A stretch of DNA of 64,000 bases from Lepidodermella squamata (GCA_047495785.1 JBLDXI010000015.1:620001-684000); one strand, 5' to 3'; numbered from the stretch's first letter, positions 1 to 64,000 are shown. A program made the numbers and translations. The notes: generated by a model from the sequence alone, not told the origin.

Positions 1-2478
1 TTCAAGGAAAATGCGGCAAGAATATGTTCATTTTCAATTCGAGCGACGTATGGTCTTCTGGAGTAGTCGGAGGAGCCCCAGCTCCTCTTTACAAGTGAGA
101 TTGTGTTCTTACTTACCCGAATTACATTGTCCATTATTCTCTTGTGCAAGGTATCCTTGGCTTGCTCGCTTGGAAATAACAACCTCGCCAGGACAGATAA
201 CATCTTCTGTAAGCGCTGTCATCATCGATGACCGTTACCTTCTCACGTCTGCAAAAGCCATAATGTAAATATAATCTTATTGATTTCAGCAATAAACATT
301 GATCTTTTGATTAGGGAATTTGGAATCGAACCTAGCGCCAAGTTTTATCCTGTGCAAATCAAAGCAATTTTCGGCGATCTCGACTCGACTATCAAAGAGT
401 CCACCGAATTTACAATTGTAGCCGAAGATTACACTTGGCACCCGTTGTTCGCAGTTGAACCGTTGCGTTATGATTTTGCGATAATCAAACTGTCGAAGAG
501 TCTCGAATTCACGGGTAATTGGGCTGTACAGAAAATCTGCCTGCCAACATCCTGCACTGATGAATGCAATCAGGCTGGCAGTAGAGTTGCTATAGCTGGT
601 AAAGTTTTATGTCGAAAATTACAAGCCATTCTCACTCAACAATTTATTCATAGGATGGGGGTCCAACATCGATCTTGCGTGGCCTACACCTTCTAACTTG
701 CTGCAGGAAACTTATTTAAGTATCGCGGATCGCTGGCGATGCATGCATGAGTTCAATTCAACCGCATCGTATATTACTGACGAAATGATGTGTGCAGAAG
801 GATCGGCAACCATCGGGCCGAGACGTTACGACCAAGGAACGCCGCTGGTCTACACTAACGGCTTGAGTTACACGCTATGCGGCACCTTTTCAGACTCTGC
901 TATGGACAAATCATTAAGCATATTGTAGGTGTTACATGCGTAGAATCAGATTCTGCTTCAGCGAAGCTTTTACAAGACCGCTTGCTAATTGCTAATCGCT
1001 AACTGACAATCGAAATTTTTCCAGCGCTCGGGTTTGCTCCGTTTTGCCGTGGATTCACAACGTGATGAGCCAAAAAAACGCCGCAATACCTCCGACCCCA
1101 AAATTCTTCAGCAAGTGCGGTCATTCCATGTACTTCAACAATTATAAACAACAGGGAGACGCTATCACGGGCGGTTCAATAGCTTTACCCTACCAGTTTC
1201 CGTGGTACGAATCATTTCCGCTTTGCTATACGAAAAATATATCTAGGATTCGTTAAAAGGTACGTTCGACTTGAGGTTACCTACACTGACTTGTCAGTCT
1301 ACGGTTGCGGTGGAACGATCATCAGCGAAAAGTAATTCTGAATGGTTAAAAACTAAAACCAAACTTTTTACATTTTGACATTAGTCACATTCTATCTGCT
1401 GCTCACTGCTTCGTGTTTCCAGGGAAGCGTCTAAAGTAAGCGTTTTGTAAACTATGATAATTCAGAGTGATTTAATTATTCCGCGAGGTTTTTTCATCTT
1501 GAATATATTTCAGATCTGTTGATGTTTTTTTCGCTGAGCGGAACCGAACGAAAACGAAACATAAGCGCTTCATGACCTCACCTGCATCTTACGTCAAAAT
1601 TCACGAACGTTACAGAGAGAAGACCATTGTAAATGACATTGCCCTGATAAGATTGCCAAGTGGGAATCTCATTAAATAATTTCACATTTTTTTGGCAATG
1701 AAATACTCCTTTTCAGAATATTTGGATTTTGACGCTGATTGGAAGGTACAACCAGCTTGTCTGCCCACGTCTGCTAGTGACGACTGTCCGGTTGGAACCA
1801 TGATGACTGCCGCAGGTATTGCTTGAGCTGCATTGACAGTTAACCTGGCTAACAGCTTTCTTTCAGGATTTGGTGACACGAGTTATCGTGGTCTTCCGTC
1901 TGATGTGCTCCGTTGGGTGACTATGCCCGTAGTAAGCGAAGAGGAATGCAAGGCACATTTTGCAAGCGGCACGACGCCTATTTCTGATTCACAGATATGC
2001 ACAGGTTAAACATAATTCCTTAGCAAATCTGCCCATACTTGTATATGACAAAAGTATGCAAAAAAATTTGAATTAGCGTATTTGAATGTTCGTTTGTGGC
2101 ATGGTTCCCGTCAAATTCAAATAAGCAAATCATCAAAAAAGACTGCGCAACGTTTTTTGTAAAACAAGTAGAAAACACGAGTTTGCGGCCCGCCCTTGAA
2201 AAAAGTTAAGGCCTATTTTGCATAGGTCTTGGGCAGGCGGGCAAAGTGGTTATAAGTCCTGAGATTTTTCAATGTTAAATATATTTTGTTTGATAGGTTT
2301 TGAGGGTTCCGGGCCGGCGACCTGCCAGGGGGATTCGGGCGGAGGTATCTGGTCGGTGAAAGATGGCTACTACAAGCAATGCGGAATCGTCAGCTTCGCC
2401 CAACAGTGCGCATATCGGTACACTGTCTTCACTCGCGTCACGTCGTATCTCAGATGGATTCGTAGAAATCAAAAATGA
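1..2478 (+). CDS. Two-domain S1 serine protease, copy 1 (5' end outside window); N-terminal pseudo-protease plus active C-terminal protease
   Basis: Multi-exon, GT-AG introns (e.g. 95-150, 265-314, 599-653). Domain 1: VVGG..YPWLA, LLTSAKAI (His lost), YDFAII, YDQGTPL (Ser lost). Domain 2: [30 protein letters not shown]. Stop at 2478. Confidence 0.9.
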
Positions 2479-2680
2479 GGAAAGCAAACACCTCACTACA
2501 CGAAATGAACCGTCAACAAAATAATACCTAGTACCAACCCATTTTCAACAAATGAATAAAATATATTTGAAAAATTGCTCATTTTACCAGCTCGTTCGTC
2601 AGGTACTTTTTTGTTAAACAAAAAAAAACAACAACAAAAACAACAACAACAACTTGAATTGGAAAAAATTGAAATTAGAA

Positions 2681-2925
2681 AAATTGCCATCGAACCTGGC
2701 AACAAAATATGTCCTGGGCAAACCACAGCTATTCTCGGCGGTGTTTATTAGAAACGATCGAGCAAGGATTCTGATCTGAAGAGTCGTAGGAAGTCTCTAT
2801 AGTCACTGTTGTTGACGGCTCTTTTACAAACTGTGCGGCATCGCCAGTTTTGCCGAGAAGTACGGAGTCTGATAAGTGCACGCGTGATGTCCTATCTCAA
2901 CTGGATAAAAACTAATATGACCTGA
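2681..2925 (+). pseudogene. Collapsed relic of a protease paralog
   Basis: 2681-2745 resembles the [20 protein letters not shown] exon; about 2810-2925 resembles the last exon of copy 2 (9350-9470) with indels; the middle of the gene is missing. Confidence 0.7.
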
Positions 2926-3061
2926 GAAGTGCACCATTTTATTTTGCTACGAAAATATCGAAAATCGAAATTCAATTGATTCCTTTTAATTTGATTATAA
3001 TTCCTGTTTTTTTCAAATAAAGACGATTATTATCTCTCATTTGACTATATGCATATTCGGG

Positions 3062-3198
3062 CAGTGGTTCTCAAAACTTTCGAGGCTGTGAATGAAAAGT
3101 GGCACGGCAAGGGTTTAGCGTCGTGCCATTCCGAGATTTTCCAGCACCTTGAGGTACCTTGAATCGCAGTGTTCCACCAAATCGCCGTGTTGAGAATG
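3062..3198. mobile_element. Degenerate hAT-like MITE
   Basis: Starts CAGTGGTTCTCAAA (hAT/Charlie-like terminus) and ends near GTTGAGAA, a partial inverse. Confidence 0.35.
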
Positions 3199-3518
3199 GT
3201 AATACGATGAGTTGTATAACATGTTTTCTGTGTGTTATCAAACTCAAAGAATGGAACATCATAAAAAAGTTAGTTCGCTATTTCACTCTCTTTCGTGCAC
3301 TTTGTCACAGTCTCTAACTAGCTCACACGCAGTCTTGTCCGGGTGTTATCTGTATCAGTAAGCAAATATAGGCGACTGCATATGGCATGAATGATAGTAT
3401 TCCTGGCATTGAATCATACGCTTATCTGCAAACACCAGTTAGGAGTTTCCCCCCACCCACACGCTTTGCATGCTATATTATTTTGCTATTTTGTCTGAAA
3501 GCCTTTTCTTACTTAATA

Positions 3519-4868
3519 ATGCTCACGTTGGTCTCGATTTTTCTACCCGCAATTTCGTGTGTGCCCATAGTCAGCGCTCAATGGATCAACGCTGGAGGCG
3601 ACCATGCGCATACAGGCTTCAAAAATGAAAGCATCGGCTCATCACCATCGAATTTTAAAAGTCCAAAAAAGTGGGAGACTGAACTTCAGGGATTGGATTT
3701 CGTGAACCCAACCCAGTTGCTGGTTTACGACAACAACGTCTTCGCGCTCAATGACAACGGAATGCTGTTTATCCTAGACGCTTCCGCTGGCACATTGCTG
3801 AAGAGCATCCAGTTGCCAAATTTGGACAAAGGCACTACCAATACCAATAGGCTGTTCCTACAGAGCTTGATATCAAAATTCGACGACACCTATTACATGT
3901 ACATCCGGTGCGATGCGAAAGTCGATGAATTCACGATTACTAACACGTATCGATTCGATATTTCGGCGCAGAAAGTCGTCGATTTTTGGCGAGCAAACCA
4001 CTCCAGCCCAATTGAAAGCTCTTTCGTCAGCTCAGCTAGTGATTTTTGGTATTCGATCTCGCCTTCGCAGCTTAGTTCAGTCGCATATTTTTACACCAAC
4101 ATCGCGGGAGCTCCTTATATACAAGTTGCTTTGACAGGATTCGAAATTTTCGCATCTTCAGTCAGCACGGACAATCGGTTATTTGTAAGTCACGCCTTTT
4201 CCCTAACTGAATTGAACCCACAAACTGGAGAGATTGTCCAAACCCTGCAATTCCAAGACACGAAAGAGCAAGGAGCGACAGCTCTGCCCTTTACACCAGT
4301 TGTGTCGAACAACCTAGCCGTAGTCCTGAGCGCGACGTGCCCTGCTGTGGGCTGTTCAATTAACATGCATGGAATCGACTTATCAACTCCTGGTAAAATG
4401 GCTCAAAAATGGCGGACAAATGACGTTTTTACGGACCCAAAAGACTGTGACAGCATCGCAACGGATGGCAAATCGATTTTCCTTACTGACCGGTCGAAAT
4501 TTGCCCTGGTTGAGTTGAACTTTGCGACTGGTGCCATAGTTAACACCCATGTCTGCGGAAAGATCGGTAGCAAAATAAGTTTGCAGCCTCGAACGATCGT
4601 TTTGGCGGATTACGTAATTTCCGAGGCTTGCAACGCCGTCTCGGTGTTTGACCGATCGCAGAAGAAGTTTGTTGCCCAGAATCTAGGATCCGGCGATGGG
4701 CTTACTTACTACAAAAAGAAGGTTTTCTTCCGGATGACAGAATCGACTAAGAACGCGAGGATTCTAAGCTACGAACTTGATGCCTCGCAACCTGCTAAAG
4801 GTTCTTCGCTAAGCTTGAGTGTGATGCTGATTTTCGCTTCCATTTTCGCTACAAATCTTATTCAGTGA
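3519..4868 (+). CDS. Secreted, probably GPI-anchored PQQ/BamB-like beta-propeller protein, copy 1 (intronless)
   Basis: Signal peptide MLTLVSIFLPAISCVPIVSA; QWINAGGDHAHTG motif; blade repeats LFILDASAGTLL, LTELNPQTGEIV, LVELNFATGAIV; hydrophobic C-terminal tail SLSVMLIFASIFATNLIQ. Confidence 0.8.
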   Translation: MLTLVSIFLPAISCVPIVSAQWINAGGDHAHTGFKNESIGSSPSNFKSPKKWETELQGLDFVNPTQLLVYDNNVFALNDNGMLFILDASAGTLLKSIQLPNLDKGTTNTNRLFLQSLISKFDDTYYMYIRCDAKVDEFTITNTYRFDISAQKVVDFWRANHSSPIESSFVSSASDFWYSISPSQLSSVAYFYTNIAGAPYIQVALTGFEIFASSVSTDNRLFVSHAFSLTELNPQTGEIVQTLQFQDTKEQGATALPFTPVVSNNLAVVLSATCPAVGCSINMHGIDLSTPGKMAQKWRTNDVFTDPKDCDSIATDGKSIFLTDRSKFALVELNFATGAIVNTHVCGKIGSKISLQPRTIVLADYVISEACNAVSVFDRSQKKFVAQNLGSGDGLTYYKKKVFFRMTESTKNARILSYELDASQPAKGSSLSLSVMLIFASIFATNLIQ

Positions 4869-6703
4869 ACAAAAAAATAAACTATGAGATGCTAATAGGC
4901 TAGTTTAAAGCGATCGAGTGGCGAGGTTCAATCTTTGACAATTTCAAGGTTGAGTTCAGCGAATCAATTCAGCGGATTTCTTTTCTTAAAGTTTGGCCCC
5001 TCCTTTATTAAAATGAGCTGATGCTTTCCCGTCCGAACACTACTTTTGTTCATTCCAATCACAGTCGCCGCGAACTTCTGATCTCGTCATTAATCTCAGC
5101 ACCAAATAACTCAGCGGCATTTCATATTAATGTTATCAACAACTGAGGGGAATATTGACGATTCAAACCTAGCTTCAAATGAAATGCGAAATAATTTTAA
5201 AATTAACAATTAACAATTTTTTTTAGCTATTGATTGATTGCTTGTTAACATTAATTTTTGTGGCAACCTAACCCGAAATTGAAATTGAAAAAATCCCAGG
5301 TGAAATTTAAATAAGCGTGCGAGCGATACGAGGAGCGAGGACAATTTTCTAATTTGACACTAAGAAACGACGTATTACTAAGAAAAAGATAACCGTCCTG
5401 GGGTTATATTTCGGATCTCGCGCCTCGATTTGCAAGCCGGCAGTGGACGCATTGCGCAATTTAGGAATCGGCAAACCGACCATCCATCGAATCCTTTCGG
5501 AAATAGCCTATCGCAGCAGCAAGATGATCAATTCTTTCCTCTACGAACCCGTTAAATGAAATAATCCTTAACCTTAAAACACACATCCAAAGAAATTCTA
5601 GTTACTCCAGTGTCGTTATGGCAACTGTTATTTATAAATAACAGCGGGCTTTTATTGTTTATAACAATAAAATATATATACTTATTACGTATTACGTATT
5701 ACTTCTTAAAAATGAGAAAGGCCTCGGGTTATTCCCAGAAATTCCCCAGAAATTTTTCCCACAGGGTGACTTTGATCTCTTGAAAAACCCGGCCTACTGC
5801 CTACTATAGACAGTAGTTGAATGTCTTTGAAGGTTGCTAATAATTCTTGCACCAACATTTGTGTTCAATTAGTTCTTCTTTTAGTACTTATTTTGCCACA
5901 CAAGAGAAAAGAGGGAAGTGTAATTTGTTGTCTGAAATGAGTTTTTGTGCCCCAAACGAACTCATCATATCTAAAATGCTTGCTCATGAACACGAGTGCA
6001 TCACAAGCTAGGCTCACTGCCGCCCGCCACCGGCTACCTTCAATGAGCAAAGCCTCGCCGGGCTTCCGAGCACTGGGAGGTAGATTGAACTTATTGCTAA
6101 GCAACAGGCTTAACTGTGAAAGGACTGCCCATCTCTCCATTTATTTTATTTTCAACAATCTCAATAATGCAGCTTACTAGCGTAATCTTAATAGTGTTAG
6201 TATTTGCTCATCAATGTAAAGCCTGCAAGCCATCGGCTTCCAATTCTTTAAGTATAATCCAGTCTCAGCTAGCAGGGGTTGAACTCAACAGTGGTCATGC
6301 TTACCGAGCACAACGTTCGGATCAAGAAAAGAGCTTTCAGGGCAAATGCGGCAAAAATATGTTAATTTTTAACTCGACCAACGTGTTTTCGGCTGGAGTT
6401 ATCGGCGGAGCCCCGGCTCCACTTCACAAGTGGGCATGCTTATTTCCCCAATGAATAAGTCATCATTTTGAGAATCCTAGGTACCCCTGGCTTGCTCGCC
6501 TACAAATAACAACCAGTTTCGAATCAGATAATAGACGAGCATTCACACCAGCCCCGACAATCTCTTACATAGGCGCTGTTATCATTGACAATCGCTACCT
6601 TCTCACGTCTGCCGTAGCAATCCTGTAAATCTGATTTTGGCTGATTAGCAACGATGAGCATCGATCCTTTTTACAGGAAACTTGGAATTGAACCTGGCAC
6701 AAA
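3572..6703 (+). repeat. Segmental duplication, donor copy (matches 13713-16844)
   Basis: Appears identical at offset 10141, including intergenic DNA; identical ORFs in the track. Confidence 0.95.
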
Positions 6704-9470
6704 GTTTTACCCTGGGCAAATCAAGGCGATTTTCGGCGATGTCGACTTGACTACAACTGAGCCAACCGAATTTTCTATTCTAGCTGAAGATTACACGTGG
6801 CACCCGTTATTCACAACCAAGCCGACGTTGAATTATGATTTCGCCATCATCAAACTGTCGAAACGTCTCAAATTCAAGGGCAACTGGGCAGTACAGAAAA
6901 TCTGCCTGCCAGCTTCTTGCTCCGACGAATGCAACGAGGCTGGTAGCAGAGTTTTCATAGCTGGTATGACAGGAAGAAAATTATCAATGAGTATCAGTCG
7001 TCATTTTATGTCACTAGGTTGGGGTGCCAACAACGACTCATTGGCGAAACCTTCATACTCTCTGCAAGAAACATCCTTAAATATCGTTCAACGCTGGCGA
7101 TGCGCTCTGGGGCTTTTGTCCTCATTAACCGACGAAAAGCTGTGCGCCGAAGGATCATCAACGCTCGGGCCTAGGCGTTATGACGAAGGATCACCTCTTG
7201 TATACATGAATGGATCGAATTACTTGCTTTGTGGTACACTCTCCACGTATATCCAGTCACCACCCTTTAGTGCTTAGTAAGTTATTATTGCAACCTCAAC
7301 AGGCATCCTTTGTGCGCTAGAACTTCATTCAATTGTTGGATTATGATCACTTCTGTTATCGTTAGCATCGTCAAACTCGGATTTTAGCTTGTTTACATCT
7401 TGCATCCGTATTAAGGTGACGGGTGACATGTAAAAACAACCATTCACTTACTTCACTTAACCCTAATGTCATCAGGGTTTTAAAAGTTAGAAATTATAAT
7501 TCTAGCGCTCGCGTTTGCTCTGTTCTACCGTGGATTCGTAACGTGATGGCCCAAAAAAACGCAGCGATACCACCCGCGCCGACAGGCTTCAGTGAATGCG
7601 GCCACTCCAAGTACTTTCACTACATTGACTATCCCGGCTTCGGAATCACAGGCGGTACAATAGCTTTACCAGGCCAGTTTCCGTGGTACGTTTCATTGCA
7701 CGAAATGCTGCTGCCAATGCTTTATCCATCATATATGCAAGGTACGTTCGACTGCATGTTATTACGACTGACGGGACAACGTATCTCTGCGGTGGAAGTA
7801 TTATCAGCACAAAGTAAATCCGTACAACAGCAACAACACTTTTAGAATTATGCCATTTTCGCTACAGTTATATCTTGACCGCTGCTCACTGCTTCGATAA
7901 TCCCGGCAAAACGTTTTTGTAAGATTTTTGAATATTTTAATTCATTGATGACGATACTTCCTACAACATCCGATTAATGAGACGCGGCGCCTCGATTTAA
8001 ACGCCTGATTTGTGTGCCATTTTTAAACAACGTTCAACGGTCATTGCGGCAAAAAATTACCTCATTAGCAGCGACCGTTATTTCTCTTCTGGGACAAGCA
8101 AAAAATCTCATTAATGAACATCGCGTCTATTCGCAAGGATCAGTGTTTTGCAGTGGCCTGAAGATCTCGATCTTGAAGAAACGGCGGGCCTTAGAGAAAA
8201 TTTCATAACGAACTTTCTCTATAGCGAATGCCGCGAGGTGGCCCGCTCGTGCGTCAACACGGGCATTTTACCATCGTTACGAACCCGAATATTTTAGTGA
8301 ATTTTTATTTGAAACTAGGGATAAGAATTCCAAATCAGAAATCTTGTCGTCAGAATAGAGCCACAGTGCCGATAATGAGGAAAACTTCAAAAAAAGTCAA
8401 GAAAATTCCAATAAAGTCAATTATAGCAACCCCGGTTGCAGTGAACTATCGCTATAGCGAACGTTTTTTTCTGGCATTATACGAGTTCGTTATAACTATT
8501 TACACTGTATATATGAAATGTTTACCTTTCATACTTGGTACACATGGTTCGTGATGATCAGAGAGAGTTCAGAGGTCCTATAAGCCCACTTGAGGCCCAA
8601 TAATATCATCGGAAACCATGTTCTCAGTTTAGGCCCAGACCAAGCAAGTCCATATCATTAAGGCCAGAAATATGGTTGACGGATGAAATAAGACGCACGA
8701 GTGTATTACATGAGAAAAATATTCCCTTATCATTCGCAGACACGTCAAAGTATTCTTTGCTGAGTGGAACAGCACAGATACGACTGAGATCGATCGATTT
8801 CAAATGACTTCCATATTCGTGAAGCTCCACGCGCTATACAACAACCAGACCGACGAAAACGATATAGCTCTGATAAAATTGCCAAGTGAAAGAAATTAAA
8901 ATTAATCTAATTCGTTTCGAATGATGCAATTAAAAACTTACAGACCATTTGAAATTTGACGTCGATTGGAATGTACAACCAGTTTGCCTCCCATCTTCAG
9001 CTACCGACGATTGTCCTGTTGGAACCAAAATGACTGTCGCAGGTAGTTTATTAGTATAAAGGATTTTCTGTTGTACTTACATCTCTGATAGGATTTGGAC
9101 GAACGAACAATAAAGGCGAAGAATCTGATGTGCTACGCTGGGTAACTACACCTATTGTTAGCAAAGGGACTTGTCAAAGATCTTATCCAAACCATCCTAT
9201 CTACGATTCGATGCTATGTACAGGTAAATTTCCAGTTTTAAATAAGGAATCTCAACATCTTGCAATTTTAATTTTCGATGCACGACAGGTTACGCAGGCT
9301 CAGGGCCAGATTCCTGCCAGGGTGACTCAGGTGGTGGTCTCTTTTCAGCAAAAGATGGCTACTACAAACAGTGCGGCATTGTCAGTTTCGGCGATGAGTG
9401 CGGGTACAAGTACGGAGTCTACACCCGCGTAGCGTCGTATCTCAACTGGATAGAAGCTAATATGACATGA
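6167..9470 (+). CDS. Two-domain S1 serine protease, copy 2 (apparently intact; trypsin-like S1 Asp)
   Basis: Signal peptide [19 protein letters not shown]. Domain 1: [15 protein letters not shown] (inactive). Domain 2: [31 protein letters not shown] at 9468-9470. Confidence 0.9.
8195..8512. mobile_element. Tc1/pogo-type MITE remnant in an enlarged protease intron
   Basis: Right end GAGTTCGTTATAACTATTTACACTGTA, with subterminal TATAGCGAA/ATAACGAA motifs; left end unclear. Confidence 0.45.
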
Positions 9471-10050
9471 GAAGAGCAAGCAATTTTATGTTGTTACGAA
9501 AATATCAAAAATCAGAATTTTATATTTACTTCTATTTTTTCAAAGCTGCATATAATTCCTGCTTTTGCAAATAAAGAAAACTATTTTCTCTCGTTTGAGC
9601 GCGAAGCAAGATCGTCATATTAGAGGTCCAACCTTTTCGGCCAAAGGTTTTTTTTTGAGGGGCCATGCGAACTTGTGTGGAGAGTGGGGTCAATTCGGTT
9701 TCTGCAGTCCATCCGCAGCACAAAATCGATTAAATGGCTTTTAGCTTTAACAATTTACTTGGTGTATTTTGTACCACCATGTATAAGTAGAAGTGTTGTT
9801 TTGTCCGAAATTAGTTTTAATGAACTCAACGAACTCATCATATCCAAGTTATTTAGTTATTTACAAATACCGCTCGTGAACATTACCGGGTACCCTTTTC
9901 GCCGCCCGCCAACGGCGTCCTTTAATTAACTGAGCCGCTTGGGCCACCAAATAATGGCAGTGTTTTTCGACCCTGAGCCCTGAGTAACAGTAATAACTCA
10001 TCAGTAACTCAACAGTAATGCCACCAACATTCATTTTTCCGAATATCAAA

Positions 10051-12769
10051 ATGCAGCTTGTCAGGTTCATTTTTGTTACGCTCGCTCTTGCTCAGAATGA
10101 GGCATGTAAGCCATCCACCCCCTATTCGATAATTTCAATCCAGACTCAGCTAGCGGCGGTTGAACTCAACAGCGGTTCGGCTTACCGAGAAGAACGCTCA
10201 GGTCAGGAGCGGCGCTTCCAAGGCAAAAACATCTTCATTTTCAATTCGAGCAACGTGTGGTCTGATCGAGTGGTCGGCGGGTCCTCAGCCCATCTTTACA
10301 AGTAAGACTGCGCAACTCGAAGATTTCTTCTTCAGTTTTTTCAAACTTCTAAGGTACCCTTGGCTAGCTCGCTTGGAAGTAACTACGAGTTTCCTGCATG
10401 TTGACAGACGATCAACAACACCCCAGCCGATAACGTCTTCTATTAGTGCTGTTATCATCGATGAAAACTACCTCCTAACCTCTGCATGGGCTATATTGTA
10501 AACCAATTCATATTTAATGAACGAAAATGACTCATCGTTTCAGGAAAATCGGGATTGAGCCTGGTACCAAGTTCTATCCCGGGCAGATAAAAGCGGTTTT
10601 CGGCGAAGTGGACCTGACTACAACAGAGCCAACTGAATTTTCTGTTCTAGCCGAGGATTACACGTGGCACCCCTTATTCACAGCCGAACCTTTGCTCTAT
10701 GATTTCGCAATCATCAAACTGTCCAAGAGGCTCAAGTTCAAGGGTAACTGGACAGTACAGAAAATCTGAGTTGTTATTGCTGGTAAGATTTGTTGAAAAG
10801 TCGAGGTATATCAGTCAACTTTTCGCTGTCGTTAGGTTGGGGCTCTAACAGCGACATTACAGAGGTTAAACCTTCAAACCTGTTGCAGGAAGCTTATTTA
10901 TACATTGCTGATCGCGGAAGATGCGCCAAAGAGCTCAACGGAACAGCACTGGCATCCACTGACGAAAAGCTGTGTGCAGAAGGATCGGAAACGATAGGAG
11001 CGAGGCCTTATGACCAAGGGGCGCCGCTGGTCTACACAAACGGCTCGAGTTACATGCTTTGCGGAACCTATTCCAACTCTGTAGAGGGGAAATCAATCAG
11101 TGCGTAGTAAGTGATGAAAGAATCAGAGTATTTCTCTACGGCTAGCTACAGTTTTACATTTATGCTTAATTATAATCCGACAAACTTTCATTTGACCGCA
11201 AAAGGCTTATTGTTAGCCTTAGCGTTGTGCCGTTTACCATTTACTGTTTACCGCACAGGAAAACAATGGCTAAATTGCTTTACCGTCAACCAGGTCGCTA
11301 TGCCGCGTACCTGGCGGTCAATTACGAATTCTAAATACGTTTAAACACTTGCTTCTTTATTTTAGCGCTCGGATTTGTTCCGTCTTGCCGTGGGTCTACA
11401 ATGTGATTGGCCAGAAAAACGCCGCGATACCACCAGGGCCTGTTGGCGAAAGCGAATGCGGGCATTCAAAATACTTCAACAGCCATGGGGCGCCGGGAAA
11501 CGCAATCACAGGTGGTTCAATAGCGTTGCCGAACCAGTTTCCGTGGTACGTCGCGTTTCTGATTTACTATTTGCCTCTATGTTGTCTCTGTGGTCATTGA
11601 AAGGTACGTTAGACTAGAGGTTACCTATACCAATGGGTCAATCTTTACGTGCGGTGGAACTATCATCAGCGAAAAGTAAATCCGAAAATTATAATGATAG
11701 AGTATCAATCACCTTTATTTGTGTTAGTTATATCCTATCAGCTGCTCACTGCTTCGTGCTACGTGGAATAGCTTTAAAGTAAGATTTACTCAACGTCGAT
11801 ACAATTAATGATTCATTTATATAGTAATGGGTTTAAATCCTCCTTAGCAGACATTGAAGCATCTTCAGCCTAGTTTTTTCTGTCAATTTCTAGAATTGAA
11901 CCAATCTTTCAATTTCCATGCTAGTCTTCAAACGATTTTTGGGGTCCTAGAAGGTTTAAGTTAAGGAAGCTCTGATTTAAGTATCTTCGTCGACCGTTGA
12001 TTGGACCTGTTGAATGGTTGAATATTATTCGTAGGTCCGTCGATGTGTTCTTCGCTGAGTGGAACAGAACAAGTTCGACAGAACCCGGAGTTTTTAGAAT
12101 GACGTCGCCAGCTTCGAATGTCAAAGTTCACGAGCATTACAACGATCAGACCGTTGAAAATGACATCGCATTAATAAAATTGCCTGGTAACATTCAAAAA
12201 AATTGTTATCCAAGCTTGAAACTCAAATTTCGGACTATTTGGATTTTTCCATTGATTGGAACGTCGAACCGGTTTGCCTTCCGAAGTCGGCTACTGACGA
12301 TTGTCCTGTTGGAAAGCGCGCAGGAAAATGTACAAGTTCGAAATTCAGAAGAATAACGGCACGCTAGGGGTTGGATATTCGTGGTGCGTAGAATAAAAGG
12401 CGAAATTTTCTTATTTTCGCTTTGTCATTGGTATTTCAAGTTTCTTTTAAATTTGAACAGAAGTTTTCCCTGAAATGTTCAACATCACCCCAAAATAGCC
12501 TAAAATAGCGCGCCTAAAATAGCTATTTCTAGTTTATTTTTTATTTGTTTATAATTCATAAAAAATGGATTTTGAACATTTACACAGGTTTTGAGGGTTC
12601 CGGGCCTGCTACCTGCCAGGGTGATTCAGGCGGTGGTCTTTGGTCGACGAAAGATGGCTACTACAAACAGTGCGGCATCGTCAGTTACGGCCAGCAATGT
12701 GCATATCGGTACACAGTCTTCACCCGCGTTATTTCGTATCTCGATTGGATTCGTGAAAACCAAAAATGA
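10051..12769 (+). pseudogene. Two-domain S1 protease, copy 3, disrupted
   Basis: 9-bp deletion removes CGK in exon 1; 45-bp deletion creates TGA at 10767-10769; an exon is truncated near 12315 and the following GFG...ICT exon is missing. Confidence 0.85.
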
Positions 12770-13059
12770 GGAAACAATATTAAAATAAATGAGGAAAGCC
12801 ATGCATTTCTTGCGTAAAAAAATTATGAACATACAAGGACATCGAAATATCCATGAAAGTGAATCTTACCCAACATGCATCTATTGAAAATAAGGATCGA
12901 ATCATTCGATAAGCATCGTCGATGAACTGTTATTGAATCACTTGAAAGTTCTGGTTATCGCTCTGGCTTCCGCCCGCAACCTAGGTGACCCTGCTCCCTA
13001 CCGTCACGTGTTTTTGTGCGCTACACCCTATGCGGTATAAAATTTAATAGATTCTTGAG

Positions 13060-13330
13060 AAACTTGCAGTGGTCGAGTACTCGTTTAAACACAACTTGAG
13101 TGACACTTCACGCGAATTCGGCTGCGATCCAAAACGCATTCGTGAGTGGCGACAGCAGGATGAGCGATTAAGTGAGATGGAGCCAGAAGCTAAGCAACTA
13201 CTGTGACAAAATATAACCGAATCGAGAGTCTAACAAATCGCCCATCTCTGTTAGTAGCCCACTTTTTTGGACTTTTTTGGGGTTTGAAAATTTAGTAGCC
13301 CCGGCTGCTATTAAAACAAATACGACGGTA
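13060..13330 (+). mobile_element. pogo-like transposon remnant (Brinker-type DNA-binding domain plus right end)
   Basis: Translates KLAVVEYSFKHNLSDTSREFGCDPKRIREWRQQ (Brinker-type HTH as in pogo/POGK); ends TAGCCCCGGCTGCTATTAAAACAAATACGACGGTA. Confidence 0.7.
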
Positions 13331-14119
13331 TTCCTTTGGCCGCTATTCTCTATTCCGAAAAGATTTTACTCCACTATCAGGCGTAAATATTCGCTGATTT
13401 GACTTTCTGTCGTGCACTTTGTCACAGTCTATAACTAGCTCACACGCAGTCTTGTCCGGGTTTTTTCTGTATCAGTAAGCAAATAGGCGACTGCATATGG
13501 CATGAATGATAGTATACCTAGCATTGAATCATACGCTTATCTGCAAACACCAGTCCGGAGTTTCCGCCCACCCACACACTATGCAAGCTATATAAAACAG
13601 ACGACAGGGAAAGTGCATTGCACTTATTATTTTGTCTCAAAGCCTCTCCTTACTCAATAATGCTAAGGTTGGTCTCGATTTTTCTACTCGCAATTTCGCA
13701 TGTGCACATAGCCAGCGCTCAATGGATCAACGCTGGAGGCGACCATGCGCATACAGGCTTCAAAAATGAAAGCATCGGCTCATCACCATCGAATTTTAAA
13801 AGTCCAAAAAAGTGGGAGACTGAACTTCAGGGATTGGATTTCGTGAACCCAACCCAGTTGCTGGTTTACGACAACAACGTCTTCGCGCTCAATGACAACG
13901 GAATGCTGTTTATCCTAGACGCTTCCGCTGGCACATTGCTGAAGAGCATCCAGTTGCCAAATTTGGACAAAGGCACTACCAATACCAATAGGCTGTTCCT
14001 ACAGAGCTTGATATCAAAATTCGACGACACCTATTACATGTACATCCGGTGCGATGCGAAAGTCGATGAATTCACGATTACTAACACGTATCGATTCGAT
14101 ATTTCGGCGCAGAAAGTCG
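13288..14119 (+). repeat. Duplicated segment (matches 16842-17673)
   Basis: Appears identical at offset 3554; AAA microhomology at the junction 16842-16844. Confidence 0.9.
13589..13596 (+). promoter_or_regulatory. TATA box of propeller copy 2 (equivalents at 17143-17150 and 20424-20430)
   Basis: TATATAA(A) about 65-70 bp upstream of the ATG, positionally conserved in diverged copy 4. Confidence 0.55.
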
Positions 14120-15009
14120 TCGATTTTTGGCGAGCAAACCACTCCAGCCCAATTGAAAGCTCTTTCGTCAGCTCAGCTAGTGATTTTTGGTATTCGATCT
14201 CGCCTTCGCAGCTTAGTTCAGTCGCATATTTTTACACCAACATCGCGGGAGCTCCTTATATACAAGTTGCTTTGACAGGATTCGAAATTTTCGCATCTTC
14301 AGTCAGCACGGACAATCGGTTATTTGTAAGTCACGCCTTTTCCCTAACTGAATTGAACCCACAAACTGGAGAGATTGTCCAAACCCTGCAATTCCAAGAC
14401 ACGAAAGAGCAAGGAGCGACAGCTCTGCCCTTTACACCAGTTGTGTCGAACAACCTAGCCGTAGTCCTGAGCGCGACGTGCCCTGCTGTGGGCTGTTCAA
14501 TTAACATGCATGGAATCGACTTATCAACTCCTGGTAAAATGGCTCAAAAATGGCGGACAAATGACGTTTTTACGGACCCAAAAGACTGTGACAGCATCGC
14601 AACGGATGGCAAATCGATTTTCCTTACTGACCGGTCGAAATTTGCCCTGGTTGAGTTGAACTTTGCGACTGGTGCCATAGTTAACACCCATGTCTGCGGA
14701 AAGATCGGTAGCAAAATAAGTTTGCAGCCTCGAACGATCGTTTTGGCGGATTACGTAATTTCCGAGGCTTGCAACGCCGTCTCGGTGTTTGACCGATCGC
14801 AGAAGAAGTTTGTTGCCCAGAATCTAGGATCCGGCGATGGGCTTACTTACTACAAAAAGAAGGTTTTCTTCCGGATGACAGAATCGACTAAGAACGCGAG
14901 GATTCTAAGCTACGAACTTGATGCCTCGCAACCTGCTAAAGGTTCTTCGCTAAGCTTGAGTGTGATGCTGATTTTCGCTTCCATTTTCGCTACAAATCTT
15001 ATTCAGTGA
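13660..15009 (+). CDS. Beta-propeller protein, copy 2 (chimera: copy-3 promoter and signal peptide, copy-1 body)
   Basis: 5' part matches copy 3; mature sequence and 3' flank match copy 1. Confidence 0.85.
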   Translation: MLRLVSIFLLAISHVHIASAQWINAGGDHAHTGFKNESIGSSPSNFKSPKKWETELQGLDFVNPTQLLVYDNNVFALNDNGMLFILDASAGTLLKSIQLPNLDKGTTNTNRLFLQSLISKFDDTYYMYIRCDAKVDEFTITNTYRFDISAQKVVDFWRANHSSPIESSFVSSASDFWYSISPSQLSSVAYFYTNIAGAPYIQVALTGFEIFASSVSTDNRLFVSHAFSLTELNPQTGEIVQTLQFQDTKEQGATALPFTPVVSNNLAVVLSATCPAVGCSINMHGIDLSTPGKMAQKWRTNDVFTDPKDCDSIATDGKSIFLTDRSKFALVELNFATGAIVNTHVCGKIGSKISLQPRTIVLADYVISEACNAVSVFDRSQKKFVAQNLGSGDGLTYYKKKVFFRMTESTKNARILSYELDASQPAKGSSLSLSVMLIFASIFATNLIQ

Positions 15010-16844
15010 ACAAAAAAATAAACTATGAGATGCTAATAGGCTAGTTTAAAGCGATCGAGTGGCGAGGTTCAATCTTTGACAATTTCAAGGTTGAGTTCAG
15101 CGAATCAATTCAGCGGATTTCTTTTCTTAAAGTTTGGCCCCTCCTTTATTAAAATGAGCTGATGCTTTCCCGTCCGAACACTACTTTTGTTCATTCCAAT
15201 CACAGTCGCCGCGAACTTCTGATCTCGTCATTAATCTCAGCACCAAATAACTCAGCGGCATTTCATATTAATGTTATCAACAACTGAGGGGAATATTGAC
15301 GATTCAAACCTAGCTTCAAATGAAATGCGAAATAATTTTAAAATTAACAATTAACAATTTTTTTTAGCTATTGATTGATTGCTTGTTAACATTAATTTTT
15401 GTGGCAACCTAACCCGAAATTGAAATTGAAAAAATCCCAGGTGAAATTTAAATAAGCGTGCGAGCGATACGAGGAGCGAGGACAATTTTCTAATTTGACA
15501 CTAAGAAACGACGTATTACTAAGAAAAAGATAACCGTCCTGGGGTTATATTTCGGATCTCGCGCCTCGATTTGCAAGCCGGCAGTGGACGCATTGCGCAA
15601 TTTAGGAATCGGCAAACCGACCATCCATCGAATCCTTTCGGAAATAGCCTATCGCAGCAGCAAGATGATCAATTCTTTCCTCTACGAACCCGTTAAATGA
15701 AATAATCCTTAACCTTAAAACACACATCCAAAGAAATTCTAGTTACTCCAGTGTCGTTATGGCAACTGTTATTTATAAATAACAGCGGGCTTTTATTGTT
15801 TATAACAATAAAATATATATACTTATTACGTATTACGTATTACTTCTTAAAAATGAGAAAGGCCTCGGGTTATTCCCAGAAATTCCCCAGAAATTTTTCC
15901 CACAGGGTGACTTTGATCTCTTGAAAAACCCGGCCTACTGCCTACTATAGACAGTAGTTGAATGTCTTTGAAGGTTGCTAATAATTCTTGCACCAACATT
16001 TGTGTTCAATTAGTTCTTCTTTTAGTACTTATTTTGCCACACAAGAGAAAAGAGGGAAGTGTAATTTGTTGTCTGAAATGAGTTTTTGTGCCCCAAACGA
16101 ACTCATCATATCTAAAATGCTTGCTCATGAACACGAGTGCATCACAAGCTAGGCTCACTGCCGCCCGCCACCGGCTACCTTCAATGAGCAAAGCCTCGCC
16201 GGGCTTCCGAGCACTGGGAGGTAGATTGAACTTATTGCTAAGCAACAGGCTTAACTGTGAAAGGACTGCCCATCTCTCCATTTATTTTATTTTCAACAAT
16301 CTCAATAATGCAGCTTACTAGCGTAATCTTAATAGTGTTAGTATTTGCTCATCAATGTAAAGCCTGCAAGCCATCGGCTTCCAATTCTTTAAGTATAATC
16401 CAGTCTCAGCTAGCAGGGGTTGAACTCAACAGTGGTCATGCTTACCGAGCACAACGTTCGGATCAAGAAAAGAGCTTTCAGGGCAAATGCGGCAAAAATA
16501 TGTTAATTTTTAACTCGACCAACGTGTTTTCGGCTGGAGTTATCGGCGGAGCCCCGGCTCCACTTCACAAGTGGGCATGCTTATTTCCCCAATGAATAAG
16601 TCATCATTTTGAGAATCCTAGGTACCCCTGGCTTGCTCGCCTACAAATAACAACCAGTTTCGAATCAGATAATAGACGAGCATTCACACCAGCCCCGACA
16701 ATCTCTTACATAGGCGCTGTTATCATTGACAATCGCTACCTTCTCACGTCTGCCGTAGCAATCCTGTAAATCTGATTTTGGCTGATTAGCAACGATGAGC
16801 ATCGATCCTTTTTACAGGAAACTTGGAATTGAACCTGGCACAAA
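13713..16844 (+). repeat. Segmental duplication, recipient copy of 3572-6703
   Basis: Appears identical; ends inside protease exon 3. Confidence 0.95.
16308..16844 (+). pseudogene. 3'-truncated duplicate of protease copy 2 (exons 1-2 and start of exon 3)
   Basis: Matches 6167-6703, then switches to the sequence starting at 13288. Confidence 0.9.
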
Positions 16845-17213
16845 TTTAGTAGCCCCGGCTGCTATTAAAACAAATACGACGGTATTCCTTTGGCCGCTAT
16901 TCTCTATTCCGAAAAGATTTTACTCCACTATCAGGCGTAAATATTCGCTGATTTGACTTTCTGTCGTGCACTTTGTCACAGTCTATAACTAGCTCACACG
17001 CAGTCTTGTCCGGGTTTTTTCTGTATCAGTAAGCAAATAGGCGACTGCATATGGCATGAATGATAGTATACCTAGCATTGAATCATACGCTTATCTGCAA
17101 ACACCAGTCCGGAGTTTCCGCCCACCCACACACTATGCAAGCTATATAAAACAGACGACAGGGAAAGTGCATTGCACTTATTATTTTGTCTCAAAGCCTC
17201 TCCTTACTCAATA

Positions 17214-18569
17214 ATGCTAAGGTTGGTCTCGATTTTTCTACTCGCAATTTCGCATGTGCACATAGCCAGCGCTCAATGGATCAACGCTGGAGGCGACCAT
17301 GCGCATACAGGCTTCAAAAATGAAAGCATCGGCTCATCACCATCGAATTTTAAAAGTCCAAAAAAGTGGGAGACTGAACTTCAGGGATTGGATTTCGTGA
17401 ACCCAACCCAGTTGCTGGTTTACGACAACAACGTCTTCGCGCTCAATGACAACGGAATGCTGTTTATCCTAGACGCTTCCGCTGGCACATTGCTGAAGAG
17501 CATCCAGTTGCCAAATTTGGACAAAGGCACTACCAATACCAATAGGCTGTTCCTACAGAGCTTGATATCAAAATTCGACGACACCTATTACATGTACATC
17601 CGGTGCGATGCGAAAGTCGATGAATTCACGATTACTAACACGTATCGATTCGATATTTCGGCGCAGAAAGTCGACGATTTTTGGCGAGCGAACCACTCCA
17701 GCGAACTCCAAACCTCTTTCGTCAGCTCGGCTAGTGATTTTTGGTATTCGATTTCGCCCTCACAGCCTAATTCAGTCGCTTATTTTTTCACAAACATTGC
17801 GGGAGCTCCTTATATCAGTGTCCCAGTTGCTTTGGCTGGATTTGAAATTGACGCATCTTCAGTCAGCACGGACAATCGACTGTTTGTAAGCCACGCCTAT
17901 TCCCTAACTGAATTGAACCCGAATACTGGAGAGATTGTCCAAGCCTTTCAATTCCAAAACATGAAAGAGCAAGGAGCGACATCTCTGCCCTTCACGCCAG
18001 TTTTGTCGAACAACTTAGCCGTAGTCCTAAGCATGACTTGCACTACTGTGAGCTGTTCAATTAACATGCATGGAATCGACTTATCAACTCCTGGTAAAAT
18101 GGCTCAAAAATGGCGGACAAATGACGTTTTTACGGACCCAAAAGACTGTGACAGCATCGCAACGGATGGCAAGTCAATTTTTGTAACTGATCGAACGAAG
18201 TTTGCCTTGGTTGAGTTGGACTTTGCGACGGGTGCCATAGTTACCACCCATGTTTGCGGGAAGATCGGTAGCAAAATGAGTTTGCAGCCGCGAACGATCG
18301 TTTTGGCGGATTACGTGATTTCCGAGGCTTGCAATGCCGTCTCGGTGTTTGACCGATCGCAGAAGAAGTTTGTTGCCCAGAATCTTGGGTCTGGTGATGG
18401 GCTTACTTACTACAAAAAGAAGGTTTACTTCCGGGTAACAGAATCGACTAAGAACGCGAGGATTGTAAGCTACGAACTTGATGCCTCGCAGCCTGCTGCT
18501 AAAGGTTCTTCGCTAAGCTTGAGTGTGATTCTGATTTTCGCATCCATTTTCGCTGCAAATCTTATTTAA
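17214..18569 (+). CDS. Beta-propeller protein, copy 3
   Basis: Intact intronless ORF with signal peptide and hydrophobic tail; diverges from copy 1 after 17673. Confidence 0.85.
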   Translation: MLRLVSIFLLAISHVHIASAQWINAGGDHAHTGFKNESIGSSPSNFKSPKKWETELQGLDFVNPTQLLVYDNNVFALNDNGMLFILDASAGTLLKSIQLPNLDKGTTNTNRLFLQSLISKFDDTYYMYIRCDAKVDEFTITNTYRFDISAQKVDDFWRANHSSELQTSFVSSASDFWYSISPSQPNSVAYFFTNIAGAPYISVPVALAGFEIDASSVSTDNRLFVSHAYSLTELNPNTGEIVQAFQFQNMKEQGATSLPFTPVLSNNLAVVLSMTCTTVSCSINMHGIDLSTPGKMAQKWRTNDVFTDPKDCDSIATDGKSIFVTDRTKFALVELDFATGAIVTTHVCGKIGSKMSLQPRTIVLADYVISEACNAVSVFDRSQKKFVAQNLGSGDGLTYYKKKVYFRVTESTKNARIVSYELDASQPAAKGSSLSLSVILIFASIFAANLI

Positions 18570-18679
18570 ATAAACTAAACAAATGCCAGTTTATTTAAGC
18601 TGCAATCAAATTCATTATCAAGTTCAGCGAATAAATTAAGCCGATTTCTTTATACCTTTGGCTTTCCAATAATGATTTA

Positions 18680-19090
18680 CAGTCGCTCGCATTCCACATC
18701 ACAGCTATATTTGTATTTCTTCTAATAAGACTCCGACACTCCTCTTCGCTTGTGAAAGTTGGAATGCAACCGCAGCTCACCAACTGAGGCTGGATGTTGT
18801 GCAGATGAGGTGGCTTAGGGCTAGAGCAAACGTCACAGTTATGGATAAAATCAGAAATGAGAAATGAAGACATAAGAAAAATCTGTGAAGGTATAGAACC
18901 TATCTCAGCTCAGAACATATCCGACTTCCTTTCTTAGGGAACATTCTTAGAATGAATGACGATAACCTAGTCAAGCAAACATACTTATGGACCCCACCGA
19001 AGGGCTGGTAGTGGAAGTTAGGCAGGACCAGAGTAGGATGGGATTTGGGCCTCAAAATGCCCCACCAGTTTGAGGATCCTACTTAACGCA
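18680..19090 (+). mobile_element. Decayed RTE-clade LINE 3' fragment
   Basis: Frameshifted translation ACESWNATAAHQLRLDVVQMRWLRA..VTVMDKIRNE..LGNILRMNDD, homologous to the 25094-25585 ORF. Confidence 0.7.
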
Positions 19091-19420
19091 CTGAGATGAA
19101 CGATCTATTGGAAATCACCGTCTAGGCGGCTTCTCGTGTCGATAAGAACCAGCCCAACACGCCAAAATTCCGGTCAAAGTGGTCATTAAGCCCAATGGAA
19201 GGCCGTCCAAGATAATGCTGTTCGTGTATCATGAAAGTGCAACGCCTCTCGGATCCCGAACATCTACGGAAACAAGGCTAATAGCTCTCTGCGATAAAAG
19301 CCTCTTCAACAGACCTCTTAAATTCGAAGTATGCCTCGATTGCTGAGGAACTTATCAATTACAAAGCTCATTAGAATATTCCAAGTTCTGTTCCGATTGT
19401 CACACAACGTCATTTTTTCG

Positions 19421-19497
19421 GGCTCATACTTACGTCTAATTAATTGCGTCTGCATAGCCGCTATGCAGACGCAATTAATTAGACGTAAGTATGAGCC
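19421..19497. repeat. Perfect 38-bp inverted repeat with 1-nt spacer (hairpin or collapsed MITE)
   Basis: GGCTCATACTTACGTCTAATTAATTGCGTCTGCATAGC-C-GCTATGCAGACGCAATTAATTAGACGTAAGTATGAGCC. Confidence 0.9.
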
Positions 19498-20487
19498 ATC
19501 GGGGCGTTTTCAACTTACATGGGTGGCCTAGCGCCTAGCGTCTGCAGATTCATTTAATGATACCAGGTACATTTTGTGGTCCCTTATGGATAATTTTCTA
19601 AAATTAGCCAAAAATTGTTATATTTGGTGCTATTGGGCAAAATTGCCACTCTTCTGCCACAGTTGGCTCGTCCGGTGATTTTTTAAAAAATTTGAAAAAA
19701 TTAGTTTATCCCCGTTGATAAATTTCTTTATCCGACGATATAACATTTGTAGGGTAAAATATTTTATTTCGATTTTCCGATTTTTTCCTAGCTCGAAAAG
19801 TATTATTTGCTAGAATATTTCTGAAAATAGCAGCGCTGTGAGAGAATTCTAAGTCAAATATGCACTGCCTTTCATGCAGGGTGCGATATTGGATCGCGGA
19901 GCTGTCAGTGATGGAACTTTTCTTTTTGCTGTTTTTGTCAAAACTGAAAATCGAGCGAACAGAGAAAATTGTGAAGATTTTCCACTACCTCTAAACCTCT
20001 AACAACCTCTAAAACCTTTTAAAATGAGCAAAACAGTGGGATACATTCGAAATTTATCGTCTGGCCCGGCCTAGCTAGAAGTCCACCTGTCTCCATGAAA
20101 GTCGCACACTGCTTCGGTGCTTTGTTCACCCTTGTCACAACCAACTACAAGCTTACATCTGTAACAACGAGCGAGCAGGATCCTCGAACTAGGAAATATT
20201 TCGAGCTAGTGTTTTATGACCCTGTGGTCTTTTCAGTGTTTTTTAGCTTGGCCTGCCGACCTGGGGGTACGATACCCCTCATTCCCCCCGTACTTCGCGC
20301 CTTAGCTCATAACTAGCTTAAACGCAGTCATCTTGTCCGGGTCTTGTCCGGGTATGCGAATTAAATCATGCTTATCTGCAAACACCATTTCGGAGCTTTC
20401 GCCAACCCGCACACTACCCAGGCTATATAATAGGCGGCATAAAAATTGCATCGCACTGTTTGTCCTACATTCTTATCCTGAATAATA

Positions 20488-21830
20488 ATGAGATTACTCT
20501 CATTCTTTCTACTGGTAGTTTCGTTTACAGACGCTCAATGGATCAACGCTGTATGGCGGCGACCATGCACATACAGGCTTCAAGAATGAAACCATCGGGT
20601 CTCAACCTAAAGGTAAAAAAATTTGGGAGACCGAACTGCAGAGCTTGGATTTCGTGAACCCAGCTCAGTTGCTGGTTTATGACAACAACGTCTTCGCGCT
20701 CAATGACAACGGAATGCTGTTTATCCTAGACGCTTCCGCTGGCACATTGTTGAAGAGCATCCAGTTGCCAAATTTAGACCCAGCCGATGATAACAATAGG
20801 CGTTTTCTACAGAGCTTGATATTGAAATCTAACGACGTCTATTACATGTACATTCGATGCGATGCGACAATCGGTGGATTCCTGATTACGAACACTTTTA
20901 AATTCGATATTTCAGCCCAGAAAGTGGTAGATTCTTGGCGAGGGAACGACTCCGGCGTCGTATCACGCTCTTTCGTTGGGTCAGCCAGTGATTTTTGGTA
21001 TTCGATCTCGCCCTCGCGACGTGATTCAGCCGCGTATTTTTTCACCGACATCTTGGGTGCTCCTTATATTACAGTCCAAGTTGCTCTGACAGCATTTGAT
21101 ATTTATGCTTCTTCAGTTAGCACGGACACTCGTCTATTTGTGAGTCGTGCCTATTGCCTAACAGAATTGAACACGAAAACTGGAGCGGTTGTCCAAGTCC
21201 TGCAATTCCAAGAAATGACAGAGCAGGGAGTGGCATCTCGGCGATTTACACCGGTATTGTCGAACAACATAGCCATAGTTCAAAGCATGACATGCATCAA
21301 GGAATGTTCAATAAACCTGCATGGAATCGACCTGTCAACGCCTGGGAAAATGTCGCAAAAATGGCGGACTAATGCAGGCTTAAAGCATACAGAGGACATG
21401 GACGGCATAGCAACTGATGGCAAGTCGATTTTTCTTACTGACCGAACGAAGTTTGCCCTGGTTGAGTTGAACTTTGCGACGGGTGCCATAGTTACCACCC
21501 ATGTTTGCGGGAAGATCGGTAGCAAAATGAGTTTGCAGCCGCGAACGATCGTTTTGGCGGATTACGTGATTTCCGAGGCTTGCAATGCCGTCTCGGTGTT
21601 TGACCGATCGCAGAAGAAGTTTGTTAACCAGAATCTTGGATCCGGGATCCGGTGATGGGCTTACTTACTACAAAAAGAAGGTTTTCTTCCGGATTACAAA
21701 ATTGGCAAAGAACGCGAGGATTATAAGCTACGAACTTGATGCCTCGCAGCCTGCTGCTAAAGGTTCTTCGCTAAGCTTGAGTGTGATTCTGATTTTCGCA
21801 TCCATTTTTGCTGCAAATCTTATACAGTGA
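20488..21830 (+). pseudogene. Beta-propeller protein, copy 4, with two frameshifts
   Basis: ATG 20488 (MRLLSFFLLVVSFTDAQWINA); 4-bp insertion GTAT near 20551; 7-bp tandem duplication GATCCGG near 21639-21652. Confidence 0.85.
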
Positions 21831-22724
21831 ACTTGTAAAAAATAAGCTATAAGAAGGCTAACTAGCTAGTTTGAAAGCGATGCGGCGAGGTTACAGTTAG
21901 CGGGTTCACTTATCTGAAAGGTTTGCGCATATTTCATTGGCCTGCAGCCAAACCAACTCCTGAATAAATAAAATTTAATTTTCTCATGAAGACCGTTCCT
22001 CCGATCTTTTTAGAATTTCTCAGCACAAGGTTAAAATGGCTTAGTGGCTCCTTATACAGTTGATCGGATAGTTGTCATCAATCATTGCCTAAATTAACTA
22101 CTCGGGTATTCGTGATTTGATTCCAACAGTCAGTGTTCAGTCTTCTTCCTCAGACTTTCAATTTGATGCTTGTAATCAATAATTTGGTCCGATTAAAGGA
22201 CCCTGCTATGATAAGGGTCTTCATCTGATAATGAAGTAAGATTTAGCTTGATATCGAATTTCGACATGTTTCGTCGATCGTCGAAATTTTTAGAAGTAAT
22301 TCGGTGATCGGCATTGAAATGCCATGAGCGGCTGGTGAATTAGATTCGACACTTTGATTGCAAATAAATGAAGTGGGTATGACTTTGATTCGCCTCGAAG
22401 TCCAGACTTCGTGAAAAAATGAGGAATTTTTGTTTAGTGTCGAGGCTAACGCTAGCTATCGGTTTTCTATGGAAATCGGAATATAAAGCCCCAGGCGTTA
22501 TACTTTTAAAAAGTCTGTGTTTTTGAAAAAAACAACGACTATTTATAACAAATTACACCAAAATGTCGCGCTTTGCCAGATCAAATAACAGAAGTAGGGA
22601 ATGAAGCACCTGGAGTTTAAGCGCACTCCATGCTCAATTGTTTTTTATGCCTACGTCAAAGAGTTTTTTCTTCCCACAGTGGATCAAAGTTTACGACTAA
22701 CATAACACGTATTTCTGCGGGGAA

Positions 22725-24636
22725 ATGCATTCTTCAATCTTTACCACAGGTCTTTTGGCCTTGGTTTTCACTATGTGAGCTGCAGGCCCGATTACACAAG
22801 CCGAATCCCTAACGGGCATCGAGTTCCGAATCCATGCAATCGAACTATCATATGGTCAGGCGTTGGCCATCAATACGCGAAGGGCTCAGGCGATTTGAAC
22901 GACTTTGGCATGGATTTCGCGAAATCTGGTTCGAAATGGACTAGAGAACTGTGCCAAAGAGACAGCGATGGCGATGGAGTCACAAATGGGCAGGAATTAG
23001 GTGATCCTAACTGCAATTGGGTCCCGGGTCAGCCCCATCCTAATTCCGCATCCATCACTCACCCTGGTGTTTGCGAACCGATCGACGCACCGATCTGCAA
23101 GGAAAAGGTCAAATTCTTGAGTGCTATGAATGAGGATTGCCAATTCCAGGGTAAGCCTAACGCTTGGTGCCCAGCTGTGAACGACCCGGGTGTTAAGGTT
23201 TATGAAATGCGATTCAGCAACTATTCAGTCCCTCTGGCCGAGACTGCGTACGACTGCCAGGAGTTTACTCTACCAAGTGACGATGATTACGAAATCATTG
23301 GCGTAAGCTCAGACTTTCTGAATTTCTGAGTTTATTTCCTGTATTTTCAGTTCAATGCGATCTTCGAGAATACCGAATTCGTCCATCACATTGTCGCGTA
23401 TGGCTGCGCATCTGCCGGCGAGCTGAAGAATCTCGCCGACTCAAATGGCCGCTACAAAACGCCCAGCCGTTGCAGTATGGGCTCAGCACCGTGCAGCCTT
23501 CAGTTCATCCGAGGCCTCGGCTACTTCTGCTACGGCGATGATGTTAGCGCGCCCTTTGGCAAAAGCTACTTCAGCAAAGTCCTTCTTCAGATTCACTACA
23601 CGAATCCTAAGAAAAAGACTGGCATTGATTCGTCTGGGTTGGTTCTATACTACCAGAAAATTAAGAGACCGAACAAAATCGCTGTCTTCACCCTTGGGCA
23701 AACTGTACTTCAACTGCCGCCTCAAAATCCTAGAGTCTCAGTGAAATCCGAGACTTTCAAAGACCAATGCAGCATTGCGACATTCGGTGGCACAGGGAAG
23801 AAATATTCGCTTAGAACAGCTTATTTCCACATGCATCAAACTGGAACCTACGCAAGGGCCTATCTCAACAAGAAATCGACAGGTCAACGAATTTTGATAG
23901 CCGATCTGCCGTTTTTCTACGACCACCAACCTAAAACTGAGTGGACAGCTGAAACTGCTCCGATAATCGAAGCGGGTGATGGTTTTGAGATTGAATGCAT
24001 CTTTAATACAACTGGGAGAGATACGTGGACCTTCTACGGCGAGGGAACATACGAAGAGATGTGCGTTCTATCTATGGATATCACGCCGCCTGTTGATGGT
24101 AAAAATTTTGATATTCGAGGCGTTGAGTATGGCGGAATCGATGCTTGTTCCCTGAGATCGCCCGTTTTCAATAACTGCTCGACTGCTGACTTCAGAAAGA
24201 AGTTGAACGAGACTAAGGAATTCGGGACATTCCAGTCGGAATGCTTATGCGAAACTTACCCGATTGGTGCCTGCTCGTCGAAATGTTACAATTTCTTGAA
24301 TAAGACTGGTTTCATCAACATGAGACAGTGCCTCGACTCGCCTGCTGTCTTCAGACTCGGCCTCGGAACTGAGTGGCCGGCTAGGTTCAATATCAAGGAC
24401 CATCTGTCAGCCTGTTTCAAGTTGGACAAACCCCCGCAGGAAGGAACAATGTGCACTATGAGTGAGTAGACTCTCTGAATTTTAGTATGATTTAACACAT
24501 TCTATATTTTGTTTCAGCCAAATCTTTGGCAAGTGCTGATGTTGCGAGAGCTCAGACCCAAAATTCGAATACGGCCATTTCTACGCGATTTGGCTGGATT
24601 TCCCTCATCACTGCTTTATCCATAATGTTCGCCTGA
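22725..24636 (+). CDS. Temptin-domain copper type II (DBH/MOXD-like) monooxygenase, no DOMON, GPI-like tail; 1-nt frameshift in signal peptide
   Basis: Exons 22725-23302, 23351-24461, 24518-24636. Temptin motifs IPNG..VGH..LNDFGMDF..CQRDSDGDGVTNGQELGDPNC..HPG. CuH ligands VHH..QIHY; CuM ligands HMH..EEMC. Tail WISLITALSIMFA*. One extra T in the run at 22765-22768 restores MHSSIFTTGLLALVFHYVSC. Confidence 0.85.
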
Positions 24637-25020
24637 AAGCTTGAGAAGATTAAACATGAGTCTGCAAGTATGGCAATGTTCATCGGGCAGTAAGCGCTAC
24701 CGCAAATGGCTTTCCTTTGGCGGAAATGATTATTTGACATATCATTTTTCATGCCCCTGATTCAGATTTTTGCGGCTACTAAAACTGTTGCATTCATCTG
24801 TCTTTAGGCCAATATTTTTTCTTTTCCAAATTAAAAAAATTGGCAAGCAATTCTCTCTACGTTCCATTGTTCAGTTTACGTGTTCTATTGCTATGTTTTT
24901 AAACCCGGTAAGAAGGGACCCCTTCACGCATTTTACGCATGAATGAATTGAATCAACATTTCTACGATATTCGAGGGCTTTGTTAAGATTTTAATGCTTT
25001 TCTCGAACCATCTCGGTTTG

Positions 25021-25856
25021 GATCAGATCAGAAGGAGCTTCAAAAAGCGACATCAGGGCCAGAATAGAGAAAAGCTGCAAAGCTTTCGGTGCCTTGAAAA
25101 AATATATTTTTGGAAATAAATCTATTCCTTTTAGCGTAAAAATGAAGTGTATTCGAGGTACAGTAGAACCGGTTGCGAAATTTGGGGGTGAAAATTGGAC
25201 GATGACCAATGAGGATGAGCGGCGACTGAACGTTTGTCAGATGCGGTGCCTACGTAGCATTTGCGGTGTCACTCTGAGGGACAGAGTTAGGAATGATTAT
25301 ATTAGAGAAAAATGTGAAACTCAAAAATTATCTTCGATAGTAGCAAGACATCAACTTAGGTGGTACGGCCATGTTGCTCGCATGGACCCCGAACGGCTAA
25401 CCCACCGAGTACGGTATTGGAACGTGCCGGAGGGGTGGAAACGGCCTAGAGGCAGACCTAAGCTAAGGTGGCTCGACTGTATTAAGAAACATTTGGGGCG
25501 GGTGGGAATTCAAAATTTAGAGGATGCAGATGATTTAGCGAAGGACAGAAGTGAGTGGAGGCTGAAAATTCATAGTCTGGGTTGATGATTCTGATACTTC
25601 TCGTGGGATTTTGTATATTTTGTTGAATTGATGGAAAATGATTTCGGTTTGACTAGGATCGGTCCTCTAGACTGGTCCTCCTCCGACACGCGCTCTGCTT
25701 GCCAGGTCACCACCGTGACCTGTCCGGCAGGGTGTGTACAACGAAGTGATTTTTATTCTCAGCACGCCTTTTGTTGTTTTTTCTAATGTTCTTTTTACTG
25801 TTCTTTTAATCTCAAAAGTGCTGAAGAATAAAGAAAATGTTATGTTATGTTATGTT
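25021..25856 (+). mobile_element. 5'-truncated RTE-clade non-LTR retrotransposon
   Basis: RTE C-terminal motifs (QMRCLRSICGVT..DRVRN..LRWYGHVARM..RPRGRPKLRW); AATAAA at 25827; (ATGTT)4 tail; perfect 11-bp TSD ATCTCGGTTTG at 25010-25020 and 25857-25867. Confidence 0.95.
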
Positions 25857-26159
25857 ATCTCGGTTTGCAGGCATCCTGACGCTAATAGCAAAGCATTATG
25901 TCTGTATTTAAGAGAAAACATGGCTATAAGATTCAAGATTCATCCGCCCCATGACCCGTTGGCAGTTTTATTCCAGAACAGCATCCATCCGTCGAGTAAC
26001 ATAAAATTAAGTCAACATATTTGCATATAACTTGGCGTTATTAATATCATTAACTTCAACGACTTCTCTTCTCGTAATAACCAATTGAGACGAAAACAGT
26101 GAGACAAAAAGTGTTTCAAGATTGTTCAGGCGATATTTGAATAATCACGACGCGTTGCA

Positions 26160-27642
26160 TCAACTTATGACGCATTTCTTGCCCGACGATTTAAAGGGGT
26201 TCTTCGTACCGGCCAGCGTCATCGGCATCGGGTCGAATAAATAGTCTTCCGCCGCCCGGTCTGATACAAATTTCACCATGCTGAAAAAATCAAAAATTTA
26301 AAGTTCAATCGATGAATGTCACAAGCAATGCAAATTTTATAGGAATGACACTTGTAATTGAATAATAATCATAAACGAGATAAGTTTCCCATTCTGGACT
26401 GAAATTTTATGCTGTTTTCAACATCAGAGGGCAATGGCATCATGATCCCCGACCCGACAGTTAGAGGTCCTATCTTTTCACAGAAACATCATTATATTGA
26501 AGTATTTAAATTTTAAATGAATAATGAATAATGCTGAAGGAAATTAATTCAAACCCTGATTTAAACCAGAGGACTGACTGCATGCTTTTTTGAAAACGTT
26601 TTGTCAGACTCGGAATAAAGCCTAAATATGAAACATGAGGAAGGGTCCGAAATAAAGGGCAGAAATAAAACAGGCTCAGGTGCCTAGTGTAAAATTTAAA
26701 ATTGTGTAGCATTTTTCTTGCCCGGAAATAAAGAGCAGAGCCGGAATTTCTAGTGGCGCAACGAAGACAGTACTCAATAACTTGATGCGCAGGTTACGTT
26801 AATTCCCATTCATCAAGCTGCTGTAACAGTAAGCTGATTACGAATGCTACTACCGGTCTAAAAAATCAATATTTTCCGCGACAGCGAATAACCATTAGGC
26901 CATGGTAAGTGAATTAACATGTTTCTAATAGGATAAATAATTTAAAATTGTCTTCAAGCAACATTTGGAGGTTTCACAACAATTCTTACAAGCAGGATTT
27001 CTACGAACAGAATTTTCCAAATTTTTTCTTTGTACCTGAACAGGTAAATCTATTTTCGCTTCTTCCATCATGTTCTTGATGCTCCGATTTTTGAACGTTA
27101 GACGACTTTAATTTTCTTTTTCAAATCACAGTCAAGTTGTGGAGGCCCAATTAAACCAAACATCATTTTAGTCTAATGATAAATTTAGGATACTTGTTGG
27201 CAATCAGCCTGTAGCTCCAATCGGAGAATGAAATAGGGTAGCAGATCTGGTAAAGATAAGGAATATCCACCCTTAAGGTCCATCTTAGCTGTGTAAACCG
27301 CCAAGGCCACACGGAAATCGCTACTTGGCATAAATTGATTCTTAAGAGATTAATTTCAAAACATAAATTGTATTGGAAATTTACAATAACCCCTACATTT
27401 GTCAAAAGAGAAACAAAACAGGAAAATGCGGAATTTCTTACTCTGCGATAGTCTTCGATGTTAGCTCAGGTTTTGTCGCGGCCTGCTTTCTGTACGATTC
27501 AAGAACAATGTTCAGCAGCTCAGTCGATGCATCCCTACAGTACCGAAAATGCAACCATAGCATAAGTAATTAGCTACAGAAATTTCACTCACGGAGCTGA
27601 AGTTTGAAGACCGAAATCGAAAGCCTCAGCTCGCTCGTCCAT
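26160..27642 (-). CDS. Heterotrimeric G-protein gamma subunit (87 aa, CAAX = CVIS)
   Basis: Exons 27642-27593, 27534-27442, 26280-26160; GT-AG, both introns phase 2. Product MDERAEAFDFGLQTSAPDASTELLNIVLESYRKQAATKPELTSKTIADMVKFVSDRAAEDYLFDPMPMTLAGTKNPFKSSGKKCVIS*, with the GGL-domain pattern, NPF and CAAX. Confidence 0.88.
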
Positions 27643-27849
27643 GTCGGTAGTTGTTGTTTTTTTGTTAAACTCGCAGGGTTAAATACGGGACGGAGGGAGA
27701 TGGATAAAAATTGCGTACAGTAAATTACGTGCACGCTTAACCGAGCAGCAAATGAATGAAAAATGGCTTATCTAACATTGAGCAGTGTGGCGAATAGCTG
27801 CGGCGGAATATATTATTATAAACACGCGGCGCAGCTGATATCGCGAAAC

Positions 27850-27871
27850 CGAGCGAGCGAGCGAGCGAGCC
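27850..27871. repeat. (GAGC)5 microsatellite
   Basis: CGAGCGAGCGAGCGAGCGAGCC. Confidence 0.8.
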
Positions 27872-30011
27872 GTAATCGCTGTAGTTAGTCATAACTTCAC
27901 GGCGAGTACTAAGTAGTGAGAATTTTCAGTCACTTTCTTATCTAGCATACTACGTATATGTGTACCGCGCTACGCTCCAGCGCCGCGCATCTTTTGGTCC
28001 GCGCGATCGTTATTATTTTTCTCATTACAGCCGCGGCGCGAGCCGTTTCTACGCCGATGATCTGTATCCAGGCCAGGTGGGCGCTGGTCGTGATATTTTA
28101 CGTGCTTTTTTTGTTTCCCGTGGTATACTTACACATAGCATATCTAATTAGTGATGATTATGCGGTTTTCGCGTATGTTACCACTATCGTGTTGCCGTAT
28201 GCTACGTGTTAAATGGACGCAAGTTTTGCTAATACGTTGCTTTGTCCGCGGTGCGTATGCGTTAAAAAGGCGCCAATAGTCCGCTGTGGTCCGCTACCTG
28301 GGCCCACTGTTTCGCCGGATAGCACAACATTGAGGTGATACGCGGGTGGTGATTATGTTGTTAGCGGCCGACGCTATGGACATTCCCGTTTTTGCTGGAA
28401 TTCAACATTATTTCGAGAGGGAGAGCTGCTTCCACTCGATATCTCCCGTGGCAAAAGGCAAGGCCAATTACCTCGACGTGACCAATGTCGATCGCCAGAA
28501 AATTCGATAATGTTCGGTTTGAGCCGAAGTCCAAGTTCAATATCGATGAACCATGTGATGTAGATAGGACGCCGCACTCAAGGCACGCCGGCTGACAGAA
28601 AGGCGTGTTCGCTTTTTTTCCTCAACAATATTCTAAATATTTTGCAGCCTAAAAAATTAAAATGACAGGGCTGCATTCGAATTTGCCTATTAATTAAAAT
28701 TTAAAAATTTAAAATTAATTAGTTAAAGCTTTAAAGAACGCAAAAAGTAGATCTTTGGCGCGGTTTCAGAGTTGTTGCCAAGAAGAGATGCATCTTCAGA
28801 GATGAATTCGGATGATGAGATGGTAGCATCTGCTCAAAATTTGGTAAAAAATCAACAAAAATAGCTCAAGAAATATTGGGGTGGAAAATAATGACGTGAT
28901 TCATCTAATTAAATTTGAAACGATGAACTTTGCCCCTTGTTAGTCCGACTTCAGTTTTTGGCGTCTGAAAACCTCTTAGTGCCGCGTCCAATCTACATCA
29001 CATGTAGCGAAGGATTTCCCTCATTCAATTTACCATTATTTCTCATATAGTTTTAAATGTGAGTGGGAGCAAACTGTTTGGAAATTGTTCGCAAACTGTT
29101 CCACAGGGAAAGGCCGGGCAGAGGTCGACAGTGCTGCAGCATGATAGCTTATAGCCTTTTTCTCAGCCTTGAAGCGAACTCACAGCAAATATTGACTCCC
29201 AGTAATTTCAAAGATAAAACGAGTAACAGTATGTAACGGGGATGAGCTATTTCGCGTTAGCGCATCCAGCGCACCCAATTCTGCGCTGCGCCCAAAATTA
29301 GGGTTTGATTATAACAAATCGGAAAGGAATTAAGGAACGATTCGGAGAGTTGCAGTCATTATACGACCGCTCATATATTTTTAATTTTTTATTAATACTG
29401 TATATACCGAATGAAGGACAGTCCCGCTTATAAGGCAGAGCCTCGAGGGCAATCACTGGAAATACAAGGCAGGGGCCAGTTTACGTGCATTTTCGAGGAT
29501 TCGGCGCATTCGAGAATGAAATTCGGTGATACCATAGTACATAGTAGCTCCAAAATTACGCCATAGTCACATAGAATGCGCATCGCAATGTAAATGTGCA
29601 ATGAGTTCCAATACAGCGTTAATAATCTTGATTGAAAAATTGAAATTTTTCCTATAATTTATCCCATCTACATCTGTATTATTGGCAGGCCAATTGCCAA
29701 AGTATAGTTGCATGCCAACATGCTTCTAGTATATAACGGTAGTGCCACAGTTTGCAAGGGAATACGATGCAACTGCGGGAATACTTCGGCGGTATGAACA
29801 AACATGAACAAAAGCGAACAAAATTCCCCACTGAACAAAACCCGGATTCGCTAAAAAACATGATAAATCAATCTCACGCGATCTGGACTGTTAATTGCAA
29901 TATTAATAATGGATAGGATGACACTCAATTTTGAATAATTTGAAAATCCTAGCAAGCTTATTACGAACGATTACAATTCTGATCAGCCCAGAAGTCCACA
30001 ATTTTCGAAAA

Positions 30012-31366
30012 ATGGTTCACATCTACTATAATTTGATTTTTCTTCCGTTCGTTATAATATACCCATTCGACTCCAATGAAAATGAAACTTCTGCTGATAA
30101 TTCAAGTTTACCCGAGACTGGAAAAGATTACGCTAACTTGATGAGGCGAAACTTCTTCAGCTATTGCCCTCAAGTTTTATCTAAAAGTCTGCCGTTGGAC
30201 GTTTTAGTTTCCAACTATTTCGGATCGCCTTTGAATGTAACAGTATCAATGGATTTGTACCGCTTGATTGAAATCGATGACATGAAGCAAAGGTAAAAGT
30301 ATTCTTGTCTTCTGTTCTTAGTGTCACAGTTACTCTGTTATAGCTTGTCTGTCTGGGCTATGGTTACCATGAACTGGTACTACCCATGTGATCCACCATC
30401 TTGCACATTTCTACTCGAAAACGACCGGCTGTGTTACGCAGCTAAGACTAATCTGAGTGATATCGACTACGCCTCAGCGATGGCTATTTATCTATCCAAT
30501 AAAGAAACATGGGCGCCTCAGTTTGTTCATATGAATGCTATGGACACCCCACGACCCTTCGAAAGGTGGTTTTTTCGGACCCTTTACACGATAATATCCA
30601 GTGATTTTCTATAATCAAAAGGTTAAGCAATGGTCTTGTCTACGTGACTTTTTCTGACAGCGGAGCTTCCTATTACGCAACAGGGCGCTACGATACGGTA
30701 TGCGATGACTTCCCCTTCAGCAAGTTTCCGTTCGACTCAATCACCTGCTCCTTCATTTTCGACTCGGAGGAAGTAGCTGCGTTCGTGAATTATCATCTAG
30801 ATCGCTTCGCTATCGACGAATCTGCAATGGATTCATTTCTCTCCAGCGCAGATGTTTGGGATTTGATATCTGTCAATGATCCTGTGACTAAGAAATCAGC
30901 TCAGAATGGAGAGCTTCAGTTCTCGAGAATGATTGGAACAATTTCATTCAAACGACGGTCGAGCTATTTTGTAATTAACATACTTTTCCCTGTTTTCGCG
31001 CTGTATTCCATGCAATTTGCCGCTTTAATAATGCCACCTGATGTTCCGGATCGGTCTGGTTTCGGAGTTACAGTTGTCCTGGCCTTTTCTGTGATTTTGT
31101 CCATTATCGTCGGTCAGATTCCGCGAACCTCAGAGCCTGTTTACCTTGTTTACTTAGTCGTGTTCAAATTCATCACTGGACTCGTGATAAATGTTTACGA
31201 ATTGATTTCACTGGCTGTTATCAGTGTCAGACAGGACATTGCGCGTGTAAAACTGGGTCGTTACAAGATTTCACGATCTAGGATAGCTGATATTGTCTTC
31301 GCTTCAGCAGTGATCACCGCATCTGTGATAGCGGATTCTATTTTTATGTACCTTATGCTGAAGTAA
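30012..31366 (+). CDS. Orphan pLGIC subunit A
   Basis: Exons 30012-30292, 30344-30565, 30622-31366; signal peptide, WAPQF (loop A), C-X14-C loop with FPFD, FKRR, M1-M4. Confidence 0.9.
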
Positions 31367-31941
31367 AACCTGATGGCTTCATTGTGGAGCTTTTGAGCTA
31401 TTTCTTGTACTTTTTAGACTCTGCGCTTCTTGGTTTTTGAGTCAGGTGAGCATTTCGCATGATATTGATTGATATTTTATCATAGATGCAGCTAAAATGA
31501 CTGATTTACAGTAATGAAATAAAAGGCATCTCGCAAACATAGCTCAAAGATTAATAATACATGAAATGAATCACACACCTATTGGTTTTCTGACGTTGAT
31601 TGGCACCCTCGTCCCCTGAGAATCCTTTTTTATTGGCATTTCTCAGGCAGGGAAAAGCGTAAAATCCTATGCCCTGTAGAGTATGACGCTACTTTTAGGC
31701 AGATGAGAGATCTAAACAGCCTATTTGAGAGATGATTCCAGCATTCAGCCGAAGTGAATTATTGGTATTTTAAAAAATGCATCTAATAGAACTCCCGTTC
31801 TGGTTTTTGCGAACGGTGTCAATTAGAGCGCTTGCTACTTATTGAACCATATTCACGACGTATACCTTTATATAATCTGACAGTCCTTAATTTTCAGCTG
31901 ATTTGATGAGCATTTCTATATCAATGTTGTAGTTGAGGTCA

Positions 31942-33355
31942 ATGATTACATACAACAAGGTCTGCGGCGCATGTTTGCTCATTTGCCTACTAACTCAGGC
32001 ATGCAGAGCTCAAGATCTACAGTCGAGCGATGTTACGAGCACTGATGAAGAGTACACAGATCGAATGAAGCGCAATTTTCTTCGGCGGTGCCCGCAAGCC
32101 AGGTCAAAATATCTGCCTTTGGATACCTTGGCTCTAAATCGCTTCTCGGCTCCGATGAATGTGACCATATCAATCGACATGTACCGAATGCTCGATATCA
32201 ATGATATGCAGCAAAGGTAAGTATTTAATCATTAACAAATTGTATCAATTTCGGGAATTAGTCTGTCTGTATGGGCTGGCATAACCATGACATGGTACTT
32301 TCCATGCGAGCCACTCGACTGCGTTGATTTGCTTGAGGACGCTTCGATATGCGAAGCAGTGAAAGCAAACTCGACAGCTACGATGTATTCCAATATAATG
32401 TCCCTAAACTGGTTAGATCAGGATATGTGGCTGCCACAATTTGTTCATATGAATGCGCCTGCGATTTCACGGCCCTTCGAAAGGTGAGCCTAATGTTGGA
32501 ACTTTTTGTTCAGATTCAAAGCAAGTCAATGAACGAGGAATCATTAGCCATTAATCAAAGCACTGCTCCATCTTACTAAAAGTTTTGTTTCTTCACAGGG
32601 TCACTAATGGAATGGTTTACATCACACCCTCGGCCAGTGCAGCGGCGTTGTTCGCAACGGGTCGCTACGACACAATCTGCGAAGAATTCCCATTTCAAAG
32701 ATTTCCGTTCGATAATATAAAGTGTTCCTTCATGTTCGACTCTGAAGTAGAAGCAGAGGTTGTGCAATACCAAATGGACCGCTTCGACCTCGACACGTCC
32801 GCTGAAAATTCGTTTCTCTCCAGCGCCGACGTTTGGGAACTAGTCGGCATTTCTGCCCCAAAAAACGAGATTTCTCCTCAAAATGGCGCTCATAATTATA
32901 CAAGAATGACGGCGACAGTCGCATTCAAACGAAGACCAATCTATTTCGTGATTAACATCCTTTTCCCAGTCTTCGCGTTGTATTTCATGCAACTAGCTGC
33001 TTTGATAATGCCGCCGGAGTATCCCGATCGATCTGGTTTTGGAATAACAGTCGTCCTGGCTTTTTCTGTCATTCTAACAATCGTTGACGGCCAAATTCCG
33101 CGAACCTCGGAGCCTGTTTACCTTGTCCACCTGGTTTTGATCAAATTTCTGACTGGTTTAGTGATCAATGTCTATGAGCTCGCGTCCTTAGCCGCGTCGG
33201 GCAGTGATGGGGAGGACAAGCCCGGCAAGTCTAATGTTAAAATAGGGCATTTCAAAGTATCGAAAGCCAGGATTGCTGATGCTGTCTTCGCCTTAGCCGT
33301 AATCTTTTTCACTGTGATTGTAGATTGCACCTTCATTTTTCTTATGATCGATTGA
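31942..33355 (+). CDS. Orphan pLGIC subunit B
   Basis: Exons 31942-32216, 32262-32483, 32599-33355; same motifs as A. Confidence 0.9.
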
Positions 33356-35346
33356 TATTTATAATGTCAGATTTTGAAATAAAAATGTATATAACGTTAG
33401 CGACGCGCCATAATTATCACTTAGATGATTCATCCGAACGTACTTTATGAACGTAACGTAATGCATCCAGTACGTTCGGTCTTTTCATGACCAGAACGTA
33501 ATTCAATTCACGATCGACATGTAAGTGATTTTACTAGTGGAGGTTTAACAAGTACGACAAGTATTTTACGATCTGCATGTAAAAGGCGTGTACGATAGGG
33601 TCGTGAACGAGGTATACTGTCGAGATGTACTTAGGTACCAGTGCGCGAAGTAGGATCCTCGAACTTGGGGGTATTTTCGGGCCGAAACGACCAATGCGTC
33701 CCCTCTGCGGTACTATTCGACCGTGATAATATAATACGTTTAAAGCGTATTCAACAATTAGAATCCTATGACAGGCGCGATTAACGTTCAAAGCTTTCCT
33801 TCCGCATCTTTTATATTTTGGGGCAACTAAAATTGCAACCATGAGGCTTCGATGAGGTAATGGCTGCGTAGATATGGGCAGTGCATCGAAGTTCTTGGGC
33901 AGTGCGGTTCATATACTAGTGATGGGGAGGACAAGCCCGGCAAGTCTAATGTTAAAATAGGGCATTTCAAAGTATCGAAAGCCAGGATTGCTGATGCTGT
34001 CTTCGCCTTAGCCGTAATCTTTTTCACTGTGATTGTAGATTGCACCTTCATTTTTCTTATGATCGATTGATATTTATAATGTCAGATTTTGAAATAAAAA
34101 TGTATATAACGTTAGCGACGCGCCATAATTATCACTTAGATGATTCATCCGAACGTACTTTATGAACGTAACGTAATGCATCCAGTACGTTCGGTCTTTT
34201 CATGACCAGAACGTAATTCAATTCACGATCGACATGTAAGTGATTTTACTAGTGGAGGTTTAACAAGTACGACAAGTATTTTACGATCTGCATGTAAAAG
34301 GCGTGTACGATAGGGTCGTGAACGAGGTATACTGTCGAGATGTACTTAGGTACCAGTGCGCGAAGTAGGATCCTCGAACTTGGGGGTATTTTCGGGCCGA
34401 AACGACCAATGCGTCCCCTCTGCGGTACTATTCGACCGTGATAATATAATACGTTTAAAGCGTATTCAACAATTAGAATCCTATGACAGGCGCGATTAAC
34501 GTTCAAAGCTTTCCTTCCGCATCTTTTATATTTTGGGGCAACTAAAATTGCAACCATGAGGCTTCGATGAGGTAATGGCTGCGTAGATATGGGCAGTGCA
34601 TCGAAGTTCTTGGGCAGTGCGGTTCATATACTAGTGATGGGGAGGACAAGCCCGGCAAGTCTAATGTTAAAATAGGGCATTTCAAAGTATCGAAAGCCAG
34701 GATTGCTGATGCTGTCTTCGCCTTAGCCGTAATCTTTTTCACTGTGATTGTAGATTGCACCTTCATTTTTCTTATGATCGATTGATATTTATAATGTCAG
34801 ATTTTGAAATAAAAATGTATATAACGTTAGCGACGCGCCATAATTATCACTTAGATGATTCATCCGAACGTACTTTATGAACGTAACGTAATGCATCCAG
34901 TACGTTCGGTCTTTTCATGACCAGAACGTAATTCAATTCACGATCGACATGTAAGTGATTTTACTAGTGGAGGTTTAACAAGTACGACAAGTATTTTACG
35001 ATCTGCATGTAAAAGGCGTGTACGATAGGGTCGTGAACGAGGTATACTGTCGAGATGTACTTAGGTACCAGTGCGCGAAGTAGGATCCTCGAACTTGGGG
35101 GTATTTTCGGGCCGAAACGACCAATGCGTCCCCTCTGCGGTACTATTCGACCGTGATAATATAATACGTTTAAAGCGTATTCAACAATTAGAATCCTATG
35201 ACAGGCGCGATTAACGTTCAAAGCTTTCCTTCCGCATCTTTTATATTTTGGGGCAACTAAAATTGCAACCATGAGGCTTCGATGAGGTAATGGCTGCGTA
35301 GATATGGGCAGTGCATCGAAGTTCTTGGGCAGTGCGGTTCATATAC
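33203..35346 (+). repeat. Tandem triplication of a 715-bp unit (M4 end of gene B, polyA signal, 3' flank)
   Basis: Units start at 33203, 33918 and 34633 and appear identical; identical antisense ORFs recur at 715-bp spacing. Confidence 0.95.
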
Positions 35347-35894
35347 CTTGGGGGCATAGACATGGAGTGATGACTCGCCTATGAAAGAGATCGTATCGCT
35401 TGCACAACAGGGGCCCGACGCAATTAGGCGAGCTAGATGAGGAATCAGCGGCATGTTGGTACCATTATTTTTTTTCAATTTATATGATATTCAGCTGTGC
35501 TCTGGAGTGTAATATTCAGGAGGAATAGTAAGTCTCTATGGTATCAGCAGATTATATTTTCAATTCTCTTATGTTGAAGTAAATACTGATTAATACTGAC
35601 GGACGTGAAACTGATAGCTTTGATCATGGTAAAAGTAAAGTAAAATGCGGTAAAATGCACAGTAATACAATCGTTTCAAAAATTAATTAAACATAAACAA
35701 TAAACATTATCCTCCAGAAATTACTGGAAAATTGCAGCTGATTACTTATCAATTGAGATTATCGAAAAATAACCAGCGTTTTCCGCGGGACTACCTCTGT
35801 CTGGATCCATCAATCAAACCCTTGGAAAAATATAAAATACACATCTGCTAAAATGTAATTGCTGAAAAGTCACTTAAACGAATACTATTTTATT

Positions 35895-36198
35895 CTGCTG
35901 AACTGTCGTTTGCTTAAATTATGTCTTGCTCAAGTTCACACTGAGCAAGTGTCGTATGCTGAAATGACTTCTGCTCAAGTATATCATTGCTCATAAGACT
36001 TCTGCTGAAGACTCGTTTGCTGAATAGTACAGCTGCTGAAGTTTCAGCTGCTAAAGTGTTTTTTGCTAAAGTGCAGTCTGCTGAAATAGCGAATGCTGTC
36101 GCCTGCTAAAGTAGCGCTTGCTGAAGTGTCTCCTGCTCAAATATCACTGCTAAACTGACGTTGCTGAACGAAGTTCTGCTGAACTGTCTTATAACCGA
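35895..36198. repeat. About 15-16-bp periodic TGCT(G/A/C)AA array, probably a DNA-transposon subterminal repeat
   Basis: About 19 TGCTGAA/TGCTAAA/TGCTCAA cores with variable spacers, ending TTATAACC. Confidence 0.6.
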
Positions 36199-36651
36199 CA
36201 AAGCCTGTAAACGCCATGGGTGCCAGATGTTTGTGATGAATCTTAATTATCTCAAACCTAGCTTTATGCGTAGCAACCTTTTTCTTTTTTCGCGAGTAAG
36301 CAGTCTATACTAAATTATGTCTATGTGAGTGCCAATCCTCAGTATTTCTTCATCTACGGTATTGATCTCTCTCTTGTACTGGTGCCGGGTTTGGAGCCGG
36401 GGGATTTTATTGATTGAGATTTTATCATCGATGTAGTTAAAATGACTGTTTAGTAGTAATGTAATAAACTTATCCCGCAAGCATAGATCAAAGGTTAATA
36501 ATACATAAATTGCATCACATATCTATTGGTTTTCTGATTTTGATTGGCACCCTCGTCCACTGAGAATCCTTTTTTATTGGCATTGGAAAAGCGTAAAATC
36601 CTATGCCCTGTGTAGAGTATGACGCTACTTCTAGGCAGATGGCAGATCTAA

Positions 36652-36942
36652 ATGTTGCTGCCCGAGTCCGAATTCGGCCTGAACGCGTCCAGGCCGGCCT
36701 GTTCGAAGACGGGTAGCATTGATTTACCACTCCGCGCTTGGGCCGGTTTAAAACATGCCCGTATACGATGTTTAATGTAAATTGAACAAATTCGAAAGAT
36801 TCACGCTTCACCGCACGCGGGCCGGCCAAGGTGCAAGCCCGAGCACGGCGGAGAACAATGTTTTAAACCCGCCCGGGCGCGGAGTGGTAAAGTGCAGTTA
36901 CCCGACCGCATACGGGCCGAAATCGGGCTCGGGTTCCAATAT
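36652..36942. mobile_element. MITE upstream of pLGIC C
   Basis: Imperfect TIRs TGTTGCTGCCCGAGTCCGAATTCGGCC / GGCCGAAATCGGGCTCGGGTTCCAATA; absent at the paralogous site upstream of gene B (about 31712). Confidence 0.8.
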
Positions 36943-37159
36943 TAACAGCCTATTTTAGATATGATTTCAGCATTCAGTTGAAGTGAATTATTGGTGTTTA
37001 AAAAGTGCATCTAAAATAAGTCCCGTTCTGGTTTCTGCGAACGGAGCCAATTAGAGCGCTTGAAACCTATTAAACCATATTCACGACGTATACCTTTATA
37101 TAATCTGACAGTCCTTAATTTTCAGCTGATTTCATGAGCATTTCTATATCAACATTGTA

Positions 37160-37662
37160 CAGTAGAAGCTGTATAATCCGGACACCATCGGTCGCGGAAA
37201 ATTTGTCCGCATTATCGCGCTGTCCGCATTGGGCGATCACCTGTATTCCGAGGCGCCCCTTGAAACGGCCTCAGCGGACAGGATTAGGCCCCCTTTTACG
37301 CGCAGCTACTGTTTGCTTTTCTAATTAGCGCGCACTTTAATTAGATTTTAGTGGTTTTTACGCATAATTCGCAACTTGAGGCTAAGTAAGCGAAGATTTG
37401 TGACAATATCCAGAACCCACTCGGAGACATGGAGTTGGGGATGTTCGCGGTGTCCGCATTAAAGAGCCTGAAATACCCATATGGACAGTGCGACTGTAGC
37501 TAGAAACCTGGCCGCATTTGCCCGCGTCCGCATTAAGAGGCTGCCCGCCTTAACGAGCGCGATGGCCGCATGTTATAACGTAAACTCTGTCGGTCGCCCT
37601 AAAATCGTCCGGACTAGCCCGCTGTCCGCATTGCTGGGGTTCGGATTATACAGCTTCTACTG
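37160..37662. mobile_element. Tc1/mariner-superfamily (pogo/Tigger-like) MITE, 503 bp
   Basis: Perfect 21-bp TIR CAGTAGAAGCTGTATAATCCG; TA TSD at 37158-59 and 37663-64; empty site TTGTAGTTGAG upstream of gene B. Confidence 0.95.
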
Positions 37663-37674
37663 TAGTTGAGATCA

Positions 37675-39252
37675 ATGATAACATACGACAAGGTCTGCGG
37701 CGCAAGTTTGCTCATTTGCCTACTAACTAAGGCATGTAGAGCTCAAGATCTACAGTTGAGCGATGGAACAATTACGAGCACTGATGAAGAGTACATAGAG
37801 CGAATGAATCGCAATTTCCTTCGGCTGTGCCCTCTATCCAGGTCAAAATATCTGCCTTTGGACATTTTGGCTCTGAATCATTTCTCATCTCCAATGAATG
37901 TGACCATATCAGTCGACATGTACCGAATGCTCGAAATCAATGATATGGAGCAAAGGTATTTAATCATTATCTATTTTTAATAATAATTCCATTGGACGTT
38001 AGCCTTTCTGTATGGGCAGTCATAACCATGTCATGGTACTTTCCATGCGAGCCACTCGACTGCGTTGATTTGCTTGAGGATGATTCGATATGCGAAGCAT
38101 TGAAAGCAAACACAGCTGGGGTAGATTACTACAGAATGTCCCTCAGCTGGTCAGATCGGGACGTGTGGCTGCCTCAATTCGTACATATGAATGCGCCTGC
38201 AATTTCACGGCCTTTCGAGAGGTGAGCGTGATGTTGGACTTCCTGCCAGGAATTAGGATCCATTTTGCGGGCAAATATGTTTGACCCAAGGGCCCCCTGT
38301 GGTTTCTGTGGTTTTTTGGGGATTTACCACCTTGGTCTTGCGAACTGAGACTACGGTTTATCCTTCGCTCCCCACAACACTACGCCAAGCTTTCTGTTAT
38401 CATTCAAAGCAAACCCAGTCACTGAAGAACATTAGCCATCAATCATAGCAATTTGATTTTTGATTTTGAAGGCAATTTGCATTTTTTCCACACAGTGTTA
38501 CAAATGGAATTGTTTACGTCACACCCTCAACCAGTGCAGCGGCTATATTCGCAACGGGTCGCTACGATACAATCTGCGAAGAATTCCCATTCCAGCGATT
38601 TCCGTTCGATACTATCAAGTGTTCATTCATCTTCGACTCTGAAGTAGAAGCAGAGGTTGTCCAATACCAAATGGACCGTTTCGACCTCGACACGTCCGCC
38701 GAAAATTCGTTTCTCTCCAGCGCCGACGTTTGGGAATTAGTCGGCATTACTGCCCCAAAAAACGAGATGTCTCATCAAAATGGCGCTCATAATTGTACAA
38801 GAATGACGGCGACAATCGCATTCAAACGAAGACCGATCTATTTCGTGATTAACATCCTTTTCCCAGTCTTCGCGCTGTATTTCATGCAAGTAGCTGCTTT
38901 GATAATGCCGCCGGAATTCCCGGATCGATTTGGTTTCGGAATAACAGTCGTCCTGGCCTTTTCTGTCATTCTAACAATCGTTGATGACCAGATTCCGCGA
39001 ACCTCGGAGCCTGTTTACCTCGTCCACCTGGTTTTGATCAAATTTCTGACTGGTTTAGTGATCAATGTCTATGAGCTCGCGTCCTTAGCCGCGTCGGGCA
39101 GCGATGGGGAGGATAAGCCCGGCAAGTCTAATGTTAAAATAGGGCATTTCAAAGTATCGAAAGCCAGGATTGCTGATGCTGTCTTCGCCTTAGCCGTAAT
39201 CTTTTTCACTGTGATTGTAGATTGCACCTTCATTTTTCTTATGATCGACTGA
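37675..39252 (+). CDS. Orphan pLGIC subunit C (recent duplicate of B)
   Basis: Exons 37675-37955, 38003-38221, 38496-39252; upstream region homologous to 31470-31940. Confidence 0.88.
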
Positions 39253-39881
39253 TATTTCAAATTGTATAAAATGATTGATTTTTTCGAGATGTTAAAAATA
39301 TTTAATAAAAACGATACTAAATAAAAAACCGTATTAACATTGGGCCCATCAGACTACTTCTTAACTGCATGAGCAATTTGCCCTAATTCATCATTAACCT
39401 TATTTAAAAACTAGAACTATTCGCTTATTTATAGTTCGATCGATTAGTTAAACCGAGTTCCCAGCTACATTTAGACGGATCGAAAACTTTATGTCTGAAT
39501 AAAAAATTCACACTTCCCGGTGTTCATGTCATCAAAGGTTTGAGCATTTCTATCAGCGTGAGCTGCTAAAAAATGGTTAAGCTCAAACATTGGCGGAGCT
39601 TACGCGTTCAGTGAGAGAAACTTCGCGGCTGGTGTTGTACTTCTGCCTTTCCCTACACCGCGAAGGCCTGATCAATATTTTATGCTTTGATTTTCTTCGT
39701 TAAAGCGTGAAAACTATGACGGTCTATCCTTTTTTCCATGATATCACCACGTATTCATGTTATATATCGATATAGCTGAATCAATTTAGTTCAGTGTTAT
39801 TATCAAATCATGTAATATGGTTAAATCAGAACAACTTTCTTAGGGCTAAATCTTATATTAAAGATTGTTTCAACAACATCA

Positions 39882-41272
39882 ATGATGAGACCCACTAAGA
39901 TCTGCAAGAAAATTTACCTATTCTCATTTTTCTACTTCCTTACTCACGCAATCAGAGCCCAAGAAGGCCGCGAGATATCAAATCCAATGACAAGTTTGGA
40001 TAAAGAATACTCCGAGCGAATGAAGGCTAATTTCCTTCGCCTGTGCCCTCAAGCAAAATCGAAATCTCTACCGTTGGATGCTCTGATTAAAAGCCGATTC
40101 ACAGAACCGATGAATGTAACAATATCAATCGACTTGTACCGAATGCTGGAGATCAACGATTTGCAGCAAAGGTATCAATTGATCGTCTGAAGTTTTTGTT
40201 GATATTTCAAGGTGTCATTAGTCTCTCGGTTTGGGCTGTAATTTCTATGGAATGGGAATTTCCTTGCAAGCCCCTATCCTGTGTTGATTTGCTGGAAGAC
40301 GAATCGATTTGCGAAGCGCAGACTAACTTCACTTCTCTTTTGTATTCTATCATCATGCAGATTGGCATCCCAGGTCAAGAAATGTGGCTACCGCAATTCC
40401 TGCATATGAATGCTCTTGAAACTTCGCGGCCCTTTGAAAAGTAAGCAGTGATTTTTGTCATCTGGACTGAGATTAAGGCTGATACCTGGGCATTTTGTGA
40501 ATTGTCTGTTCACAGAGTGACCAATGGGATCGTTTACGTTGCACCATCCGCAAGTGCTGCATCTTTGTTCGCAACGGGGCGATACGATACAATTTGCGAC
40601 GAATTTCCCTTCGGAAAATTTCCCTTCGACGTTATTCGATGCTCATTTGTCCTCGATTCGGAAGAAGTAAATGAAGTCGCCAACTACCAGTTGGCCCGTT
40701 TTGACCTCGACGCGTCCGCTGAAAATTCGTTCCTGTCAAGCGCCGATGTTTGGGACTTGGTCAGCATTTCAGAACCGAAAACCGAGATATCCCCTCAAAA
40801 CGGCGATTACAACCTCACAAGAATGACAGGGACTATTACTTTCAAGCGGCGACCAATTTACTTCATCGTCAACATATTCATCCCCGTTTTTGCGGTGTAT
40901 TCCATACAAATCGCAGCCCTTATCATGCCACCCGATGTCCCTGACCGGTCTGCTTTCGGAATAACAGTTGTCTTGGCCTTTTCCGTGATTTTGTCAATCG
41001 TGGTCGGCCAGATCCCGAGAACCTCAGAACCTGTTTACCTGGTCCATCTAGTCGTCTTCAAATTCGCCGCTGGACTAGTGATAAATGTTTATGAACTTGC
41101 GTCTCTAGCTGCTTTGAGTGGCTCGGATAATTCAAGATTCAGGGAATCTCGTGTCAAACTGGGACCTATCAAGCTATCTCTAGCCCGAATTGCAGATTCA
41201 ATTTTCGCTTTTGTAGTTATTCTTGCAACTATTGCTGCTGATTGCACAATTGTATCAATGATGGTGAACTAA
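39882..41272 (+). CDS. Orphan pLGIC subunit D
   Basis: Exons 39882-40171, 40222-40440, 40516-41272. Confidence 0.9.
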
Positions 41273-41858
41273 CACCAGTGATGTTAAGGTTTTGGGATAA
41301 TTTGATCTTCATTTAGAATTAATTTCTTGAATCACAACCTTTTCTTTCATAAGAATAAAACCGAGGTTCTGATGTTCCGATACAAAACGAGGTTCCCGGC
41401 TGTGCTTTCCGAGTAACTGGCAAGAAATTGTAGTTTTAAAAAGATAAGGCATTTCGTAAACGCACATTGCTTGCTTGCCCTTAGCCGTCGTGAAAGCTTT
41501 TCTACATAGGTACCGCCATAAAAAAAAACAAGGCAAAACACGTGACAGTGTGGGCTGTGAAGGGTTAGTGTTGACTGCAATTCACCCATTTTTAAAAATA
41601 GCTCACAAATGCGCTTAAACCATTCTTCTCTAAATCCACGATATCTAGTTAGCACTGATATGTTCACATCTCACATCTAAAGCGCCGTAATCTACAGGTA
41701 AATTGCAACACCCCGTGCAGTGCAATTGCCGTCTCAACGTGGGTGGTAAAACAACGGCGTAGTTATCTGCGTGCGCGAGAAATTCAACAGCTGATCCACC
41801 ATTAAAAAATCTGTTTACGGCCGTCATTATCTGCCTGCTTTGTGAACAGTTTGAAGTC

Positions 41859-44394
41859 ATGTTTCTGACCCTACCTTCGTTGCTCGGTAAGTAATTCGCT
41901 GAGCGTCAACATATCGCCAATGATTTGTCGTATCACCAATCAGTTATCGTGTCTGTTGGGCCAATCCGCGCATGCGCTCCTGCTCAACAGTCTCAAAAAC
42001 CCTCGGTAAGTATGGAGGAAATTACGGCGAAATGTGTTTAGCGAATGTTCCTGCTAGGCTCAGTCTGTTTTCTGCCTCAACGGCGGAACCTACAGCTCTG
42101 ACTCTGGAGCTTGCGTGTGCCGTAGTGGTTACTCGGGAGCAACGTGCAATAAGTGTAACAACAAATCATAACAGCAAAGGCTGTCCATCTATTTATGTTT
42201 GAACTTAGTTTCCTGCTCGAATTGTAACACTCGACAGACGTGCGTTGGAGCTAACGTATGCAGCTGTTCAAGTGCTTGGACAGGAACTAATTGCGACGTT
42301 TGTAAGCGAAATATCCAAGTGTAAAGTGATTAACACCGGAGAGGTTAACATTTATATAGCGCTATGCAAAGTGGCGTGCCTGAACGGGGGGACTTGTTCT
42401 GGTCCTAACACTTGCGACTGCGCTGCTGGTTGGTTTGGAACCGATTGCAGTATATGTAAGTTTAGAGCGATGAAACTAGAATGTTCTTCCAAGGCTTGGT
42501 ATCATTCTTCTTTTGTTTCTGCTCTCCTCCCCCCTGCTTTTGTTAGTTAGTCATTAAATGAGACGATACCCGTTGTTATTTCAGCTGGATGTTCGGCAGA
42601 TTATTGCCAAAATGGCGGAACTTGTATTGGCAAAAATACTTGCAAATGCACAGCCGCCTACTCTGGATCAGCTTGCAGTAAGTTGAGGAACATACCTCTC
42701 CTATTATTTCCATTTTTTTATTTTCAGCCCAACGTGAGTTAAAAGTGACTGAGCTTCCGAATCCTGAATTTCGCGCTTGAACTTGCTCACAGCTCAGCAG
42801 CCAGCATACGACGATCCACGCTGGATCGCCTTCAAAAGCCAGTATCCTGACCCAGATATCGACACTGAGGAGGAAGATGAAGAGGGTGAGGCTGAGGTGC
42901 TGAAAGACATAGCTGAAGTCGACAAGCTATCGGCAGACCCAGTCAATAGTAATGTAAAATTTGGACTAAATCAATACAGTGCGAAAACAGATGCCTGGCG
43001 CAAGGAAAATCTATTAGGCGGTAAGCTCGCAGAACTAAAAGATAAGCCTAGCGGACGCCGAAGACGCAAAAGAGAGCTGGAATTAGTCGACTTACCTGGA
43101 ACATGCGAAGACTTATGTACGTACTGCGTTGTTGAACGAGAAGATGGTAAAGATATATCTGGTCGAAAAAGATGCCTCGTAACCGGTGGAGCAGCTGATA
43201 CTTTGCCACAGTGGCGAGAGCTGTATTCAACGCGTTCGTTGAACTCCAACCCTTCAGTTGACAAAAATTACAATAACGTGGACATGAAGCCTCCCCTTTC
43301 AAAAGACGATAAGGAGCCGATGGCTGGAGCTGTCATCGATTGGCGTGTCAAAGGTAATGCACCTGTTTTTTGAATATTTTAGCATGATTTTTCACTTTGA
43401 TTTCACACTTATGGGTCATGGGGCCTTTTGAAATGAACAAGCTTTACAAGTAAGTATTGATCAAACTTTGGCCATTCGAAGTTGCAGCTCGCCTCGCTTC
43501 AATTAGTTCTTCAATTAGACTAAAACTGCAAAAACATGTTGTTGCAAACTTGCGTCTAGTTTAGATCGCCCACTCTTGTTCAATGGGGATGTAGGCAAAA
43601 TAATAGCGTATTTATTTCAAGAGGTCCTTTTAGTGAGAGAAGAGTGCCTTTTTCTCATAATAAGTTGCTAATAAAATGATTGAACTATTACGAACATACA
43701 AATTTCAGGCTACATGACCCCAGTGAAAAATCAATTAAAATGCGGCTCTTGTTACACGTTCGCATCGACTGCCGTCCTCGAAGCTCGCTGGGCGATCGTA
43801 AACAATGCTATTCCGGTTCTAATGTCTGAGCAACAAATCATTGACTGTTCGAAAACGACGAGTAGTGATAATAATAACAACGGCTGCAATGGCGGTTATG
43901 ATAGCGCAACTTTCGCGTATTTTACGAAGTTGAAATTCTATTCAAAGGCCGATGACTACAAATATACGGCTAGCGACAAAGCGCAGTGTTCCTATGATGC
44001 TTCAAAAGGTGTTGCCATGAATGTAAATGGATATCTACAACTACGTGGAGCCGCAACGCCGCGGGCGTATCAACAAATCCCTCAGAATCAAATGGTGCCA
44101 AAAATGATGGACGCTCTGCTATACGGTCCGATATATGTGACCCTGTTGGTCGCAGAACCATTTTTCCTGTACAAAGACGGCGTTCTCGACAATCCTAACT
44201 GCGGCACTGATGAGCTTCATGCCGTTGTCATAGTTGGCTACGGGAACGATCCGACATCGAAGTTGGACTACTGGATAGTTCGAAATTCTTGGGGCGATTC
44301 TTGGGGCATCAAAGGCTACTTCAAGATAAGAAGGGGCGTCAATAGATGCGGTATCGAGGTTAACCTGGGAATTCCGTATTTCAAGCTGTCATAA
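41859..44394 (+). CDS. Secreted papain-family (C1A, cathepsin L-like) protease with four N-terminal EGF repeats
   Basis: Signal exons; four EGF exons (CLNGGT, CQNGGTC..C.C...Y/W.G..C); 6-nt microexon 42728-42733; I29-like prodomain (WIAFKSQY..FGLNQYS); RRRRKR; DWR..PVKNQLKCGSCYTF; ELHAVVIVGYG; YWIVRNSWG. Confidence 0.88.
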
Positions 44395-44676
44395 ACCGAT
44401 TACACTAATAACTTTGATTTTGATTGGACTTGTAAACTGTTACCATACTGATTTGACACAGGCTTGCTTAACAGTGAAATAAATGCTTGTGCGAAATCCT
44501 ATACGAACAAAGGGGTCCACTGCGAAGAGCAACGTACCGCTGGGGACGGCCTTGATCAACCTTGGCTCACTATGATCCAATGTGAGCGCGATTGCACGCC
44601 GTTCAAAAATTAATTCACATATGCAGTACTTGCGCAAGCAATTAACGTAAGGCTGGTGTGGAATTGCATAAGTACG

Positions 44677-44860
44677 TATCGTAAGCGTCGTTGAATAACT
44701 CGGATTTTGGCTTGTTTACGTCACTTTCAAGGTTACAGGTGACAAGTGAAAAGCGGTGTTTTTACGTGAATTAAGAGGTAAAACAAAAGACTTTCCACTT
44801 GCCACCTTGAAAGTGACGTAAACAAGCCTAAATCCGAGTTATTCAACGACGCTAACGATA
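44677..44860. mobile_element. Foldback MITE with arms of about 57 bp
   Basis: TATCGTAAGCGTCGTTGAATAACTCGGATTTTGGCTTGTTTACGTCACTTTCAAGGT and its near-exact reverse complement. Confidence 0.8.
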
Positions 44861-44879
44861 TCGTATTGGTATAGAAAAT

Positions 44880-45454
44880 CAATAGTTAACCGAGCCACAT
44901 CAGGAAGTCAATGCAGACCCTTATCCTGACAAACAATTGCAAAATGCATGCAAAGGTAAGCAGGTAGTTTCATAGCCAACTTCTCGAATCGAAATGGCGA
45001 GTTTCGCAGTGAAAATTCTACACTTAGCTACATTTCGAGTTCAATTTCTTCCGGCGCCTCACAAGCGGTTGAACCCGCCGCTGCTTCAGAAGAGGCTTCC
45101 ACGAGGAGCGATTACTCCAGGCTTATAAAACAGGCTTTCCAGGCTGCCCGGAAGCACTATCCAAAACCTTGCCGTAGGAGGCTTTGATCTCTATCCCTTG
45201 TTGTTGCCCAGATTCCGCGAACATCAGAGCCTGTGTACCTGGTATATTCGGTTGTTTTCCAATTTGCAACTGGAGTGGCTATCAACATTTACGAGCTAGT
45301 TTCATTGGCCATGTATAAAGAATGGAAGGCAAACTTGAAGAGTGGATGGGCAGGTTCAACATTTTTAGTTGATTGACAATTGTTTTGCGGCTGTTGTGAT
45401 CCTCATTACTTTAGTCTGTGACGCCGCTTCCATGTGCTTAATGATGTCTTCATA
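44880..45454 (+). pseudogene. Internally deleted pLGIC relic, paralog of gene E
   Basis: 5' part homologous to about 47370-47710, joined directly to VVAQIPRTSEPVYL...CLMMSS* (homologous to 48600-48868), with frameshifts. Confidence 0.85.
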
Positions 45455-45643
45455 GGTTTTTTAGAGGGCACAGGTGTGAAATCTGTCACTGCTGTGTTGG
45501 TGTGTATCGATTGCCTAGAGCCTAGCTGTTCGGGACCTCGATACGAGTGGAGAAAATGCGGACAGCATAGCTGACATCCACTCCAAATTATGTTTTTTTC
45601 CGAATTTATTTAAAATAACAAGATATATTCGCAAATGAACGCA

Positions 45644-46015
45644 TCAGAGATCAGAGAGTTTCAATGCGTTTTTGAATGAATCAGTTTCAATAACGTTGTG
45701 CATGTTTGCTGTGAACGCAAAATCGCATATGAAATCGCAAATCATAGAAACAAAAGGGGAAATCCTGTTACTTAATGAGACCCAGTGGCATTTCAGTAAT
45801 AAAAGCACTTTACTGGCCGCTCTCTTTGATTCCGGGGCAACCACGGCCATCGAATACAGGTATAATTCTGATAAGAGCCTGCCGTAACGGATGCGGTCGG
45901 TAACGGATGCGATCGCCACTTGTAACTGATAATTAGCGATTCGATAACACGAATTCGACGGCTTTCTTTTAGTTTGGTTGGGCGGCGGGCTTTCAAGTGT
46001 GCGGCGAGATGACAT
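45644..46015 (-). mobile_element. Possible hAT-type transposase relic
   Basis: Only ICDFAFTANMHNVIETDSFKNAL resembles the hAT helical segment that follows the BED finger; weak. Confidence 0.25.
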
Positions 46016-46951
46016 GCAAGATACCTATGGTCGGTGAGCGGTGAATAATCACGACATGTTTCAAATCAAGGATAAATCATTAACGCCCTTGAACAACTGG
46101 GATGACTAATACCATAAGTTTGGTATCGTTAGATTTGTCTCAAAAAGGTGAATTAAAAGAATTGCCTTCTTTGCTTCACCTGTGAGCTTTTCCTTGACGA
46201 CGTGATGCCTGAAACTCTGGTGTTTAGGGTACCATTTTGACAATTATTTTGACAGGTACAAGTTTGATAAATTGTTTTCTAACTAATAGCCTAACTGCGG
46301 TTGGCTTTCTACAATTCTGGGAAAATATCTAAAAAATCCCTTCTCCTGTAGAATGAGATTATTGATTTTGTTTTCCCGAATTCGATTCCACTATTGACTC
46401 TTGATTGCTGATTTTTTGAATAAAACTGTCTAAAACCCTGAAATTGCTCCTTGCCCCACTAGATCTCTTCACCTGGGCGGTTTTAGATAGAATGTTATAT
46501 ACCAAAATGATGCTGGCGTTTATTTGATGAGGTAAGAGTAGTAAATTTTTAGCCAGATTCAATTAAGAGCCAGTTCCAGCCAAATTACCTGCAAAGTAGC
46601 GATTTCGGAGGTACAATGTGGAAAACTCGTCAGAACTATTTATTCATAACGATCCCAATCATTTTTTCCTTATTTTTTGACGTAATTTTTCTTAATATAT
46701 TTCTTGGATGTCTTGGATGCCTGCTCGGCCAACATGACCGACTTCGCACTCGTTTGCGAGAATGAGACGCAAGTCGACGAGTATCACAACGGATATTGTG
46801 AGGCAGGTAGCGATGAACTACGCAGCAATTTATCTCGACGATTGATGAATTTACTCTCCATCTCTCCTTCTTTCTTTTCGCGTCCTGTGATTTCGCGTTA
46901 TTGTTTGTTTCAAGGATTAATCAGTGGAATAAACAGCATGCATGGAAATGC

Positions 46952-47037
46952 CTTGCGCGGAAGTAACATGCGCGGAAAACTTTTGTGCGGATGTTTACCG
47001 TGCGGATCTTTTGCTTTGCGGAGGTACCAATACACCT
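46952..47037. repeat. About 15-bp periodic GCGGA array ending TACACC, like a transposon end
   Basis: Five GCGGA cores at about 15-16-bp spacing. Confidence 0.45.
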
Positions 47038-47497
47038 AGATGGCGTAGTGCACTGATAACTGATACACTGAAAAGATGTAAAAAGTTAGCCTTACGCCAT
47101 TCGTTTCTATTCTAAGCAAGTCGTTCTCTCGCTTACCCCGCGATGTAGGGGTTTGTCCTGCATGGATCAAAACGACACATCAGATGCAGATTGCCTTGTT
47201 CCCATATCCACTATTTTAATTTAAATAATTTTTTATTATGCGTGTTCTATCGATTGTGAGCTTGATTTCACGCCAGTGACGCTGTTTACTTCCAGTCGGC
47301 TTGGAATCACCACTAAAGCTTTTATCCAATTAAAACATCCCGACTAGTAAATTTCATATTGTCAGCAAAATCAATTATTCACCAAGCCACAGGAAATCAA
47401 TATAGACCCTTATCCTGAAAAACAATGACGAATTGCGTCGCTGCAGCGCAGGTTGTTGTATAGCCATTGCTTACTTGTAAACCTTTTTAGAATTGCA

Positions 47498-48868
47498 ATG
47501 ATCGATTTCGCAATCGAAATTCTAATTTTTAGCTCGATTCTGCGAGCGTATTATTGTAACACCCTCCAGGCTACCTCACGGGCGTTACAGCCCACTTCTG
47601 ATCTAGAGGGAACAACGTGGAGAAATCACTCGGCAAGAATCAAACAGGCCTTCCTGGAAAACTGCCCCGAAGCACTATCCGATGCACTTCCATTAGACGC
47701 TTTGATCGCAATGAACTTCACGGCTCCTATTGATGTCACTGTAAACCTGAATTTCTATCGCCTCGTAGGCATAGATGATATGCAGCAAAGGTTGGTTTTT
47801 TAACAATCTGAATATTTGAATATCTATATATATTGTTTGAAGCCTTTCGGTTTGGGCCATCGTGATTATGTCTTGGGCTTATCCATGCAGCGAATTAAAC
47901 TGTATGGATGTCCTCAGAAGCGAATCAATTTGTTCAAGGGCGAACGCGATGCTATCTGGGCCGGATTATGAATTCGTCATGGCCTTGACACTCCCAGCAA
48001 GCGAAGTGTGGACGCCTTCTTTCAATCACATGAACGCCGCTGAAACAACCCGGCCTTTTCAAAAGTCAGAAAAAACAAGGGTGAATCCATGGCTTGCTAA
48101 TGATCTTTGTTTTTCAGGCTCACTAATGGACTGGTTTATGTATCCTTCTTACACAACTACGCGTCGTTATATGCGACAGGACAGTATGATACGATTTGTG
48201 ATGAATTCTCATTTCGCAAATTCCCGTTCGATAAAATCAAATGTTCGTACATATTCGACTCAGAAGAAGTGGCCGCATTGGTCAATTACACCCTGAAGGG
48301 ATTCTCTATCGACGAGTCATCGAAAGATTCGTTTCTATCAGAATCAGATGTTTGGGACTTGATAAAGCTCGATGAGCCTAGGACTGAAATATCGATCCAA
48401 GCTGGTGATTTGAAGCTAACGAGAATGACAGCAACCATTTCATTCAAACGTAGAGCTAGTTACTTTGTGATAAACATAATTTTCCCGGTCTTTGCGTTGT
48501 ACTTGATGCAATTGGCTGCGTTGTTCATGCCACCCGAACATCCTGACCGGTCTGGTTTTGGGATGACTGTCGTTCTAGCTTTTTCTGTCATTCTATCTAT
48601 TGTCGTTGCCCAGATTCCGCGAACATCGGAACCTGTGTATCTCGTCTACTTGGTCGTATTCAAGTTCGCGACTGGTTTGGTTATCAACATCTACGAACTG
48701 GTCTCACTGGCAATGTATGAAGAATGGAAGGTCAACTCGAAGAGTGTTAGGTTTGGCAGGTTCAAAATTTCACGGCCTAGATTTGTCGATATTTGTTTCG
48801 CTGCAGTAGTAATAATCATTACTTTCGTTTGTGACGCTGTGTTCATGTGCCTTATGATGTCATCTTAG
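47498..48868 (+). CDS. Orphan pLGIC subunit E
   Basis: Exons 47498-47790, 47843-48064, 48118-48868. Confidence 0.9.
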
Positions 48869-49921
48869 ACGATTGCTCTAAAATAAAAGAGAATGCTCAC
48901 CTATGAGTATATTGCCGTTAACACTCTAACTACCAAAAATAGGCTGCGAGATCAATATTTAGATTCAAATCCTGGGTCTGTCAAAGTTTCTACGATTTTA
49001 CGATTTCCAACGATGCGTCGTAAGGCAAAACGCCTAACGGAAAAATATCGAGAATCATAATTTTCGATTGTTAGACGGAGAAGCTGCCACTCTTCCCAAT
49101 CTCTGGCTGTAATTCATCATTCATCACACTACAGCAGAGATCGATATTGCCTAATCGGGTAAAATACCCCAAATATGCTTTTACTTTGTACTTTGTACTG
49201 GAAGACAAAAATCGCCGAAATTACAGGGTGAAGTAATATGCTTGCCATACGATTTTAGGCTGGTTACCGGGGAGTGACCAGAAGCTGATGAAAAGGTGAG
49301 CAAATTAGCTTGGGGAAATCCTCTTCTTTTTCTAGGAGATTGAATAGTTGACTTGGAACAGAGAACGATGTCATCCTTGCAACCTGGGAAGGAAATTTTC
49401 CGACTTGCACATCCTATATACAAAATCCATCATAAAATCATCTTACCATTATCTTGATAAATAATTAACTCTTTGATTTGCTGGCGGATTTCAACATTTT
49501 CAGGATGTTTGGTTGCAGTCTGCTGTCATTTGGAAAATCTTGGAAAATCCTGAATTGTTAACAACGCGACTCGAATGTTGTCCTCATTGTCAGTTAATTT
49601 CTCTCTCATTTCGCATTTGATTTTGAATCGGCAGGCTTTACGACCTTGTAAAAGGGCTCTATTTTATTCGATATGGGTTGGGCATTTCAAAAATATTGGT
49701 CAGAGTTTCGGATCGCTTAGAGCTTGGAGATAGGTAATGCAATGGGAGCTTCGATCTCATATCAGAAATCATTCAACTCAAATTTCCCAAGAAACGAGGA
49801 TGTGCCACACTTTTATCAACTAGTCAACGCTAAACGCTAAAATGAGGCTCAAAGAAGTAGCTTGAGTTAAGTTCATTATATTTGATTTTTAACGGTATTA
49901 GAGTATTTTCAATTGACTGAT

Positions 49922-52900
49922 TCAGAAAACCATAATCCGCGAGATTTGAATTGTTGCGGTGCCGTATTTTTCGACGGAAACGTAGCGTCCATTCAAAGCA
50001 GGCAAGCAGTGCATTGTTATTGCCTGGCCCTGAACGACATTGATTCGATTGCCATCTTGCCAATAGTCGCAGACAGGGTTCGATCTGAGATTGGCCCCAG
50101 AAGCCGTACCGACTCTAATGATCAACTGGCTGCTACCTGGCTGAGATTCAACGACCCAAGATCCACTTTGCTGTGTAATGACAATGACCTTCCCGACAGA
50201 GTATGAGTCGCCGAGATCGACTTGAAGCCACCCAGTGATAACGGATGCTCCAACACTATTTGGACCAGGCGTGGTGAGAGCGGTTAGAGTCGCAGCTGGA
50301 ATCGAGGAGATGTTACTCGTAACCAGTTTGTACCTAGCGAAATCTGTGCCGTTGTCGTAATAAGTTCCAAATTGACAAATCTCAATCGTAGAACCCTGAC
50401 TCGCTCCAACAAGGCTGAGATATCGACCAGAAATCGGTCCGTTTTCACATTGCAACTGAACGCGTCTGCCATAGGGGACTCGAGAGATTTGCGAACATTG
50501 CGGCTGGGAGTCTGTGTCAGAAGCTGAGCTTGGGGATGCTGAGCTCAATCGTGCTGAAACCTTGCCTACAGGCGGTGAGACTATCGATGCAAATGAGTTA
50601 TCTGAATTCGGGACAGAGCAGCCTTTGAAGCTGAATCTGCCATATGGTGCTACATTGAAGTCATCGATGACGAGGCGCAATGATACAGCTTGAAACGGAT
50701 ACGGACTCAAATAGGATATGAACGAATTAGGATTGCTTGAGGCTGATGGGCCATCGAAAATTCTGAGCCTAGAACCGTTGTGAGGCCAAACGTAGCCGTT
50801 CCATGTGATACCGTCCAAACTGCCCATGAGATGGTATTTTGTGATCCACGATGTAGAGTCAACACTGCATTGAACCGCAACAGCCGATATCAGTTTCGCC
50901 ACCGGGAAAGTTATTTGAAAATAAGGCTGAGGATCAGTTGAGAGAGGCCGGAAGTCGACAGTGCTTCCAATTGTGAAAGTCTGTGGTTCAATAGCTGGTG
51001 TTTGAGTGCTGGAAACACTGATACTGCTGCTGTTGCCGTCATTCAACTCGGCCTCGCAGAAGAAATCTGCGGAATTCTATTACTCGCCGTTCTTAGTCAA
51101 AGTATCATTGTGTTACCTGGGCACCCACGGAGTAAAACACGTAACCCTACACCACCGACCCATGTTTGAGGGTGGATTCGGACGTATCGAGCCGAAAAGT
51201 AAGGTCGAATAGCATTCCAAATAACTCCATCGCTGTTTTCATTCCCAGCGAAAACCTAAATCATTTTAATGGTTATGACCGGCAAATGCTGAGGTTATAA
51301 CCAACTTTGACAACAGTAGGTCTAGGCAATTCGTAGACCCACAAAAAGTAGTTGACCGGGGTCCCGTATGACATCTTGAAACTTGTGACGTAGTAGCCGG
51401 TTGAGTAGTCACCCTGGGTTGCGATTGAAGCTATCGTATGCTCTTCACCAAGGTCGAGAGTCAGAATCGGGGTTGCATCAGAAGCAGCTGGTTGCCAACA
51501 ACACGCAGTTGAGCCAGCCGTGTTCGCATCCCCGCTCCATCTATTTTGCAGATGGAACCGGTCGAATTTAACCCCAGCCGCTGATGTGAATACAGAGCAG
51601 AAGCTCGCAGTGGCTCGAACAGTCAAATCGCTTTCGCAAATGTGTCCTTGAACTTTAGGAGAGAGCATAAATTAGGAAATTGTCAGCAATAAGACTTACG
51701 CAACACAGGTCCAGGGCACAGAGTAGCGATTTCTGTCGCAAAATACTGGCTTAGGTAGCCCTGGAATACGGCGAGGCACGCGATATCGCCCCGGGTAACG
51801 AGCGAGCTCTGCAGTATATCTCGCGCAATTCCAATGCGGGCGAATGGCCCCGGCCTAACATCAGGCAGTGGTACACTTACGATCTTCGCACCGTCGTAGA
51901 ATGCCTCATATCGCTTAGCGCCTGGAGTCATGTCGAACGTCAGCATGTGATGCCGCCAAATGTTGAAGAACGAGGTCACATTTGTCACTGCGGTCGTGTA
52001 GTTCGTATAAGTAGTGTCCGACGCCCCGTACATATTGACCCCATATGTAATCGAATTGGGTGTTATGGGCCATATGTTTATTTTAGAATAGTCCGTCGTG
52101 GGTTCGTTGAGGCTGAGCATTGGTATCGTAACGCCATTTCCAGATTCCTTCGTGTAGAAAAACATGCCGAAAGATGGCGTTGGGTTGGATGAACCCTGGC
52201 CAAATAACATGTCGGGAATCCCACCCACTGAGTAGTAATAGTTTGTCGTACTGCTGCTTGACAGACACCAAACGTCATTGCTACTTGCTCGCCATGGGAA
52301 ACCGTATCCTGTATTACAAACATTCACGGTAAGGGTATTTCAAAAGGTGTTAATTAAACCAGAAGGATAAACAGAAGACACGATTAAGTCTCCTGTGGTT
52401 GCGTTCGAAATGGATTTCTTGCCATAAGAGTAGTCCAATGGAACACTCGCCACCGCAGTCATGTCTGCAGTTGAAGAAATTGGGCATCGTTTCAAAGACG
52501 CGATTTGCCTCCGATTCAGCGCTGTTTTGTAAAAATGGAGGCAGGCAACATTGACCGGCGTCGAGCCTCCAACTTGAAATGAGCTTGTGTTCGTTTCCAG
52601 GCCATTCGAACACGGGAACGAGATTAAAGAACTCTCTGAACCGTCGAGTGCCACTAGCAAAGTACCAGTGGCGTGGTCATAGATCAGAGCAATATAAGCC
52701 CAGTGGTTAGCTATGAGCTGCCTTGAAGTCGTGAAATTTGAGCTGCCGCCTGATGCCCCACGGCATTTCGCGCCCAAAGCCAATTTACCGCCAGAAACAG
52801 ACAGGTAAACCACCGGACTAGTGGCAGAGCTGTACCAGCCGAGAATGATGCCATCAGCTGCATTGAGTTGCATCACGTGAATGACAACAGTGAATGAGTA

Positions 52901-55617
52901 TTGAAGGTCCAGGATGTTTCCAGGGGCTGTGGAAATCGGCATCGATAAGAAGTCATTTGCAGTCGCAAAGTTCCAAGCTCTAGAAAATTGCTATATGCTA
53001 TGGTTAGTTTTTTGAATCAAAGACTTACGTTGATGTGAATCCGTAAATCTTGGAGCATTGAGGGCTGCCATTCGAGGTGAAGCTAGGTCCTTGACTGGTT
53101 ACGTCAGTATAGGTACAGGCCAGGGGGTAGATTGCAACAGGCGGAGGAGCTGCGTCAGAAAATCTATAAAATGTCCTCAAGAACCTCAAATAAACTTACT
53201 CTGCCAGGGACAACGCGAGGCTTGTTCAATCTCGGACTGATCAAGGCCCCGCTTGTAAAATTGTGCGCAAGCGATGCGACCGCTCCATTGACCTCGAATT
53301 TCGAAGTACTCGCTCATCATTAGGAAGTCCGCCGCACTGCAACTGATATGGTTGATACCGCGATCGGAGCCATCGATGTAAACGCGGCCCATCCCGCTCT
53401 TGCAATCGACAGTGACAGCCAAAAAGAACCAGCGGTCAGATGGCGGATAGACGTCCATCGTAGGCCATACCCAACCGGTTGTTGAGCTGGTCGTGTAATC
53501 AACCTTGATCTGCCGTGTAGATGAAAGCTGCAGGTTTAACCGCCAATTTCTGGCGATCGCAATCAGGTTATCAAGAAATGTAACTCTAAACATCTAGCTT
53601 ACCCGCCCTTCGCTGTGCATTTTATCAAATATATGCCTCCTGTATTTCCAGTGCTTGGGAAGTACACCCACGCTGCGAATGTCCAGCCATTATTTCTATC
53701 CAGCAGATTGATATTGGTCGTTCGAACTAGAATCGCTCGATCTGCTCCCGGCCACTGCAAAGCACCCAGAGGACGGCCATCGAACCCAGCTACGTAGCTC
53801 AAACTCGGTGGAATGATGGCGTGATTGCCGTTACTAGACAAATCATCGCCCCCTCGCTGATAGTCAAACAGCCACAGCCCATCAGGGTTCAGGGTGGCTA
53901 CACCAGGCAAGTTAGGCGTCACGATATCGACCGAGCTGATCGTTTGCGTGGACCCTAGATCGATTGTGACGAAGGGTCTGCTCGAGCTGGCTGGATTACC
54001 AGTGATTCTTGTGCAATTTTGCTGGTGTTGTAGTCGAACAGCTCGCGGCTGCGTTATCGAACTCGGGTCGGAAAGAGCCGCGTGGAAACCTGTCGCATTA
54101 ATCATTCTATTGAACGCCAAGTTGCGAAGGTAAACAGGAGGAGCTGAAAGGAGAAATTAATTATTTATAGTATTCAGACATTTTGTGTCAACCCACTTTT
54201 GCAACCAAGCAGCTCAAAGCGGTAGCAAATTGAGGTTAGAAATGAAACAGGGATTATAGTGAAAAATCTGGCGAGAACGGCGTTGGGGAACACTATCAAA
54301 ACCATAGTTATACCATCCGTATTGCCCGTGAACGATTTCGATCCAAAACTATCGGCCAAATTTACCCAGTTATCTTCAGCGCTGGTTTTGTACTGAAAAG
54401 CGAAGGCTGTTACCCAGGAGTTCGCCTTCGAACAGCCTTGAACTTGAACTGCTCGGATGAAGGTGGATTTCAATAGGTCTACCGTGATGCTGCTCGGGTT
54501 ATTTCCGGCCGCTAATCCCCAGTTGATTCTAGAGTAGTAACTTCGCTGCATTGGTGTAGCGGGTATTAGTTGGCTATCACTAATTTCGCCACTTTCAACT
54601 CCCAACGGCTCCAAGCAGTTAGCAACAGGGCATCCGAGAAAGCCGAATTTGCCACATCTAAAAAAGGGCGTTGGCCCGGTTTCAATGCTGATAGTCATCT
54701 TGACTTGACGCGCCAATGCTGGTCGAAAAAATTGAAATGAGACCGTTCCGTTTACAGGCCCATTGAGATACTAAGTTATTTAAGAGGTTAATATATCGTA
54801 CTATATAATCAAACTTCGCGCTAGTAACCTGTTGCTTCGCTCGACCGGACATTGCTGGCGTGTAAGTAACATCATCCAGCGAATAGTCGATTCGAAACTG
54901 CTGCGCACATTGAGTATTTCGGCATTGGTAGCGCACTTCTGTCAGCCAAACAAAACGCTGCAAATCAACCTTGATCCACTGACCAGCAGGAGAATTGATC
55001 GTCCATACAAACCAATTCGAATGGCCAGCGGTGATTCGGGCTTGATAAGGTGGCTCCTGGTAGAGATTGTACCCAGTCACCGTCCAGGATGTCATTGAGC
55101 TCGATGAATAGCCAAGGTCGCTGACGTAACTCGTGTCATAGTCCAACATTTCCAACGGGCAAGTCGGGGCAGGGTCACTAGCAAACTCTTTCCAACAGGT
55201 CGGCCGCATGATTTCACGCTTGATTGCTTCGAAGTACCAGCTCGTCGCGCACTGATTACCCTTACACTGTCCAGATTTCGCCAGCTCGCTCTGGCTAGTT
55301 ATTGCCATAGAATTGTAGTCGGGATTAGGGTCCAGTTTCGCGATACTCGAGCCTACTGGTGAGACAGTAAAAAGGGAACAGGATTTTGTGCTTTTTTGAA
55401 ACTGTAGCGATTGGCATTGCGAGTTTCGGGAGCAATAGGCTGCACAGATCGACTCATCACGGGCGGGCTCAGTGAAAGCAATCGTGTAACCGCTAAGGTT
55501 TCCCAGACCGCTTGAGGACGTCGGTATGATCGAGGTATTAGCATACCGTTTATAATGAGTCCCGCACGTTACAAGCGTCGGAAGAAGTACCAAAAAAAGG
55601 TACCTTATTGCTTTCAT
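49922..55617 (-). CDS. Large secreted mosaic lectin-like protein: PAN, 2x F5/8C, split F-type lectin enclosing LamG repeats and 2x F5/8C, F-type-lectin-like C-terminus
   Basis: Signal MKAIRYLFLVLLPTLVTCG; PAN (CAAYCSRNSQCQS..CSL); F5/8C (QWIKVDL, IATQG, RFELLGC); LamG/pentraxin-like (WTFAAWV, WFFLAVT..YIDG, WRHHMLTFD); QVDLG..C..GRYVSV; multiple short introns. Confidence 0.82.
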
Positions 55618-56769
55618 TGCAAGATAATCTCTTTTCCAAATATATGCTACGAGCGTGAAAGACGACCTCAAAATGCTCGCGCTGATCAATAAGCGCGTGG
55701 GCTTTTAGCGCATTTCCTATTAGCGCTTCGAGTCAAATGGTAACGGTATATTTCGAGGCGTCAATTCTAAGATGGAAGTATTATTTACATTTTGGCGTGT
55801 TGCCTGGCTCCCATTTCCCTACCAAAAAATTCGACCCCAGATTATTAATCTTTCTTCTTTCTTGAATATATGTCATTGAATTCTAAGATCATTGGTCAAT
55901 ATCCCGATTTTTTCTGGCTCATACACATTACGTAATACCCAAAAAACGTTGACTCATATTTGAGTAGACGGCGATACGCTGCATGAGTATATGTATATGG
56001 CATCAGGTTCTTTGAATAAATAATAACATATGTATACGACCTTCAAGCTCAAAAAGTTCTATACTCACTTATGAGTATTTTGCGCTAGGTTGGAAACATT
56101 ACAAGACCAAATTGTACAGCAATCATGTGGTTTCGAGGTTTTATATTGTTGAAAAGACTCTACCAGCGATTTTTTAGATTTTTTCTCTCGGAAAACGTGA
56201 CCAGTAAAATTAAGCTGATTTGCAGGAAAAATACTTTGAAACATGGCGCATGTTGTAGTGGCGAAATAAAAATAGATGTCTTGTTCCCAAAATCGATAAT
56301 CAGTGAATTCTTCGGGAAGGAATGAGTATAAGGTGATTTTGACTTCAGATCATTTTTTACTCAGAAGGCTAGATGTCGGCCTAACAAAGTCATGCGACAA
56401 CTTTGGGATGAAATGAAGCCTACGAACCCACAAAGCAAGCGCGCAAGCCTGTAAAAAGCTGAAACTTGTTTTCCGTAGCATACATTAACGGGAAAACAGA
56501 GTAATCACGGGAGGTTACCGATATTCAGACACTGGTTGGCGAACTTTAATATGCACCGATAGTGCTGAAGCGCTATAACTATCGAACTACTGCGATCGAT
56601 CTGTGAAAACAGCCAATGTACTTGATGGGTCGATTTTGCAACAACCGAAGCATTCAACATCAACGAACTGTTAGTCTCATGAGATCAATCCGCACGGTAG
56701 GCTACGGGCTACGGGCCGCGATTGAAATATAAATTGTTGGGTTTTAGTCAAATCGTCATCAAGCTTTTC

Positions 56770-58090
56770 ATGAACACTTTCTTTCTCTTCTGCGTGTTAC
56801 TGAGCGTTGTTGGTTCCCAAGAATTGGGGAAAAGCACGCTAGCCAACACTATTCAACAGGACTACTCTGACCGAATGAAACAGAATTTCATTCGCCTTTG
56901 CCCACAAGCCATGTCAAAAACTCTACCCCTCGATGTTTTGGTTCACAATCGTTTTTCGGCACCTATAAAAGTCGCGATTCTAATAGACTTGTATCGCCTG
57001 CTGGAGATCAACGATATGCAGCAAAGGTTTGATTTCATATCTTGTAGTTCCTCCTCAACTTTCTTGCAGTCTTTCTGTTTGGGCTGGATTTACAATGGCA
57101 TGGAACTATCCATGTGAACCGTTATCGTGCATTGAATTACTTGAGGACGAATCAATCTGTGAAGCATCAAGAGCCAATATGTCAGCCGGTGTATATTCGT
57201 ACGCTATGTCGCTGTATCTAACAAACCAGGATTTATGGGTGCCTCAGTTCCTTCACATGAATGCCTTGACGAATGCGAGACCTTTCGAAAAGTAAGCCGT
57301 CCAATAGTAAATGTCGAAATCGCTTGTTGATTTTTGTCACAGAATCTCGAATGGCGTTGTTTACATCTCGCCGTCTGACAGCGGAGCCTATTATTACGCA
57401 ACAGGGCGATACGATACTCTTTGCGACGAATTCCCATTTCGAAAATTTCCCTTCGACGTCATAGAATGCTCGTTAATTCTGGATTCTGAGGAAGTCGCCG
57501 CCGTAGTAAATTACAGAATCGAACGATTTGACCTCGACGAATCTGCTAGGACTTCATTTCTATCAAGCGCTGATGTTTGGGACTTGGTCAGTATTTCAGA
57601 GCCGAGAAACGAGATATCGCCTCAAAGTGGCGATTTTAACCTGACGAGAATGACAGCGACAATCTCATTCAAAAGAAGACCCAGCTATTTTGTGATAAAC
57701 ATCCTTTTCCCGGTTTTCGCGTTGTACCTCATGCAACTAGCTGCTTTGATTATGCCGCCTGAGGTTCCGGATCGGTCAAGTTTCGGAATAACTGTGGTCC
57801 TGGCCTTCTCTGTGATTTTCTCCGTTATTGTAGGCCAGATTCCCCGGACTTCAGAGCCTGTCTACCTGGTCTATCTTGTTCTATTCAAGTTTGCAACTGG
57901 CATAGTAATCAACATTTACGAGCTCTCATCGCTTGCTGCTTTCGGTTCGAAAGAAAGAGATGTTTCCTGCAAGAACATTTTCGGTATCAGGATTTCTAAG
58001 CCGCGAATCATTGACATGTCCTTTGCTGCTATTTTACTCTTCATAACGATTATAGTTGATGCGATATTTCTTACCTTAATGATTTATTGA
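56770..58090 (+). CDS. Orphan pLGIC subunit F
   Basis: Exons 56770-57026, 57070-57291, 57343-58090. Confidence 0.9.
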
Positions 58091-58663
58091 GAATTTTCAT
58101 GTATGCTACTTATATTATTTAGAAAACAGCTCGTCAATGGCAACAATGATTAGAGGGCTGAGTATTGCCTTCGAGATTTGACCTAGATTTTAAGCAATGA
58201 AATGTTTGCTGTTTAGGTAGGAGCGATCATTCAAGCCATCTTTGATCATATTTTCTATCATCATCCGACGAGTTTTAGGGTGTAGTGAGAATGGGCTTTA
58301 TTTTACCCCTCTCGAGACAGACAAAATTACAAGCAACACAGAAACACAGCGAACCGTCCGATACGCAATCAGAGTATAGTATGGAATTAATTTCGCGATG
58401 GAATGAACGAAATAGTCATCTGTGTTTTGAGTAACTGGCAAGAAAAAAATTTGGATGGGTACATGTATCGAACGTTTTCCCGCTCTGGTTTTGTTTGCAC
58501 AGCTGTCTTGAAACATTTCACAATTTATCTAATTGAATCACTAACACACCCTAATAAGACATTTCCACCAGTTCTCACATATTTATTTCCTTTAAATTTC
58601 CAAATGAAATTTTCTTTTACCCATAGGGATTATCCTAGTTAAATCATATGATCAGGGGATTGA

Positions 58664-60222
58664 ATGTTTGCTGGATTCTCAATTTTGAGTTTGGCGTTTC
58701 TCATTGGATTGATCAGAGCCTCCCAGTTGAATGAATCTATCGAGAACAGTTTTGTAGATCGAATGAGAGACAATTTCCTCCGTTCGTGTCCAATAGCCAG
58801 CTCGAAAGCTTTGCCTTGGGAGGTTCTCCTTAAAAGTCACTACAGGGACAGAGTCAACGTATCAGTCACAATGGACTTGTACCGGTTAGTAGATATTGAT
58901 GACATGCAGCAGAAGTAAGTTGCTTAATCTTAAATTTCCGGTTGATTCCGCTTGCATTCCATCCCATAGATTATCGGTTTGGGCTGCCATGGCTATGTTA
59001 TGGAATTATCCTTGCACACCGTTGCCATGTCCAGATATACTGGGAGACGAATCATTCTGCGAACTCACAAGGAAGAAAATAACTCAGCAAGAAAACGGAT
59101 TTGTCACAACACTTCTGTTACCAGCGAAAGATATTTGGAATCCAAACTTTATACACATGAATGCCGCCGACACGCCAGAGCCGTTCGCAAAGCAAGTTTT
59201 GTACTATGAATTTAATAGATTTGGAGGTTAGGAGCCTAAAAGTGGAATCTCCATGGAGACATTCATCATCGATAATAAATACCTATGATATACCCAAATG
59301 GCTTGCTTATAGATAGAAAATGCTATTTTTCGAATATCAGGGTGGATAGTTAGTGTTTAAGAACCCTGCACGGTCCCTTAATATCTGAATATCGAAAATG
59401 GTATGGAAGCTAAATAATTTTTCCGACTAATTGGGTCGCAGCTAGCTTGAAACAAGGTTTTTTTGTTTTCATTCAGATTCATGAGCAATCAGCTTGGCCG
59501 ATAACAAGGCTGCGCTCTTCTCAACTGGAAAATTCGACACGATTTGCGAAGACTTCTCAGTCAAGAAGTTTCCATTCGACACGATACAATGCTCGTTCAT
59601 CTTTGACTCGAGTGAAATATCCATACTAGTCGGATACACGCTGGACCGATTCGCTATCGATGAATCGGCTAATAGTTCGTTCACATCGGATTCTGACATA
59701 TGGGAACTCGTGAAACTCGAGCCGCCTAATAATCATTTGTCATCGCAAAATGGTTTCCCACCAGTCTCCAGGATGATAGCTACTTTCGTGTTCAAAAGAC
59801 GCGCCAGCTATTTTGTCGTCAACGTGATTTTTCCGGTCTTTGCTCTTTATGTTATGCAATTGGCTGCTTTGATAATGCCGCCTGATGTTCCAGATCGTTC
59901 AAGTTTCGGCATTACAGTGGTTCTCGCGTTTTCAGTAATCCTATCTATGGTTGTTGATCAGATCCCGCAAACTTCAGAACCAGTTTACTTGGTGTATCTG
60001 GTTGTTTTCAAATTCGTCACTGGTTTGGTTATGAATATTTTCGAGATGTATACTCTTGCTGTTGCCGTTGGTACAAAATCGACGAGAAGGTACGCAACGC
60101 TCGCGATCGGTGGATTCAAAATTTCGAGGCCTAGGCAGATTGACCTGCTGTTTTTTACGCTTGTATTAGCTGCAACTCTTTTGGCCGATGGGATTTTTTT
60201 CTATCTGATGATTTTCACATGA
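58664..60222 (+). pseudogene. Orphan pLGIC subunit G; probable frameshift from an 11-bp deletion at the start of exon 3
   Basis: Exons 58664-58914, 58970-59191 (GC donor), 59477-60222. Versus gene H it lacks 11 nt (aa atg gtg tat). An alternative AG at 59491-92 would restore frame. Confidence 0.7.
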
Positions 60223-61209
60223 AAACATGAATAAACTTCCATGCTAGCTTTCAGCTTGGATGTTAGGCTTGGAAAATACCCCGTAGCTCGAGGTTTAAAC
60301 TTTGATTAAACTCGAAATTCCAAGAAACAAAAATTCGAAGTTCAAACTCGGCGTCTATTGAACGAACAATGTCAGGTAATTTCGTAGATTTCATCGGCAT
60401 ATTTTGCACTTGTAACCCTATGACGCCTCTGGTAGCATCGCCTCTGGTTTCATTTACTCAGCTGTCAGCATTTTTGACATCACTACCAGTTCATGCATGC
60501 GAACATGACTGCCATGTCAATTAATTTCAGAGACAAATTCCGATGGTTTTGCCTTTTCTAGTTCTATTCATTCATTTGAGTTCGGCCCGTTGGGCTAACC
60601 TAATATTATGCTAGTAGCCAAATGACCCTCATAGTTCCGCTTTGATTTGCTAAATACTTGAAATGTAAAATGTAACTGGTTGATTGAGCTTTGGTTACAA
60701 ATCCGAATTATCAGTAAAATGAAATAATTTGTTAACATGACTACGAATTGCTCCAATGATTTGCTCATGCCGAAGTAATCGCTTTCGCTTTTACACAGAC
60801 GTAAGTTTTTCTTTCAACTCGAAAACTATATTCGTCTGACGTGTTTTCTCTTGTTCACTTTTTCTTGTTCCTGAACTTGTTTTTCCTGCTAATTCAAACA
60901 TTTCTTTCGCTCCTGGTGTGTCATTTCTAGCAATCCTCCTTTCACTAGCAGGCTCTACTTCTCATTCCTTATAAATTTGATTGATGCAGTTGTATTTGAT
61001 TGCCGAAGCTCTAGATTGCAAAAACAAACAATTAACGAAGCGCATATCGATTGAAAAGTCGATATTTTCTGTCAATAATGATAGTTAAATACTAATTGTT
61101 ACAATCAACTATTTTTATCAGCATTCAAAGTTTCCAGTAAATCACCTATTTTTGGGAAGGAATCATTCTATCCATTTGAATCATTTGCAATTATTCTCTC
61201 CATTTGTAG

Positions 61210-62673
61210 ATGCTTATCATAGCCTTGATATTTAATTTCCTTTATCTTTTGTACTCTATCGAAGCCTTGCAGCAAAATGCCTCCGAGGAGGAAAGTTTCA
61301 TAGCTCGGATGACCGAGAGCTTCTTTCGATCGTGTCAAATAGCCAATTCAAATGCTTTGCCATGGGAAGTTCTTCTTAAAAGTCGCTACAGGGAGAGAAT
61401 CAACGTTTCAGTGACTATGGACCTATACCGGTTCGTGGAAATTGAGGACATGCAACAAAAGTGAGTAGGAAATACATTTCCACACTGAGAGGCTCGATGC
61501 TAGACTTTTGAAACGCTTCGCAGATTATCGGTTTGGGCTGCAATGGCTATGCAGTGGTATTATCCGTGCCCGCCATTGCCCTGCTTCGATTTACTAGGAG
61601 ACGAATCGTTGTGTGAATTGACGGCGGCCAAACTGAACCAACAAGAAAAGGCGTTTGTCACTACACTGCTCGTGCCTGCAAAAGATATCTGGACCCCGAG
61701 TTTTGTGCACATGAACGCTGCCGAGAGTCCTGAGCCATTTTCGAAGCAAGTCTTTTTAATTGGAAATTCCAACTACCAAATTTGAACAGGATTAAAATGA
61801 TAGGTATTTTTCTAAATTGTTTTATGGCGGATTCTTAGTTCATAAATAGGAGAATCATAGGGATCCTGGAACTAGGAGGTATTTTCGGGCCCAGAGTTTA
61901 TGAACAAAGGAGCCCCTTTGGTCTTTCTCACTGGTACTTCGCGTACTGTCGTAATACTTTTAACAAATATTTCTTTCATTCAACGATAATTACATGATTA
62001 TAATATTTCTCTTTTTCGAATCAGATATATGAGTAAAATGGTGTATATCAGTCTCAACGACAACCATGCCTCGCTATTCGCAACTGGAAAATACGAGACG
62101 ATATGCGAAGACTTCTCGGTGAAGAAATTCCCATTCGACACCATAAGATGCTCTTTCATCTTCGACTCGGATGAAATCTCAAAACTAGCTGGTTACACGC
62201 TGGATCGATTTGCTATTGATGAATCGGCCAATAGCTCCTTTATATCGGAATCTGACATCTGGGAACTCGTGAAACTCGAACTACCCAATAATCATTTATC
62301 TTCGCAGAACGGCTTCCCGGCAGTCTCCAGGATGATTGCTACTCTTGTTTTCAAAAGACGCGCCAGCTATTTTGCTGTAAATGTCATTTTTCCGGTTTTC
62401 GCCTTGTACATCATGCAACTGGCTGCTCTGATAATGCCGCCCGATGTTCCGGATCGTTCAGGGTTTGGCATCACCGTTGTCCTCGCTTTCTCCGTGATTC
62501 TATCAATGGTAGTCGCCCACATTCCTCAGACTTCAGAGCCCGTCTATTTAGTGTATTTGGTTGTTTTCAAATTCGTCACGGGTTTGGTTATGAATATTTA
62601 CGAGCTAATTTCCCTTGCTTTTTCTACTGGTCGAAAATCGACATCTAAATATAAATCGACATCTAAAACCTGA
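61210..62673 (+). pseudogene. Orphan pLGIC subunit H, truncated before M4
   Basis: Exons 61210-61460, 61524-61745 (GC donor), 62025-62673; homology ends at a duplicated AAATCGACATCTAAA, followed by a stop. Confidence 0.75.
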
Positions 62674-64000
62674 GGTCAACATTCAAGTGTATTTTGTGAA
62701 CACATGGCCAAGTATATCTTTCAGCTATTCTTTTTTCATCTGTTAACACGCCATTTTGGCGATTTCTAAGCATCGGTTCCTATGCTCACAATTTTTGCGT
62801 GTGAGAAAATCAGATACTAATAAACAATTCTATCGAAATCTCGGGTTTCAGCGTCAATTGAATGCATGAGAGGAGCTTGCTGCTTGCTTCCAGCGCTGCC
62901 AAAAGCTGAAACTCACGACTCACGACCAGTGTGTGAAATACCGGGGCGTATGTAAGCTACCGTACCTCCCACCTTTAGAGGTCCTAGTAGGAAAACCCAA
63001 AAACAAACCACTGGGAGGGGGCTTTTTTGTCGGATAAATTTAGGGTTGAAAATACCTCGAGGATCCTACTTCATCCACTTCACACGAGTTCCAAGCTTCT
63101 ATGAGCAAACGGGCAAAGGTGCATTGTTCTTTTTTCTGAGAAAGGTAAATTCTCAATAAACAATAACAATAAAATAAAACTCAATAACATTGACATAACT
63201 ATTATATCTTATGGATTCTTCGCAAAAAAGGGAGACAACATACATATTTAAATGATAACTTCAAGTTTTAATTGTCTCCTGTTTCACCAGGTAATACATT
63301 CGATGTAGATCACCTCCCTGATTATCATTTTGATCACGATCTAAAAATAAATTGGCTAGATCGATATAGATCGATGACGGCCCCGACTGACTTTCTAATG
63401 CCCGTATCTCCTACGCACAGTTTGCGAAGTAGGATCCGTGAGCTGAGGTGTTTCCACTTGTTTTCTAGGACCCAGCCGAAGAAGCCAAAGGGTCCCCCTG
63501 TGGGTTTTTCAGCCTTCCTTGGTTGGAGTCCCGGAGCTGGGGTTTCGCGACACCCTGCCTACGCATAATTGCATGAATCAAGTACTACGAGGCCCTATCG
63601 TTTACAGGATTACTCAATTGATTTGCGAACCAATCATGACATGAACTTGGGGCAGAATCTAAACGCTGATCATAGTATATAGATAGTGCGAGTGGGAGGG
63701 TCTGAATGACAGTGCATTACGCGTCTCCATCGAGCAAATAGCGGATTTTGAATAGCGCTTTCAGGAAAACTTCGATCGCTCTTCATCTGCATGAACAATC
63801 AATTAATCACGCTTGGATAAGAAAAAATGTCTCGAACACCAATGTTTGCTATGATCTAGGGTATATTATAGCTGATAAAACCGATATAACAGAAGTTTCC
63901 ATACTCGACCTGTTTATTGCTAATGAATATTATTTGCCTCGCCAATTTGCTTCCGCTGCTTTCAAACGCGTGTTTGATTAACTACAACTACTAGGTATGC

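Follow-up and report, generated by a model that had tools for sequence, protein, structure and literature searches.

Bacteria and archaea commonly have beta-propellers of the PQQ_2 kind, whereas most animals lack them. Those of bacteria and archaea, including BamB (YfgL), have eight blades in ~380 to 450 aa, blade repeats of the A/L-x-[DN]-x-x-[TS]-G-x-x-x-W type, and a W...G...[HR]-T-G motif just past the signal peptide, all of which recur in the family described here. The quinoprotein alcohol/methanol dehydrogenases (PF01011) of the same superfamily are enzymes of ~560 to 700 aa that contain both a vicinal disulphide and metal/PQQ ligands.

The window analyzed here, a stretch of 64,000 nucleotides from the gastrotrich Lepidodermella squamata (GCA_047495785.1, JBLDXI010000015.1:620001-684000), carries four gene copies of this type. 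Taken as a whole, they can be read as part of a resident family of secreted PQQ_2/BamB-like propellers that would serve as a GPI-tethered, non-catalytic surface repertoire, with a GPI-tailed clade formed within this lineage; the probability of this reading is put at about 0.6.

A tandem array within a large family

The first-pass annotation described four single-exon copies of 1.35 kb. This holds for copies 1 to 3, which are uninterrupted ORFs (Table 1), but not for copy 4, in which two frameshifts interrupt a sequence that is otherwise open up to the common tail and stop. The window thus has three intact copies, taken to be working, and one that was recently broken. The ORF of copy 1 reaches upstream to position 3387; because this extension is absent from copies 2 to 4, the start was placed at 3519. 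Copy 2 is a mosaic, the outcome of gene conversion or unequal crossing-over. It is identical to copy 3, and differs from copy 1, in the upstream region and over the first ~130 nt of the coding sequence; the ~300 nt that follow are the same in copies 1, 2, and 3, and from there on it is identical to copy 1. The window copies form a young, gene-converting tandem array within a GPI-tailed clade specific to this genome. This array goes on beyond the window with two further copies, C15:615733-617088 (intact) and C15:617855-619168 (one TGA).

Table 1. Positions of the propeller gene copies and associated elements, counted from the first nucleotide of the window
Feature	Position	Strand	Description
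Copy 1	3519-4868	+	Intact gene, 449 aa, stop TGA; eight-bladed PQQ_2-type propeller
Copy 1, signal peptide	3519-3581		
Copy 1, GPI-type hydrophobic tail	~4800-4865		
Copy 2	13660-15009	+	Intact gene, 449 aa, mosaic
Copy 3	17214-18569	+	Intact gene, 451 aa; protein 92% identical to copy 1
Copy 4	20488-21830	+	Broken; ~77% identity to copy 1
Copy 4, first frameshift	20550-20553		Insertion of 4 nt
Copy 4, second frameshift	21638-21644		Tandem duplication of 7 nt
Segmental duplication unit	3274-6707	+	Copy 1 and ~1.8 kb downstream; repeated at 13390-16847 (3.46 kb, 98.3% identity)
Promoter block, copy 1	3421-3480	+	Invariant 17-nt GATA-core element 3421-3437; TATATTA 3474-3480
Promoter block, copy 2	13536-13595	+	17-nt GATA-core element 13536-13552; TATATAA 13589-13595
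Promoter block, copy 3	17090-17149	+	GATA-core element 17090-17106; TATATAA 17143-17149
Promoter block, copy 4	20371-20430	+	GATA-core element 20371-20387; TATATAA 20424-20430
Poly(A) signal AATAAA, copy 1	4876-4881	+	8 nt past the stop
Poly(A) signal AATAAA, copy 2	15017-15022	+	A few nt past the stop

The family comprises at least 65 loci in this genome. Searches with two queries returned 52 and 49 matches on more than 15 contigs, and the fetched loci include ~40 intact single ORFs of 400 to 460 aa, with 34 distinct sequences that carry the N-terminal motif. Most intact members begin with a signal peptide and end in a hydrophobic tail; six or seven are tailless. Two divergent paralogues located elsewhere in the genome contain short GT-AG introns, one apiece and at different positions, so that the intronless state is usual but not universal. 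In six non-saturated pairs, dN/dS ranges from 0.27 to 0.49, with 0.27 for copy 3 versus copy 1. Codon use is host-like (GC3 of 0.51 versus 0.50 in host exons; RSCU r = 0.72). The array lies on a multi-megabase contig, flanked by genes for trypsin, temptin/Cu-monooxygenase, pLGIC, cathepsin, and lectin, and the neighbors are indeed spliced, as had been noted: the trypsin domains are broken up over many short ORFs. The spliced animal flanks, the host codon use, the dN/dS values, and the introns in two paralogues all identify the copies as resident animal genes, physically integrated in host DNA.

Growth of the family proceeded by tandem and segmental DNA duplication that carried the promoters along. 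In all four window copies, the GATA-core element and the TATA box are 53 nt apart, start to start, and the TATA box lies 45 to 71 nt upstream of the ATG. This block is conserved in copy 4, even though the upstream DNA around it has diverged to ~55 to 60% identity. Family-wide, a TATA box precedes 11 of 34 genes (8% in the background) and a poly(A) signal is found in 16 of 34 (16% in the background). Sites for GATA factors are enriched ~2.7-fold upstream of family genes, with 76 WGATAR sites versus 28.5 +/- 5.2 in shuffles and 18 to 45 for permuted cores, where the baseline consists of shuffles and random windows and some of the promoters counted are recent duplicates. This enrichment is a new observation. 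A GATA-type transcription factor probably drives the family and would switch it on in an epithelium, either that of the gut or the epidermis.

Fold and targeting signals

The proteins are eight-bladed propellers of the PQQ_2/BamB type, as had been proposed from the sequence. A profile of the paralogues, compared with solved structures, matched BamB (8.2e-9) and PQQ alcohol dehydrogenases (~1e-3), and the Pfam PQQ_2 model (PF13360) matched 11 of 17 paralogues, with a best E value of 7.2e-16. Superfamily membership rests on the family profile, because the window copies alone score 18 bits against a cut-off of 27.6. The AF2 model is an eight-bladed propeller with ~32 to 35 strands (pLDDT 77.6, pTM 0.77), in which the region of the N-terminal motif (residues 8 to 32) is modeled poorly (pLDDT <50). 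Foldseek searches with this model retrieved BamB (1e-13) and tetrathionate hydrolase (1.7e-13, TM 0.62), and the VIA structural search retrieved YxaL (Z 29.7), BamB (Z 27.1), and tetrathionate hydrolase (Z 24.7). The top structural matches (BamB, tetrathionate hydrolase, Tako8, YxaL, and Cdc4/Fbw7) are all eight-bladed.

Several more specific assignments were tried and rejected. The models for true BamB, TIGR03300 and NF008351, give 19 to 29 bits versus cut-offs of 285 and 423, with no match for the window copy. The PQQ enzyme model of the quinoprotein dehydrogenases, PF01011, is matched weakly by just 2 of 17 members (best 2.7e-4); the proteins are 440 to 460 aa long and lack the vicinal Cys-Cys, no adjacent cysteines being present in the window proteins. 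The closest homologs are not metazoan proteins of the EMC1, FAM234, or ITFG type either, as PQQ_2 dominates the profile matches: EMC1_N is found in just 1 of 17 members (E 0.0016), FAM234 and FG-GAP in none of the 17, and the ACSF4 model touches 3 of 17 (best 2e-6), far below its 133-bit cut-off.

Both motifs listed in the first-pass annotation are present: W-x3-GGD-x2-HTG follows the signal peptide in the window copies, and L-x-x-L-[DN]-x-x-[TA]-G repeats can be clearly recognized three times. The polar residues H31, Q115, R220, and D316 show no or almost no variation among paralogues sharing only 23 to 32% identity; they could form an active site. The eukaryotic signal peptide, GPI-type tail, and TATA box were found as well, along with a poly(A) signal. 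The signal peptide of ~21 aa has a hydrophobic core and V-S-A ahead of the cut site. No lipobox (L-x-x-C) stands directly before the mature end, and the signal peptides finish in A-x-A-like sites (V-S-A|Q, A-H-A|D). At the other end, a hydrophobic tail preceded by small residues closes the protein: all three intact window copies and most of the ~40 full-length members have a hydrophobic stretch of 14 to 18 aa, located 0 to 3 residues from the end and preceded by S/G/A/N/D-rich segments, a pattern that agrees with GPI signals by inspection and hydropathy scan. GPI anchoring of the window-clade proteins is thus predicted from sequence inspection and a simple hydrophobicity rule. The signal peptide would direct the proteins into the secretory pathway, and the GPI-attachment-type signal would anchor the propeller at the cell surface, on the membrane's outer leaflet.

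Relatives, origin, and role

By per-domain score and in the tree, the nearest relatives are proteins of the foraminiferan Bolivina argentea and the bdelloid rotifer Adineta ricciae and unnamed environmental ORFs, all of which group with the soluble paralogues of this genome. Given that most outside relatives carry no organism label, the term "eukaryote-type" used here relies on these two named sequences and on sequence features. The own and eukaryote-type sequences form one clade (SH-aLRT 98), in which the own GPI-tailed clade (support 99) is sister to the soluble paralogues, the own soluble members are mixed with outside sequences (95), and the ordinary PQQ-like propellers of bacteria and archaea take more distant positions. 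One soluble paralogue (L021) scores 138 to 197 bits over its full length against Bolivina, Adineta, and unnamed sequences. In single-domain scores, the best eukaryote-type match reaches 122 bits and the best prokaryote-type matches ~36 to 47. Among 1.84 billion representatives, the sequenced animals included, the close clade amounts to no more than about a dozen clusters at 50% identity; A. ricciae is the sole named animal match, most matches being without a taxon label. No close-clade member turned up when 185,579 prokaryotic species genomes (GTDB) were scanned for motifs.

The first-pass annotation proposed these bacterial-like genes as candidates for horizontal acquisition. A direct transfer to the gastrotrich lineage, with a bacterium or archaeon as donor and with eukaryotic signals and expansion added later, would fit the finding that, among the 150 best matches, propellers of the PQQ_2 type that bear the N-terminal W-x-x-F-x-G-x-x-x-[HR]-T-G motif come overwhelmingly from prokaryotes (for example, Halovenus rubra and a Caldisericia bacterium). 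It would also fit the large look-alike clusters in the ESM Atlas, all bacterial or archaeal, the single exons of almost all members, and the fact that ordinary metazoan relatives are not seen and EMC1/FAM234-type models barely match. However, it is made doubtful by the eukaryote-type nearest relatives with their much higher scores, the empty prokaryotic scans, the host-like codons, and the introns in two members. As to the phylogeny, prokaryotes are not nearest and the family is not nested in a donor clade; prokaryotic sequences form the next layer out. Recent bacterial transfer is therefore not supported. What can be kept of the claim is an ancient foreign origin, which is plausible but unproven, because the family sits within the mainly prokaryotic PQQ_2 superfamily; any transfer would be old, with a bacterium or a microbial eukaryote as the donor.

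Alternatively, this could be an old eukaryotic or animal family that was inherited vertically, lost or diverged past recognition in most lineages, and expanded only here. The occurrence of relatives in a rhizarian and a rotifer as well as in this animal, the introns in some members, and complete amelioration are all consistent with such a history, and an AU test does not reject monophyly of all 17 own sequences (p = 0.187). It remains a tentative proposal, however, given the scarcity of close-clade clusters, the very many losses that the patchy spread would need, and the fact that the rotifer host is a bdelloid. Bdelloids are known for their abundant foreign genes. Under the preferred reading, the GPI-tailed clade would have been born within this lineage from soluble members common to a foraminiferan and a bdelloid rotifer.

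The proteins most likely serve as a diversified, non-catalytic surface binding repertoire, binding being suggested by the missing hallmarks of enzymes: the propeller would act as a binding module, without the marks of quinoprotein dehydrogenases or true BamB. Tandem duplication, gene conversion, and pseudogenes, together with purifying selection that is only moderate, point to a fast-turning repertoire that may serve in binding or recognition. The proposed expansion as a surface protein family agrees with the number of loci and the predicted GPI anchors. It is unlikely that these propellers are extracellular enzymes, for example hydrolases of the tetrathionate hydrolase type or cofactor-dependent oxidoreductases, even with an actual enzyme, tetrathionate hydrolase, among the top structural matches, the four polar residues conserved across diverged paralogues, and digestive protease genes adjoining the array. 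The PF01011 matches are weak, the vicinal cysteines are missing, the proteins are ~150 to 200 aa shorter than quinoprotein dehydrogenases, and a birth-and-death family of this size, in which dN/dS reaches 0.49, would more typically encode recognition proteins than enzymes.

Retroposition of an intron-containing host gene, the other origin suggested earlier, would account for single exons beside spliced neighbors but is highly improbable, as the copies are in tandem and have promoters and flanks in common through the 3.46-kb DNA-level duplication, the genome searches found no multi-exon parent (the intron-bearing members have one short intron each), and poly(A) tracts are absent at the 3' ends. 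Finally, although the published assembly was built from whole-genome-amplified DNA and required the removal of 370 non-metazoan contigs (PMC11660948), bacterial contamination or an amplification artefact can be dismissed, with copies on more than 15 multi-megabase contigs amid spliced animal genes, host-like composition and codon use, and genes equipped with eukaryotic signal peptides, GPI-type tails, TATA and poly(A) signals, and introns.

Comparison with known propellers

Unlike BamB and other PQQ_2 proteins of bacteria and archaea, the L. squamata family has no lipobox; it has a eukaryotic signal peptide, paired cysteines, and a GPI-type tail, and it forms a large multigene set in an animal genome. 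The best structural match, YxaL of Bacillus (PDB 7eq5, 7dxn; 334 residues aligned, rmsd 3.1), is likewise a secreted single-domain propeller of comparable size, but it is bacterial, has no membrane anchor, and is only 12% identical; since its own function is poorly defined, it offers no mechanism. Quinoprotein alcohol/methanol dehydrogenases share the superfamily and the eight-bladed architecture (Z 21 to 23), in addition to the profile match, and differ in the enzymatic features listed above. EMC1, FAM234A/B, and ACSF4/AASDH have the Pfam propeller clan in common with the family but are intracellular or ER proteins encoded by single-copy genes, whereas the present family is secreted and multigene.

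The eukaryote-type clade, represented by B. argentea EP01084_P105468/9, A. ricciae CAF1536409.1, and the environmental ORFs P0002, P0004, P0007, P0009, P0013, P0021, P0025, P0033, and P0075, shows collinear homology over the full length and the motifs W-x-x-F-GG-x-x-x-H-T-G, W-[AT]-P-[TA]-V-Y, W-V-P-V, A-T-D-G, and C-x-x-C-x-G-Q-P-[IV]-[IV]-T. Its members are soluble, except for the Bolivina protein, a type I membrane protein with a mucin-like stalk, a transmembrane helix, and a cytoplasmic tail. By contrast, proteins of the window clade have the GPI-type tail, have lost C-x-x-C-x-G-Q-P, and are only 18 to 23% identical to these relatives.

Propeller genes of the window and of the genome

The four PQQ_2/BamB-type propeller genes had been described in the first-pass annotation as single-exon copies; this is true of copies 1 to 3, which are intact, whereas copy 4 is frameshifted twice, by a 4-nt insertion within the N-terminal motif (20550-20553) and by a 7-nt tandem duplication (21638-21644). 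Its frame is otherwise open up to the tail and stop codon common to all copies. Two further copies are found just upstream of the window, so that the array consists of six members. The open reading frame (ORF) of copy 1 reaches 44 codons 5' of the conserved start (3387-3518), but this extension is not common to the other copies and is probably not translated.

Coordinates of the propeller array and of neighbouring genes (window positions unless preceded by C15, the contig)
Feature	Position	Strand	Remarks
Copy 1	3519-4868	+	uninterrupted ORF, 449 aa
Copy 2	13660-15009	+	uninterrupted ORF, 449 aa
Copy 3	17214-18569	+	uninterrupted ORF, 451 aa
Copy 4	20488-21830	+	broken; ~77% identical to copy 1
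Upstream array copy	C15:615733-617088		intact; outside the window
Upstream array copy	C15:617855-619168		one TGA; outside the window
Paired segments in the array	13288-15003 and 16842-18566		in addition to the 3.46-kb unit
17-nt GATA-core block, copy 1	3421-3437
17-nt GATA-core block, copy 2	13536-13552
17-nt GATA-core block, copy 3	17090-17106
17-nt GATA-core block, copy 4	20371-20387
Trypsin-like serine protease genes	280-12353	+	several, with many short exons; interleaved with propeller genes
Temptin C-terminal domain and copper type II ascorbate-dependent monooxygenase C-terminal domain	22775-24469	+	adjoining ORFs; E 8e-38 and 3e-8, respectively
Cys-loop ligand-gated channel paralogues	30644-31366, 38671-39252, 57311-58090, 62029-62673	+
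Papain-family protease	43714-44394
F5/8 type C (discoidin), LamG-like and PAN domains	49925-55689	-	long ORF run; GC ~49%, above surroundings

The protein features claimed for these genes were all recovered. A signal peptide of ~21 aa is followed by the motif W-I-N-A-G-G-D-H-A-H-T-G, repeats of the L-x-x-L-[DN]-x-x-[TA]-G type are found in three blades, and every intact copy terminates in a hydrophobic stretch of 18 aa that comes after an S-, G-, A-, and D-rich segment and has only 1 to 3 residues beyond it. Such a layout is that of a predicted GPI-attachment signal, not of a transmembrane anchor with a cytoplasmic tail. The mature window protein contains six cysteines, including C346 and C371, which are conserved across the family; together with the sequons, these cysteines fit with an extracellular protein.

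With copy 1 as the query, a search of the Lepidodermella squamata assembly (121.2 Mb, 151 contigs) returned 52 matches; an outside relative as the query returned 49. Combined, they comprise at least 65 distinct family loci on more than 15 contigs, in agreement with the proposed expansion. The details given here come from 50 loci examined as DNA; approximately 14 more are known from match tables. About 40 of the 50 are intact single ORFs of 400 to 460 aa with a signal peptide and, mostly, the hydrophobic tail, and the N-terminal motif is present in 34 distinct intact ORFs. Six or seven members lack the tail and would be soluble, and fragments are seen at several loci. The family as a whole is not strictly intronless, because two divergent members, read exon by exon, contain one short intron each, at different positions. 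The first of these (C24:1458466-1458567, loci L029/L030; 102 nt, GT...AG, 84% A+T) is flanked by exon ends that give the two halves of the conserved family motif T-G-x-[VI]-L-W; the second (~C28:894600-894650, locus L044) is 54 nt long and of the GTAAG...AG type.

Protein identity and fold

A lone window copy scores 18 bits against the Pfam family PQQ_2, which has a cut-off of 27.6, but PQQ_2 is matched by 11 of 17 paralogues (best value, 7.2e-16). By comparison, EMC1_N is touched by a single paralogue, ACSF4 by three (far under its cut-off), and FAM234 by none of the 17, so that an EMC1- or FAM234-type relative can be rejected and the suggested PQQ/BamB-like identity retained. Among solved structures, a profile of 13 paralogues matched BamB (8.2e-9) and, more weakly, PQQ alcohol dehydrogenases (~1e-3), with no other family type below E = 0.2.

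The AlphaFold model is a predicted eight-bladed propeller (pLDDT 77.6, pTM 0.77). With this model, Foldseek found BamB (1.4e-13) and tetrathionate hydrolase (1.7e-13), and VIA-align placed YxaL, a secreted Bacillus propeller, at the top (Z 29.7), followed by eight-bladed WD40 domains and BamB (Z 27.1). Given the WD40 domains among these matches, the fold alone cannot split PQQ-like from WD40 propellers; judged from the amino acid sequences, the profiles do separate the two here. The family shares the eight-bladed propeller type with BamB but is not orthologous to it, as it lacks the BamB lipobox and scores only 19 to 29 bits with equivalog models whose cut-offs are 285 to 423. Neither are these proteins quinoprotein dehydrogenases, for which they are too short, lack the vicinal cysteines, and match PF01011 only marginally.

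Relatives, origin, and array evolution

When 1.84 billion representatives, a library from which the L. squamata family is absent, were searched exhaustively with a profile, 1020 proteins were identified at E <= 1e-3 but only 26 at E <= 1e-10. The best per-domain matches belong to a small set of 300- to 550-aa outside relatives (P0002, 122 bits; P0004, 78; P0007, 72; P0009, 70; P0010, 64; P0021, 57; P0025, 52; and P0075, 47). P0003 reached 80 bits as a whole protein, and the best single domains of the prokaryote type scored 36 to 47 bits. Names were obtained for 5 of 30 outside proteins, two of them in the set closest to the family: P0003 comes from the foraminifer Bolivina argentea (EukProt) and P0010 from the bdelloid rotifer Adineta ricciae. 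The prokaryotic matches with names come from Halovenus rubra and a Caldisericia bacterium and are "PQQ-binding-like beta-propeller repeat proteins". In contrast to the window copies with their GPI-type tail, the Bolivina protein combines a signal peptide and propeller with a Thr/Pro-rich stalk, a transmembrane helix, and a cytoplasmic tail. The environmental relatives P0004, P0013, and P0025 are partial propeller ORFs on contigs of 5.0, 3.0, and 2.3 kb, respectively, on which a complete gene would fit; introns, and hence eukaryotic source organisms, may be the explanation.

The family is linked to this close set by the soluble paralogue L021 (C42:3608653-3609918), which matches members of the set over the full length at 138 to 197 bits and has their motifs, including C-x-x-C-x-G-Q-P-[IV]-[IV]-T. 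In a maximum-likelihood tree, the L. squamata sequences group with the close set in one clade (SH-aLRT 98), within which the 13 GPI-tailed L. squamata sequences are monophyletic (SH-aLRT 99) and the four soluble ones are intermixed with outside sequences (SH-aLRT 95). Three propeller domains of giant metagenomic proteins branch outside this clade, and ordinary prokaryotic propellers lie further out. Monophyly of all 17 L. squamata sequences was not rejected by the AU test (p = 0.187). Motif-limited scans, using narrower alignments, found no member of the close clade in 185,579 prokaryotic species genomes and no relative in JGI metagenome contigs. In our reading, the window genes would have arisen late in an expansion that took place in this lineage and began from soluble members. 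The soluble members appear to be common to L. squamata and a few other eukaryotes, "eukaryote" here resting on two named sequences plus sequence features, and the ultimate source appears to be the mainly prokaryotic PQQ_2 superfamily.

An old horizontal transfer into the lineage of this animal, with either a bacterium or a microbial eukaryote as the donor, could explain this distribution, as could vertical inheritance accompanied by many losses; that the close clade is rare among sequenced animals and has a member in a bdelloid leans towards transfer. If the horizontal acquisition proposed initially is taken as a recent or direct bacterial event, it is argued against by the eukaryote-type nearest relatives, the two members with introns, and the complete amelioration. 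Contamination or an assembly artefact can be rejected, as the neighbours are ordinary animal genes and codon use is host-like (GC3 of 0.51 versus 0.50 in neighbouring host exons; RSCU r = 0.72).

Among these neighbours, the temptin-like module and the DBH/PHM-type monooxygenase may be combined in one gene, and the run of discoidin, LamG-like, and PAN domains is probably a single large gene for a lectin-like surface or secreted protein. GC content in the window is ~42 to 43%; the published L. squamata assembly comprises 122 Mb in 157 contigs, at 43% GC (PMC11660948). In the genome paper, there is no mention of horizontal transfer or of genes of the PQQ type.

Within the array, a 3.46-kb unit (3274-6707) recurs, 98.3% identical, at 13390-16847. 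A mosaic structure is seen in copy 2: over the upstream DNA and the first ~130 coding bases, it is identical to copy 3 and differs from copy 1; the next ~300 coding bases are the same in copies 1 to 3, and from there on copy 2 is identical to copy 1. Copies 3 and 4 share one identical 100-bp block. Such duplication and mosaic blocks, which include upstream DNA, indicate that copies were duplicated in tandem and exchanged sequence by gene conversion or unequal crossing-over, and they make the retroposition offered earlier as an alternative origin very unlikely. The dN/dS ratio is 0.27 for copies 1 and 3 and 0.27 to 0.49 for five other non-saturated paralogue pairs, that is, selection is purifying yet fairly relaxed.

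Promoters and possible function

The TATA box noted before is found upstream of all four copies, as TATAT[AT]A 45 to 71 nt 5' of the ATG. The copy 1 promoter is set apart from those of copies 2 to 4 by a 26-nt deletion 3' of this box. AATAAA follows the stop codon by 8 nt in copies 1 and 2. Across the family, TATA-like boxes occur upstream of 11 of 34 genes (versus 8% of random windows) and a poly(A) signal occurs after the stop codon in 16 of 34 (versus a 16% background).

All four copies, the diverged copy 4 included, have an invariant 17-nt block with a GATA core (C-TTATCT-GCAAACACCA), the first base of which is 53 nt upstream of the first base of the TATA box. The 34 upstream regions, 250 nt each, contain 76 WGATAR sites, compared with 28.5 +/- 5.2 in shuffles (~2.7-fold enrichment); eleven permuted cores gave 18 to 45 sites. 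The conserved block and the family-wide excess point to control by a GATA factor. In other invertebrates, GATA factors rule the gut or epidermis (ELT-2, Serpent-type regulation). The family-wide sites would suggest expression in a GATA-governed epithelium, and a gut setting would agree with the digestive protease genes nearby.

The propeller protein can be expected to be secreted and GPI-tethered, with one face of its rigid eight-bladed propeller turned outward, and the family might serve as a repertoire of binding or recognition proteins. Family size, tandem birth-and-death, gene conversion, moderate constraint, and the coexistence of soluble and anchored forms would fit such a role better than that of an enzyme. 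Catalysis would be a less likely alternative, suggested by a few polar residues (H31, Q115, R220, and D316) that are invariant or nearly so.

The binding repertoire and the phyletic distribution can be joined in a single scenario, to which we assign a probability of only about one in five. A prokaryote-type propeller gene would have moved between microbial eukaryotes and microscopic animals (foraminifer, bdelloid rotifer, and gastrotrich) and, in the gastrotrich, acquired a GPI anchor, come under a GATA-driven promoter, and diversified to at least 65 genes, giving a new invertebrate surface recognition repertoire (innate-immune or food/microbe-binding) on a foreign fold. No description of such a propeller family in animals or protists was found in the literature. 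If the origin is foreign, a single acquired gene would have become one of the large gene families of this animal; if it is vertical, an overlooked family of eukaryotic extracellular propellers is revealed. Either way, the family offers concrete genes whose expression by tissue, GPI anchoring, and ligands can be studied in gastrotrichs, to our knowledge a phylum with an almost unexplored genome biology.

Recognition repertoires of many invertebrates are large, fast-evolving families of surface proteins, usually built on animal folds, for instance Ig, LRR, lectin, or scavenger-receptor domains. The L. squamata family uses the eight-bladed PQQ_2/BamB-type propeller, a scaffold that elsewhere is typical of bacteria and archaea and that has been refitted with eukaryotic signals for secretion, anchoring, and promoter function.
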